The notes below the pieces were generated by a model. That model did no database searches. It saw only the letters and a program-made list of their open reading frames with translations, and was not told where the DNA came from. From IMG/VR virus record IMGVR_UViG_3300025294_000002: a stretch of 41,691 nucleotides of DNA; one strand, given 5' to 3'. The first letter of the stretch is position 1, and each line of letters opens with the position of its first letter. Shown here one piece after another: positions 1 to 41,691 of this stretch. The DNA comes from a virus. A program made the translations under genes and the position numbers.

Positions 1-44
1 CGCCGGCGGGGAAGCCGACCCGGGATTCCGGGGCCGCGCCCCCC
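1..44. repeat. Terminal direct repeat, copy 1 (identical to 41648-41691)
   Basis: cgccggcggggaagccgacccgggattccggggccgcgcccccc is present at both window ends. Read as circular-assembly overlap or terminal redundancy. Confidence 0.95.
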
Positions 45-423
45 GCCCCGCCCCGCCCCCGTGACCCGCCCCCAGAGCGACAGGGGCCTTCGTACGCGTG
101 TTCTTCATCGAGCCTCCGACAGGTGGATGCCAGTGGTGACCAGGCGCGAGCGGGACGCCGTGGACGTCGCACCCGACCACGCCCGACCCGCCACCCTTCG
201 AGCGGTGGCGCAGCGCATCGCAGTCGACGCAGAGCGTCCGCAGGTTGCTCTCGACCAGAGCGAGATCCGGACGCTCGCGCCGCTCGATGATGTGGTCGAC
301 ACGCGACGCACCCTTCGCACGCACCGAGCGCCTGCACTTCGTGCAGCGGTAGCCATCACGGATCAGGACGCGACGCCGCAGATCCTTCCACTCCTGCGAG
401 CCATAGAAGGGATCGCCAGGCAC
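1..423 (-). CDS. HNH endonuclease, N-terminal 141 codons; ORF exits at position 1 and resumes at 41647
   Basis: GTG at 423. Hand translation: PGDPFYGSQEWKDLRRRVLIRDGYRCTKCRRSVRAKGASRVDHIIERRERPDLALVESNLRTLCVDCDALRHRSKGG..GCDVHGVPLAPGHHW (HNH DH..N..H pattern). Absent from the ORF track because there is no stop before the window edge. Confidence 0.85.
   Translation of the reverse strand, partial: MPGDPFYGSQEWKDLRRRVLIRDGYRCTKCRRSVRAKGASRVDHIIERRERPDLALVESNLRTLCVDCDALRHRSKGGGSGVVGCDVHGVPLAPGHHWHPPVGGSMKNTRTKAPVALGAGHGGGAGRGARPRNPGSASPPA
39..73. repeat. C-tract / (CCCCG)n low-complexity block (G-runs on the minus strand)
   Basis: Runs read as C6 g C4 g C4 g C5 gtga C3 g C5. The minus strand carries 6 or more G-runs of 3 or more, a G-quadruplex-capable arrangement. 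It lies inside the HNH ORF tail next to the genome junction. Confidence 0.85.
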
Positions 424-426
424 GGC

Positions 427-705
427 CTACGCCTCGATGCATTCGCTGCTCTCGTCACCGGGCGGGACGGGAGCAGGACCGGGATCGATCACGGGCACAC
501 CGGGTGCCTCATCGGTGATCGCATCGCCGAACAGCGTGTGCAGCTCCACCGTGGTGCGCCACAGGCCGGTGCCGGTGACCGCCTCGGTGCGGATGGAGAT
601 CACGCCCGGGACAGGCGTGCCATCGGGCAGGCGCAGCTCGCTACCCTGCGTGACGGGGAAGCCAGAGCGAATGCGCTGGTGGATCGTGCAGAGCTGCATG
701 GTCAT
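427..705 (-). CDS. Hypothetical protein (92 aa)
   Basis: ORF track entry with protein-like composition. ATGA overlap with the upstream stop at 702; ends 3 nt before the HNH GTG. Confidence 0.7.
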   Translation of the reverse strand: MTMQLCTIHQRIRSGFPVTQGSELRLPDGTPVPGVISIRTEAVTGTGLWRTTVELHTLFGDAITDEAPGVPVIDPGPAPVPPGDESSECIEA

Positions 706-893
706 CCATCCCGGTGGAAACGCGTGCGCTTCTTCTTCCGCTTCCCCGCTTCGAGTTCCGACTTCACGGGCGCGCGCGCGTCATAGACCTTCTGCGTGCG
801 CTCGCCCTTCATCGGTCGCGGGAACCCATTTCGATTCGGCCCGGGCTTACGCCGCTGCACGTTGTTGCGCGTGCCCGAATACTCGTGCGACAT
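702..893 (-). CDS. Small highly basic protein (about 63 aa; start could be 899)
   Basis: ORF 702-953 trimmed to the ATG preceded by AGGTGG. Lys/Arg-rich C-terminus KRKKKRTRFHRDG. Confidence 0.55.
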   Translation of the reverse strand: MSHEYSGTRNNVQRRKPGPNRNGFPRPMKGERTQKVYDARAPVKSELEAGKRKKKRTRFHRDG

Positions 894-961
894 CACCATC
901 ACCACCTGCTGCTGCGGTGTTGCCAGTAACGCGCCGCAGCGCGCGCGATTCAATCCGGGCG

Positions 962-1141
962 TCAGGCCCGATCACCGCAGCAAAGTGGTACGCATTCCTC
1001 GTCGAAGTCCTGAGTGGACAGCTCCAGCACACGCCTGTTGCCGTGGCTGCATCGGACCAGAACCTCCAGCTCGCCATACGCAGGATCGAGCGTGCGGCTG
1101 CTGTACTGAATCAATACGTCGCGGAGTTGATCAAGCGTCAT
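962..1141 (-). CDS. Small protein, paralog 3 of the MTLxxLR family (59 aa)
   Basis: Hand-translated: MTLDQLRDVLIQYSSRTLDPAYGELEVLVRCSHGNRRVLELSTQDFDEECVPLCCGDRA. GAGAGGA SD 4 nt upstream. Below the ORF-track size cutoff. Confidence 0.6.
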   Translation of the reverse strand: MTLDQLRDVLIQYSSRTLDPAYGELEVLVRCSHGNRRVLELSTQDFDEECVPLCCGDRA

Positions 1142-1171
1142 GTTGTCCTCTCATCCGGGCGTGGCGCCCGA

Positions 1172-1375
1172 TTAGGTTTCGCGTGGAACACCGATGCCGG
1201 CCAGACACCAATCGCCCAGCACGAGCGGCACGTACCTCACACCAGACGCGCGCACGTCGACCGGGCCAGCGGTCCCGCCAGGCGTCACCAGCAGCACCTC
1301 CATCGAGGCGAGCGTCGGATCGAGCGGCAGGCCCTCGTGGAACTCCAGCAGCGCGCGCAGCTCCTGCAGGGTCAT
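1172..1375 (-). CDS. Small protein, paralog 2 (67 aa)
   Basis: Internal ATG of ORF 1172-1699: MTLQELRALLEFHEGLPLDPTLASMEVLLV... ATGA overlap with the stop of 1372-1590. Confidence 0.65.
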   Translation of the reverse strand: MTLQELRALLEFHEGLPLDPTLASMEVLLVTPGGTAGPVDVRASGVRYVPLVLGDWCLAGIGVPRET

Positions 1376-1590
1376 CCCGTCACCGAGACGCACCGCGTCG
1401 TCATCTGCGCGGCAGGCTCGCGCGTTACGTCGTATCCGGTGACGGGCTCGCCGAACGGGTGTGCGATCAGCACCGAGCGAACCCACGGGTCGGTGAACTT
1501 CTGGCAGCGCTCGTCGTACCGGACGACAGGAACGTCGCCGTGTGCGCGCTGCAGGATCTGCAGCTCCTCGATCAGTTGCGAGATCAGCAT
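1372..1590 (-). CDS. Small protein, paralog 1 (72 aa)
   Basis: ORF track: MLISQLIEELQILQRAHGDVPVVRYDE... GGAGG SD directly after the terminator. Confidence 0.65.
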   Translation of the reverse strand: MLISQLIEELQILQRAHGDVPVVRYDERCQKFTDPWVRSVLIAHPFGEPVTGYDVTREPAAQMTTRCVSVTG

Positions 1591-1602
1591 GCGGACCTCC
1601 GG

Positions 1603-1643
1603 AAAAAGGTGAGGCCGACCACCAGGGGGTGATGGCCGGCCTC
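1603..1643 (-). terminator. Rho-independent terminator ending the exported-protein cassette
   Basis: Minus strand reads GAGGCCGGC-catcaccccctggtg-GTCGGCCTC followed by ACCTTTTTCC. Confidence 0.7.
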
Positions 1644-1748
1644 TGCACCGCAGGCGATGGGGGTCGCCCGGTGCGGCGGCGTTGACGTAGCCGCGTCACG
1701 ACCGCGAGGGGATAGCCCCGGAGGATCGGAACAACGGGGCCTTCGCGA

Positions 1749-2135
1749 TTACGGGCCGGCGAACAGCCACACGCCGAGGAACTGGTTCACGGCCTGACCC
1801 TGGCCGACCTGCTGCGCTACGTTGGCGTTGCCGGACAGCGCGCCACCGAGCGCGAACGCGCCACCACCCTGCGAGGTGTTGCCGGTCGAGCCGGACGCGG
1901 TCCACTGGTTGTTGTTGGTGAAGCCGCCGGTTGCGAACGAAGCGTTGTCGGCGTGCGCGCCGCTCGCCTGCCCGGTGATACCGGCGATGGCAGCGACGGA
2001 ACCGCCCTGCGACTGCGAGCCGACCTGCGACTGCGAACCGGCCTGACCTGCGCCGATGGCGATGCCGAGATCCAGCGCGAAGGCGGGCGACACGGCCAGT
2101 GCCAGCACCAGGCCGGCGATGATCTTGCGGAACAT
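1749..2135 (-). CDS. Secreted Gly/Ser/Gln/Asn-rich protein (128 aa)
   Basis: Signal peptide MFRKIIAGLVLALAVSPAFA. Low-complexity GSQSQVGSQSQGGS and GGGAFALGGALSGNANVAQQVGQGQ. Strong SD GAAGGAGAGA. Confidence 0.8.
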   Translation of the reverse strand: MFRKIIAGLVLALAVSPAFALDLGIAIGAGQAGSQSQVGSQSQGGSVAAIAGITGQASGAHADNASFATGGFTNNNQWTASGSTGNTSQGGGAFALGGALSGNANVAQQVGQGQAVNQFLGVWLFAGP

Positions 2136-2203
2136 GACTCTCTCCTTCGGGGCGAATGGGTTGCCGGCATGCGCGCGCCCCTTGGACGCGGATGCCGATG
2201 TGC

Positions 2204-2428
2204 TTACTTCGTGCGACGGGGTTCGTCCGACTCGTCCACCGGCTGCCGGTGCTGCGCAGCGCGCGCGACGGCGTCCAGGAGGCGGTCAGTGCTGGTCGGC
2301 GAATGTCCGCTGTGGGTCTGCGGTTGTGGCGCGGCGTCGGCCGGCTGTGCGACCGGTGCCGACGGTGCCGGCTGCGGTGCATTCGCCGGCACGGCAAGCG
2401 CCAGTGCGAGCGCGATGGTCGTGATCAT
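2204..2428 (-). CDS. Small secreted Pro/Ala/Gln-rich protein (74 aa)
   Basis: Internal ATG of ORF 2204-2902. Signal peptide MITTIALALALAVPANA. ATGA overlap with the stop at 2425. Confidence 0.65.
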   Translation of the reverse strand: MITTIALALALAVPANAPQPAPSAPVAQPADAAPQPQTHSGHSPTSTDRLLDAVARAAQHRQPVDESDEPRRTK

Positions 2429-2628
2429 GTCGGCTGCCCTCTCACTTTCCGACGGAACCAGATGAACAGCACGCCACCGAGACGGCCCGCGTTGTCCAGC
2501 TCCCACTCCGTGAACTTCACGCCGCGACGCTCCAGCCGGTCGAGCAGAACGGTGTCGAGAATCGCGACGACGACGATCAGCGCCAGTACGCAGATGCAGG
2601 TCGAGAAAACCCAAAAGTCGACCATCAC
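2425..2628 (-). CDS. Small membrane protein (67 aa)
   Basis: N-terminal TM segment FWVFSTCICVLALIVVVAIL. GTGATG start overlaps the stop of the upstream gene. Confidence 0.65.
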   Translation of the reverse strand: MMVDFWVFSTCICVLALIVVVAILDTVLLDRLERRGVKFTEWELDNAGRLGGVLFIWFRRKVRGQPT

Positions 2629-3437
2629 GGGCTCGGGCGGACCGCCTCGAACGTGGCGGAGCGACCGTCGCTACCGGTGATCGTGGCGTGGTCGCCGGCC
2701 GGACGGTCCAGCGAGCCACGCGGTGTGCGTGGCTGGTACTCCGACGGCTGGACGGTCGGCTCTGCCTTCGGCTGCGGGCGCGGCTCCACCTGCGGAGGAT
2801 CACGCGGGAGCGCGTCGTGCGGCAGCGTGTCGTGCGACAGCGCACCTTCGCCCAGCAGGCCGATCTGCTCGCACGCCTCGGCGGTGAGCGAGGTGACCGC
2901 ATCGTTGCCGGCCATGCAGATCTCCCACGTCTGCATCGCGATCAGCTTGCCGGCCATATCGGTGAGGCCGGCGGAGTACGCGTTCGCGGCGGCGACGCCG
3001 AACTTCTCCGCGCGACGCAGCGCCTGACAGTTGCCGTCCATCTTCGGGATGGCAGCACCGAGCGACAGGCCGAAGCCGGATGCGCCGGCAGATGCGGTGC
3101 CACCGCAGTAGTCGCTGGAGAACGAAACGCTCGCGGCCAGCGGCACGCTCGCGTTGGTCTTGAACTTCTGGGTGGTCTTGTGCGGGATCGCAGCGGCTTC
3201 GAAGTTGAGCATCGTCGCCTGGACGTTGCCCTGCTCCGAGGATTGGTTCGAATTCGCGGACGCGCCGGACACGCTGGACGAATCCGAATTCGCGCCCGAG
3301 ATGGCGGTGGAGTCGAGATCGATCGTCTGCGCATTGGCGGACGGAATGCCGTACAGGATGACCACCGTGGCGACGATGGCACCCAGCAGGAAAGCGATGA
3401 CGCGCTCGGACCAGCGCGCGACCTTGAGCGGTTCCAT
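2625..3437 (-). CDS. Exported or membrane-anchored protein (270 aa)
   Basis: ORF 2625-3476 trimmed to the ATG with a GGGGAG SD. TM/signal anchor VIAFLLGAIVATVVILYGIPSANA, then a Ser/Asn-rich stretch, a 4-Cys region and a Pro-rich tail. Confidence 0.75.
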   Translation of the reverse strand: MEPLKVARWSERVIAFLLGAIVATVVILYGIPSANAQTIDLDSTAISGANSDSSSVSGASANSNQSSEQGNVQATMLNFEAAAIPHKTTQKFKTNASVPLAASVSFSSDYCGGTASAGASGFGLSLGAAIPKMDGNCQALRRAEKFGVAAANAYSAGLTDMAGKLIAMQTWEICMAGNDAVTSLTAEACEQIGLLGEGALSHDTLPHDALPRDPPQVEPRPQPKAEPTVQPSEYQPRTPRGSLDRPAGDHATITGSDGRSATFEAVRPSP

Positions 3438-3606
3438 GAGGTTCTCCCCAGCGAAAAGTGTGACTGCGGTGTGCATGCGGATTTAACGCCGACAGGCATG
3501 GGGAGCGGCATACCGCTCGTGCGTAAGTTGAGGTTTACCGAGCGCGTGCAGCACGGGGAAATCAGCGTCACCACCGTCATCAGTGCGTCAGCGCCTGTCA
3601 GCGGCG

Positions 3607-3921
3607 TCATGCCGGCCTCGCGACCGCAGCGCGCCACGCGGTGACCAGCGCGATGACGTCATCAACGCAGGTGACGACGTACACGCGACCACCGCGCCAG
3701 TCACGCGCGAATGCGCTCTGCTCGATGTTGAGCCCAGCCCGACCGTAGCGGCTGTCGGGGTTCTTGATCTCAACCAGGTACGTCTGCCCCATGCATCCGA
3801 CGACAAGGTCGGGGAAACCGGAAACGCCTGCCAGCGCGAGATCCGCTATCGAGCATCCCAATCTCAGGAACGCGGCTGCAATCGCCGCGTGGTTCGTGTC
3901 CCGGCTTCCCCGGTGATTCAT
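3607..3921 (-). CDS. PD-(D/E)xK / VRR-NUC-like nuclease (104 aa)
   Basis: Motif GFPDLVVGCMGQTYLVEIKNP. ATGA overlap with the upstream stop at 3918. Confidence 0.7.
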   Translation of the reverse strand: MNHRGSRDTNHAAIAAAFLRLGCSIADLALAGVSGFPDLVVGCMGQTYLVEIKNPDSRYGRAGLNIEQSAFARDWRGGRVYVVTCVDDVIALVTAWRAAVARPA

Positions 3922-4172
3922 TCGACCGGATTCGCGGCCCGCAGGCGCGGTGGGCAGAGCAGGTGCGGCGGGATGTTGTATCCCAGCGTCGGCCGCGTGT
4001 GGAACATGCAATGCACCACGCCCTTCGGGATCGAGTGGCTGACCGGCACGATGAACTCGAAGCCGATGGTCTCGTCGATCTCGCGCTCCATCATGCCGCG
4101 CGTCACTTCGTAGCGCAGTTCTTCCAGCAGGCGCTCGATCCGCTCGCGGCGGTAGTTCGGGGAATCACTCAT
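3918..4172 (-). CDS. Hypothetical protein (84 aa)
   Basis: ORF track entry with natural composition, in the operon frame chain. Confidence 0.65.
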   Translation of the reverse strand: MSDSPNYRRERIERLLEELRYEVTRGMMEREIDETIGFEFIVPVSHSIPKGVVHCMFHTRPTLGYNIPPHLLCPPRLRAANPVE

Positions 4173-4509
4173 CGCCGTAGCGCTCCACGCAGTTGTCGCA
4201 GACCCATGCGTTCGCGAGCGCGTCGTAGTACGCCTGCGCGGGCGGCACGACTTCGCCGCAGCACCCGCACATCGTCAGCTCGGAGGTGGCCTCCCGCTGC
4301 TCGTCGCGAATCCGGTCAAGCTCGGCGACCAGCGCGTCGACCGCCTCCTGCGCCGTCGCGCCGTATGCGAACAGGCGGGAGTCGTCGCGCTCGTTCTTCG
4401 TGTAGACAACCCGCGCGCGGAACGGCAGCGGCCAATCGGTGCCGTAGCGCCGGTAGTCGATGGTGAAGCCGTGCGCTCCGGGCGGGAGCTTGGACAGGTC
4501 GACAGTCAC
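4165..4509 (-). CDS. Hypothetical protein with C-terminal Cys cluster (114 aa)
   Basis: MCGCCGEVV...VCDNCVERYG, zinc-ribbon-like. GTGA overlap at 4506-4509. Confidence 0.7.
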   Translation of the reverse strand: MTVDLSKLPPGAHGFTIDYRRYGTDWPLPFRARVVYTKNERDDSRLFAYGATAQEAVDALVAELDRIRDEQREATSELTMCGCCGEVVPPAQAYYDALANAWVCDNCVERYGDE

Positions 4510-4844
4510 GGCCGCGAGCGCCAGTCGCGATCGAGCGCGGCGATGGCCGGCTGCACCTCGTCGATGCCGATCACGTAGACCGCCAGGCGATGCTCGATCA
4601 GCCCGTCCTTGTTGATGTACTGCTGCATGTGGCGTTCGAGGATCTTCGTGACGCCCGAGCGCATCAGCTCATCGCAGACGTGGCGCGTGACCGCGTCGGG
4701 GTCGACGGCATCGCGCAGATCCTCGGCATCCGTGACCACGCGACCCATCAGCAGGATCGAGTGACCATTGACGCAGGTGGGTGGCGGCAGCTCGTGCATC
4801 GGCACGCCGATGACCGGCGGCTGGGATTCGTTTCCGGTGTTCAT
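4506..4844 (-). CDS. Hypothetical protein (112 aa)
   Basis: Internal ATG of ORF 4506-5120 (MNTGNESQPP...). ATGA overlap at 4841-4844. Confidence 0.65.
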   Translation of the reverse strand: MNTGNESQPPVIGVPMHELPPPTCVNGHSILLMGRVVTDAEDLRDAVDPDAVTRHVCDELMRSGVTKILERHMQQYINKDGLIEHRLAVYVIGIDEVQPAIAALDRDWRSRP

Positions 4845-5014
4845 TGGGCCTCCTCGGGGGATTGTAGTTGCTTCGCGTACTCGATCAGGCGAACAGCGAG
4901 ATACCAGCGACCGTCCGCAGCAGCGTTCGGGGCGATGGAACGCACGAAGCGCAGCAGGTCGTCGCCGCTCAATCGCAGCAGCGCGCGGGCGAGCGCCTGT
5001 TCGCGGGTGGTCAT
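4841..5014 (-). CDS. Hypothetical small protein (57 aa)
   Basis: Internal ATG of ORF 4841-5179 (MTTREQALARALL...). ATGA overlap at 5011-5014. Confidence 0.55.
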   Translation of the reverse strand: MTTREQALARALLRLSGDDLLRFVRSIAPNAAADGRWYLAVRLIEYAKQLQSPEEAQ

Positions 5015-5412
5015 TCCAGATCCTTGTGACCGGCGCGCAGTGTGGCTTGGCGTGCCTTCTCTTCCAGCGCGCGCGCCACGCTTCGGTCTGCGGTGCGGCG
5101 CACGCGCTTGTGGTGAGCAAGCCTTGCCTTGGAAGTCGACTTCTTCGCCGACATGCGAGGCGCGACCAGATCCGCCCAATGCGACTCGTAGTGGTTCAGG
5201 CGCGCGACCAGGCAGGAGTTGGTGATCTCCGGTGGCACACGGTCGCGCACCTCCGCCCAGCGGTACTTCTGCCCATCGATCAGGTACAGGCGGTCATTCG
5301 CGCGCATGCCCGGGCGAGCGGCGACATCCTCGGCACGCTGCGCATCGAGCTTCGCCGCCGTGCGCGAGATCAGGCGCTCGCTATCGGGGCACATGCCGGT
5401 GAACTGCTTCAC
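5011..5412 (-). CDS. Hypothetical protein, possible DNA-binding (133 aa)
   Basis: ORF track entry with basic C-terminus. 4-nt overlap with the upstream stop at 5409. Confidence 0.7.
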   Translation of the reverse strand: MKQFTGMCPDSERLISRTAAKLDAQRAEDVAARPGMRANDRLYLIDGQKYRWAEVRDRVPPEITNSCLVARLNHYESHWADLVAPRMSAKKSTSKARLAHHKRVRRTADRSVARALEEKARQATLRAGHKDLE

Positions 5413-5795
5413 GGCGTCGCCTCCATCTTCGGGTGCTTGACGCGAGGCGGACGAAGCGCGCGGTCGACCATCGTCAGGCAGCTCTGCAGATCGCTGCGCA
5501 GGATCGCCATCGACCTCGCGTTTCGCGCATCGGTGTACTCGCCGGTGTTGTCCTCGATCATCTCGCGCACCAGGCGCGTCAGCGGCACCCGATAGTTCAG
5601 ATCATCCGTATCAGTCGCCGTGAGCGGCAGCGATGCGCTGAAAACGACATGCTTGCCGTGAAGAAACATCATCAGCATGACGTCGTCCTCCACGGACTCT
5701 CGCAGCAAGTCCTCACACCACGCCAGAACGTCGGCTTCGAGCGGCGAGCTGCCCCAATCGCGAATGCGGAACGTGCCAACCGGCTTAACGAACAT
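5409..5795 (-). CDS. Hypothetical protein (128 aa)
   Basis: Internal ATG of ORF 5409-5858 (MFVKPVGTFRIRDW...). Confidence 0.65.
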   Translation of the reverse strand: MFVKPVGTFRIRDWGSSPLEADVLAWCEDLLRESVEDDVMLMMFLHGKHVVFSASLPLTATDTDDLNYRVPLTRLVREMIEDNTGEYTDARNARSMAILRSDLQSCLTMVDRALRPPRVKHPKMEATP

Positions 5796-6087
5796 GGTCG
5801 GCCTCCTCGCCAGCGAGCGCGAGGCGCGCCAGCTCCTGCTCGCCGAGGTACTCGGCATACTCCTCGTCCGACACCGGGCAGATCGAGATCAGATCCCACG
5901 CGTCGACGTCGGTCATCACCGTGCTGTAGTTGCGCGTGCGAAAGCCGAGCGCGAAACAGAAGTCCGGGTTCTTCGGCAACGCGCTGACGTCGACTTCGAG
6001 AAACCCGACCACGCGCTCGTGATCCCAGTCGATGATCACCGGCACGCGCACGCGCTCGGCCACCGTCTGCAACGTGTCCCCGCTCAT
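5785..6087 (-). CDS. Hypothetical protein (100 aa)
   Basis: Internal ATG of ORF 5785-6213 (MSGDTLQTVAERV...). Confidence 0.65.
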   Translation of the reverse strand: MSGDTLQTVAERVRVPVIIDWDHERVVGFLEVDVSALPKNPDFCFALGFRTRNYSTVMTDVDAWDLISICPVSDEEYAEYLGEQELARLALAGEEADHVR

Positions 6088-6263
6088 GCGCGCGCTCCGA
6101 GGATCAGGCCGAACACAAACAGGATCACCAGCGCCCACGCGAGCGTGGCGATGATCAGCAGCCCAGACTTCCACCATCGGAAATGCGGCGTGGTGCGCTC
6201 GATCGAGTCGCACACGGCACGGCTCAACGCCTCTTCGATTTCACGGTCGGTCAACGTCCTCAC
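6084..6263 (-). CDS. Small C-terminally TM-anchored protein (59 aa, GTG start)
   Basis: Hand-translated: VRTLTDREIEEALSRAVCDSIERTTPHFRWWKSGLLIIATLAWALVILFVFGLILGARA. Its TGA overlaps the ATG at 6087. Confidence 0.45.
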   Translation of the reverse strand: MRTLTDREIEEALSRAVCDSIERTTPHFRWWKSGLLIIATLAWALVILFVFGLILGARA

Positions 6264-6792
6264 GGGCCACCTCCTCGGGTTGGTTTTCCGGCCAGTTCGC
6301 CGGGTCCAGCGGGTCGCGTTCTACTTCGTCCAAGTGCGCACCGGCCGCCGCAGCGCGCGCATCGTGGTAGTGGGTCGGTCCCGGGCGACGCGGGAACGAA
6401 TGACTCATGGCCGCGTAGAACGGCTGCGAGCGGATTGCCCATCCGTCGACGTCCTCGAACATCGACTTGATCTCGGCAATGCACTTGAGCGCATGCGGCG
6501 TCGGCTCGCGCGGGCCTTGCGGGCGCGGCAGGCGCTGCTGCTTCGTGGGTGGCAGCGCGACTAGGAAATCACGCGGCGTCGGCCAGCGGATCGAATCGCG
6601 CCCCAGCCGGAGGAACGCTTCGCGGATGCGGTCGGTGTCGCGTTCCGGCGACCACGAACGCTCGAACGTGAGCGACGCCCACCATTCGCGCGCGGTCATC
6701 ACCACCGAGTCGTGCGGCGGCGAGCGATCGAGGCAGAGCGTCATCAGCGACGCCAGCCCGGTCCGCAATTCGGCCTCGAACCAATCGCTCAT
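6241..6792 (-). CDS. Replication-module protein of unknown role (183 aa)
   Basis: Internal ATG of ORF 6241-6990 (MSDWFEAELRTG...). ATGA overlap at 6789-6792, directly downstream of the initiator gene. Confidence 0.7.
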   Translation of the reverse strand: MSDWFEAELRTGLASLMTLCLDRSPPHDSVVMTAREWWASLTFERSWSPERDTDRIREAFLRLGRDSIRWPTPRDFLVALPPTKQQRLPRPQGPREPTPHALKCIAEIKSMFEDVDGWAIRSQPFYAAMSHSFPRRPGPTHYHDARAAAAGAHLDEVERDPLDPANWPENQPEEVAREDVDRP

Positions 6793-7595
6793 GACGGCGT
6801 GCCTTTCAACAGCGCAGTGATCGCGCGCATCGTCTTGGACGGCTGCTCGTCGCCTGCGCTGCTCCGGCGGCGGGCGCGCTTCTCGTTGCGAATCCAGTTC
6901 CGGAACGTCGCGCCCCACTTCACCTTGCGACCGCGCGCGCCCGGGATGGCCTCCCAGTAATCGCGGAACGCGTCGAGATGCTCCCGCCATTCCGAGCCGA
7001 GCTGCAGCTCGGCGAACGCGGCGTCCTTCGCTTCCGGCTCCCAGCCCGACGGCAGGCGGGTGCCCTTCTGCGTCTCGACCAGCTCCACGTTCGGCCCGTC
7101 TGTCGGCAGCGCGCGCGAGCGCGATGCACCAGACTGACGGTTCAATGACGGTTCTTCTGACGGTTCCTTACGGTTAGTGTTCGCCTCCCGAACAGGTGAA
7201 GTTCGCGAGGCGGACAGGTGGTCGTTCGCCTGCCGAACAGGGGCTGTTCGCGTGGCGACCTGTTCGCGTGGCGAACTAGTTCGCGAGGCGAACGGGTGAG
7301 TACCAGGGTGTGTCTTAGGGGTTCCACGGGCATCCACGACCCCTGCCTCGGGGGTAATCCAGTACGCGTTGTGCATCCCCGGCGCGGCGACCCGAGCGAT
7401 CAGCCCGGTCGTCTCCAGCCAGTTGAGCGACGCGCAGACCGCCGTCTTTCCGAGGCAGGTCCGCCGGCAGATCGTCGCGATGGACGGCCAGCAGTGCCCG
7501 TGGTCGTTGGCGTTGTCCGCGAGCGAGATCAGCACCGACTTCGCCGAAGGCGACATCACCAGGGGCCAGCACTTCGACATGATCACGGTCGACAT
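6789..7595 (-). CDS. Replication initiator-like protein (N-terminal winged HTH, iteron-bearing linker, DUF1376/YdaU-like C-terminus)
   Basis: LISLADNANDHGHCWPSIATICRRTCLGKTAVCASLNWLETTGLI, and C-terminal HLDAFRDYWEAIPGARGRKVKWGATFRNWIRNEKR. Iterons lie inside the gene, as in lambda O. Confidence 0.8.
   Translation of the reverse strand: MSTVIMSKCWPLVMSPSAKSVLISLADNANDHGHCWPSIATICRRTCLGKTAVCASLNWLETTGLIARVAAPGMHNAYWITPEAGVVDARGTPKTHPGTHPFASRTSSPREQVATRTAPVRQANDHLSASRTSPVREANTNRKEPSEEPSLNRQSGASRSRALPTDGPNVELVETQKGTRLPSGWEPEAKDAAFAELQLGSEWREHLDAFRDYWEAIPGARGRKVKWGATFRNWIRNEKRARRRSSAGDEQPSKTMRAITALLKGTPS
7135..7293. repeat. Candidate replication origin: two iteron sets
   Basis: Six 15-bp near-palindromes GTTCGC-N3-GCGAAC-like start at 7179, 7201, 7224, 7246, 7262 and 7279. 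Four (TG)ACGGTT copies at about 12-bp spacing lie at 7135-7176. Confidence 0.75.
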
Positions 7596-7599
7596 GGCG

Positions 7600-7905
7600 C
7601 TACTCCGCGCGCGCGAGCCGATACCGGTACGCGTTCCGACCGACGTGACGGTTGCTGCGCGAGATCAGTCCGCGCAAGGTGAATTCCTTGAGCATCCGGC
7701 GGACCGTGCGCTCGTGCAGTCCCGTCGACTGCGACAGATCCTCCACCGAGATCGAACAGGAACCCTTCTCGTCGACGTGGTCGGCCAGCGCGAGCAGCAG
7801 CAGCTTCTCGCTCGCCGGCAGCGGCAGCGACCAGACCTCGTCACGCCAGACGTCGCGCGGACGGGACGGTTCGCCCGGGATGCGGTATTCGGATTCGGCG
7901 CTCAT
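7600..7905 (-). CDS. Winged-HTH protein, paralogous to the N-terminus of the initiator (101 aa)
   Basis: LLLLALADHVDEKGSCSISVEDLSQSTGLHERTVRRMLKEFTLRGLI. Confidence 0.75.
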   Translation of the reverse strand: MSAESEYRIPGEPSRPRDVWRDEVWSLPLPASEKLLLLALADHVDEKGSCSISVEDLSQSTGLHERTVRRMLKEFTLRGLISRSNRHVGRNAYRYRLARAE

Positions 7906-8165
7906 GAAGCCATCCTCGGCAGCTCGCGCTCCGACAGCAGACGCGCGAGAGAGATCCGCCAGTGGCGCGCGGCGACCTTGCTGACCGGCCAGCGCGCGAG
8001 GATCTCGTTGGTGGTGGGCATGTGGTCGAGCGTCATCGCCCAGACCGTGAACTCGCCCACCGGCTCGTCGCGGAACGCGACCGCGACCTCGGCCGGCGAC
8101 GGCTTGCCCCGGAGCGTCATCGCCCAGAGCGCCAAGCGCATGGATTGCGGCGCGGCGTCGTTCAT
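7902..8165 (-). CDS. Hypothetical protein (87 aa)
   Basis: Internal ATG of ORF 7902-8441 (MNDAAPQSMRLALW...). ATGA overlap at 8162-8165. Confidence 0.6.
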   Translation of the reverse strand: MNDAAPQSMRLALWAMTLRGKPSPAEVAVAFRDEPVGEFTVWAMTLDHMPTTNEILARWPVSKVAARHWRISLARLLSERELPRMAS

Positions 8166-8566
8166 GACGGCTTCCCCGCGCGCTTCTTCTTCGTGGTCGG
8201 TCGACGCAGGACCAGCGAGCGCTGCTTCACCGACACGCTCGCGTACGTCGACTTCGGCGACAGGTTGCTCGATGAGGCGAGCGCCCAGCCGGCGTGCTTC
8301 ACGACCTGATGCCGCAGCGCGCGGACCACGACACCGCCATACGCGCGGCCGTCCGGGGGCGGAGTCAGCCCATCGCGCTCGGCGTCCAGGCGGAACTCCT
8401 CGATGGTGAAGGGGCGGCGTCGACGCGCGGCGTAGACGCACAGGGCGGCGAACGCTTCGTCGGCCCAGCCTTCGTGCTTGCGTTCGGCACCGAGCGTCGA
8501 GCGCACGATGCCGACCTCGCGGCGACTACGCGCCTCCGCGTACGTGTTCGAGCTGGCAGGGGACAT
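8162..8566 (-). CDS. Hypothetical protein (134 aa)
   Basis: ORF track entry. Second gene of the early operon. Confidence 0.7.
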   Translation of the reverse strand: MSPASSNTYAEARSRREVGIVRSTLGAERKHEGWADEAFAALCVYAARRRRPFTIEEFRLDAERDGLTPPPDGRAYGGVVVRALRHQVVKHAGWALASSSNLSPKSTYASVSVKQRSLVLRRPTTKKKRAGKPS

Positions 8567-8572
8567 GGCGCA

Positions 8573-8800
8573 TCAGCCCCCCTGCTGGAGCTGGCGCTGC
8601 CGCTTGGCGTACGCCTGCAGTTCGTCGTCGGCGATGCGGACAGCACCAGGCCCGACGTTGCTCGTGCGGATCTCGCCGGCATCGATCAGCCGGTAGAGCT
8701 GCGAGCGGGAGATGGACAGTTGATCGGCGGCTTCCCGGACGCGCCAGAACAGCGGGCGGATGGCAGCGGCGGGAGCGGCGGCAGACGGCGAAGTGTTCAC
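8573..8800 (-). CDS. Excisionase/AlpA-type HTH protein (75 aa)
   Basis: LFWRVREAADQLSISRSQLYRLIDAGEIRTSNVGPGAVRIADDEL. GTG start. First gene after the integrase terminator. Confidence 0.75.
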   Translation of the reverse strand: MNTSPSAAAPAAAIRPLFWRVREAADQLSISRSQLYRLIDAGEIRTSNVGPGAVRIADDELQAYAKRQRQLQQGG

Positions 8801-9059
8801 GCGAACCTCATTCCGTGCGGCGGTGGAACGCAGCGCTGGCGGGGGAAGCGAGCGCTACGGTGTGGGGCGCTCGTTCTCCTCCTGCGTGAGAACCGCGTCA
8901 ACATCGACCGTCTACTCCCCGACGGGCGGTAGGAAAACGGGGTTGACGGCGTCCCATGTCGTCCATTACGGGCCGCACGCCCGGATAGCGCCTCAGCACG
9001 AACGCCGTGAAAGCGTCTTCACGCGCGAATCACATGGAGCCTCATGCGTGCGGATGGAC

Positions 9060-9090
9060 AAAAAAAAGCTGCCCCGGAAACCGGGGCAGC
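9060..9090 (-). terminator. Rho-independent terminator after integrase
   Basis: Minus strand GCTGCCCCGG-ttt-CCGGGGCAGC followed by T8. Confidence 0.8.
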
Positions 9091-9117
9091 TCGTCGCGTC
9101 CGCGTCGGCTGGTAGCG

Positions 9118-10275
9118 CTACCGGACCATCTGCAGTCCGGCGATCAGGGTGGCGGCGTGCGACGGGATGAAGCGCCAGTAGTTCTTCTGGATCATCGCGA
9201 TCGAGGTGCCGGCCAGATCCGCGACCACCGCGACCGGCACGGCCGCGCGCAGCAGGTCGGTGATGTACGAATGGCGGAGCGTGTAGAGCGACGCGTTCGC
9301 CGGCAGCTTCGCCTCGGCGCATGCGGCCTTGAGGCGACGGTGGTACGCGGACGTCTTCCACGCCTCGCCGCCATCGGTCAGCAGCGACGCGGCCGGGAGC
9401 TTGTTCTTCACCAGCTTGCCGAACAGCGCGCGCGCCTCGTCCGACAGCGGGATCGAACGGCCACCGGTCTTGCCGTCCGGGATCACGAGCGTGCCGGTCT
9501 TGGCGTGGTAGTTGATCACGGTCAGCCCCTGCGCCTCGCCGAACCGCATGCCGGTCATCGCGATGGCAGCGACCAGATCCTTCATCTCCTCGTCCGGGCA
9601 CTTCGCGATCAGGCGGGCGCGCTGCTTCGAGTCGAGGTACAGGTCGCGCACACCACCTTGGCCGGACTTCTTCAAACCCTTGTTCCACTCGATCTGCAGG
9701 TCCGGAGAGACCATGCGCTGGTCGACCGCGAAGTTGAGCGACGCGATGACCGCGCACAGGATTCGGTCGACTGTGGCCGGCGCGAGCTTCTTCCCCTTCT
9801 TGCCCTTGAGCGCGAGCCGCCATTCCTTGAGCGGCTTCTCCCGGATGCGATCCAGCGGCAGCGACGCGAGCGTGGTCTCGAACAGGTACGCCTCCAGCCG
9901 CGAGCGCTGGTCCGCCTCGGTGTCGGTCCGACCCTCCAGCAGCAGATCCTTCAGGTACGCGTCGCAGGCATCGCGGACGGTGGTGCTGGCCGGAGCGGTG
10001 ACGCCCTGATCGAGCCGCCCCGCCCAGACCCGGGCTGCCTTGCACGCGGCGTCGTAGTCGTTCGCGGCGGTCACCGCGCCCAGCGACTCGTGGACGTACT
10101 TGCCCCCCGCCGGACGGTAGCGGGCGATCCATGTGCCACGACCGCCCACCTCCAGACACCGGAACCCGAGCGACACCGACCGCTCCTTCGACTTTTCCAG
10201 GGGCACCCAATACGGCTCGGGAGACGGGTCGAGCTTGGCGCGGACGGTGGCCTTCTCGATGGACTGGCGGGACAT
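9118..10275 (-). CDS. int: Tyrosine integrase (385 aa)
   Basis: SAM-like N-terminal domain plus catalytic region MTGMRFGEA...YTLRHSYITDLL...LAGTSIAMIQKNYWRF. Adjacent to the attP-like region. Confidence 0.95.
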   Translation of the reverse strand: MSRQSIEKATVRAKLDPSPEPYWVPLEKSKERSVSLGFRCLEVGGRGTWIARYRPAGGKYVHESLGAVTAANDYDAACKAARVWAGRLDQGVTAPASTTVRDACDAYLKDLLLEGRTDTEADQRSRLEAYLFETTLASLPLDRIREKPLKEWRLALKGKKGKKLAPATVDRILCAVIASLNFAVDQRMVSPDLQIEWNKGLKKSGQGGVRDLYLDSKQRARLIAKCPDEEMKDLVAAIAMTGMRFGEAQGLTVINYHAKTGTLVIPDGKTGGRSIPLSDEARALFGKLVKNKLPAASLLTDGGEAWKTSAYHRRLKAACAEAKLPANASLYTLRHSYITDLLRAAVPVAVVADLAGTSIAMIQKNYWRFIPSHAATLIAGLQMVR

Positions 10276-10475
10276 GGGAACCTCCGGGTGGGAAGCCGCT
10301 GCGGAGCGTAGCGCGAAACGTTACTCGTAACGCGTACGGAATCCGTACGGAAAAGCGCATGGAATCGGATGGAATCGGCTGGTACGCCATCCCTGTTAAA
10401 TCAGCGACTTAGGGATCGCATGGGACAGGATGGTACCTTGGTTTTCGCCGAAAACCGCGCTCTCAAGGCGGACAC

Positions 10476-10503
10476 ACGGGTTCGAATCCCGTTGGGAGTA
10501 CCA
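10476..10503 (+). other. tRNA-like 3' fragment (T-arm, 3' acceptor strand, ACCA); candidate att core
   Basis: ACGGG-TTCGAAT-CCCGT then TGGGAGT-A-CCA. No matching 5' acceptor strand within 100 nt upstream, so this is not a complete tRNA gene. Confidence 0.6.
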
Positions 10504-10581
10504 CCTTCAAAGCCAAGCGCAGCAAGGGTTTCAGCGATTGGCGTAGCACGTAACGAAAAATGCCGTACGGAACGCGTACGG

Positions 10582-10612
10582 AAAAACATTCGGGCCTGCA
10601 TGCGCAGGCCCG
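10582..10612 (-). terminator. Probable terminator closing the accessory-gene operon
   Basis: CGGGCCTGC-gcat-GCAGGCCCG followed by aatgTTTTT on the minus strand, 40 nt after the stop at 10655. Confidence 0.55.
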
Positions 10613-10654
10613 ACTTGTTTCCAGAGGGGATTCCGTACGGAATTCCGCACGCGA

Positions 10655-10969
10655 TCAACGCGGCCGGGTGCAGGCGCGCAGCAGCGCACCGAGCGCAGCC
10701 TGACGGCGCTGGTAGTCGTCCGACAGGACGAACCGCTTGCCCAGCCCGAGGGGCGACCGAGCCCGGGCCGCGAGCCAGCGCTCAACGTGCAGCATGGCCT
10801 TCTCGATGGAGGTGTCGCGGCCCCTGACCTCCCGGCCCCGCCAGAAGATCGAGACCAGCACGATGCCGTCGACCGTCTTGATCGCCGCCGCGCATCCGTA
10901 GCGGAGCCGGAGAATCGCCCCACCTTCGTGCCGATCCCATTGGTACGCGCCACCGAGCATGACCCGCAT
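10655..10969 (-). CDS. Hypothetical protein (104 aa)
   Basis: ORF track entry. Last gene before attP. Confidence 0.65.
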   Translation of the reverse strand: MRVMLGGAYQWDRHEGGAILRLRYGCAAAIKTVDGIVLVSIFWRGREVRGRDTSIEKAMLHVERWLAARARSPLGLGKRFVLSDDYQRRQAALGALLRACTRPR

Positions 10970-10984
10970 GGTGCCGCATGGGAC

Positions 10985-11257
10985 TCAGCCCGGGAACCAT
11001 CCGCCCCGCAGCTCGTGGGCGAGCTTCGCCAGCCGGCGGTCGCGCCACTCCCTCGCCCACCGAGGGGCGAAGTACGCGATGCCGAACGAGACCCCGGCGT
11101 TGATCAGCAGCGGCACGTGGCGGTCGTTCGCCAGCGCCCAGACCACGAACCCGCACCAGCCGAGCGACGGCCCGATACCGCGCACGAGCCACCCCACGAA
11201 CACGCGCCGCACCCGGCACCAGGGGCACTGGCAGAGCAGCAGGTCGAGCGCCTTCAC
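10985..11257 (-). CDS. Small membrane protein, about 2 TM plus basic C-terminus (90 aa, GTG start)
   Basis: GTGA overlap with the stop at 11254. Sequence VFVGWLVRGIGPSLGWCGFVVWAL...LLINAGVSFGIAYFA...RDRRLAKLAHELR. Confidence 0.55.
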   Translation of the reverse strand: MKALDLLLCQCPWCRVRRVFVGWLVRGIGPSLGWCGFVVWALANDRHVPLLINAGVSFGIAYFAPRWAREWRDRRLAKLAHELRGGWFPG

Positions 11258-11478
11258 AGGGGCAGCGCGCGCGACGCGTGCCACGCGAGATGGGTGGCCA
11301 GCAGCGCGGCGGTGATCCAGAACACGGCGAGGTTCAATGCGATCCAGCGCATGGGCGGGTCCGCGAGACGCGCAACGCGCAACGCCTGCCATGCCCCACC
11401 GAGGCAGACCAGGATCAGGATCGACTGCACGGCGAGCGACACCACCGGCAGCCAGCGAGCGATCTCGTTAAGCGTCAT
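11254..11478 (-). CDS. Small membrane protein, about 2 TM (74 aa)
   Basis: Internal ATG of ORF 11254-11580: MTLNEIARWLPVVSLAVQSILILVCLGGAW...WIALNLAVFWITAALLATHLAW. Confidence 0.6.
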   Translation of the reverse strand: MTLNEIARWLPVVSLAVQSILILVCLGGAWQALRVARLADPPMRWIALNLAVFWITAALLATHLAWHASRALPL

Positions 11479-11482
11479 GGGA

Positions 11483-11713
11483 TCAATGCTCCGGCGGAAC
11501 CACGCAGGTGAGCGTTCGGTCGTGCAGCTCGATGGCGTCGAGCGCGGCGCGCACGCGCGCGAGGCCCATCGGAGGCTCATCGGTGGCGACGAACATCGGC
11601 GACTGCGCTTCCGGCACGTAGACGATCAAGGCGAACTCCACGCCCGCACGCGCCATCTGCGAGACGGCAGCGGCGACGGTCTCGCCGCGACGCTTGCGCG
11701 CATCGTCGGTCAT
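11483..11713 (-). CDS. Hypothetical protein (76 aa)
   Basis: ORF track entry. 4-nt overlap at 11710-11713. Confidence 0.65.
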   Translation of the reverse strand: MTDDARKRRGETVAAAVSQMARAGVEFALIVYVPEAQSPMFVATDEPPMGLARVRAALDAIELHDRTLTCVVPPEH

Positions 11714-12048
11714 GGCACGAACGTCCGGCCGTGCGCGGTGGCGAGCAGCGCGGGGAAGTACGGCGTCTCGGTCTGCTGCGCGAGCCGCCAGCGGAGCCAG
11801 CGCTCTGCCTCCTCGATCGCGGCACCGAGCGACATGAAGTAGCGCGGGAACGAATCCTGCCCGTCCAGGTGCATGCGACCGGCCTGCATAACACCGAACT
11901 GCCAGTGGCCACGGTCGCAGTAGAGCGGACGCGGCGAGATCCAGACCCAGATCTCGTGCCCGTCGTACCGGAACCGCAGGTCGAGCGTGCTGTGGCGCTC
12001 GTCGTACCGCCAGACCGGTGGCGTCGGGAGATTGCTGGAATCTTTCAT
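11710..12048 (-). CDS. Hypothetical protein (112 aa)
   Basis: ORF track entry. Trp/Arg-rich globular composition. Confidence 0.75.
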   Translation of the reverse strand: MKDSSNLPTPPVWRYDERHSTLDLRFRYDGHEIWVWISPRPLYCDRGHWQFGVMQAGRMHLDGQDSFPRYFMSLGAAIEEAERWLRWRLAQQTETPYFPALLATAHGRTFVP

Positions 12049-12221
12049 GAAAGGCTCCTCGCGACCAGGATCGCGGACAGACCGAGGAACACCAGCGCGA
12101 AGCCGAGCGCGAACCGGTCCGGCTTGCCAGCGGTGCGTGACCGGCCGTAGCGACCGAGGTTCTGCGCGACCAGCGAGCCGAGACCGAACATGAGGATGAG
12201 ATCGGCGGCGTGCGGCGTCAT
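12045..12221 (-). CDS. Small membrane protein, 2 TM (58 aa)
   Basis: Internal ATG of ORF 12045-12611: MTPHAADLILMFGLGSLVAQNLGRYGRSRTAGKPDRFALGFALVFLGLSAILVARSLS. ATGA overlap. Confidence 0.55.
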   Translation of the reverse strand: MTPHAADLILMFGLGSLVAQNLGRYGRSRTAGKPDRFALGFALVFLGLSAILVARSLS

Positions 12222-12502
12222 CGCGGCTCCTCCATCTGAATCCGTGCCGCGCCCGGGTCGTTGCCTTCGAACATGTGTCCGGCCATCAGCCCGTACGCCG
12301 CTTGCGGCTGCGGGATGTTCGTCACCATCATGGTCTCGACGTCGCGCGAGCCCGGTGTCATGTCGATCACGGCGGCGAAGTACACGCGCGTGCCCAAATG
12401 CTCCAGCGCGAGCGCGGCGATGGACGCCTCCACCGCCTTGCCGAACGCGATGCGCTGCTGCGTGATCCGCTTCTCCGGATCGTGGAAGTAGGTCGTGTGC
12501 AT
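12218..12502 (-). CDS. Hypothetical protein (94 aa)
   Basis: ORF track entry. Confidence 0.7.
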   Translation of the reverse strand: MHTTYFHDPEKRITQQRIAFGKAVEASIAALALEHLGTRVYFAAVIDMTPGSRDVETMMVTNIPQPQAAYGLMAGHMFEGNDPGAARIQMEEPR

Positions 12503-12975
12503 CAGGCGAGCCCCACCGATGCCTTGAGCAGCGCGCTAGAGATCTCGCGCAGGCGGTCGGCAAAGAACCGGCGGTCGCGCCCGAGCCCCTCCAACCATTC
12601 GTCGCCGCCATGCTCCAGACCGCTCGCCATGCCCGAGGCGATGCCGGCGAGCAGCGTCAGGTCCGTGCCGATGGCGTCGATCACGTCGACCATCTCGCTC
12701 AGGCGACCGTGCATCGTGCCGCCGACCTCCGTGCCCGGGTCCGCACCGAACGGAACGCGGCACGCCTCCAGATCGTGTGCGAGCCCCTCCAGCGCAGCGC
12801 GCGACAGGACGTCCTCCGCCGGCACGGCCGTGATCGCGTGACGCACCGTGTGCGCGCAGAACAGCGCGTGGTCGCCGCGCATGAAAACGCCAGGCCAGTC
12901 GTCGCCGAACTGCACCGGCCCCGACTCCATGCGCGACATGCCTTCCGGCAGCGGCAGCTCCGTCACGCCGATCAT
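12502..12975 (-). CDS. Hypothetical protein, module order Y-X (157 aa); paralog of 13866-14405
   Basis: N-terminal RMESGPVQFGDDWPGVFMRGDHA...LEGLAHDLEACRVP; C-terminal LLAGIASGMASGL...GRDRRFFADRLREISSALLKA. Confidence 0.75.
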   Translation of the reverse strand: MIGVTELPLPEGMSRMESGPVQFGDDWPGVFMRGDHALFCAHTVRHAITAVPAEDVLSRAALEGLAHDLEACRVPFGADPGTEVGGTMHGRLSEMVDVIDAIGTDLTLLAGIASGMASGLEHGGDEWLEGLGRDRRFFADRLREISSALLKASVGLA

Positions 12976-13205
12976 GCGCGCGCCCTCTTCTTCGTCGCCT
13001 TCTTCGCGGGTGGTGCCATCGGCGGCATCTGCAACAGGCGGGTCACGAACCAGACCGCCATCACCTGCTCGGCCGTCACGTTGGTGCAGCCGTTCGCCAC
13101 CGCCTGCGCGAACCCGACGACGTCCCGCGTCAGCCGCACCGGTATGTCGACACCAGCCTGCGAGAGAACCACCGCGACATCACCCTGCTTCTTCCCCTTC
13201 GCCAT
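12972..13205 (-). CDS. Hypothetical protein with basic tail (77 aa)
   Basis: ORF track entry. C-terminus PPAKKATKKRARA. Confidence 0.65.
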   Translation of the reverse strand: MAKGKKQGDVAVVLSQAGVDIPVRLTRDVVGFAQAVANGCTNVTAEQVMAVWFVTRLLQMPPMAPPAKKATKKRARA

Positions 13206-13573
13206 TACCGTTCCTCCTCCTTCAAGCGATCACGCGCGACCAGGAGCTGGTGGTACGAAGCCCCCGTGTGAATTTCGACCATGTGCCCGCAGTGCTTGCA
13301 CTTCGCCCGCTTGCGGTCCGCGAGCAGCGCCGACTCGGCGCGCAGCATCATCCAGCGGTCGTGCAGGCGCTCGTCCTCGCGGGCGAGCATGCCCAGCACC
13401 CAGAGCGGGTTGAGTTGTGCCTTACAGTCGCAGCACGTGACCAGCGCCAGGCGCTCGTCGACCTCCACGTGCGCGTGCTTGCACTCGTCTCGGCCGAACG
13501 TCGGCCGGACCACGGACAGCGGCGCGGTCTGGATTGGCCGGCGTCGCTGCGGGAAGTTCTTCACCTTGCTCAT
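13205..13573 (-). CDS. Cys-rich, zinc-finger-like protein (122 aa)
   Basis: Internal ATG (MSKVKNF...). ECKHAH...VTCCDCKAQ...KCKHCGH. ATGA overlap at 13570-13573. Confidence 0.7.
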   Translation of the reverse strand: MSKVKNFPQRRRPIQTAPLSVVRPTFGRDECKHAHVEVDERLALVTCCDCKAQLNPLWVLGMLAREDERLHDRWMMLRAESALLADRKRAKCKHCGHMVEIHTGASYHQLLVARDRLKEEER

Positions 13574-13845
13574 TCGGCGTCCGCCTCGCACGCCTCGACG
13601 ACGATCTGCCGTGCGATGGCGTGCCAGCGCGCGAGCCGGTTGAGGAAATCGGGATCAAGGTCGACATGCCGCCAGAACGCGGCAGCGACGGCGGCGTCGC
13701 TCGGTCGACCATCGGTGCGCGGCGGTGGGCGGGACGGAACGCCAAACGGTCCCCAGCCGCACGAACAGGCTTGCATGTCGTACCCGGACTTCGTGAGGAC
13801 GCATCCGCACTCCGGGCATTCGTCGAGTTTTTCGAGGTGACTCAC
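13570..13845 (-). CDS. Cys-rich small protein (91 aa)
   Basis: ECPECGCVLTKSGYDMQACSCGWG. Confidence 0.7.
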   Translation of the reverse strand: MSHLEKLDECPECGCVLTKSGYDMQACSCGWGPFGVPSRPPPRTDGRPSDAAVAAAFWRHVDLDPDFLNRLARWHAIARQIVVEACEADAE

Positions 13846-13865
13846 AGCACCTCCAGCGGGTTTTG

Positions 13866-14405
13866 TTAGGCGCGATCTCCGTCCGTTTCGCCTTGGCTAT
13901 CCGGCGGGACCACGCACGATTGCAGCGTGTGTTGCAGATGCTCCAGCAGGTCCAGTGTGGTGGCGCGCTTATCCGCACGCGCCGCATCGACCAGCTCCGT
14001 CAACAAAATCGCGTAGACCCAGGCGTCATCACCTCGAATGAAAACCCCCGGCCAGTCTGCCCCGAGCTTCACCGCACCCGTTTCCAAGCGCGCCGTTATC
14101 TCCGGGTGGTACTGGATGAAAACCGATCTGATCTCGTCCGATATTCCTGCGTCCGCCAGCGAGTGAGAGAGGTACGCGCGCTTGGTATTTGCAGCGGCCT
14201 CGCCCTGCCTCACGCGATGTGCGTCCGACCCATAATCCGTGGTTAACCCGCTCGGTTTTCGCGCCTTCAACAGCACGCTGGAAATCTGCTCCAGCGACGC
14301 GACGTAGAACGGTGTCTCGGTAATCAAGTGAGCGATGAAGCGCGAGCGATCTCGCTTCAATTGCTCGGCCATGCCACGTGCCACACCGGCCAGAAAAAGT
14401 CTCAT
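13866..14405 (-). CDS. Hypothetical protein, module order X-Y (179 aa); paralog of 12502-12975
   Basis: N-terminal FLAGVARGMAEQLKRDRSRFIAHL...LEQISSVLLKA; C-terminal RLETGAVKLGADWPGVFIRGDDA...LLEHLQHTLQSCVVP. Lies in a lower-GC patch. Confidence 0.75.
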   Translation of the reverse strand: MRLFLAGVARGMAEQLKRDRSRFIAHLITETPFYVASLEQISSVLLKARKPSGLTTDYGSDAHRVRQGEAAANTKRAYLSHSLADAGISDEIRSVFIQYHPEITARLETGAVKLGADWPGVFIRGDDAWVYAILLTELVDAARADKRATTLDLLEHLQHTLQSCVVPPDSQGETDGDRA

Positions 14406-14483
14406 GGCGACACCTCAAAACCCGATCCGCCCCACTGCTTTCGACTTTCCTGCGACACGTCCATTCCGATCCCCCTTGTCGGG

Positions 14484-14708
14484 CTATAACCAGGTTTCGA
14501 CTATCTGCGGCTCGTCCAGCTCTGAACGACTAATACGCACCCTACCCGGACGCACGTGAGCGCGAACGGATTCCAGGGTCGGACCAAAGTACGCGTCGGC
14601 TGTGGGCAGAGCACCCCGAGCGTCTACCGTGAAGCGCCGCGCGACATACCCCTCGGGGTAGTCGAGCGGGCGCTCGTAGATCGCGTACGCGGACAATTCT
14701 CCACTCAT
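14484..14708 (-). CDS. Hypothetical protein (74 aa)
   Basis: ORF track entry: YAIYERPLDYPEGYVARRF...PQIVETWL. Confidence 0.7.
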   Translation of the reverse strand: MSGELSAYAIYERPLDYPEGYVARRFTVDARGALPTADAYFGPTLESVRAHVRPGRVRISRSELDEPQIVETWL

Positions 14709-14968
14709 TCGCCTGCCTCCGGCAATCCGGCGTTACCTGAAACGCCGTCGCGTTCGTCACACTCCTGCAGGTAGAGCGCGCCCAGCACCTGCAGCATCTG
14801 GGTCTCGTCGACGATCACGGGCTCGTCCTCGCCGTTCGGGGATTCGGCGATCTTCCGGTCGAGGTACTTCACCGGCCGCGACTCCGGGCCGAACGCGATG
14901 ACGGACAGCCGGCGGTACGCGCCGAGCGTCGACGGGTCACCGGTGGACAAGTAGCGCGTCGAGACCAT
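14705..14968 (-). CDS. Hypothetical protein (87 aa)
   Basis: ORF track entry. 4-nt overlap at 14705-14708. Confidence 0.65.
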   Translation of the reverse strand: MVSTRYLSTGDPSTLGAYRRLSVIAFGPESRPVKYLDRKIAESPNGEDEPVIVDETQMLQVLGALYLQECDERDGVSGNAGLPEAGE

Positions 14969-14969
14969 G

Positions 14970-15461
14970 TCAATGCTCCCGGAACTCGTGGGCGGGAACG
15001 TCGGCGTGATCCGCGCGCATCGCCGCGACCAGCTCCTCCATCGCCGGCACCAGCTCGCCGCGCGCGTGAGAGCCCATGTAGGTCGGGGGGTGCGGGGCCT
15101 GCAGCAGGAACAGCGCGAGCGGCACCGACACGCCGATCAGACGGTCGACCGCATCCTCCACGACCGCCGTCAGGTAGCGCGCGCCCAGCGCGATCCGCTG
15201 CGCGGCGGAGCTGGCCTCCTCGAACGCCACGCGCCCGTACGTCGGATCGTCCGGATGCGCGAACCGGTCGAGCGTCTGCTCAATGGCGTGGATCGCCTCC
15301 TCGCGCGTGGGGCAGGTGTAGATGTAGGACGCGCGCGGCTGGGTAAACAGCACCAGCACGATGGGCACATGCTCGCCGGCCACGGCGTCGACCGCCAGAG
15401 CGATCTCGCGCGCAAGCGTCGGCAGCGCGGTGGAGACCTTGTACATCAGTTCCGTTGACAT
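14970..15461 (-). CDS. Hypothetical protein (163 aa)
   Basis: ORF track entry. Confidence 0.7.
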   Translation of the reverse strand: MSTELMYKVSTALPTLAREIALAVDAVAGEHVPIVLVLFTQPRASYIYTCPTREEAIHAIEQTLDRFAHPDDPTYGRVAFEEASSAAQRIALGARYLTAVVEDAVDRLIGVSVPLALFLLQAPHPPTYMGSHARGELVPAMEELVAAMRADHADVPAHEFREH

Positions 15462-15469
15462 CAGCGTCC

Positions 15470-16048
15470 TCAGTGTTCGACCGGGTGGATGGGGTACTCG
15501 GCCACGCTCACGGCGCGACCCGCGATCAAGTCCGCCATGAGCTGCTCGGCGTCATCGGCATGGACCAGGTGCGGTACGACCTCGGGCAGCCCGAGACGTT
15601 CAAATGCGGAGGCGACCAGGCCGAGCGCCGACCCGCTCCAGTACGGCAGCGGCTCGGGGAACGCACGGGCCGCCAGCTCGATGTCGATTGAAACCTGCGC
15701 CATCGTGGTCGGCAGCGAGTCATCCGGCAGCGACAGCGCGAACAGCAGACGCTGCGCCGGGTTCATTCCGGAGACTTCCTTGGCTACGGCGTCGCGGATC
15801 ACCTGCCGCAGCGGCGACAGCACGGCGTACATCTGCAGCGGCGGCTCGCGGTCGACCGCCGTCGGCGGGTCCAGAGTCGCCAGCCGCTCGTACATGCGCG
15901 GCATGGCTTCGAGGATCACCAGCCACGCCATCAGCGCCGGGACGCGCTCGGCCGGCAGAACCTCATCGATACGGGAACGCAGCTTCGGCGCGGTCCGCAG
16001 ACCGAGCGCAAAGGCGTCGATGCGCCAGCTCCCATCAGGCCCTTCCAT
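15470..16048 (-). CDS. Hypothetical protein (192 aa); first gene of the leftward accessory operon
   Basis: ORF 15470-16342 trimmed to MEGPDGSWRIDAF (GGGGGTGGG SD). A longer start would run into the divergent gene. Confidence 0.65.
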   Translation of the reverse strand: MEGPDGSWRIDAFALGLRTAPKLRSRIDEVLPAERVPALMAWLVILEAMPRMYERLATLDPPTAVDREPPLQMYAVLSPLRQVIRDAVAKEVSGMNPAQRLLFALSLPDDSLPTTMAQVSIDIELAARAFPEPLPYWSGSALGLVASAFERLGLPEVVPHLVHADDAEQLMADLIAGRAVSVAEYPIHPVEH

Positions 16049-16168
16049 GCCCACCCCCGAAAAAGTCGCCGACGATCCGACGAACGGTTTGCCTTCACCC
16101 CCAGCATACGCAAAACTCGGACCCCGGCGGGCCAATGGGGGCCGCCTCCCTGACGAACGGAGCAGACC

Positions 16169-17257
16169 ATGCAGATCGAAGCGCTGCTCGACCGTACAGA
16201 TTTCGCACAGACGGCCGGGCTGAAAGATATGGAATTTCAAGGGTATGCGAACGCGGGACTGATCCCGGCATGCCTCGGTTTCTACAACGGACAGCCGCTC
16301 TGGAAGCGAGCGGACATCGCAGAATTTTGTGCGAGGCACCAATTACCGCTCGCGGGGGAGCCGTCATCGGTTCCTCACATGGCGATAACAAACGAACCGC
16401 CCGCGTCACAAGTGACTACCAGCGACACCCCCGCCCCGCTTGACACTCCCACGGTGGGATGGGTCGACCCAACCCCAGCCCCAGCGGTCCCAGAGCGGGT
16501 GGCGACCATGACGATCCAGCAGGTATGCCAGCGACTCGGATGCTCGCCGGCCACGCTCGCAAAGCGACGCGAACTGGATCTCGCACCGGGCTTCGTAAAA
16601 CACAGCACGCGCGACATCCGCTACTACGCAGACGACGTCGAGGCGATCTACGCCGAACACGGCAAGCTCCCGCGTCACTACTCCGCCGACGGACTCGCGG
16701 CGATCAAGGCGAACACTGCGAAAGCGCGTGCGGCCATCGGAACGAAAGGCAAGGCACCGAAGCCGTTCCAGTATCAGAAGCCGCCTGCAACGCCGCTGCT
16801 CGAACCGGGCAACAGCGGCACCGTCGGGCAAAAGACGGTCATCTCGAACGCGGCCGTCCCCCTCGATGACGCCGCCGCACACCTCGGCATCGACCCGCTC
16901 ATGCTGCGTATCCTGCACAAGGCAGGCGTCGGCCCGAAGGCAGCGAGCGAACAGCCGCTCGCGTACAAGATGTGCGACCTCAACGCGTACAGCACCGAGA
17001 ACGGCCTGCAGCCCGGCCAGATCGCGCGACCGGACAAGGTCTACCTCGATCAGCGCGTCCGCATCCCCGAGGCGTCGACCATCACGCACCTGACGCAGAA
17101 GGCGCTCGAACACCACCGCGCGAAAGGCACCGGTCCCGATTGGGAGCGGCAGGGGATCTTCTCCGTCTACAAGCGAGGCGACCTCTACGCGTGGCTGGTC
17201 GGCAAAGACATGCTCGCCGAACGTGCATACGACGAGCAGCACCGCCGCGCGCACTGA
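16169..17257 (+). CDS. Four-fold tandem excisionase/MerR-type HTH protein (362 aa); only plus-strand gene
   Basis: Four HTH_17-like modules at about aa 5-55, 112-161, 229-274 and 297-343. GGAG SD. Own terminator. Confidence 0.85.
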   Translation: MQIEALLDRTDFAQTAGLKDMEFQGYANAGLIPACLGFYNGQPLWKRADIAEFCARHQLPLAGEPSSVPHMAITNEPPASQVTTSDTPAPLDTPTVGWVDPTPAPAVPERVATMTIQQVCQRLGCSPATLAKRRELDLAPGFVKHSTRDIRYYADDVEAIYAEHGKLPRHYSADGLAAIKANTAKARAAIGTKGKAPKPFQYQKPPATPLLEPGNSGTVGQKTVISNAAVPLDDAAAHLGIDPLMLRILHKAGVGPKAASEQPLAYKMCDLNAYSTENGLQPGQIARPDKVYLDQRVRIPEASTITHLTQKALEHHRAKGTGPDWERQGIFSVYKRGDLYAWLVGKDMLAERAYDEQHRRAH

Positions 17258-17284
17258 ACTCTCCAGCAGCGCGCGCCCTTCACA

Positions 17285-17312
17285 CCCGCCCCTTACCGGG
17301 GCGGGTTCTTTT
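17285..17312 (+). terminator. Rho-independent terminator of the plus-strand gene
   Basis: CCCGCCCC-ttacc-GGGGCGGG then TTCTTTT. The hairpin loop contains the TAA stop of the convergent minus-strand gene. Confidence 0.7.
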
Positions 17313-17529
17313 CGACCGGTGGCACCGCGCGCAGCGGCGGCGTGCCAGCTCCCTCATCGACCCCGACCGAAAACGGACGCGGCTGCATCGCCTCCTCGAC
17401 CAGCGGCTGCAACGTCGACAGCGCCTGATTGATGGCGACGACGGTCGGCCCCTGCGATGACGGTGGCAGCGAGCGCGCGAGATCGGAGCCGACCTGCGAC
17501 AGGTACTGCAGAGCTTCTTGCGGGTTCAT
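17293..17529 (-). CDS. Hypothetical protein downstream of the tail fiber (78 aa)
   Basis: ORF track entry. Its start shares 1 nt with the fiber stop. Confidence 0.6.
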   Translation of the reverse strand: MNPQEALQYLSQVGSDLARSLPPSSQGPTVVAINQALSTLQPLVEEAMQPRPFSVGVDEGAGTPPLRAVPPVEKNPPR

Positions 17530-19997
17530 CAGTGGATCTCCTCAGTGGGGGGAACGGACTGCGCTGCCTCCAGCGCCTTGAGACGGCGATGCAGGGTCGC
17601 GCACAACAACACCGCGAGCTGGTCGTACCGCATTCCGTAGCGGTCGCCGCCAGGGCGACCGGGGAACATCACCTCACCGTCCGGACCGATCTCCGGCGGG
17701 ATTTCTTCCCACACGTCGTGCTGCACCAGCGCGTAGATTTCCGGGTTCAGACCGTGCTGCGTGAAAATGCCATTGACCGTCTGCGCGCCAACACCGAAGT
17801 TCTCGCGACCACCGTCGATCGAGTCGTCGAGGAACTGGAACATCCCCAGCGCGTCCAGGATGTCGTCCGCTGCCGCGAGCTGCTCCGGCGTGAAGGACGC
17901 GAACGGCGTCTTCTCTCGTTCGTCCGACGTGTTGATCGTGCCGCTGACCGCGTACAGGGCCGTCCATCGGTTGCCCGCACCGCCGCACTGGTACTGGTTG
18001 TCGAACATGGGATAGAGCGTGCGCGTGAGCGCGTTGAGGTTACGCACGAGGATTTGGTCTTGGAACGCAGATCCGTCCCAGCGCTGGATGCCGTAGCCAC
18101 CGTCCACCGAATCAGAAATGTTCACCAGCACGCGGTAGCGATTACCGAGCGCATCGGAGCTGTGCACGATCGCGTTGACGTTGCCCTTGATCTCCACGCC
18201 CGACTTGCAATACAGGAAGTTCCAGCGCGCGGCGTCCGACCCGACGTTCGATCCGGCAACCAGCGGCAAGGCATGGACGAGATAGATGCCTTCGCTTTTC
18301 GCGATCAACTTGTCCTCGTAGGCCGACCCGTTCCAACGCGACATCACAAAACCACCATCGACCGAGTCGGTGATGTTCGCCATCAACGTGTAGCGGATGG
18401 TGTTGTTCGGCGAGCCCATCTGCACCTGCAGGACATTCCCGCGCATGTCGATGTTGTTGGCGAGGTAGAGCCCGTTCCACCGATTCGCCGAATACCCCAG
18501 CGGCTGGACGGCATTGCTCGTCCCGCATACCGCACCGTTCGCGCGCACGATCCGGATACCGCCATGACCGAGAGTGTTCGCATCGTTGGACATGCCCCAC
18601 ATGGCGTCGCCGGTCGTGTTCTCGACCGAGATCGATGCGCGGGTCTTGTCCGCCGCGTTACCCGTATTGGAGAAGATCACCGCAGGGAAAGACCCGACCT
18701 GAACCGTCACGCTCGCGATGAAGTAGCCGTTCCCTTCGTCGATCATTCGGAGCCATTGCGACGCGGTGAATGCGCCGGCCGAGATCGCAGCGCGAGACTT
18801 CCAAAGCTGCCCGGCTTCGTAGACGTGTTCACCGGCCGCGTAGGCACTGGTCGAGGAGAAGTAGCGCACCGGGATCAACCCCGTATTCGAAGCCGCCGCA
18901 CCGACGAATAGCTGCATGCGACCAAGATCGGTGCCGATCTGCCCCGTCTGCATCGCGGCGAGATCCGCGCCGGTCGTGCCACGCTGCGGCGAGATCAGGA
19001 TCGATGTCTGGTCGATGCGGAAGTTCGTGAGGGGCACTTGCGGGCCGGCACGCCCGACCAGGCCACCGAGGTTGATGATCTGGTGACTCGCCGCATTCTG
19101 GTCCCCGGTGAAGGAGACGGTGCCATCCGCGCGCAGATACCCCTGCAGGTTGATCGTGCTTCCCATGCGGAACCAGACCGCTCCGTCAAACGCAATCGAG
19201 TCGCCGTTGAACACAGTGACGCCCGCGAGCGAGCCGGTCAGGAACGTATAGCCGCCCGTGGTGAGCCCGTCGATAACCCAGAAGTCGCCAATAGCGGGAG
19301 CGCCGCCCGGGCCGCTGCCGTTGTCGCCCGCCGCCGGGTACTCGTCATTGACGACCGGCTTGAACGTGCCGCGATAGCGCAGGCCGGACGCGACTGCCGG
19401 AATGAAGCTCGGATCGATGGTCCCGTCGGCCAGTGTGCGAACGATTGAGTTCGGTGCCGCTGCCGTGGCCGGGTTTTGCCACACGGGGACACCACCGGAT
19501 TGCACGATGAGACCACCGTCGGAGGCCGGCGGCAGAACGCCTGTCCAGCCGCTGGCTGCGCCGACCAGGAGCGCTCCGGCCACGGTCGTTGGCAGACGAA
19601 CCTGATAGAGCAGATCGCCCTGCGTGCGGCTCACGGCCTCGTGGTTGGCCGGGACGGTGTTCGGAAGGATGAGCGGCAGCACCATCGTCCGCTCGGCTAC
19701 CGTCGCGGTGTTGTCGCGCAGGATCGCGCGGTCGGCCTTCGCCTGCGCCGTCGCCGCCGCGTTGCGCGCGGTCTGGTCGACGCCGATGTCCGTGAGCCAC
19801 GCGGAGTTCGCCTGATTGCGGCGACGCATGATGCCATCGCCACCACCGCTCAGGTCGAGCCAAAGCTGGCCGGGAAACGACGGAGACGGCGCGGTGCTTC
19901 CGCTATTCTGGGTCACCACCGCCGCCAGTGCGTTGTTCAGGTCGGTGCGAAAATTGAAACCGGTCGCGTTCGCGATCGAGTAATCGTGCTGTGCCAT
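17529..19997 (-). CDS. Tail fiber with C-terminal S74 intramolecular chaperone domain (822 aa)
   Basis: C-terminus TINTSDEREKTPF...FGVGAQTV...RYGMRYDQLAVLL. Internal duplicated module (ANITDSVDGGFVMSRWNGSAYEDK and VNISDSVDGGYGIQRWDGSAFQDQ). Confidence 0.9.
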   Translation of the reverse strand: MAQHDYSIANATGFNFRTDLNNALAAVVTQNSGSTAPSPSFPGQLWLDLSGGGDGIMRRRNQANSAWLTDIGVDQTARNAAATAQAKADRAILRDNTATVAERTMVLPLILPNTVPANHEAVSRTQGDLLYQVRLPTTVAGALLVGAASGWTGVLPPASDGGLIVQSGGVPVWQNPATAAAPNSIVRTLADGTIDPSFIPAVASGLRYRGTFKPVVNDEYPAAGDNGSGPGGAPAIGDFWVIDGLTTGGYTFLTGSLAGVTVFNGDSIAFDGAVWFRMGSTINLQGYLRADGTVSFTGDQNAASHQIINLGGLVGRAGPQVPLTNFRIDQTSILISPQRGTTGADLAAMQTGQIGTDLGRMQLFVGAAASNTGLIPVRYFSSTSAYAAGEHVYEAGQLWKSRAAISAGAFTASQWLRMIDEGNGYFIASVTVQVGSFPAVIFSNTGNAADKTRASISVENTTGDAMWGMSNDANTLGHGGIRIVRANGAVCGTSNAVQPLGYSANRWNGLYLANNIDMRGNVLQVQMGSPNNTIRYTLMANITDSVDGGFVMSRWNGSAYEDKLIAKSEGIYLVHALPLVAGSNVGSDAARWNFLYCKSGVEIKGNVNAIVHSSDALGNRYRVLVNISDSVDGGYGIQRWDGSAFQDQILVRNLNALTRTLYPMFDNQYQCGGAGNRWTALYAVSGTINTSDEREKTPFASFTPEQLAAADDILDALGMFQFLDDSIDGGRENFGVGAQTVNGIFTQHGLNPEIYALVQHDVWEEIPPEIGPDGEVMFPGRPGGDRYGMRYDQLAVLLCATLHRRLKALEAAQSVPPTEEIH

Positions 19998-20009
19998 GAC
20001 AGCTCCTCC

Positions 20010-20495
20010 TCAGAGTTTCAAAGTGTCCCAATCGCTCAGGTCGTCGACCAGCTCCGGCGTGACGTCATCGACCAGGTCGAAGTCGCCAGCCGCCGTGTCG
20101 GCACGCGGATCGGCCATCGCCTCCACCTCGGCTGCCAGCGTGACGCGCCACAGGTTCGGACCGATCATCGCGTGCTGCGGATCGGAGATGAAGCGCACGC
20201 GGTGCAGCAGGCAGTCCGAACGCGGACGCCAAACGCGCGCCGCGCCGCTGACCAGATCCATCGCGAACCAGCCGTATCCGTACTTATCGAGGAACACCTG
20301 CAGGATGCCAAGCTGCGCGGTGTTCATCCGGAACGACATGCCAAAGGTGCCGCGCATGCCGAACACGGTGCGGCGCTGGCGCACGATGCCGCCCTGCATC
20401 TGCGTGCGCAGCAGACCGAAAGCCAGCTCGTACTGATAACTGTCCCGGTCGGGCTCGGGCAGATTCTTCGGCCATGTGGGGAGCGTGGTCGCCAT
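20010..20495 (-). CDS. Tail-associated hypothetical protein (161 aa)
   Basis: ORF track entry, located between the tip protein and the fiber. Confidence 0.7.
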   Translation of the reverse strand: MATTLPTWPKNLPEPDRDSYQYELAFGLLRTQMQGGIVRQRRTVFGMRGTFGMSFRMNTAQLGILQVFLDKYGYGWFAMDLVSGAARVWRPRSDCLLHRVRFISDPQHAMIGPNLWRVTLAAEVEAMADPRADTAAGDFDLVDDVTPELVDDLSDWDTLKL

Positions 20496-20496
20496 G

Positions 20497-23226
20497 CTAG
20501 GTCACCCAATTTTCGAGGAACGTGCCGACGTACTTCGCCGCCGTGTACTGCTGCCCGGTGACACGCACGCGCATCGGGCCCGACGCCTCCAGATTCGCAA
20601 CGGTGAACTCGAAGAACCGGTCCGCAGCGCGCGTCGCGACCCAGCGCGTGCCATCGCCACTCTGGTCGCCGACCTTGATCGTCACGCCAGGCGAGGCGAG
20701 CAGCTTCACCACGCGGTCCGAGATGCGCTGGAACGGAGTCGCGCTGCCGATGCGACCGGTCCAATCCTTGAAATACAGGACCGAGCCGGCCTCCGTCGGC
20801 ACGGGCGTGTCCAGCGTCAACGTCACGCCGTCGGTCTCGATGCCGACCACGATGCCGCCGGTGCCCCAATCCAGCGCCGGCACCGCGAGCGCGAATCGGG
20901 TCATCGGCTGCAGCAGGTAACCCTCGCCCTCCAGCTCGAACTGGCAGGTCTTGCGGTTGTAGAACTTCTCCTGCCAGCGCAGCTTCGCCCACGCGAGCGC
21001 GTGCGCCTGCGAGGTGACGCCGAACAGCTCCACCGTCTCGGGATCGACGCCCTGCGACGGATAGAACACGCGCGCGTCGTTGAACGTGGACGGGTCGGTG
21101 TAGATCACCTCCAGACAGTCTGGGTTGTCGACGCCGTCAAAGTTGTAGCCGACCGACAGGGTGCCCCCGACCAGCGTCTCCGGCCCAAACACGTACGAGC
21201 GCGAGCGCGGCGCGTCCTGCGAGACCGACAGCAGCGAGCCAATCGGCAGCGGGATCGCGCGCACCGGAACCAGAATCGCCTGCAGCGCCTCCAGCAGTGT
21301 CGTCGGCTGGTCGAACACGCCGTTGAACCCGACCGTCGCCCACTGCGGTGCGAGCTGCCAGAACTTGGTGACATCGAACTCCGATGCCGGACGGCCTGAG
21401 CCGTACTCCGCGTTCGTGTAGGCGTCGTAGCAGATCGCCGCCGGGTTGCTCGTCGCCGTCGTCGTGCCAGTGGTCGGGTCGTAAAGCCGCCGGGTGCAAT
21501 CGACCTTGATGCGCCGGTTGCTCGCCGCGTTGAGACCCGCGCTCGCGGTGAACTGCATGGCCAGCAGGGTGCAGTTCTCATACGCGGGCGTGCCGGCGGC
21601 ATGCCAGATTCGCGCCCGGATCGCCGACAGCTCGGCCTTGCTGATCTCCTTCGAGGCACGCTGGTCGCGTGAGTTGGTGCGCGCGATGCGAACGCGGTAG
21701 CGACCAGGCGAAACGGTGAAGGGAAACGTCACGCGGCGCGGGTTCGAGGTAGCACCAGAAATGGCAAACGACTGGATGCTCACTCCGCCGATGGGAGCCG
21801 AGTTGTCGTCGACCTGCTGAATCTGGAACTCGAACATCGTGCTGATCGAGTTGTAGTCGCCCTTGTCCGTGACCCAAGCGATGCCGCTCGGCATGACGAC
21901 GTCGACAAAGAACTTGTCCACGCGCTGCCCTGCCCGGCACGAGACGTACCAGCCGCGCCACCGGTATGCATCGCCAGACGTGTTGGGGTTGTACTCGGCG
22001 ATGTAGTAGACGTCGTAGAAGTTGCGCAGCACGCGCATCGCCTGCTGCGGGCGGATCGGCGTGTTGTTCCCAGACACAAACCCGGGGCCGGAAATGCGCA
22101 GCGGCGGACGCGCCATGTTGAGCTGCGTGGGTCCGAGGTTGATCGGTCGATAGACCTGATACGGACCGCGTCGAATGCCGTCGTTCGCCTCCACGAAAAT
22201 GACGTCGCCGATGGCAAGGTTCGGAACCACCGCTGTCGCCTGGATCTGCATCACCTGCCCTTCCGTCGAGTCGGTGATCTCGACGAGCTGGCCGGTGATC
22301 GGGATGGTCTGCTGCGCACCCGCGCTCGGCAGCGGGCCGTCGAACACGGCGGAGTTGTTCGCGCCGATGCCAACAAACGTGAGAATCCCGGACGCACCCG
22401 AGGACGTCGTGATGAAGTACCGCTGTCCCGGGCGCAGCGAGACCCAAAGGTTGCCGGCGACGGTGCCGTCCGGTGTCAGCACGCCACCGTTCGCGGAGCC
22501 CGACACCGTCACCTCGGGCGGATCGTTCGGCGCGGCCAAGTCGATGCCGGCGGTCTCCGGGATCGTGAACATATCCTCGCAGACGCCCGTCGCCGCCTCG
22601 ATGACACCGAGCGTCTGCCGGTGCGCCGACGGCGGAAAGACGAACGTCGTCACGTTGCCCGAGGGGAAGTCGGAGACGCGCGTCTCGCCGATGTAGATGT
22701 CGTGGATGGTGAACTCGCCCATCCCCAGACACAGCAGCATCGAGACGCGCTCATTGTGCGAGGCGAACTCCGCGTACGCCTGCGCGGCGATGTCCGGCAT
22801 CGCCATCACGCGGCCGTAGATGATCGGGATGGTGCCGCCCAGCCGCGCCGCGTTCTGCTCGATGTTGACCGAGTAGGCCGGGCTGGCGTTCTTGTTCCGC
22901 TGCTTCGGGCGCGTGAGGTACGCGACCAGATACGAGATCGCCGCCGACACCAGCGCCGTGACTACGATCTTCCAGAACGCGGCATAGGTGAAACCGGTGG
23001 GGTCGAGCGGCCGGAACGCGACCGCGAGCGTCTCGCCAGGCGAGACCAGCGCGTCGGGATCGATCGCGTGGACGCCGCGCACGATGACCAGATCGGCGGA
23101 CAGATCCAGATCCGGGAAAGCGCGACGCACGCAATCGATGGCGGTGCCCACGCACTCGACCACCTCGGTTCGCACGCCCGCCATGCGCAGCGGGTCGGCG
23201 ATGTAGCGGACGGTTACGGTGCCCAC
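20497..23226 (-). CDS. Tail tip / host-specificity protein: gpI-like N-terminus fused to a gpJ-like body (909 aa)
   Basis: N-terminal beta-grasp-like segment plus TM (FWKIVVTALVSAAISYLVAYL) plus NAARLGGTIPIIYGRVMAMP (lambda I-like), then a J-like central region. Confidence 0.9.
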   Translation of the reverse strand: MGTVTVRYIADPLRMAGVRTEVVECVGTAIDCVRRAFPDLDLSADLVIVRGVHAIDPDALVSPGETLAVAFRPLDPTGFTYAAFWKIVVTALVSAAISYLVAYLTRPKQRNKNASPAYSVNIEQNAARLGGTIPIIYGRVMAMPDIAAQAYAEFASHNERVSMLLCLGMGEFTIHDIYIGETRVSDFPSGNVTTFVFPPSAHRQTLGVIEAATGVCEDMFTIPETAGIDLAAPNDPPEVTVSGSANGGVLTPDGTVAGNLWVSLRPGQRYFITTSSGASGILTFVGIGANNSAVFDGPLPSAGAQQTIPITGQLVEITDSTEGQVMQIQATAVVPNLAIGDVIFVEANDGIRRGPYQVYRPINLGPTQLNMARPPLRISGPGFVSGNNTPIRPQQAMRVLRNFYDVYYIAEYNPNTSGDAYRWRGWYVSCRAGQRVDKFFVDVVMPSGIAWVTDKGDYNSISTMFEFQIQQVDDNSAPIGGVSIQSFAISGATSNPRRVTFPFTVSPGRYRVRIARTNSRDQRASKEISKAELSAIRARIWHAAGTPAYENCTLLAMQFTASAGLNAASNRRIKVDCTRRLYDPTTGTTTATSNPAAICYDAYTNAEYGSGRPASEFDVTKFWQLAPQWATVGFNGVFDQPTTLLEALQAILVPVRAIPLPIGSLLSVSQDAPRSRSYVFGPETLVGGTLSVGYNFDGVDNPDCLEVIYTDPSTFNDARVFYPSQGVDPETVELFGVTSQAHALAWAKLRWQEKFYNRKTCQFELEGEGYLLQPMTRFALAVPALDWGTGGIVVGIETDGVTLTLDTPVPTEAGSVLYFKDWTGRIGSATPFQRISDRVVKLLASPGVTIKVGDQSGDGTRWVATRAADRFFEFTVANLEASGPMRVRVTGQQYTAAKYVGTFLENWVT

Positions 23227-23612
23227 GCGAAGTACCTCCCCGCCTCCCAGCCTGCCGCGATCAGCCGCAGCGGCTCCAGACGCGCGCCTGCGCCGCGCCG
23301 GGTGTGCAGCACGGTGTCACCCCACAGGCAGAGACCAACGTGGCGCACAGCGCCCTGTACGTCGTAGAACGCGACCACCGCCCCAGCCGCCGGACCCGGC
23401 AGCTCCTGCCAGTGACCGGTGCGCAATTCGATCTCGGCGATGCCGGGAGTCTCCGCCACCGACAGGATCGCGATGTGCGCCGGCAGCTCCGGCACCTTGA
23501 TGCCGTACAGGTCGCGCAATCCGGCCAGCACCAGGCCCCAGCAGTCGTACGCATGCGGCCCGACGGCACCGAGCTGCCACGGCTTGCCGACGTAGGCGTC
23601 CGCGCCCCTCAT
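23214..23612 (-). CDS. NlpC/P60 (C40) tail-tip peptidase, gpK-like (132 aa)
   Basis: Catalytic Cys context HAYDCWGLV and His context VRHVGLCL. Confidence 0.85.
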   Translation of the reverse strand: MRGADAYVGKPWQLGAVGPHAYDCWGLVLAGLRDLYGIKVPELPAHIAILSVAETPGIAEIELRTGHWQELPGPAAGAVVAFYDVQGAVRHVGLCLWGDTVLHTRRGAGARLEPLRLIAAGWEAGRYFAWAP

Positions 23613-24109
23613 CGCACGAGCCCCGGCCAGCGCTCGCTGGTGTACAGCACGCGCGGCCAGCGACGGTTGATCATGTCCGACCGCTCGGCTGTCAGCTCCA
23701 CCGCGTCCTCGGTCGCGGTCACGTTCGTCGCGGCCAGCCGCAGCGGTGACGCCCCGGGTGCGTTCGGGTTCGAGCGCAGGTAGACGCGCCAGACAATCGA
23801 GATCGGGAACTGCGGCTGCGCCTGCGCAAGCTCCAGCGCGTTCCAGATCTCCGCGCCGACGTTGTCGAGCGTGATCGACATATCCTGCCGGCCCTGCACG
23901 CCTGCCGACGGCAGGTCGACCCGGAACGCGAGCGGCGTCGTCTGGAAGCGGCGACCGTCCTCGAACGTGACCATGATCGACGTGTCGATGTACGCGAGGA
24001 CGTACGGCTGCGCCCAGCCCGGGTGCGACAGCTCCAGCACGTCGATCCAGGCATCACCAGGCGGGGCCTGCGTCAGGTAACTCTGCAGCGCGGCGGTCGG
24101 CCCGATCAT
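23609..24109 (-). CDS. Minor tail protein, DUF1833-like (166 aa)
   Basis: AWIDVLELSHPGW...PLAFRVDLPSAG...SITLDNVGAEIWNAL. Lies directly after the tape measure. Confidence 0.8.
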   Translation of the reverse strand: MIGPTAALQSYLTQAPPGDAWIDVLELSHPGWAQPYVLAYIDTSIMVTFEDGRRFQTTPLAFRVDLPSAGVQGRQDMSITLDNVGAEIWNALELAQAQPQFPISIVWRVYLRSNPNAPGASPLRLAATNVTATEDAVELTAERSDMINRRWPRVLYTSERWPGLVR

Positions 24110-26322
24110 CGGCGGACCCCGTACGCGCGCTCGATCGCGGCGCTGACTTGATTACCGCCACGCGAGATCTGCGCAGCCAGCGCATTGGACATCTGGTCGA
24201 TGGTGATCCGCATGTTGGACGGGTCGTCCTGCGAGGTGGTCACCTGCGCCCCGACGTTGTTGATCACCGTGACGTTCATCCCGCCACCGCCCACGGCCTG
24301 CACCCCGAGCTTGCCGTTCGCGCCGCGCGCCAGCGGCAGCACGCCTTCCGGACCGGCCTCGCCCATGACACCCATGCGGCGACCGCCCGCGAACGAAAAC
24401 CGCGTCGGCCCCATGACCACGCCGCCCTGCGCGAACGCCTCCAAACCATTCGGGCCGAACGCATTGCCCTTCGCGTTGGCCGTGCCGAACATTGCGTTGA
24501 TGCCTCGCATCGCGGCCTGCTGCAGCGCCAGCGCGGCGAGCTGGATGATCAAGCGCTTGACCGCCTCCTCCGCGTCCTCCGCGCCGGTGATGACCGCGCC
24601 GAAAATCTCGCCGAAGCCGGTGCCGAGCGTCTCGGCGTACTGCTGCTGCTCCTGCGTCAGCTTGTTCTGCTGGTCGCTGATCTGCTTCACACCCGCGTTG
24701 TATTCGTCGAGCGAGATGCGCCCGGTGTTGTACGCGGCGGTGAGGTTGTCGACCGCCGCCTTCGCGGAGATCGCACCGCCGGTCTGCGCGTCGAACGCGT
24801 CCTTCGCGAAGCGCGCCCACTGGTCCAGCTCGTCGGCCAGCGTCGTCATCGACTTGGCGCGCTGGTTGTTGAGGACGATCTCCTGCGAGTAGCTGTCGTT
24901 CGCCGCTCGCTGCAGGTCGATCTGGTCCTGCGTCGAACCCATCACGCGAGCCTGCGCGTCCTCGATATTGCGAATGGACTGATCGCGCGATGCCCGCAGC
25001 GCATCCTCATTCGCGAGCGCGTCGGCGAGCAGCTTCTGGGTCTGCTCGCGCTCGCGACGCAACGCCTCCTCGGCGTCCTTCTGGCGCTTCGCCGCTTCGG
25101 CAGCGCGGTCACGCGCGGCGGCTTCGGCTGCGGCCTGCGCAGCGGCTTTCTTGTTCGCCTCCTCGCCTTCGGCCTGCGCGCGCGCAGCGGCCTCGCGGGC
25201 GGTGCGCTCGCGCGCCAGGCGAGCCAGCGTCTCCTGCTCCCAGCGCGCGGCGAACTCGGCCTGCGCCTTCTGTGCAGCAGCCGCGTCCTGCGCGGCCTTC
25301 TGCTTCTCGCGGAACGCGTGCAGCTCCGCGTCCGAACTGCCGCCCGCCAGTGCGGCGTTCCCGTGCTGGAGCAGCTCGCGCGTGCGACGACCGTTCTCCT
25401 GAAAGGCGCGGTAGATATTGGTGAGCGTCTCGTCCGCCGCGTTGCCCCAGCGGATCAGATCCGCGAACGCCTTCCCCAGCTCGGCCGCGTCCGACTTCGC
25501 GCCGGCCATGCCGCTGCCGGCCTGCTTCGCGCTGTCGGCGACGCCGCCCATCTCCTGCGCGGTCTGCATCAGCACCGGGATCAGCGGGCGGAGGAACTCG
25601 GCCAGCAGGGCGGTGCCCTGAATCTTGAGGATCTCGGTCTGGTCGACGAAGTCCGCCGCCGCACGCACGGTGCGCTCGTCGATGATGACGCCCAGCGAGA
25701 TCGCCTTGTCGCGCAGCTCGGCGAACTGCGTGACCAGGGGCAGCAGCTCAGTCGCACCCTTGCCCAGCAGCGCGACCGCAGCGGCCATGCGCGACGTCTG
25801 GTCGGGCAGGCCCTGCAGCGCGGTGCCGATGGTCGCGAGCGCGTCACCGGCCTCCATCGAGCGCAATTGGTTCGCGGACAGGCCGAGCTGCTTGATGGCG
25901 TCCGCCGCCTTCTTCCCCGCGCCGGTGCCGATCTGCCCGAGGTTGATCTGCAGCTTCGCGAGCGCCTTCTCGGCATCCCCGAGATCGACACCGGTCTGCG
26001 ACGCGGCGAACCCAATCGCCTGCAGCGTCTCGGTGGTGGTGTTGAGCTTGTCGGCGGAGTCGGCGAGGTTGTCGAGCTTGTCGAACATCGCTTCGATGCC
26101 CGACGTGATCGCGGAGATACCCTGCTGCAGCGCGCCGGACAGGAACGAACCGGCGAACACTTCCGCAATGCCGCGCGAGGCGGACTTGATGTCCGCGACC
26201 CAGCCCTGCGAGGCGGACTTGATGAGCTTGTTGGACTTGGCGACATCCGCACGCAGGCCCTCCATCTCCATCTGGAGCTGGACGACGAGCTTGCCGATGT
26301 CCTTGCTTGCGCCTGCCATCAC
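24106..26322 (-). CDS. Tape measure protein (738 aa)
   Basis: Long Ala/Glu/Arg-rich helical protein after the G/GT chaperone pair. Confidence 0.9.
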   Translation of the reverse strand: MMAGASKDIGKLVVQLQMEMEGLRADVAKSNKLIKSASQGWVADIKSASRGIAEVFAGSFLSGALQQGISAITSGIEAMFDKLDNLADSADKLNTTTETLQAIGFAASQTGVDLGDAEKALAKLQINLGQIGTGAGKKAADAIKQLGLSANQLRSMEAGDALATIGTALQGLPDQTSRMAAAVALLGKGATELLPLVTQFAELRDKAISLGVIIDERTVRAAADFVDQTEILKIQGTALLAEFLRPLIPVLMQTAQEMGGVADSAKQAGSGMAGAKSDAAELGKAFADLIRWGNAADETLTNIYRAFQENGRRTRELLQHGNAALAGGSSDAELHAFREKQKAAQDAAAAQKAQAEFAARWEQETLARLARERTAREAAARAQAEGEEANKKAAAQAAAEAAARDRAAEAAKRQKDAEEALRREREQTQKLLADALANEDALRASRDQSIRNIEDAQARVMGSTQDQIDLQRAANDSYSQEIVLNNQRAKSMTTLADELDQWARFAKDAFDAQTGGAISAKAAVDNLTAAYNTGRISLDEYNAGVKQISDQQNKLTQEQQQYAETLGTGFGEIFGAVITGAEDAEEAVKRLIIQLAALALQQAAMRGINAMFGTANAKGNAFGPNGLEAFAQGGVVMGPTRFSFAGGRRMGVMGEAGPEGVLPLARGANGKLGVQAVGGGGMNVTVINNVGAQVTTSQDDPSNMRITIDQMSNALAAQISRGGNQVSAAIERAYGVRR

Positions 26323-26327
26323 TCACC

Positions 26328-26851
26328 TCATGCACCGAGCCCTGCGGCAATCGCCTCGCCGGACAGGCCCTCGGTCGACATGGGCGGTGGCGGACGACTC
26401 TGGTCGTAGAAAAAGCGAATCCACTCTGCGTACTCGCGCGCCGGCATCTCGCGCTCCAGCCGATAAACCGGCATGCCCAAACGCAGCGCGAGCGTGAACA
26501 GCGACGCGCGTTCGGGCGCTAGTCTTTTGGGCCGCCGTCCTCCTCCGGCTCCTCCGCTGCGTAACCGGTCATCTCCAACGCCTGCCCGGTCAGCGCCATC
26601 ACCGACTTCATCTTTCGCGCGCCCATGCCGGCCAGCTCCTCGGCGGTGAACTGCTGGCCGTCGACGCGCAGACACAGCGCGATGACGCACAACACCACCG
26701 GGAGCCGGTCCGCCTCGTCCTGCTCGTTGCGCGCGTCCGTCATGCGCAACACGTCCAGGATCGGCGGCTCGACCAGCTCCACGTGCTGGCCGAGTCGCGA
26801 ATCCTTGATCACGATGCGGGCAAGTCCGTCGTCCTTCGCCTTCATGTCCAT
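26328..26851 (-). CDS. Tail assembly chaperone GT-type fusion via -1 frameshift
   Basis: G frame runs to CCCAAAA (26525-26531), then the -1 frame gives PKRLAPERASLFTLALRLGMPVYRLEREMPAREYAEWIRFFYDQ... with a stop at 26328. Confidence 0.65.
26519..26851 (-). CDS. Tail assembly chaperone G-type (110 aa)
   Basis: ORF track entry. Acidic C-terminus, located between the tube and tape measure genes. Confidence 0.8.
   Translation of the reverse strand: MDMKAKDDGLARIVIKDSRLGQHVELVEPPILDVLRMTDARNEQDEADRLPVVLCVIALCLRVDGQQFTAEELAGMGARKMKSVMALTGQALEMTGYAAEEPEEDGGPKD
26525..26531 (-). promoter_or_regulatory. Slippery heptamer C CCA AAA for the -1 programmed frameshift
   Basis: X XXY YYZ pattern in the G frame, 2 codons before the G stop. 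The -1 frame stays open to 26328. Confidence 0.65.
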
Positions 26852-26854
26852 GAC

Positions 26855-27535
26855 TCAGTCCACGATGCGAACGGGCTTGGTGCCGAGCGTGAACTCGCCC
26901 GTGAAGGCAGCCGCCGCGCCGACTTGGAACGTCTCGGAAATGCCGGACGTGGTGACGGACGGATACAGGATCACGCCGTCGCCACCAGGCGTTGCCGACG
27001 GCGGGAGCTGCACCATCAGGATGCGAGGAATGCCGTCCTCCGCCGCCTTGAGGAACTCCAGAAAGCCGGCGGACGTGTAGTCCTCGAAGCCGGAGATCGA
27101 GACGCTGCCCGCCTGCGGTTCGCCCGCGAGCTGGGCTGCCGGATCGCACGTCGTACCGACCGAGATCGCCTGCGCCGGCTCCTGCGTGTACTCCAGCGAC
27201 GCGAGGCAGAACTCGACCATATCGGCCGCGTGGTTGGTCACGTTGCCGACGGTCGACGGCGCGGTCGCGCTGGTCGCATCCGAGCCGCGCAGCACGAAGG
27301 TGTTCGCGGTGTCGTCGACCGAGCCGACCACGAAGGTGCGCCCGTCGAGCGTGGAAATGCCGGTGGCGGCGACGACGACCGGATCGCCTTCCTTGAACTT
27401 GCCGATGTCGGTCGAACCGACGGTGACGACGGCCGGCTTCGCATTGCTTACCGACGTCACCACGACGGCGGTCGGGCTGGAGCCGGGCTTCTTCTCCAGA
27501 TAGATCTTCATGCCCTTGGTGGAAAAAGCGCCCAT
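26855..27535 (-). CDS. Major tail (tube) protein (226 aa)
   Basis: Position between the tail completion genes and the chaperone. Beta-rich composition. Confidence 0.85.
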   Translation of the reverse strand: MGAFSTKGMKIYLEKKPGSSPTAVVVTSVSNAKPAVVTVGSTDIGKFKEGDPVVVAATGISTLDGRTFVVGSVDDTANTFVLRGSDATSATAPSTVGNVTNHAADMVEFCLASLEYTQEPAQAISVGTTCDPAAQLAGEPQAGSVSISGFEDYTSAGFLEFLKAAEDGIPRILMVQLPPSATPGGDGVILYPSVTTSGISETFQVGAAAAFTGEFTLGTKPVRIVD

Positions 27536-27547
27536 CTCGGAGCCTCC

Positions 27548-27922
27548 TCAAGCGTTGGGGGAGACGTCGAACACGCGAAAGCTCTGCTGGACGTAGTGCG
27601 CCCGCAGGTCGGCGTCGTAATTGCTGATCTCCGACTCCAGCGAGTCGGCTTCGACTAGCAGCGGCGGACGCGCCGCATCGGCCATGCGCCGCGCATCCAC
27701 GAGCTGGCGCGCGACGTAGGTGACCTGCACGGTGACGAAACACCGGTCGGTCTCGGTGCCGCACAAGGACGCGAGCCATTCCGTCTCGGTGCGTTCCACA
27801 ATCGTGAAAGGCAGCGCGGTCGGCTTGGTCTCCGGTCCCTGCGGCGAATAGGAATTCAGCACCGGCCCGGCCCAGCCCGGCAGCGTCTTGATCAGGTCGA
27901 TGAACTCGCGGTCGGCAGCCAT
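27548..27922 (-). CDS. Tail completion/terminator-like protein (124 aa)
   Basis: Internal ATG of ORF 27548-28054 (MAADREFIDLIKTLPGW...). TAATG overlap. Confidence 0.7.
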   Translation of the reverse strand: MAADREFIDLIKTLPGWAGPVLNSYSPQGPETKPTALPFTIVERTETEWLASLCGTETDRCFVTVQVTYVARQLVDARRMADAARPPLLVEADSLESEISNYDADLRAHYVQQSFRVFDVSPNA

Positions 27923-28455
27923 TACGGTCCGGCCCCCGTCGTCGCGAAATGTGCGCGCCACAGCGAGCGACGCATCGATTGGTTCATCACCTCCAGCGCG
28001 CGCCCGCCCATCGCGTTGAGCGCCGGGTGCAGGAACGGCCGACCAGGCACCCACGAGCGCGCACCGTTGCGTGCGCGGTGCAGGAACCCGTACTCCATCA
28101 GGTGCGCGTGGCCAGCCTTGTTGCGGACCAGACCCTTGCCACCCTTCGCGTACACGCGCACGCGGTGCGACTGCGTGCCGCCCTTGACGAACGCACGCCC
28201 GACGGACAGCGCGTTCGGGATACGGCCGTAGCGGCGACGCGTGCCGCGCCCGTCGGCGCGATCCAGAATCCCCTGCTTGCCGAAGCCCAGCGCGCGCGCG
28301 TTCTTGACCGCAGCGGTGCGGACCACGCGACCGCCAGCGGTGAGCGCGGTGAGCGCGGCGCGGCCGGCGACCTTGTCGCCCGCGAACTCCGCGAGGTTGC
28401 GCGTCATCTCCTGCAGGCCGTGGACGCTGACGTCGACAGATGACCGGTTAGCCAT
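27922..28455 (-). CDS. HK97 gp10-family head-tail joining protein (177 aa)
   Basis: N-terminus VSVHGLQEMTRNLAEF...AALTALTAGGRVVRTAAVKNA. Confidence 0.8.
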   Translation of the reverse strand: MANRSSVDVSVHGLQEMTRNLAEFAGDKVAGRAALTALTAGGRVVRTAAVKNARALGFGKQGILDRADGRGTRRRYGRIPNALSVGRAFVKGGTQSHRVRVYAKGGKGLVRNKAGHAHLMEYGFLHRARNGARSWVPGRPFLHPALNAMGGRALEVMNQSMRRSLWRAHFATTGAGP

Positions 28456-28786
28456 CGGACACCCCCGACACGCACACCGCCGACATCCACGAGCGCTTGG
28501 CGTCGTAGGTCAGGCCGATGACTGCATAGGTGACGTCGTGCCGCGCATCGAGGATGCGGCAGCTCGAATCGATCGAGATGCTGCGCGGGGGATGCCGGAA
28601 CGTGATCCGCCAATCGCCAGCCGCCTCTTCCCGCTGCCCGCTGAAATATTCCCGCCCGCGCAGCACCTCGATCTTCGCCGCGCACGTCCACAGGTCGAGC
28701 CACGTGCGTGCGGGCGCACCGAGGGTGTCGACGCTCTCGACGGGCGCTTGGATGGTGATCCGGTCGCGGAATTTCCCGGGCTGCAT
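28448..28786 (-). CDS. Head-tail adaptor / head closure protein (112 aa)
   Basis: Internal ATG of ORF 28448-28885: MQPGKFRDRITIQAPVESVDTLG... Confidence 0.75.
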   Translation of the reverse strand: MQPGKFRDRITIQAPVESVDTLGAPARTWLDLWTCAAKIEVLRGREYFSGQREEAAGDWRITFRHPPRSISIDSSCRILDARHDVTYAVIGLTYDAKRSWMSAVCVSGVSDG

Positions 28787-28788
28787 CG

Positions 28789-29325
28789 TCAGCACCTCGG
28801 GGTCCAGTGCGTCATCAGCCACCGGTCGACAAAGCCCGGAACCTCCGACACCGCGAAGTCGGACGTCGTGCCGCGCCGCTCCCACCAGTCGACGGTGAGC
28901 TGCAGCAGCGCGTCATCGATCGAGCGCGAGCGCTCGGCAGCCGGCAGCGACGTGACCACGACGACATCGCCGACCTGCAGCGGGCCGACCAGCACCGGCT
29001 GGCAGTTGTTCCAGCCCGTCCACGTCAAGGCGAACTGCGCGGTGATGTCCACGCCCGTGCGCGTGACGGTGAAGCCGGCCACCGGTCCCCACAACGGCAG
29101 CGGCGTCGAGCCGCTCGGATGGTCGGATGCGTCGACCGTCCAGGTGTAGCCGGTCGCGACCAGGCGCGCTTCCATCGTGCGGTCGAACTGCGCGCACACC
29201 CGGGTCAGGACGTCCTGCAGCGCGGCGTCGTCCTCGGCGGTGTCGATGCGCAGGTAGACCTTCGCCTCCTCCAGCAGCGCGGTGGCGATGGCGGCGTAGT
29301 CCTTGGCCAGCGGCACGGTCGACAT
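28789..29325 (-). CDS. gp6-like head-tail connector protein (178 aa)
   Basis: LLEEAKVYLRIDTAEDDAALQDVLTRV, the typical N-terminal motif. Confidence 0.8.
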   Translation of the reverse strand: MSTVPLAKDYAAIATALLEEAKVYLRIDTAEDDAALQDVLTRVCAQFDRTMEARLVATGYTWTVDASDHPSGSTPLPLWGPVAGFTVTRTGVDITAQFALTWTGWNNCQPVLVGPLQVGDVVVVTSLPAAERSRSIDDALLQLTVDWWERRGTTSDFAVSEVPGFVDRWLMTHWTPRC

Positions 29326-30713
29326 CAGACCCTCCCGCCCATCGGCAGCCAGACATCCGGCGCGAGGTGCGGCGCGAGGCCCTGCGCGGAACCGGTGGCG
29401 AGGTAGGACGCACCCGCGTGCGAGACGACGTCGCCGCGCGCGTAGTGCGCGGTGCTGACGAACGTCCCTCGGAACAGCAGCGGCGCGGCGTCGTCGGGAA
29501 AGACGCGCACGACCAGGCTGCGGTGATCGGTGGTCACGACCTGCAGCGCGCCATCGGCGTACGCGATGCGCTCGATGCCGGCACCGTCGTGCCCCTTCGG
29601 GCCGCGCTTGCCTTGCTTGAGGAACAGCCGCCAGCCGTCCTGCGGGCAGTCGGTGTAGACGCGCTCGCGCTCGCAGACGAACAGCGAACCGGACGCGGCG
29701 AGCGCGACATCGCCAGGCGAGTAGATGCCGGCGTGGAACAGGCCACGGAACCGGAAGCCCGGGCCGGCGGGACCGTCATCGCCCGGGCCTCCCGGCTCCC
29801 CCGCCTTCCCGTGCAACGCCAGCACCCGCCAGTCCGGGCAGTCCGCACACGGCGGCTCGTATGTCTCGTTCTCCGCGACCGCCATCGCCCAGCGATCCGG
29901 ATGGCCGTCGTGGCAGATCACCGCTTCGCCCGCGCGGTAGATGCGCCCGGGGACGTACGGCTCCACGTCGGCGAACGAACCCGGTGGACCAGGCGGACCG
30001 GGCTCGCCCGGCTCGCCGGGCTGCGGCTCGAACTCGCGCATCTCGCGCTGCAGCTCCGCGAAGTCCGCGTACGTCGACAGCAGACGGTCCTGCAGGCCGA
30101 CCGTGCCCTCGTGGATGGCCTGCTGCAGCGAGCGGCGGTACTCCTCGGCAGCGGCATCGAGCGAGGGACGCAGGATCGCCATCGCGGCCTCCAGCTCCTC
30201 CACGCGCGTGACCACCTCCGACAGCGCCTGCGTCGCCTGCGCCCCGCTCTCCTCCAGACCGGCGACCGCGATGTTCAACGCGGATGTGAGGCGGTCCTCC
30301 GAGCCGGCCAGCTCGTCGCGCATCGCGGCCAGTGCGCGGTCGTGTTCGTCGATGGCAGCGGACAGCGCCTCGCGCATCGGCTCCAGCGCAGACGACAGTT
30401 CGTCGACGCGCTCGCCCATGCGCTGCAGCCAGTCGCCGGTCTCGGCGCTCGCGCTCGCCAGCTCGGCGACCACGTCGGCCAGCTCGCCGTTCAATTCGCG
30501 CTGCGCCTGCGCGAGCAGCTCCGCGAGGTTGTCGATCGATCGCTGCAGCGGCGACAGGTCCGGAGCCGGCGCGTCCTCCACAATCTGGATGCGCCCGAGG
30601 ATCACGTCCTGCGTGGCGAGCGCACCATCGATCTGGCGCACCAGGGGCGCGAGCTGCTCCAGCGTGAACTCGGCCATGCCCTCGATCAGGGCGACATCGC
30701 GCGGGTCAGCCAT
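29325..30713 (-). CDS. Coiled-coil plus collagen-like (G-X-Y) protein with three Y-x-x-G-D/E...W repeats (462 aa)
   Basis: GEPGEPGPPGPPG, GKAGEPGGPGDDGPAGPG and GKRGPKGHDG each precede a CBM5/12-like string (e.g. HYARGDVVSHAGASYLA...PDVW). Confidence 0.85.
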   Translation of the reverse strand: MADPRDVALIEGMAEFTLEQLAPLVRQIDGALATQDVILGRIQIVEDAPAPDLSPLQRSIDNLAELLAQAQRELNGELADVVAELASASAETGDWLQRMGERVDELSSALEPMREALSAAIDEHDRALAAMRDELAGSEDRLTSALNIAVAGLEESGAQATQALSEVVTRVEELEAAMAILRPSLDAAAEEYRRSLQQAIHEGTVGLQDRLLSTYADFAELQREMREFEPQPGEPGEPGPPGPPGSFADVEPYVPGRIYRAGEAVICHDGHPDRWAMAVAENETYEPPCADCPDWRVLALHGKAGEPGGPGDDGPAGPGFRFRGLFHAGIYSPGDVALAASGSLFVCERERVYTDCPQDGWRLFLKQGKRGPKGHDGAGIERIAYADGALQVVTTDHRSLVVRVFPDDAAPLLFRGTFVSTAHYARGDVVSHAGASYLATGSAQGLAPHLAPDVWLPMGGRV

Positions 30714-32142
30714 GAGCCTGCTTCCTCTGCACGAGCGCGCGCGCGAGGTCGATCACCTGCGCGCGCGTCGGGGTCTGGTCGTCGTCGCCGTCGTCCTGCT
30801 CGGACGCTGGCGGAATCGGATCGGGCGCTGGCACGGCCGGTGCCGGCGGCTCCCAATCGAGCGCCACGAGCTGCTGCTGCACGCGCGGCATATCGCCGCC
30901 CTCGACTTCGGGCAGGCTCTCGGTGCGGCGCGCTTCGTTCGGCGCGAACACGCCGCCCTGCACGCCGCGCACGAGCGCGTCGATCCGGTCCTTGAACGCA
31001 GACCGCAGCAGGTCGGTGGTGTCGAACTCGGAATACTGGCCTTCGGGCAGGCCGAAAAACTTGTCGAGCGACAGCTCAACGTGGTTGAGCAGGAACCCCA
31101 GACCCGACGACAGCCAGAACGTCATCAACGTCTCGGCGTTCGAGTAGGTCGTGGTGCCGTCGTTGATCCCGATCATCACGCCCGGGATGCGCAGCGCCCG
31201 CGCGATGTCGCCGACGGTGAGCTTGAAATACTCGATGAGCTGCGTGTCGGTTGCGTTGAGCGACAGCGACTGCCACTTCAAGCCGGCCGTCAGGATCGGA
31301 ACGCCACCGAGGTTCAAACCGGTCGACTGCTCCTGCCAGCGCTCGCGCAGCTCGGCGACCTGCTTCGTCGTCAGCACCATGTCGGTGTTGAGCGTTCCGC
31401 TCGGCCGACTCATGTTCGCGAAGAACGCCTGCTGCTGCGCGGAGATGCTTGCATTCGCGGCAGCGGCCAGCACCGCGGATTCCAGCGGCGTCACACCGAC
31501 CAGCGGATTGCGCGGCGTGTTGAGCTTGAGGTGCCAGACCAGGCGGGCCGGCACTACGCGATCTGCCCATTGCCCCGGCGGCAGCGGCGTCACGTCGTAG
31601 CCGGAGAAGTCGTAGAAGATCTCGCGCGACACCGGATCGACGCGCGGCTGCGCGCGGTCCGGCAGCGGGTGCATCTCCTGAACCACGCTGCGGTCATCGC
31701 GCACCGCGAGCGCGTACGCGTTGCCCCGGTAGAACAGCGCGCGGACCTGATTGAGGATGAAGTCCGAGCGCGTCTGGTACGCGTTCGGGTTGCGCAGCAC
31801 GCGCGACAGCGCGGAGTCGAGCTTCCTGCGTCCGCCGTTCGGCAAGTCCTGCCAGTGGTAGAGCGACAGCATCGCGGCGGTCTGCGCGTACGCGGAGATC
31901 GCCGACTCCACCGCCGCGCACGCATCCTCCATCCACCGACCTGGCACGCCGGTCTGCCAGAAGTTCCACGGCGCGTTGAGCGGCAGCCAGCCGGAGTCCG
32001 CCGTCAGCGTGTAGCGCTGCGGCGGAAACTCCCAGCCGGGACCGCCCTTCGTCGTGCGTCGCCGCGCACGCGGCTTCGCCGGCAGCGACTCGCTGCGCGG
32101 CTTGCGCGGCTTGACCACCTCGCCACTCGCCTTACGCGCCAT
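30706..32142 (-). CDS. Portal protein, HK97 family (478 aa)
   Basis: Length and motifs typical of HK97-type portals (ILNQVRALFYRGNAYALAVRDD..., ...GVPILTAGLKWQSLSL...). Confidence 0.95.
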   Translation of the reverse strand: MARKASGEVVKPRKPRSESLPAKPRARRRTTKGGPGWEFPPQRYTLTADSGWLPLNAPWNFWQTGVPGRWMEDACAAVESAISAYAQTAAMLSLYHWQDLPNGGRRKLDSALSRVLRNPNAYQTRSDFILNQVRALFYRGNAYALAVRDDRSVVQEMHPLPDRAQPRVDPVSREIFYDFSGYDVTPLPPGQWADRVVPARLVWHLKLNTPRNPLVGVTPLESAVLAAAANASISAQQQAFFANMSRPSGTLNTDMVLTTKQVAELRERWQEQSTGLNLGGVPILTAGLKWQSLSLNATDTQLIEYFKLTVGDIARALRIPGVMIGINDGTTTYSNAETLMTFWLSSGLGFLLNHVELSLDKFFGLPEGQYSEFDTTDLLRSAFKDRIDALVRGVQGGVFAPNEARRTESLPEVEGGDMPRVQQQLVALDWEPPAPAVPAPDPIPPASEQDDGDDDQTPTRAQVIDLARALVQRKQAHG

Positions 32143-32151
32143 GACGCCGCC

Positions 32152-32883
32152 TCACGCTGCGAAAACGGTGGTCGACTTCGAGGCCGTGCGCGACTGCATC
32201 GCCGAATCGCTCGCGCGAACGGTGAACGAATGCGCGCCTTCGGCTAGACCCGAGACGGCGGTCTCCACGCGGTCGCCCGCGACGCGGAAATTGCCGCCCT
32301 CGTCGTCGGTCAGCTCGTACGAAAACGGCGCGGTGCCGCCGCTGCAGGAAAGCGTGCCGACCAGGGTGCCGACCGGTGAATCGACGGTGATCTCGTCCCC
32401 AGCGGCCATGCTCACGCCCGTGATCGCAGGACCGGGTTCGGCCTCCGGCTCTGCCGCTTCGGACACCGACACGGTGATCGCGAGTGGGCGACGCGAGCCC
32501 ACGCTATCGGTCGCGACGACGACGACCTCGTGATCGCCCACCGCGAGTAGCTTCGTCGTGCGCAGCGAATTGCCGCTGACGGTGAAGCTGTCGTTGTCGT
32601 CGTAGTCCGGCGCGACCGCGAACGTGTACGGCGCGGTGCCGCCCGTCGCTGCGAGGGTGCCCGCATCGGTGTCCGCAGGCGAAGCGGTCGTGACCGGCTT
32701 CGGAGTGAACGTCACCGCCGAAATCGGCGGAGCCGGCGGCGTGCGGTCGAGCATCTTGAACATGCTGTAGACGCGCGATGCCGAACCCTCCGCCACGAGC
32801 AACGTCGCCAGCGCGTTCGGCACGCTGACGAATCCGAGCTTGTCGTTGAGGTTCGAGCGCTTGAACTGCCAGAGCCATGCCAT
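32152..32883 (-). CDS. Ig/cadherin-like repeat protein, probable head decoration (243 aa)
   Basis: Two repeats: GGTAPYTFAV...FTVSGNSL...VVVVATDS and GGTAPFSYEL...FRVAGDRV...FTVRASDS. Confidence 0.8.
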   Translation of the reverse strand: MAWLWQFKRSNLNDKLGFVSVPNALATLLVAEGSASRVYSMFKMLDRTPPAPPISAVTFTPKPVTTASPADTDAGTLAATGGTAPYTFAVAPDYDDNDSFTVSGNSLRTTKLLAVGDHEVVVVATDSVGSRRPLAITVSVSEAAEPEAEPGPAITGVSMAAGDEITVDSPVGTLVGTLSCSGGTAPFSYELTDDEGGNFRVAGDRVETAVSGLAEGAHSFTVRASDSAMQSRTASKSTTVFAA

Positions 32884-32900
32884 GTCGGTAACCCCTTAAG

Positions 32901-32934
32901 AAAAAGGGGTCCGCGCGCAAGGCGAGCGGACCCC
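32901..32934 (-). terminator. Terminator/attenuator hairpin after the capsid gene
   Basis: GGGGTCCGC-N11-GCGGACCCC then TTTTTCTT. A competing hairpin ACCCCTT-tttctt-AAGGGGT sequesters the SD of the next gene. Confidence 0.7.
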
Positions 32935-32941
32935 GACCCGG

Positions 32942-34858
32942 TTACCAGGCAACGCCGTCGATGATCGAGATCATTCCCGCGCGCCGCATGACCCACGACA
33001 CGTCGTGGATGAAGCGGATGCCGATGGTGGCCGTCTGGAACAGCGAGCGGACCGGCGTGGCCGGCGTGCCGTCCACGATGGGCAGCACAGCGCTCTGGTC
33101 CTGCTCCATGTGCAGCGTCGCGGTGTCCGAGACTTCCCACTCGACCACGCCGTTCGCGGACGCGAAGTCCGCAACATCGATCAGCCACAGCTCATCGGCC
33201 GGGATGTTGGTCGAGACGACGTACTCGTAGCCGAACAGGCGACCGTTCTGCAGCTCGTCGCGGTAGATGAAGGTGCCCGCAGCGGCCTGCACCGACTGCA
33301 GTCCGATGAGGCGCGACGGATGCAGCAGCCAGACCAGGCGACGACCACCGTTCGCAGCGAGGATCGGATCGAGCGCAGCGCGCAGATCCTGCTGAATGTT
33401 CTCGGCGGTGGTGCCGGTCGACGGAACCTTCGTGACGCCGTACGCGAGACCGGCCGGACGGATCAGCGTTCCGGCGACGGCGTCAAGCAGACGCGTGTCG
33501 AGCGTGAGCGCGGTGTCCTGCAGGATGCCTTCGCGGATCACCTGCTCGATCTGCGGATTCGACTGGCGGGCGAGTTCGCGCGTGAAAGTCGAGATCACGG
33601 CCATCTTGTGTGGAGTGAGCTTGACGCTGGTCAGAGCGCCCTGCGCCACCCTGATGGGCTGCCCCTCACCGACAAAGTCACCGGTGAGCGACGGCGACGC
33701 CAGACGCGACGGCACGGTGATCGAACCGTTGCCCTGCGTGAACGTCAGCGCCAGGCCCATCGAGTTGAGACGGCCGAACACCGACACCGGCAGCAGCAGT
33801 TCGAGCAGCTCGGCGACCTGCGTCTGCACCAGCTCGGCAGCCCAGCCGGCCTGCGTGGTGGTCGCGGGCGCTGCGACGGTCGCGCGGATGTACTGCTGGA
33901 GCTGGTTGTGGCCGGGATAGCGTGCCTCGATGACCTTCTCCAGCGGGGCCTTCGTCGCGTTCGCGATGACGTTGCACACGCCCGCCTTGAATACGAGATC
34001 GGCCTTGTGCTTCGAGCGCAGCGGCGTCTCGACGCGCACGATGCGCGACGTGTTGCCGTCGTCGTTCGAATCGTCGTTGTCGTTCGCCGCGCGCGACGCC
34101 ATCGCCTTTTCCATCAGGCGCAGCGACGCGAGATTGCGTTCGCCGGTCGCGATCTCTTCGGAGAGCGCTTCGACAGCGGTGCGCTGCTCGTCGGTGATGT
34201 CGTCGTCGGTCTGCTCTGCGAGATCGGCCATCTGGTCGCGCAGCTCGCCCAGGCGCTTCTCTTGGGCTTCGATTTTCTTTGCAATGCTCATGGGTTGACC
34301 TCGCCCGGTCGAAGCCGGCGATGCGGAACGCAGGTGAGCGCCTGGTGCGGCAGTGGGGACGGTGCGCGAGGGAACCGGGTACGCCTTGACGGCGGTGATG
34401 GCGGCAGCGCCATTGGCCGGGATGGTCACGCAGGAAAGCTCCAGCCATTCCCACGACTCGAACTTGAGACCGGAGTCGGTGTGGCTGGCGCGCAGCGAAC
34501 GAAAGCCGATGGAGACGAAACGGATCAGTCCCGCCAGCAGCTTGTTGTAGATGTTGTCGATGGCCGTGAACTTGCCCTCCTCGGGCAGCTCGGCGACGAA
34601 CTTGATTCCTTCCTTCGAGACGACAGCGGAGACGACGTTGCCGATGGGGAACGTCGCGTCGTGGTCGATCAGCATCGGAAGCGGGAGCTGGAAAACAGCG
34701 CCCGTCGGGACGACGACGTCCCCTACGCGGTCGACGTCCGGCGTGGTGGCGATCCCCTCGATGCGTCGCTTGCCACCATCGGCAGGCAGCGCGCGGACGC
34801 TCGAACGGACGTCGCAGTTGTACTCAACGAACTTGGTGTGCTTCTTGAGGTTCTGCAC
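32942..34858 (-). CDS. Prohead protease (S78/HK97 gp4-like) fused to HK97-family major capsid protein (638 aa)
   Basis: N-terminus RRIEGIATTPDVDRVGDVVVPTGAVF..PMLIDHD; coiled-coil linker; C-terminus ...FVGEGQPIRVAQGALTSVKLTPHKMAVISTFTRELARQS... GTG start. Confidence 0.95.
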   Translation of the reverse strand: MQNLKKHTKFVEYNCDVRSSVRALPADGGKRRIEGIATTPDVDRVGDVVVPTGAVFQLPLPMLIDHDATFPIGNVVSAVVSKEGIKFVAELPEEGKFTAIDNIYNKLLAGLIRFVSIGFRSLRASHTDSGLKFESWEWLELSCVTIPANGAAAITAVKAYPVPSRTVPTAAPGAHLRSASPASTGRGQPMSIAKKIEAQEKRLGELRDQMADLAEQTDDDITDEQRTAVEALSEEIATGERNLASLRLMEKAMASRAANDNDDSNDDGNTSRIVRVETPLRSKHKADLVFKAGVCNVIANATKAPLEKVIEARYPGHNQLQQYIRATVAAPATTTQAGWAAELVQTQVAELLELLLPVSVFGRLNSMGLALTFTQGNGSITVPSRLASPSLTGDFVGEGQPIRVAQGALTSVKLTPHKMAVISTFTRELARQSNPQIEQVIREGILQDTALTLDTRLLDAVAGTLIRPAGLAYGVTKVPSTGTTAENIQQDLRAALDPILAANGGRRLVWLLHPSRLIGLQSVQAAAGTFIYRDELQNGRLFGYEYVVSTNIPADELWLIDVADFASANGVVEWEVSDTATLHMEQDQSAVLPIVDGTPATPVRSLFQTATIGIRFIHDVSWVMRRAGMISIIDGVAW

Positions 34859-34903
34859 GAGCGCGGTCCCGAGGTGTGGGCCTCGGGGCGCGAGCTTCGA
34901 TCG

Positions 34904-35131
34904 TTACTTGTTGCCAATGGGCAACACGCGTCCGGCCACGACGTCGTCGTAAAGACGCTTCACAGCGTCGACCACGTCATGGCCGGGGCGTGCCCCGCGC
35001 TCGCCGGTGACCAGGCGACCGACATAAGCGCGGGAGAGGTGCGTCCGGCGAACAATCTCGGGGCGAGGGATCTGCGTCTCGCAGAAAACGAGCATCGCGC
35101 GAACGTCGATGGTGGCGGAGCGGCGTGGCAT
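34904..35131 (-). CDS. Small Cro/CI (XRE)-type HTH protein (about 75 aa, start uncertain)
   Basis: IPRPEIVRRTHLSRAYVGRLVTGER. No clear SD at the ATG used here. Confidence 0.55.
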   Translation of the reverse strand: MPRRSATIDVRAMLVFCETQIPRPEIVRRTHLSRAYVGRLVTGERGARPGHDVVDAVKRLYDDVVAGRVLPIGNK

Positions 35132-35190
35132 TGGGCGAGACGCCGACTGCGAACAGGACCAGGACGATGGTGCCGCTTCGCGCGCGCGCA

Positions 35191-35211
35191 CGTAAGCGGG
35201 CGTGACGCCCG
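35191..35211. repeat. 21-bp direct repeat, copy A, flanking the methyltransferase cassette
   Basis: CGTAAGCGGGCGTGACGCCCG versus CGTAAGCGGGCGTAGCGCCCG at 36151-36171. Each copy carries a GGGCG-N3-CGCCC mini-hairpin and follows a stop codon within a few nt. Confidence 0.8.
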
Positions 35212-35212
35212 G

Positions 35213-36100
35213 TTATGGTCGACAGTCGAGGTACGCGCGCATCACTTCCGCCGCGACCTGCGGCACGACGGCATTGCCGTAGGCGCGCAGGCGTCCCACT
35301 CGGGCGGGAACCCCATCAGCCAGCAGACGAACATCGGGTTCAACGCGCCGCGCTCTTCCGTCGTGCCCGACAATCCAGCGATGGCGTGCCCACGGATAGC
35401 GACCAGCCCCGCGCTGTTCCCCGCTTCGTTGTTCCCATTGCGCGCCGGAGCCAGCGACGTCGGCGTCGACCAGAGCGCGGTCGCCACCTGCCTCGGGAGC
35501 TGATCGATGCGACGACGACCGTCCGGGCGTTCCAAGCCCATGCCAGGCGTGTCCTTCCAATCCCGGGCACTCGCCGTGATCCAGAGCGCCGCGTTCGCCG
35601 ACGATCCAGATGCGGTCACGACGGTGTGGCGCGTCGACGGCACAAGCCGGCACAACGGTCGCCCGGCCGGCGTAGCCGATAGCTTCCAAGTCAGCGAACA
35701 CTCCGTCGAGCCAGCCGTGGCCAATCGCGTTCGCAACTTGCTCTCCCAGCCAGACAGCGGGCCGGCGGGCACCGAGCAGGCGTAGCTGGTGGGGCCATAG
35801 GTGCCGAGCGTCGTCGTGACCGCGACCAGCGCCGGCTTGGGAGAACGGCTGGCAGGGGCACGAGCCGGTCCAGAGTTCGCGGTCGGCGGGCCACCCCACA
35901 AGTCGAGCTGCAAGGGGCCAGCCGCCGATCCCGGCGAAGAAATGACAGTGGCGGTAGCCGAGCAGATCCTCGGGCTGGACATCCGCGATGCTCCGCGTGT
36001 CGACGTCGCCTCCCGGGAGATGACCAGCCGCGATCAGGTTGCGGAGCCATGCCGCCGGGTACTCGTCCAGCTCGTTGTAGTAGACCGGCGGGGCGAGCAT
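35213..36100 (-). CDS. DNA (cytosine-5)-methyltransferase; open 295-codon ORF whose central about 98 codons look better in the +1 frame
   Basis: In the ORF frame: FFAGIGG (I), GSCPCQPFS (IV), GEQV (VI), APHRRDRIWIVG (VIII), GNAVVPQVA (X). Motif IX-like LNPMFVCWLMGFPPEW and W-x-T-P strings occur only in overlapping frame 35242-35982. Confidence 0.75.
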   Translation of the reverse strand: MLAPPVYYNELDEYPAAWLRNLIAAGHLPGGDVDTRSIADVQPEDLLGYRHCHFFAGIGGWPLAARLVGWPADRELWTGSCPCQPFSQAGAGRGHDDARHLWPHQLRLLGARRPAVWLGEQVANAIGHGWLDGVFADLEAIGYAGRATVVPACAVDAPHRRDRIWIVGERGALDHGECPGLEGHAWHGLGTPGRSSSHRSAPEAGGDRALVDADVAGSGAQWEQRSGEQRGAGRYPWARHRWIVGHDGRARRVEPDVRLLADGVPARVGRLRAYGNAVVPQVAAEVMRAYLDCRP

Positions 36101-36108
36101 GCGCGCAC

Positions 36109-36137
36109 AAAAAAAGGGGCACCGCGATGGTGCCCCT
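36109..36137 (-). terminator. Rho-independent terminator 8 nt upstream of the methyltransferase ATG
   Basis: AGGGGCACC-atcgc-GGTGCCCCT followed by T7 on the minus strand. Confidence 0.8.
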
Positions 36138-36150
36138 CGGGGAATTCGGT

Positions 36151-36171
36151 CGTAAGCGGGCGTAGCGCCCG
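36151..36171. repeat. 21-bp direct repeat, copy B
   Basis: See copy A at 35191-35211. 19 of 21 positions match. Confidence 0.8.
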
Positions 36172-36177
36172 ACATGA

Positions 36178-36441
36178 TCAGCGGTCGGGGATCTCCTCCA
36201 CCGACCAGCCCTTGGACTTGCAATAGCGATGCACCTGCTCCGGGTGCCATCCGCGCATGTACTTCACGATGGGCGCGGCCTCCGAAACGCGAAAATTCCT
36301 CACGACCAGGCCGGCGACGTAGTGCGGCGCGGAGATCCGCATCAGACCAGCGCGCAGCGCGGGCGGTGCGGGCGGATCATCCTCCGGCCACCGACCGGTC
36401 GTCATGAATTGCAGGTGCGCCTGCGGAGACCAGCGCTTCAT
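36178..36441 (-). CDS. Hypothetical protein (87 aa)
   Basis: ORF track entry. ATGA overlap at 36438-36441. Last gene before the terminator. Confidence 0.65.
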   Translation of the reverse strand: MKRWSPQAHLQFMTTGRWPEDDPPAPPALRAGLMRISAPHYVAGLVVRNFRVSEAAPIVKYMRGWHPEQVHRYCKSKGWSVEEIPDR

Positions 36442-36944
36442 CGCGGCGTCATGCCCTCGGCAGCGAGGGATTCCAACCAGCCGCGCACTGTGGCGGGATC
36501 GACGCTAATCGGATCGGCGACACCATCGCCTTGGGCAAGCGCGACCAGCAGCGACTGCGCATCGGCAAGCTGCTGCCATTGCTCCTTCGTTGGGTCCGCA
36601 TACGCTGTCGCCGTCCACGTGCAGACGCGATAGCGGTTGCAGTCCACGTCGGCGTTGACCGGTCGCGCCTTCATCCGCACCGGTGCGCCACCATTGATCC
36701 GCACGAGAATCGCGTCCGGATGCCAGCGCGAGGCAAGCCCGCCTTGGTGAACGATGAGCGACATACCCTCCGTGCTATGGCCAGAGGCATAGACGTAGCT
36801 GGGGCCGGTACCTTCGCGCGCCTCGCTCGTCGAGCAGAACTTCGCGTCAGTCATTGCGTTGATCTGACACCGTGCCGGCTCAACGGCAGACGCGGCGAGG
36901 GGGACGCCGAGCAGCAGCCCGGCGAGGATGAGAGAACGCTTCAT
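36438..36944 (-). CDS. Secreted (periplasmic) protein (168 aa)
   Basis: Internal ATG of ORF 36438-37421 with a GGAG SD. Signal peptide MKRSLILAGLLLGVPLAASA. Confidence 0.75.
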   Translation of the reverse strand: MKRSLILAGLLLGVPLAASAVEPARCQINAMTDAKFCSTSEAREGTGPSYVYASGHSTEGMSLIVHQGGLASRWHPDAILVRINGGAPVRMKARPVNADVDCNRYRVCTWTATAYADPTKEQWQQLADAQSLLVALAQGDGVADPISVDPATVRGWLESLAAEGMTPR

Positions 36945-36958
36945 GGGTAGAACTCCGA

Positions 36959-37372
36959 TCAGGTGGTAGGGATGGGACAGTCGATGACGGGGAAGCCGAA
37001 GTCCATGTGCGACTGGACGTACGCGTCGTCGATGGGTTGAGGGATGAAGCCATTCCGCGCGACCAGCATGATGCCGGTCGCCTCGTCGCGGATGAGAGCG
37101 GGATCGCGCGCGTCCGAATAGCGTACGAGCAGGTACTCGGTGACGGCCGACCGCAGGTCGCCCGAGCAGACGCTGTCGTACGCCGTCTCGATCTCTTCGA
37201 GGCGCTCGTACACGTCGGTCTCGGAACCGGCGAACAGGTACGCCGCGTCGTCCTCGGACAGCGGCGGGAATGGCGAGCCGCCGACCTTGGCGTGATGCGC
37301 GGCAACCAGCGCGTGGTAGTGGTCGACCGCGACCTCGGCGAGGTGGTCGCAGACGGATTCGTATGCGCTCAC
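36959..37372 (-). CDS. Acidic hypothetical protein (137 aa, GTG start)
   Basis: GTGA overlap with the stop of the RHH gene: VSAYESVCDHLAEVAVDHYHALVAAHH... Confidence 0.65.
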   Translation of the reverse strand: MSAYESVCDHLAEVAVDHYHALVAAHHAKVGGSPFPPLSEDDAAYLFAGSETDVYERLEEIETAYDSVCSGDLRSAVTEYLLVRYSDARDPALIRDEATGIMLVARNGFIPQPIDDAYVQSHMDFGFPVIDCPIPTT

Positions 37373-37587
37373 GGGCGACTCCGCTTGAGCAGGCGATTGA
37401 TCGCATCGGTGGCAGTGCCACCGTGCTTGTCGATGGACGCCTGCAGCTTCGCGGCGGCTTCGGGTTCTAGCCAGATTGTGCTGACGCAGAGCCACCCGTC
37501 GGCGACGCGCTGCTCGCGGAACTTGCGCTGACGCTCGGCGACCGTCATCACGACCGGCGCGGCGGGAGCTTCGGCCTTGCGACTCAT
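37369..37587 (-). CDS. Ribbon-helix-helix (CopG/Arc-like) DNA-binding protein (72 aa)
   Basis: GAGGAG SD. LCVSTIWLEPEAAAKLQASIDKHGGTATDAINRLLKR fits a strand-helix-helix pattern. Confidence 0.7.
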   Translation of the reverse strand: MSRKAEAPAAPVVMTVAERQRKFREQRVADGWLCVSTIWLEPEAAAKLQASIDKHGGTATDAINRLLKRSRP

Positions 37588-37709
37588 GCTTTGCTCCTCG
37601 CGGCCATCGCGTCGAGGACGGCCACCACCGTCATGTTGCGCTGCTTGCTCATGTTCAATCTCCGATCTACCGGCCGGGACCGCCCCGACCACCCGTGTAG
37701 TTGACCATA

Positions 37710-37723
37710 CGTTACCGGTAACG
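37710..37723. promoter_or_regulatory. Perfect 14-bp palindrome CGTTACCGGTAACG; candidate operator of the RHH operon
   Basis: Lies in the 170-nt gap upstream of the RHH gene, overlapping TTGACC and TTGCGT -35-like hexamers. Confidence 0.45.
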
Positions 37724-37756
37724 CAAGTCCTTTCTGCACCGCGCAACGAAATACTT

Positions 37757-38131
37757 TCAGCCGACCAGGTAACCAGGCGGGCGCGGAAACTTGACCCCGA
37801 CCGGACGCCAGAGGTGGAGGCAGAACGGGTGCCGGTTTACGTGGTCCTCGGGCGGGACGTGGAACTGAACGGCGGTTTCGTGCCCCTGAAAGAACCGGTG
37901 CTTCACGTATTCCATCTCCTCCCAGACCGGGCACCGGTCCTCACGCGACACCGAGACATGCTCCCAGCCGAGACCGACGGCCGCGATGATGTGCAGCGGC
38001 AGCGAGTCGACCGGCGAGGCCAGCTCGAACAGCCCGCAGGTGTGGTCGCCGGCCTGCCCGTACGCGCGCAGCTCCACGTCGACCAGGCGAAAGGGGTTCA
38101 GTTGATTGAGATTGCGCACGCCATCCTCCAT
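37757..38131 (-). CDS. Conserved phage protein of unknown function (124 aa)
   Basis: GLGWEHVSVSREDRCPVWEEMEYVKHRFF...CLHLW. Its start shares 1 nt with the large terminase stop. Confidence 0.75.
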   Translation of the reverse strand: MEDGVRNLNQLNPFRLVDVELRAYGQAGDHTCGLFELASPVDSLPLHIIAAVGLGWEHVSVSREDRCPVWEEMEYVKHRFFQGHETAVQFHVPPEDHVNRHPFCLHLWRPVGVKFPRPPGYLVG

Positions 38132-39834
38132 TAGCCGAGCATCGAGCCGACCTCGGCGGTCTCGATGCGGGTTGCTTCACGAAGCGCCATCGCGCACGCG
38201 ACCATTCCGTCGATGCGTCCGGTGGCGCGGCTCTTGTCGAACTTGCGGTCGCCGACCGGGTTCGAGATCGACACAGCGTTCGCGGCGTTCCAGTTGAAAC
38301 ACGGGTTGTCCGGATGCCGGAAGTTGCCGTTGATGAGCGCTGTCTCCAGCGCATCGACCGCAGGTCCCATCGAAACGAAGCCCTGCCCGAACTTCACCAG
38401 CGGCCACGAAGCGCCGACTCGATCGAGCGCGGCCTGCAGCACGTCGACACGGTGCCGGTCATACGGTGCGGCGAGCAGCGTGATCTCGTACTCGGCCAGC
38501 ACCTGCTCCACGCGGTCGACAACGAAGTCCTTGTCGATGGCCTTGCCGGGCGTCGTGTAGACAAGCCCCTCGCGAACCCAGATGTCGTACGGCACCGCGT
38601 CGCGCCGCACGCGATCCGCCAGGCCATCCTCCGGAATAAAGAACATCGGCCACGCGTAGAAAACGCCGTCGCGCTGGATCACCAGCACGCATGCGGTGAG
38701 ATCCATCGTCGCCGACAGGTCGATGCCGAGAATGCCGTGCGAGCCCCGGAAGTCCGCAAGGGTGTACTCGCCCACCGCCGCGCGCCACGCCTCGTACGGG
38801 ATCGCGGGATTGCTTGACTCCGTCCACTGACAGAAGTTGAGCCGGCGCACCAGGCTCTCCTTCGACGGCATGCCCCGCGACTGCGACACCTCGTCGCGCA
38901 GGTACTGCTCGGTGATCGTGACACCGAGCAGCGGGTTCGCCTTGCGCCAGCAATACTCGTCCTCGAACGGCTCGTCGCCTTCGTCGAGCGCGCAGACGTA
39001 GCTGAAAAACGTGTCGTCCTCGTCCATGCCGCCGGCCACGCGGATCGCCTTCTCGTGGTACTCCCAGCACACCGACGTCCGGTCGAAACCGGAGTTGGTG
39101 ATGATCACGGTCATGGGCTGACGTCGCCACTTCCGACCAGCCGCCAGCATGTTCACCATCATGCCGGTGCGGTGCTCGTGCAGCTCGTCGACCAGGCCGA
39201 AGTGGGGACGCGGACCGGACTGGCGCTCATCACTCGCGAGCGGACGAAACCACGAGCCGGTGCGCTCGCTGTAAATGTTCCAGACCTTCTCGTCGCGGCC
39301 CGACATGCGCAGGCGACTCGCCAGCTCGGGCGACTGCTGAACCATCGCGACCGCATCGCGGAACAGCACCATCGCCTGCTCGCGCTTCGTCGCGGCGGAA
39401 TAGACCTCGGCGCGCGCTTCGCTGTCCGCTGCGAGACCGTACAGGCCGATGCCGGCGAGCAGCGGCGACTTCCCGTTGCCCTTCCCCGCTTCGATGTACG
39501 CGGTGCGGAATCGGCGCAGACCGTCGCGGCGCTTCCACCCGAACAGCGAGCCGACGATGAACTGCTGCGCCGGCTCCAGCTTGAACGGCTTCCCCTCGAA
39601 CTGCCCGCCCGCCAGGCAAAGGATCTCCGGAAAGAACTCGCGCGCGCGCTTCGACGCGGCATTGTCGAACCGCAGACCGCGCTTGCGCCCATCGGACAGG
39701 TCGCGCAGGTGCCGTTCGCACGCGGCGCGTACATGCGGCCCCGCGATCTCACGGCCCGACACCACCGCACGCGCATACGCGCGCACGGGGTCAGTCGAGA
39801 CCGTACTTGCGCGCGAGCGTGTTCCCTTCGTCAT
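38131..39834 (-). CDS. terL: Terminase large subunit (567 aa)
   Basis: Walker A-like EAGKGNGKSPLLAG; ATPase and nuclease halves typical of the Terminase_1 family. Confidence 0.95.
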   Translation of the reverse strand: MTKGTRSRASTVSTDPVRAYARAVVSGREIAGPHVRAACERHLRDLSDGRKRGLRFDNAASKRAREFFPEILCLAGGQFEGKPFKLEPAQQFIVGSLFGWKRRDGLRRFRTAYIEAGKGNGKSPLLAGIGLYGLAADSEARAEVYSAATKREQAMVLFRDAVAMVQQSPELASRLRMSGRDEKVWNIYSERTGSWFRPLASDERQSGPRPHFGLVDELHEHRTGMMVNMLAAGRKWRRQPMTVIITNSGFDRTSVCWEYHEKAIRVAGGMDEDDTFFSYVCALDEGDEPFEDEYCWRKANPLLGVTITEQYLRDEVSQSRGMPSKESLVRRLNFCQWTESSNPAIPYEAWRAAVGEYTLADFRGSHGILGIDLSATMDLTACVLVIQRDGVFYAWPMFFIPEDGLADRVRRDAVPYDIWVREGLVYTTPGKAIDKDFVVDRVEQVLAEYEITLLAAPYDRHRVDVLQAALDRVGASWPLVKFGQGFVSMGPAVDALETALINGNFRHPDNPCFNWNAANAVSISNPVGDRKFDKSRATGRIDGMVACAMALREATRIETAEVGSMLG

Positions 39835-40255
39835 CGTCAGGGTCGAGCGCGATTCCGGAGCGCGCCGACGGCGTGAAGCCCATCGCCTGCGCGCACTTGA
39901 GCATGATCAAGGCTTGCTTGTTCCGGATCGCGAGGAACGGGTTCTGGATCGGATGCCCGTTCGGCGACTTCACCATCAGCCCGGTTTTCGCGACGCGCTC
40001 GGCGGCGTCCTCAAAGTCCGCCCGCGCAATGCACCAGCAGACGAACACGCCTTCGTCGAGCTTCTTCAACAGCCCGTTCGGCGCATGCTCGATCGCGTGC
40101 GCCCAGATCGCCGCAGCGCGCGGCGACAGGTTCGGCGGTGCATCGCGCAGCGCACCGCTCGGCTTCGGCTCCCGCTTGTTGATTCCGCGCCGGCTCGGGT
40201 TACCCCGCACCAGGCGCAGGTGCGTCGGCGTCGGCGCTGGTCCGCGCAGCCCCAT
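39791..40255 (-). CDS. terS: Terminase small subunit, P27 family (154 aa)
   Basis: MGLRGPAPTPTHLRLVRGNPSRRGINKREP... is the typical P27-family N-terminus. Confidence 0.9.
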   Translation of the reverse strand: MGLRGPAPTPTHLRLVRGNPSRRGINKREPKPSGALRDAPPNLSPRAAAIWAHAIEHAPNGLLKKLDEGVFVCWCIARADFEDAAERVAKTGLMVKSPNGHPIQNPFLAIRNKQALIMLKCAQAMGFTPSARSGIALDPDDDEGNTLARKYGLD

Positions 40256-41597
40256 GCTCCACCTCCTCGAAATTGCGCCCGTCGCCGTCCAGCACCGGCT
40301 GCATTCCGGTGAACGCGGCCCATCGCCGCAGGCAAACGTCGCAGTAGGCCGGGTCCAGCTCGATCACGCGTGCGCGCAAGCCCTGCAGCTCGGCGGCGAT
40401 CAGCGTGGTGCCAGAACCGGCGAATGGGTCGACGACGATGTCGCCCGACCGGCTGCTGGGACGCATCAGCTTCTCCCAGAGCGCGACGGGCTTCATCGTC
40501 GGGTGTTCGGTCGATCTGCGCGGGCGGTCGACGCGCAACACGCTTCCCGGGCGCACTTCGATCTCTGCCGCAGGCCCGACGACGACCACGTCGTCGCCGA
40601 CCTGAATCGCAAAGCGTCCGTCGTCGGTCGGACGCAGCACGCGGTCGTCGCCGAACTGCAGCACGGTGGTGCGCTTGCGACCACCGCGCCAGTAGTGCGC
40701 GCGACCGGGCTTCCATCCGTACAGAATCGGCTCGTGCTGCCACTGCCAGTCGGACCTGCCCAGCACGAGCGCGTCCTTCTGCCAGATGAGGCAGCCGCTG
40801 AACTTGAACCCGGCATGGTTGAACGCCTGCCGCACCGGCACGCCCGCCTCGGTGTCGGCGTGCGCCAGGTAGATCACCGCGCCCTTGCGCATGACGGCGT
40901 AGCAGCGTTCGAGCGCGGTCGACAGGAACTCGGCGTACTCGGCCGCCTTCATCGAGTCGTTCTTGATCGTCAACGCGTCCTTGGTGCCGCCGACGTAGCC
41001 AACGTTGTACGGCGGGTCGGTCACGACCAGATCCGCACGCTCGCCGGCCATCACGGCGTGCCAATCCGCCGCGTCGAGCGCGGAACCGCAGACCAGGCGA
41101 TGCGGTCCGAGCAGCCAGACCTGCCCGGGCTTCACCACCGCCGGCCCCGGCTCGGGCATCTCGTCCGGATGCGTCTTGCCGTCGCCCTCGCCGGTCAGCA
41201 GCGACTCCAGCTCGGTGTCGGAAAAGCCGAGCAGGTCGACCGCGAAACCGCCATCGGCCAGACCTTCCAGCTCCACGCGCAGCAGTTCTTCATCCCAGCC
41301 GGCGTTGAGCGCGAGCTTGTTATCGGCGATGACGAACGCGCGCCGCTGCAGCGGCGACAGGTGCGCGAGCGTGATCGTCGGCACCTCGTCCATGCCGAGC
41401 AGGCGCGCGGCCAGCACGCGGCCGTGGCCGGCGATGATCCCGCCCGCCTCGTCGATCAGCACCGGATTCACGAAGCCGAACTCGCGGATCGAGCCCGCGA
41501 TCTGGGCGATTTGCGCCTCCGAATGCGTGCGGGCATTGTTCGCGAACGGCACGAGCCCCTCGGTGCCGCGATAGACGACTGCGATGGCTAGGGTCAC
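40200..41597 (-). CDS. ParB-like nuclease domain fused to an N6A/N4C-type DNA methyltransferase (465 aa)
   Basis: N-terminus PFANNARTHSEAQIAQIAGSIREFGFVNPVLID..IIAGHGRVLAA; methyltransferase motifs DLVVTDPPYN and VVDPFAGSGTT. GTG start overlaps the HNH stop (GTGA). Confidence 0.9.
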   Translation of the reverse strand: MTLAIAVVYRGTEGLVPFANNARTHSEAQIAQIAGSIREFGFVNPVLIDEAGGIIAGHGRVLAARLLGMDEVPTITLAHLSPLQRRAFVIADNKLALNAGWDEELLRVELEGLADGGFAVDLLGFSDTELESLLTGEGDGKTHPDEMPEPGPAVVKPGQVWLLGPHRLVCGSALDAADWHAVMAGERADLVVTDPPYNVGYVGGTKDALTIKNDSMKAAEYAEFLSTALERCYAVMRKGAVIYLAHADTEAGVPVRQAFNHAGFKFSGCLIWQKDALVLGRSDWQWQHEPILYGWKPGRAHYWRGGRKRTTVLQFGDDRVLRPTDDGRFAIQVGDDVVVVGPAAEIEVRPGSVLRVDRPRRSTEHPTMKPVALWEKLMRPSSRSGDIVVDPFAGSGTTLIAAELQGLRARVIELDPAYCDVCLRRWAAFTGMQPVLDGDGRNFEEVEHGAARTSADADAPAPGAG

Positions 41598-41647
41598 TTT
41601 GAACCCCCCCCATCGATTACCTGCTGCGATGCAAAGGCAGGCCCCCC
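41594..41647 (-). CDS. C-terminal tail and stop of the HNH ORF after crossing the circular junction
   Basis: Continues the frame of 1-423: ...GGPAFASQQVIDGGGSK then TGA at 41594-41596. Contains G7 and G8 homopolymer tracts. Confidence 0.5.
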   Translation of the reverse strand, partial: GGPAFASQQVIDGGGSK

Positions 41648-41691
41648 CGCCGGCGGGGAAGCCGACCCGGGATTCCGGGGCCGCGCCCCCC
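41648..41691. repeat. Terminal direct repeat, copy 2 (identical to 1-44)
   Basis: Exact 44-nt match to the window start. Confidence 0.95.

Follow-up and report, generated by a model that had tools for sequence, protein, structure and literature searches.

The stretch of DNA analysed here (the window; 41,691 nucleotides, IMG/VR virus record IMGVR_UViG_3300025294_000002) carries a compact cassette of four coupled ORFs, g1 to g4, bounded by a non-coding leader and a structured 3' region (Table 1). The first-pass annotation had described this arrangement, and each of its elements was recovered on the minus strand where it had been placed. The leader, given there as roughly 130-170 nt, lies at the upper end of that range; the joins are the overlaps and the strong Shine-Dalgarno sequence that had been proposed; and the hairpin-rich 3' end with its terminator resolves into four hairpins, the last of which is the intrinsic terminator. 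The cassette is preceded by a VRR-NUC-like endonuclease gene, and a similar nuclease gene also precedes the module in L001-type phages.

Table 1. Coordinates of the cassette, its parts and its upstream neighbour in the window.
Feature	Position	Strand	Description
VRR-NUC-like endonuclease	3607-3921	minus	upstream neighbour, last gene of the early block, outside the cassette; PHROGs phrog_93, E = 3.6e-08
Exported-protein cassette	1591-3606	minus	169-nt leader, four coupled ORFs (270, 67, 74 and 128 aa), structured 3' region
Leader	3438-3606	minus	non-coding, upstream of g1; conserved block at about 3453-3489 (GCGTTAAATCCGCATGCACACCGCAGTCACACTTTTC)
g1	2625-3437	minus	270-aa exported protein
g2	2425-2628	minus	67-aa small membrane protein; overlaps g1 stop (GTGATG)
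g3	2204-2428	minus	74 aa; ATG overlaps g2 stop (ATGA)
g4	1749-2135	minus	128-aa exported protein, classical signal peptide AFA/LD; SD GAAGGAGAGA at 2139-2148
3' non-coding region	1591-1748	minus	four hairpins, last = intrinsic terminator; highly conserved
Intrinsic terminator	1611-1643	minus	14-bp stem, 9 GC pairs, then T-run

All four ORFs are real genes, as is evident from their GC3 of 0.82-0.88 combined with low GC2, from their identical order and similar sizes in three related contigs (261/66/74/128 aa and 248/65/78/129 aa) and from dN/dS values of about 0.15-0.3 for every gene between the window and contig L005. Spurious long ORFs are common in high-GC genomes and many overlapping ones occur in this region, which might suggest chance frames or functionless decaying remnants; the GC3 and dN/dS values just given argue against this, as do the 116 homologues of g1 (227 clusters at 50% identity) with their invariant motifs and a g4 partnership kept over 44-69% GC. 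For g1 and g4 this explanation is refuted by the homologues, invariant motifs and conserved pairing, and for the cassette as a whole we find it scarcely credible.

The start of g1 at 3437 is the one kept in relatives and is served by the ribosome-binding site GGGGAGAA (3442-3449), which lies inside the leader. An upstream ATG at 3476 is missing or out of frame in L005, which sets the leader at its full length. Alignment revealed that the conserved leader block is kept in L005 and L006 with 1-nt indels that break the frame, and the block is therefore non-coding. The leader may possibly hold the cassette's own promoter, as hinted by a -10-like TTAAAT (3483-3488), and promoter-like sites occur upstream of g1 in L001 and L019; a search for the sigma-70 consensus returned no match in the leader of the window. 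At the other end of the unit, the 3' region shows 86% column identity among the window, L005 and L006, which is above that of the flanking coding DNA, and folds with a minimum free energy of -82.2 kcal/mol (z = -4.3). It matched no Rfam family.

The N-terminus of g1 comprises a long signal peptide or anchor with a cleavage-like ANA/Q site, followed by a low-complexity linker rich in Ser, Asn and Gln and a conserved core of about 90 aa with four invariant cysteines (FSSDYCGG ... DxNCQxLRRAEKFG ... WEIC ... AC); a Pro-rich tail and a short beta-hairpin complete the protein. The 116 homologues carry no Pfam domain, and the 227 clusters were drawn from 1.84 billion representatives. The AF2 model gave pLDDT values of 80-94 for the core, the confident region being predicted as a beta-hairpin and three helices of about 80 aa in total. 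No family matched g1 in Pfam, NCBIfam, PHROGs or PADLOC; its profile retrieved only low-complexity noise from PDB sequences, its model found no Foldseek match below E = 0.08 in PDB and BFVD, and tblastn with g1 as query found no relative among phages and plasmids. Distant relatives of g1 likewise gave no meaningful match in Pfam, PHROGs, NCBIfam and PADLOC, only weak ones to families of unknown function or to low-complexity sequence. Glu144 is near-invariant and is lost in distant members. An SLT-like transglycosylase, considered because of AYSAG and AMQ strings, was rejected on wrong motif order and absence of a fold match, as was the notion that the Gly-rich hairpin of g1 is a copy of a g4 repeat, since hhalign paired the signal peptides only.

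Mature g4 (108 aa) consists to 75% of Gly, Ser, Gln, Asn, Ala and Thr, contains no Lys or Arg and only two acidic residues (Asp+Glu), and ends in the motif G-x-W-L-F-x-x-P. The family alignment is near-gapless at 127-130 aa. The AF2 model is all-beta at low confidence (pLDDT 54), and its Foldseek neighbours, the stems of beta-pore-forming toxins, are insignificant. Searches of Pfam, NCBIfam, PHROGs and PADLOC returned no meaningful match to g4. A lipid-embedded beta-barrel was discarded, because only about 15 of the 108 positions are conserved as hydrophobic, which is too few. Profiles of g1 and g4 align across the signal peptides alone, so the two are non-homologous. By their N-termini both are predicted to be Sec-exported, and neither predicted fold is enzyme-like. 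The pair belongs to no curated family and has no solved structure or known fold.

Between these two genes lie g2 and g3, which are confined to the closest relatives of the window (L005 and L006/L007) and are missing from the other module-bearing loci. Hydropathy places an N-terminal TM helix in g2, followed by a charged loop, a short amphipathic LGGVLFIWF and a basic C-terminus; the gene is translationally coupled to g1, has a dN/dS of 0.30 against L005, and its product is just 30% identical to that of L006. In its size, its single TM helix and its basic C-terminus g2 fits the generic description of a holin, and it matches no holin family in Pfam or PHROGs. The g3 protein has an N-terminal hydrophobic anchor, a middle rich in Pro, Ala and Gln (11 Pro) and an acidic/basic tail; it contains no Cys, hence no lipobox, and its dN/dS against L005 is 0.31. 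Neither g2 nor g3 had a meaningful match in Pfam, NCBIfam, PHROGs or PADLOC, and no model of PADLOC defence systems matched any of the four proteins at E <= 0.1.

In 34 of the 41 loci compared, across 44-69% GC, g4 is the next gene after g1, while five loci with short g1 variants have a Gly/Ser-rich exported partner of 159-179 aa directly upstream instead, whose C-terminus is glycine-zipper-like (GIGGVAAIG and similar). The conserved unit has two genes rather than the four reported by the first-pass annotation: a core of g1 and g4, to which the small membrane proteins g2 and g3 are lineage-specific additions. The placement of this core varies. Contig L015 shares with the window the order of the capsid, portal, tail and tip genes, at 41-64% identity, and carries g1 and g4 between capsid and portal, a place taken in the window by an unrelated ORF of 243 aa; in the apparently virulent L001-type phages the pair closes the replication block; and in three Novosphingobium chromosomes it lies outside prophages in three different housekeeping neighbourhoods, each copy accompanied by an orthologous, divergently transcribed GerE/LuxR regulator of 75-102 aa. 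A terminator-like hairpin and T-run follow g4 by 35-215 nt in 17 of 28 module-bearing loci. Lysin genes adjoin the module occasionally. In L018 g4 is followed after 240 nt by the gene of a canonical endolysin (Pfam Muramidase, 1.5e-32; PDB 7q4s, 4e-23), with a terminator-like hairpin between the two and no holin visible nearby; a Peptidase_M15_3 protein is encoded near the pair in L016; and a distant g1 homologue in L044 is two genes away from an SLT lipoprotein. Enrichment of lysins beside the module was rejected, as chance alone would give roughly the 2-3 cases seen among about 25 loci. The pair of g1 and g4 is a widespread, uncharacterised mobile pair of many soil phages and a few bacteria.

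The first-pass annotation had taken the genome to be apparently complete, had remarked that Lambda/HK97-like phages normally carry their lysis genes at this position, and had recognised no endolysin or holin in it. An HNH ORF spans the two ends of the window and the order cassette, small ORFs, HNH, ParB/MTase, TerS, TerL is shared with L005, which shows that the window is a whole genome in circularly permuted form. The TerL relatives Pantoea phage AH07 (genes 53-55) and contig L194 hold holin-endolysin-spanin exactly at the position of the cassette, upstream of HNH-TerS-TerL, and L194 encodes a lambda-R-like lysozyme and both spanins. None of about 70 ORFs, plus-strand candidates included, matched an endolysin, holin or spanin family in Pfam and PHROGs at E <= 1e-3, in agreement with the earlier statement; one PHROGs scan, of 40 ORFs, covered the best 25 of 53 matching families, so that weak early-region matches could be missed. 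When five genuine endolysins, one holin and one spanin were used as tblastn queries, none of them matched the window. No muralytic domain was matched in g1-g4 by Pfam, PHROGs, PDB-sequence or Foldseek searches, and spanin features were absent from the candidates, with no Cys in g3 or g4, no lipobox and no coiled coil. One assertion had to be corrected: the tail-tip NlpC/P60 domain is not the only hydrolase-like fold, as the tail fibre (17529-19997) also matches an endosialidase-like glycosidase. Megablast of 25 kb of the window against GenBank phages gave no match, and searches of IMG/VR and metagenomes for closer relatives by ParB-MTase and TerL returned only distant phages or short contigs.

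Two options had been left for the cassette: it might be a system for lysis or for action on the envelope that had escaped recognition, or a moron that remodels the surface, in which case the real lysin would have diverged too far to be seen by eye. We favour the second alternative, because g1 and g4 also occur at other genomic positions (L015), because chromosomal copies exist outside prophages under a LuxR/GerE regulator, because the pair lies beside a canonical endolysin in L018, and because the predicted folds are not enzyme-like. With its core so widespread and mobile, the cassette looks more like an envelope-modifying passenger than the missing lysis system, and we give an even chance to its being an autonomous, moron-like accessory envelope module built around g1 and g4 and not the lysin. 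As expected of a moron, placement differs among syntenic phages (between capsid and portal in L015, before the packaging genes in the window); base composition does not deviate, the GC of the cassette (0.68-0.70) resembling that of the genome (about 0.67) and its GC3 being typical of it, and hence nothing in the composition points to a recent acquisition. The location at the lysis slot of the TerL relatives in a genome with no other recognised lysis gene counts against this reading, as do the generic holin-like features of g2, the unremarkable composition and the missing sigma-70 match.

A possible course of action can be outlined for such a module. The unit would be transcribed alone, from the conserved upstream block to the strong terminator, and g1 and g4 would be exported by Sec to act in the periplasm or outer envelope. 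We infer that g4, being small, uncharged, all-beta and rich in Gly, Ser, Gln and Asn, would self-assemble into an oligomeric or cross-beta structure, as its invariant small and polar positions suggest, and that g1, as a dedicated partner, would nucleate, cap, anchor or control this assembly; given the pLDDT of 54, self-assembly is a conjecture. In this partnership g1 would present a disulfide-stabilised domain of a beta-hairpin and three helices on a low-complexity stalk, while g2 and g3, inserted between the core genes in the lineage of the window, would probably be anchoring or regulating accessories. The unit would then alter the host envelope, whether by superinfection exclusion or receptor masking, as a protective periplasmic layer or as a surface matrix, and would leave the wall undegraded. 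The true lysis proteins would then lie among the many other ORFans of the phage, where candidates are an exported-protein ORF (36438-36944), the ORFs at 36959-37495, 14970-15461, 15470-16054, 12502-12975 and 13866-14405, and the small TM ORFs at 12045-12221 and 11254-11580.

Alternatively, the cassette could be a non-canonical lysis or outer-membrane-disruption system that replaces holin-endolysin-spanin in this lineage, which we regard as unlikely. In that case, with g2 as a holin-like trigger, g1 might be an exported factor acting on the wall or blocking its synthesis and long beta-hairpins of g4 might enter and breach the outer membrane, an assignment we view with the same reserve. The exact positional match to the cassettes of AH07 and L194, in a complete genome with no recognisable endolysin, holin or spanin, speaks for it, and g2 is suitably small, single-helix, basic at its C-terminus and translationally coupled; nearly all module-bearing phages, however, do without g2 and g3. 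In L018 the pair is directly followed by an endolysin for which no holin is seen in the vicinity, and the distant g1 homologue of L044 is two genes from an SLT lipoprotein, but such adjacency does not exceed chance, and the core also sits within the head-gene cluster of the syntenic L015 and at non-prophage chromosomal sites with a dedicated regulator. For g1, the lack of an enzyme-like fold and of a conserved candidate catalytic Glu tells against a wall-acting role. The structural neighbours of g4, insignificant as they are, are all stems of beta-pore-forming toxins, but its few conserved hydrophobic positions do not suffice for a lipid-facing barrel, and neither g3 nor g4 has a lipobox. Spanins are missing from about 15% of Gram-negative phages, and phiKT disruptin is a known alternative (bioRxiv 10.1101/515445); g4, being uncharged, is unlike it. 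Somewhat more doubtful is a broader version, in which a disulfide-bonded g1 and a self-assembling g4 that breaches the outer envelope would form the lysis system here, with g2 and g3 setting the timing, and the pairs of other phages and sphingomonads would be related envelope-breaching or vesicle-releasing devices.

It is improbable that g4 is a Sec-exported, Gly-rich bacteriocin-like or pore-forming peptide, with g1 as helper or protector, that is released at lysis to the benefit of the lysogen population. In its composition g4 does recall Gly-rich microcins and channel formers, as do the alternative partners in their glycine-zipper-like C-termini, and the module is mobile and its chromosomal copies regulated. 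Yet the module comes without a double-glycine leader, an ABC exporter or a gene for membrane immunity, g1 is exported rather than membrane-embedded, no bacteriocin family was matched in Pfam or NCBIfam, and the apparently virulent L001-type phages also keep the pair.

The genes g1 and g4 represent an undescribed, conserved and obligate exported pair found over a wide GC range in soil phages that are unrelated to one another, some temperate and others apparently virulent, and, under a dedicated regulator, in sphingomonad chromosomes. An envelope function kept by phages and bacteria alike is likely to be a general one, such as exclusion, protection, matrix or pore. The window is also a complete temperate siphovirus genome without a recognisable lysis gene, whose relatives carry a textbook cassette at the spot of the module. 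Either the module is a new lysis route for Gram-negative hosts, or the ORFans of the genome conceal a new endolysin and holin, and both outcomes would extend the catalogue of lysis proteins.

Like the holin-endolysin-spanin cassettes of AH07 and L194, the cassette is compact and translationally coupled, encodes membrane and exported proteins and occupies the same position; unlike them, it has no muralytic domain, lipoprotein o-spanin or coiled-coil i-spanin, and its core is also found beside a real endolysin (L018) and at non-phage chromosomal sites. The phiKT gp28 disruptin is described as a cationic antimicrobial peptide that substitutes for spanins (bioRxiv 10.1101/515445). The cassette would share with it a non-spanin disruption of the outer membrane in a spanin-less phage, whereas mature g4 lacks both Lys and Arg, is predicted to be all-beta and bears a Sec signal.

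In the curli system, the csgBA operon is divergent from the gene of the LuxR-type regulator csgD. The present pair similarly consists of two Sec-exported proteins rich in Gly, Ser, Gln and Asn with invariant polar positions, and in Novosphingobium it is divergent from a small GerE/LuxR regulator. In contrast to curli, there is no Curlin match in Pfam and no S-X5-Q-X-G-X-X-N-X-A-X3-Q repeat in the g4 alignment, no CsgG/E/F-like genes were seen among the neighbours (in one scan, among the best 25 of 45 families), g1 and g4 are not mutual homologues, and the length of g4 is fixed. T4 Spackle, Ivy and MliC/PliC are periplasmic anti-lysozyme or exclusion proteins that act alone. With these g1 shares the character of a small, Sec-exported, predicted disulfide-bonded periplasmic domain with an invariant loop beside a Cys (FSSDYC), and a Spackle- or Ivy-like role would be sensible both in bacteria and as superinfection exclusion by a phage; it has no sequence or structural match to them, and none of them has an obligate Gly-rich partner.

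The moron concept arose from comparisons of HK97 and HK022, and bor and lom of lambda are morons for exported envelope proteins, bor adjoining the lysis/terminase junction. The cassette differs from them in that g1 and g4 are unrelated to Bor and Lom in both sequence and fold, include no lipoprotein and no recognisable 8-stranded barrel, form an obligate two-gene pair and do not deviate in GC. In common with bor and lom, it is self-contained between functional modules near the lysis/terminase junction, is closed by an intrinsic terminator and encodes exported proteins, and its core occupies different slots in related genomes and is found outside phages as well.

The cassette was resolved into the elements listed in the table, in a window with a GC content of 67% and nearly all genes on the minus strand. 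The leader, four ORFs (g1-g4), structured 3′ region and terminator claimed on the minus strand by the first-pass annotation were all found, and all four ORFs display coding-type GC3 (0.82-0.88). The conserved start of g1 is at 3437; DNA conservation extends over the block holding the upstream ATG at 3476, but indels break the reading frame there, and L005, one of the closest cassette-bearing contigs, lacks this ATG.

Layout of the cassette and its upstream neighbour
Feature	Position	Strand	Remarks
VRR-NUC-like endonuclease gene	3607-3921	minus	PHROGs endonuclease, E = 3.6e-08; precedes cassette
Non-coding leader, 169 nt	between endonuclease gene and g1	minus	
g1, 270 aa	2625-3437	minus	
g2, 67 aa	2425-2628	minus	start overlaps g1 stop
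g3, 74 aa	2204-2428	minus	ATG overlaps g2 stop
g3-g4 spacer, 68 nt		minus	contains GAAGGAGAGA
g4, 128 aa	1749-2135	minus	
Structured non-coding RNA, 158 nt, 3′ of g4	1591-1748	minus	ends in terminator
Terminator, 14-bp	1611-1643	minus	

The region 3′ of g4 shows 86% column identity among the window, L005 and L006, exceeding that of the flanking coding DNA, with long invariant blocks. Four hairpins are predicted (z = -4.3), of which the last is the terminator, and no Rfam family match was found. Possible roles are those of a leader and antitermination target for the late operon, similar to lambda pR′-6S-tR′, of a small RNA, or of a DNA site related to packaging. Past the terminator lie three consecutive small minus-strand ORFs (962-1590; 72, 73 and 59 aa), paralogue-like with a common N-terminal MTL.(E/Q)L..(L/V)L motif, the first of which matches PHROGs families of unknown function.

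An HNH endonuclease ORF spans the window ends (1-~400 joined to 41598-41691, minus), showing that the genome is complete and circularly permuted. Its order HNH-ParB/MTase-TerS-TerL agrees with that of L005 (integrase, early genes, cassette, small ORFs, HNH, ParB/N6-MTase, P27-type TerS, TerL). Two TerL relatives were compared: Pantoea phage AH07 has the order antiterminator-holin-endolysin-Rz-two ORFs-HNH-TerS-TerL, and L194 carries, ahead of HNH-TerS-TerL, a lambda-R-like lysozyme (PDB 1am7, 2e-61), a three-TM holin, an i-spanin and a lipoprotein o-spanin. In both, this position is taken by a textbook lysis cassette, and the argument that the cassette occupies the lysis slot is therefore right.

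Pfam and PHROGs scans covered about 70 ORFs, plausible plus-strand candidates included, with the best 25 of 53 matching families listed in the batch PHROGs part. Among those listed, hydrolase-type matches were confined to the NlpC/P60 protein of the tail tip (23214-23612) and, in the tail fibre, an endosialidase-like domain accompanied by an S74 chaperone. No match in the window came from tblastn with five genuine endolysins plus one holin and one spanin. Among these matches the first-pass annotation was correct that no lysis gene is recognisable, but its NlpC/P60 protein is not the sole hydrolase-like fold.

Several other ORFs were observed. A 168-aa minus-strand ORF (36438-36944) inside the TerL-capsid insert, with a classical signal peptide and four Cys, has no match in Pfam, PHROGs (among the matches listed) or PADLOC and is, from its sequence, a candidate exported lysis or conversion protein. 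Between tail fibre and integrase lie about 6 kb of ORFans (10655-16342), including small membrane proteins at 12045-12221 (58 aa, two hydrophobic segments) and 11254-11580 that could be alternative holin candidates, and paralogues at 12502-12975 and 13866-14405 sharing a G(A/D)DWPGVF(I/M)RGD motif. ARAGORN called a 90-nt tRNA-Gly(GCC) at 10414-10503 (+), in the gap beside the integrase gene (9118-10275, -); this region may be an attP carrying a tRNA or tRNA fragment. The 362-aa product of 16169-17257, among the few plus-strand genes, contains a short HTH segment matching the PADLOC mad1 model (9.7e-10); the HTH_17 matches of the batch scan may belong to it as well, and it may be a regulator. 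The head-gene region (29325-39834, minus) has an unusual order: seven small ORFs and a C5 cytosine methyltransferase (35213-36250) come after TerL, and next are a prohead protease-major capsid fusion (32942-34858), a 243-aa SprB-repeat-like ORF and, only at this point, the portal (30706-32142; PDB portal matches down to 1e-21). A 462-aa ORF containing a collagen-like stretch, GEPGEPGPPGPPG, closes the series.

Searches with g1 retrieved 116 homologues from a 5.8-billion-protein set and 227 clusters from 1.84 billion representatives; no homologue has a Pfam domain, and distant members gave no Pfam or NCBIfam family match. The family alignment revealed, after a signal peptide and a low-complexity Ser/Asn/Gln linker, a core of ~90 aa in which FSSDYC, D..C, R and two further Cys are invariant, then a variable Pro-rich tail missing from short forms. 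In the AF2 model, confidence is limited to a beta-hairpin (112-133) with three helices (135-192; pLDDT 80-94) and to a small hairpin at the C-terminus. No match below E = 0.08 came from Foldseek searches of PDB and BFVD, and a profile search against PDB sequences returned low-complexity noise only. Glu144 is nearly invariant in the close family but substituted in distant members, a loss that argues against a catalytic role.

The pairing of g1 was surveyed in 27 viral and 6 genomic loci plus contigs encoding individual homologues (41 locus records, GC contents 44 to 69%). In 34 of the 41, the gene directly after g1 is a g4 homologue; two of the other seven are truncated, and five have a short g1 with a 159-179-aa exported Gly/Ser-rich partner ahead. 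In this second architecture (L029, L032, L033, L034, L040, L044), g1 is 160-190 aa and the upstream partner is Gly/Ser/Thr-rich with a glycine-zipper-like C-terminus, e.g. GIGGVAAIGSTRF. The g4 alignment is almost gapless (127-130 aa), with invariant Gly, Ser, Gln and Asn positions, a C-terminal G-x-W-L-F-x-x-P and only about 15 conserved large hydrophobic positions. Gly/Ser/Gln/Asn/Ala/Thr make up 75% of mature g4, which lacks Lys, Arg and Cys, and its AF2 model has four long strands (pLDDT 54), with Foldseek neighbours that are beta-pore-forming toxin stems, every one insignificant. Profiles of g1 and g4 align only at the signal peptides, and PADLOC gave no match for g1-g4. The four-gene unit of the first-pass annotation recurs, with gene order and sizes preserved, in three related metagenomic contigs, but its conserved core is g1+g4 only: g2 and g3 are confined to the window, L005 and L006/L007, and diverge fast (30-35% identity vs 69-78% retained by g1 and g4).

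The pair also occurs at other sites. L015 shares the order of the window's structural module (capsid-protease fusion 41%, portal 54%, major tail 58%, tip proteins 38-64%) and places g1+g4 between its capsid and portal genes, a position taken in the window by the unrelated 243-aa ORF. In about 42-kb phages with a family-A polymerase and Prim-Pol primase, the pair ends the replication block, after a VRR-NUC-like nuclease. Three Novosphingobium chromosomes carry g1+g4 in three housekeeping neighbourhoods (leuA; an ECF sigma/NrsF pair; an Mrp antiporter), each copy with an orthologous, divergently transcribed 75-102-aa GerE/LuxR regulator about 500 nt away. This three-gene island, at three sites in three species (L004/L036, L041, L042/L039), resembles csgD and csgBA in layout. 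Of 28 loci, 17 have a terminator-like hairpin and T-run after g4; in phage locus L018 such a hairpin separates g4 from a canonical endolysin (Pfam Muramidase 1.5e-32; PDB 7q4s 4e-23) whose start is 240 nt past g4. A Peptidase_M15_3 protein lies near the pair in L016, and an SLT lipoprotein lies two genes from the distant g1 relative in L044; the pair thus coexists with ordinary lysins, and such neighbours, seen in 2-3 of about 25 distinct loci, are about as frequent as chance predicts.

A lysis cassette fits these observations less well than an autonomous accessory module does. An envelope-modifying, moron-like unit, to which we give about an even chance, is favoured because of the obligate exported pair, its mobility between slots and between phage and chromosome, its own terminator, the dedicated regulator in bacteria, the coexistence with a canonical endolysin and the lack of an enzyme-like fold. 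g4 would self-assemble with g1 as its partner, the window's lineage would have added two small membrane proteins (g2, g3) to this core, and the unit might serve exclusion, protection or a surface matrix. A lysis system is unlikely, yet the module occupies the slot of a lost canonical cassette, g2 is generically holin-like and the rest of the genome shows no visible means of host lysis. Two further readings are weak. A bacteriocin-like cassette is quite improbable; g1-g4 are under purifying selection (dN/dS 0.15-0.31 vs nearest relative), and a cassette without function is the most improbable. The remaining probability falls to functions beyond those named.

The g1+g4 pair, its obligate partnership and its distribution have no description in Pfam 2025, NCBIfam 2026, PHROGs v4, PADLOC, PDB or BFVD. 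Phage morons encoding exported proteins are already a known kind; should the cassette prove to be the lysis system, there is a modest chance that it would be something categorically new.
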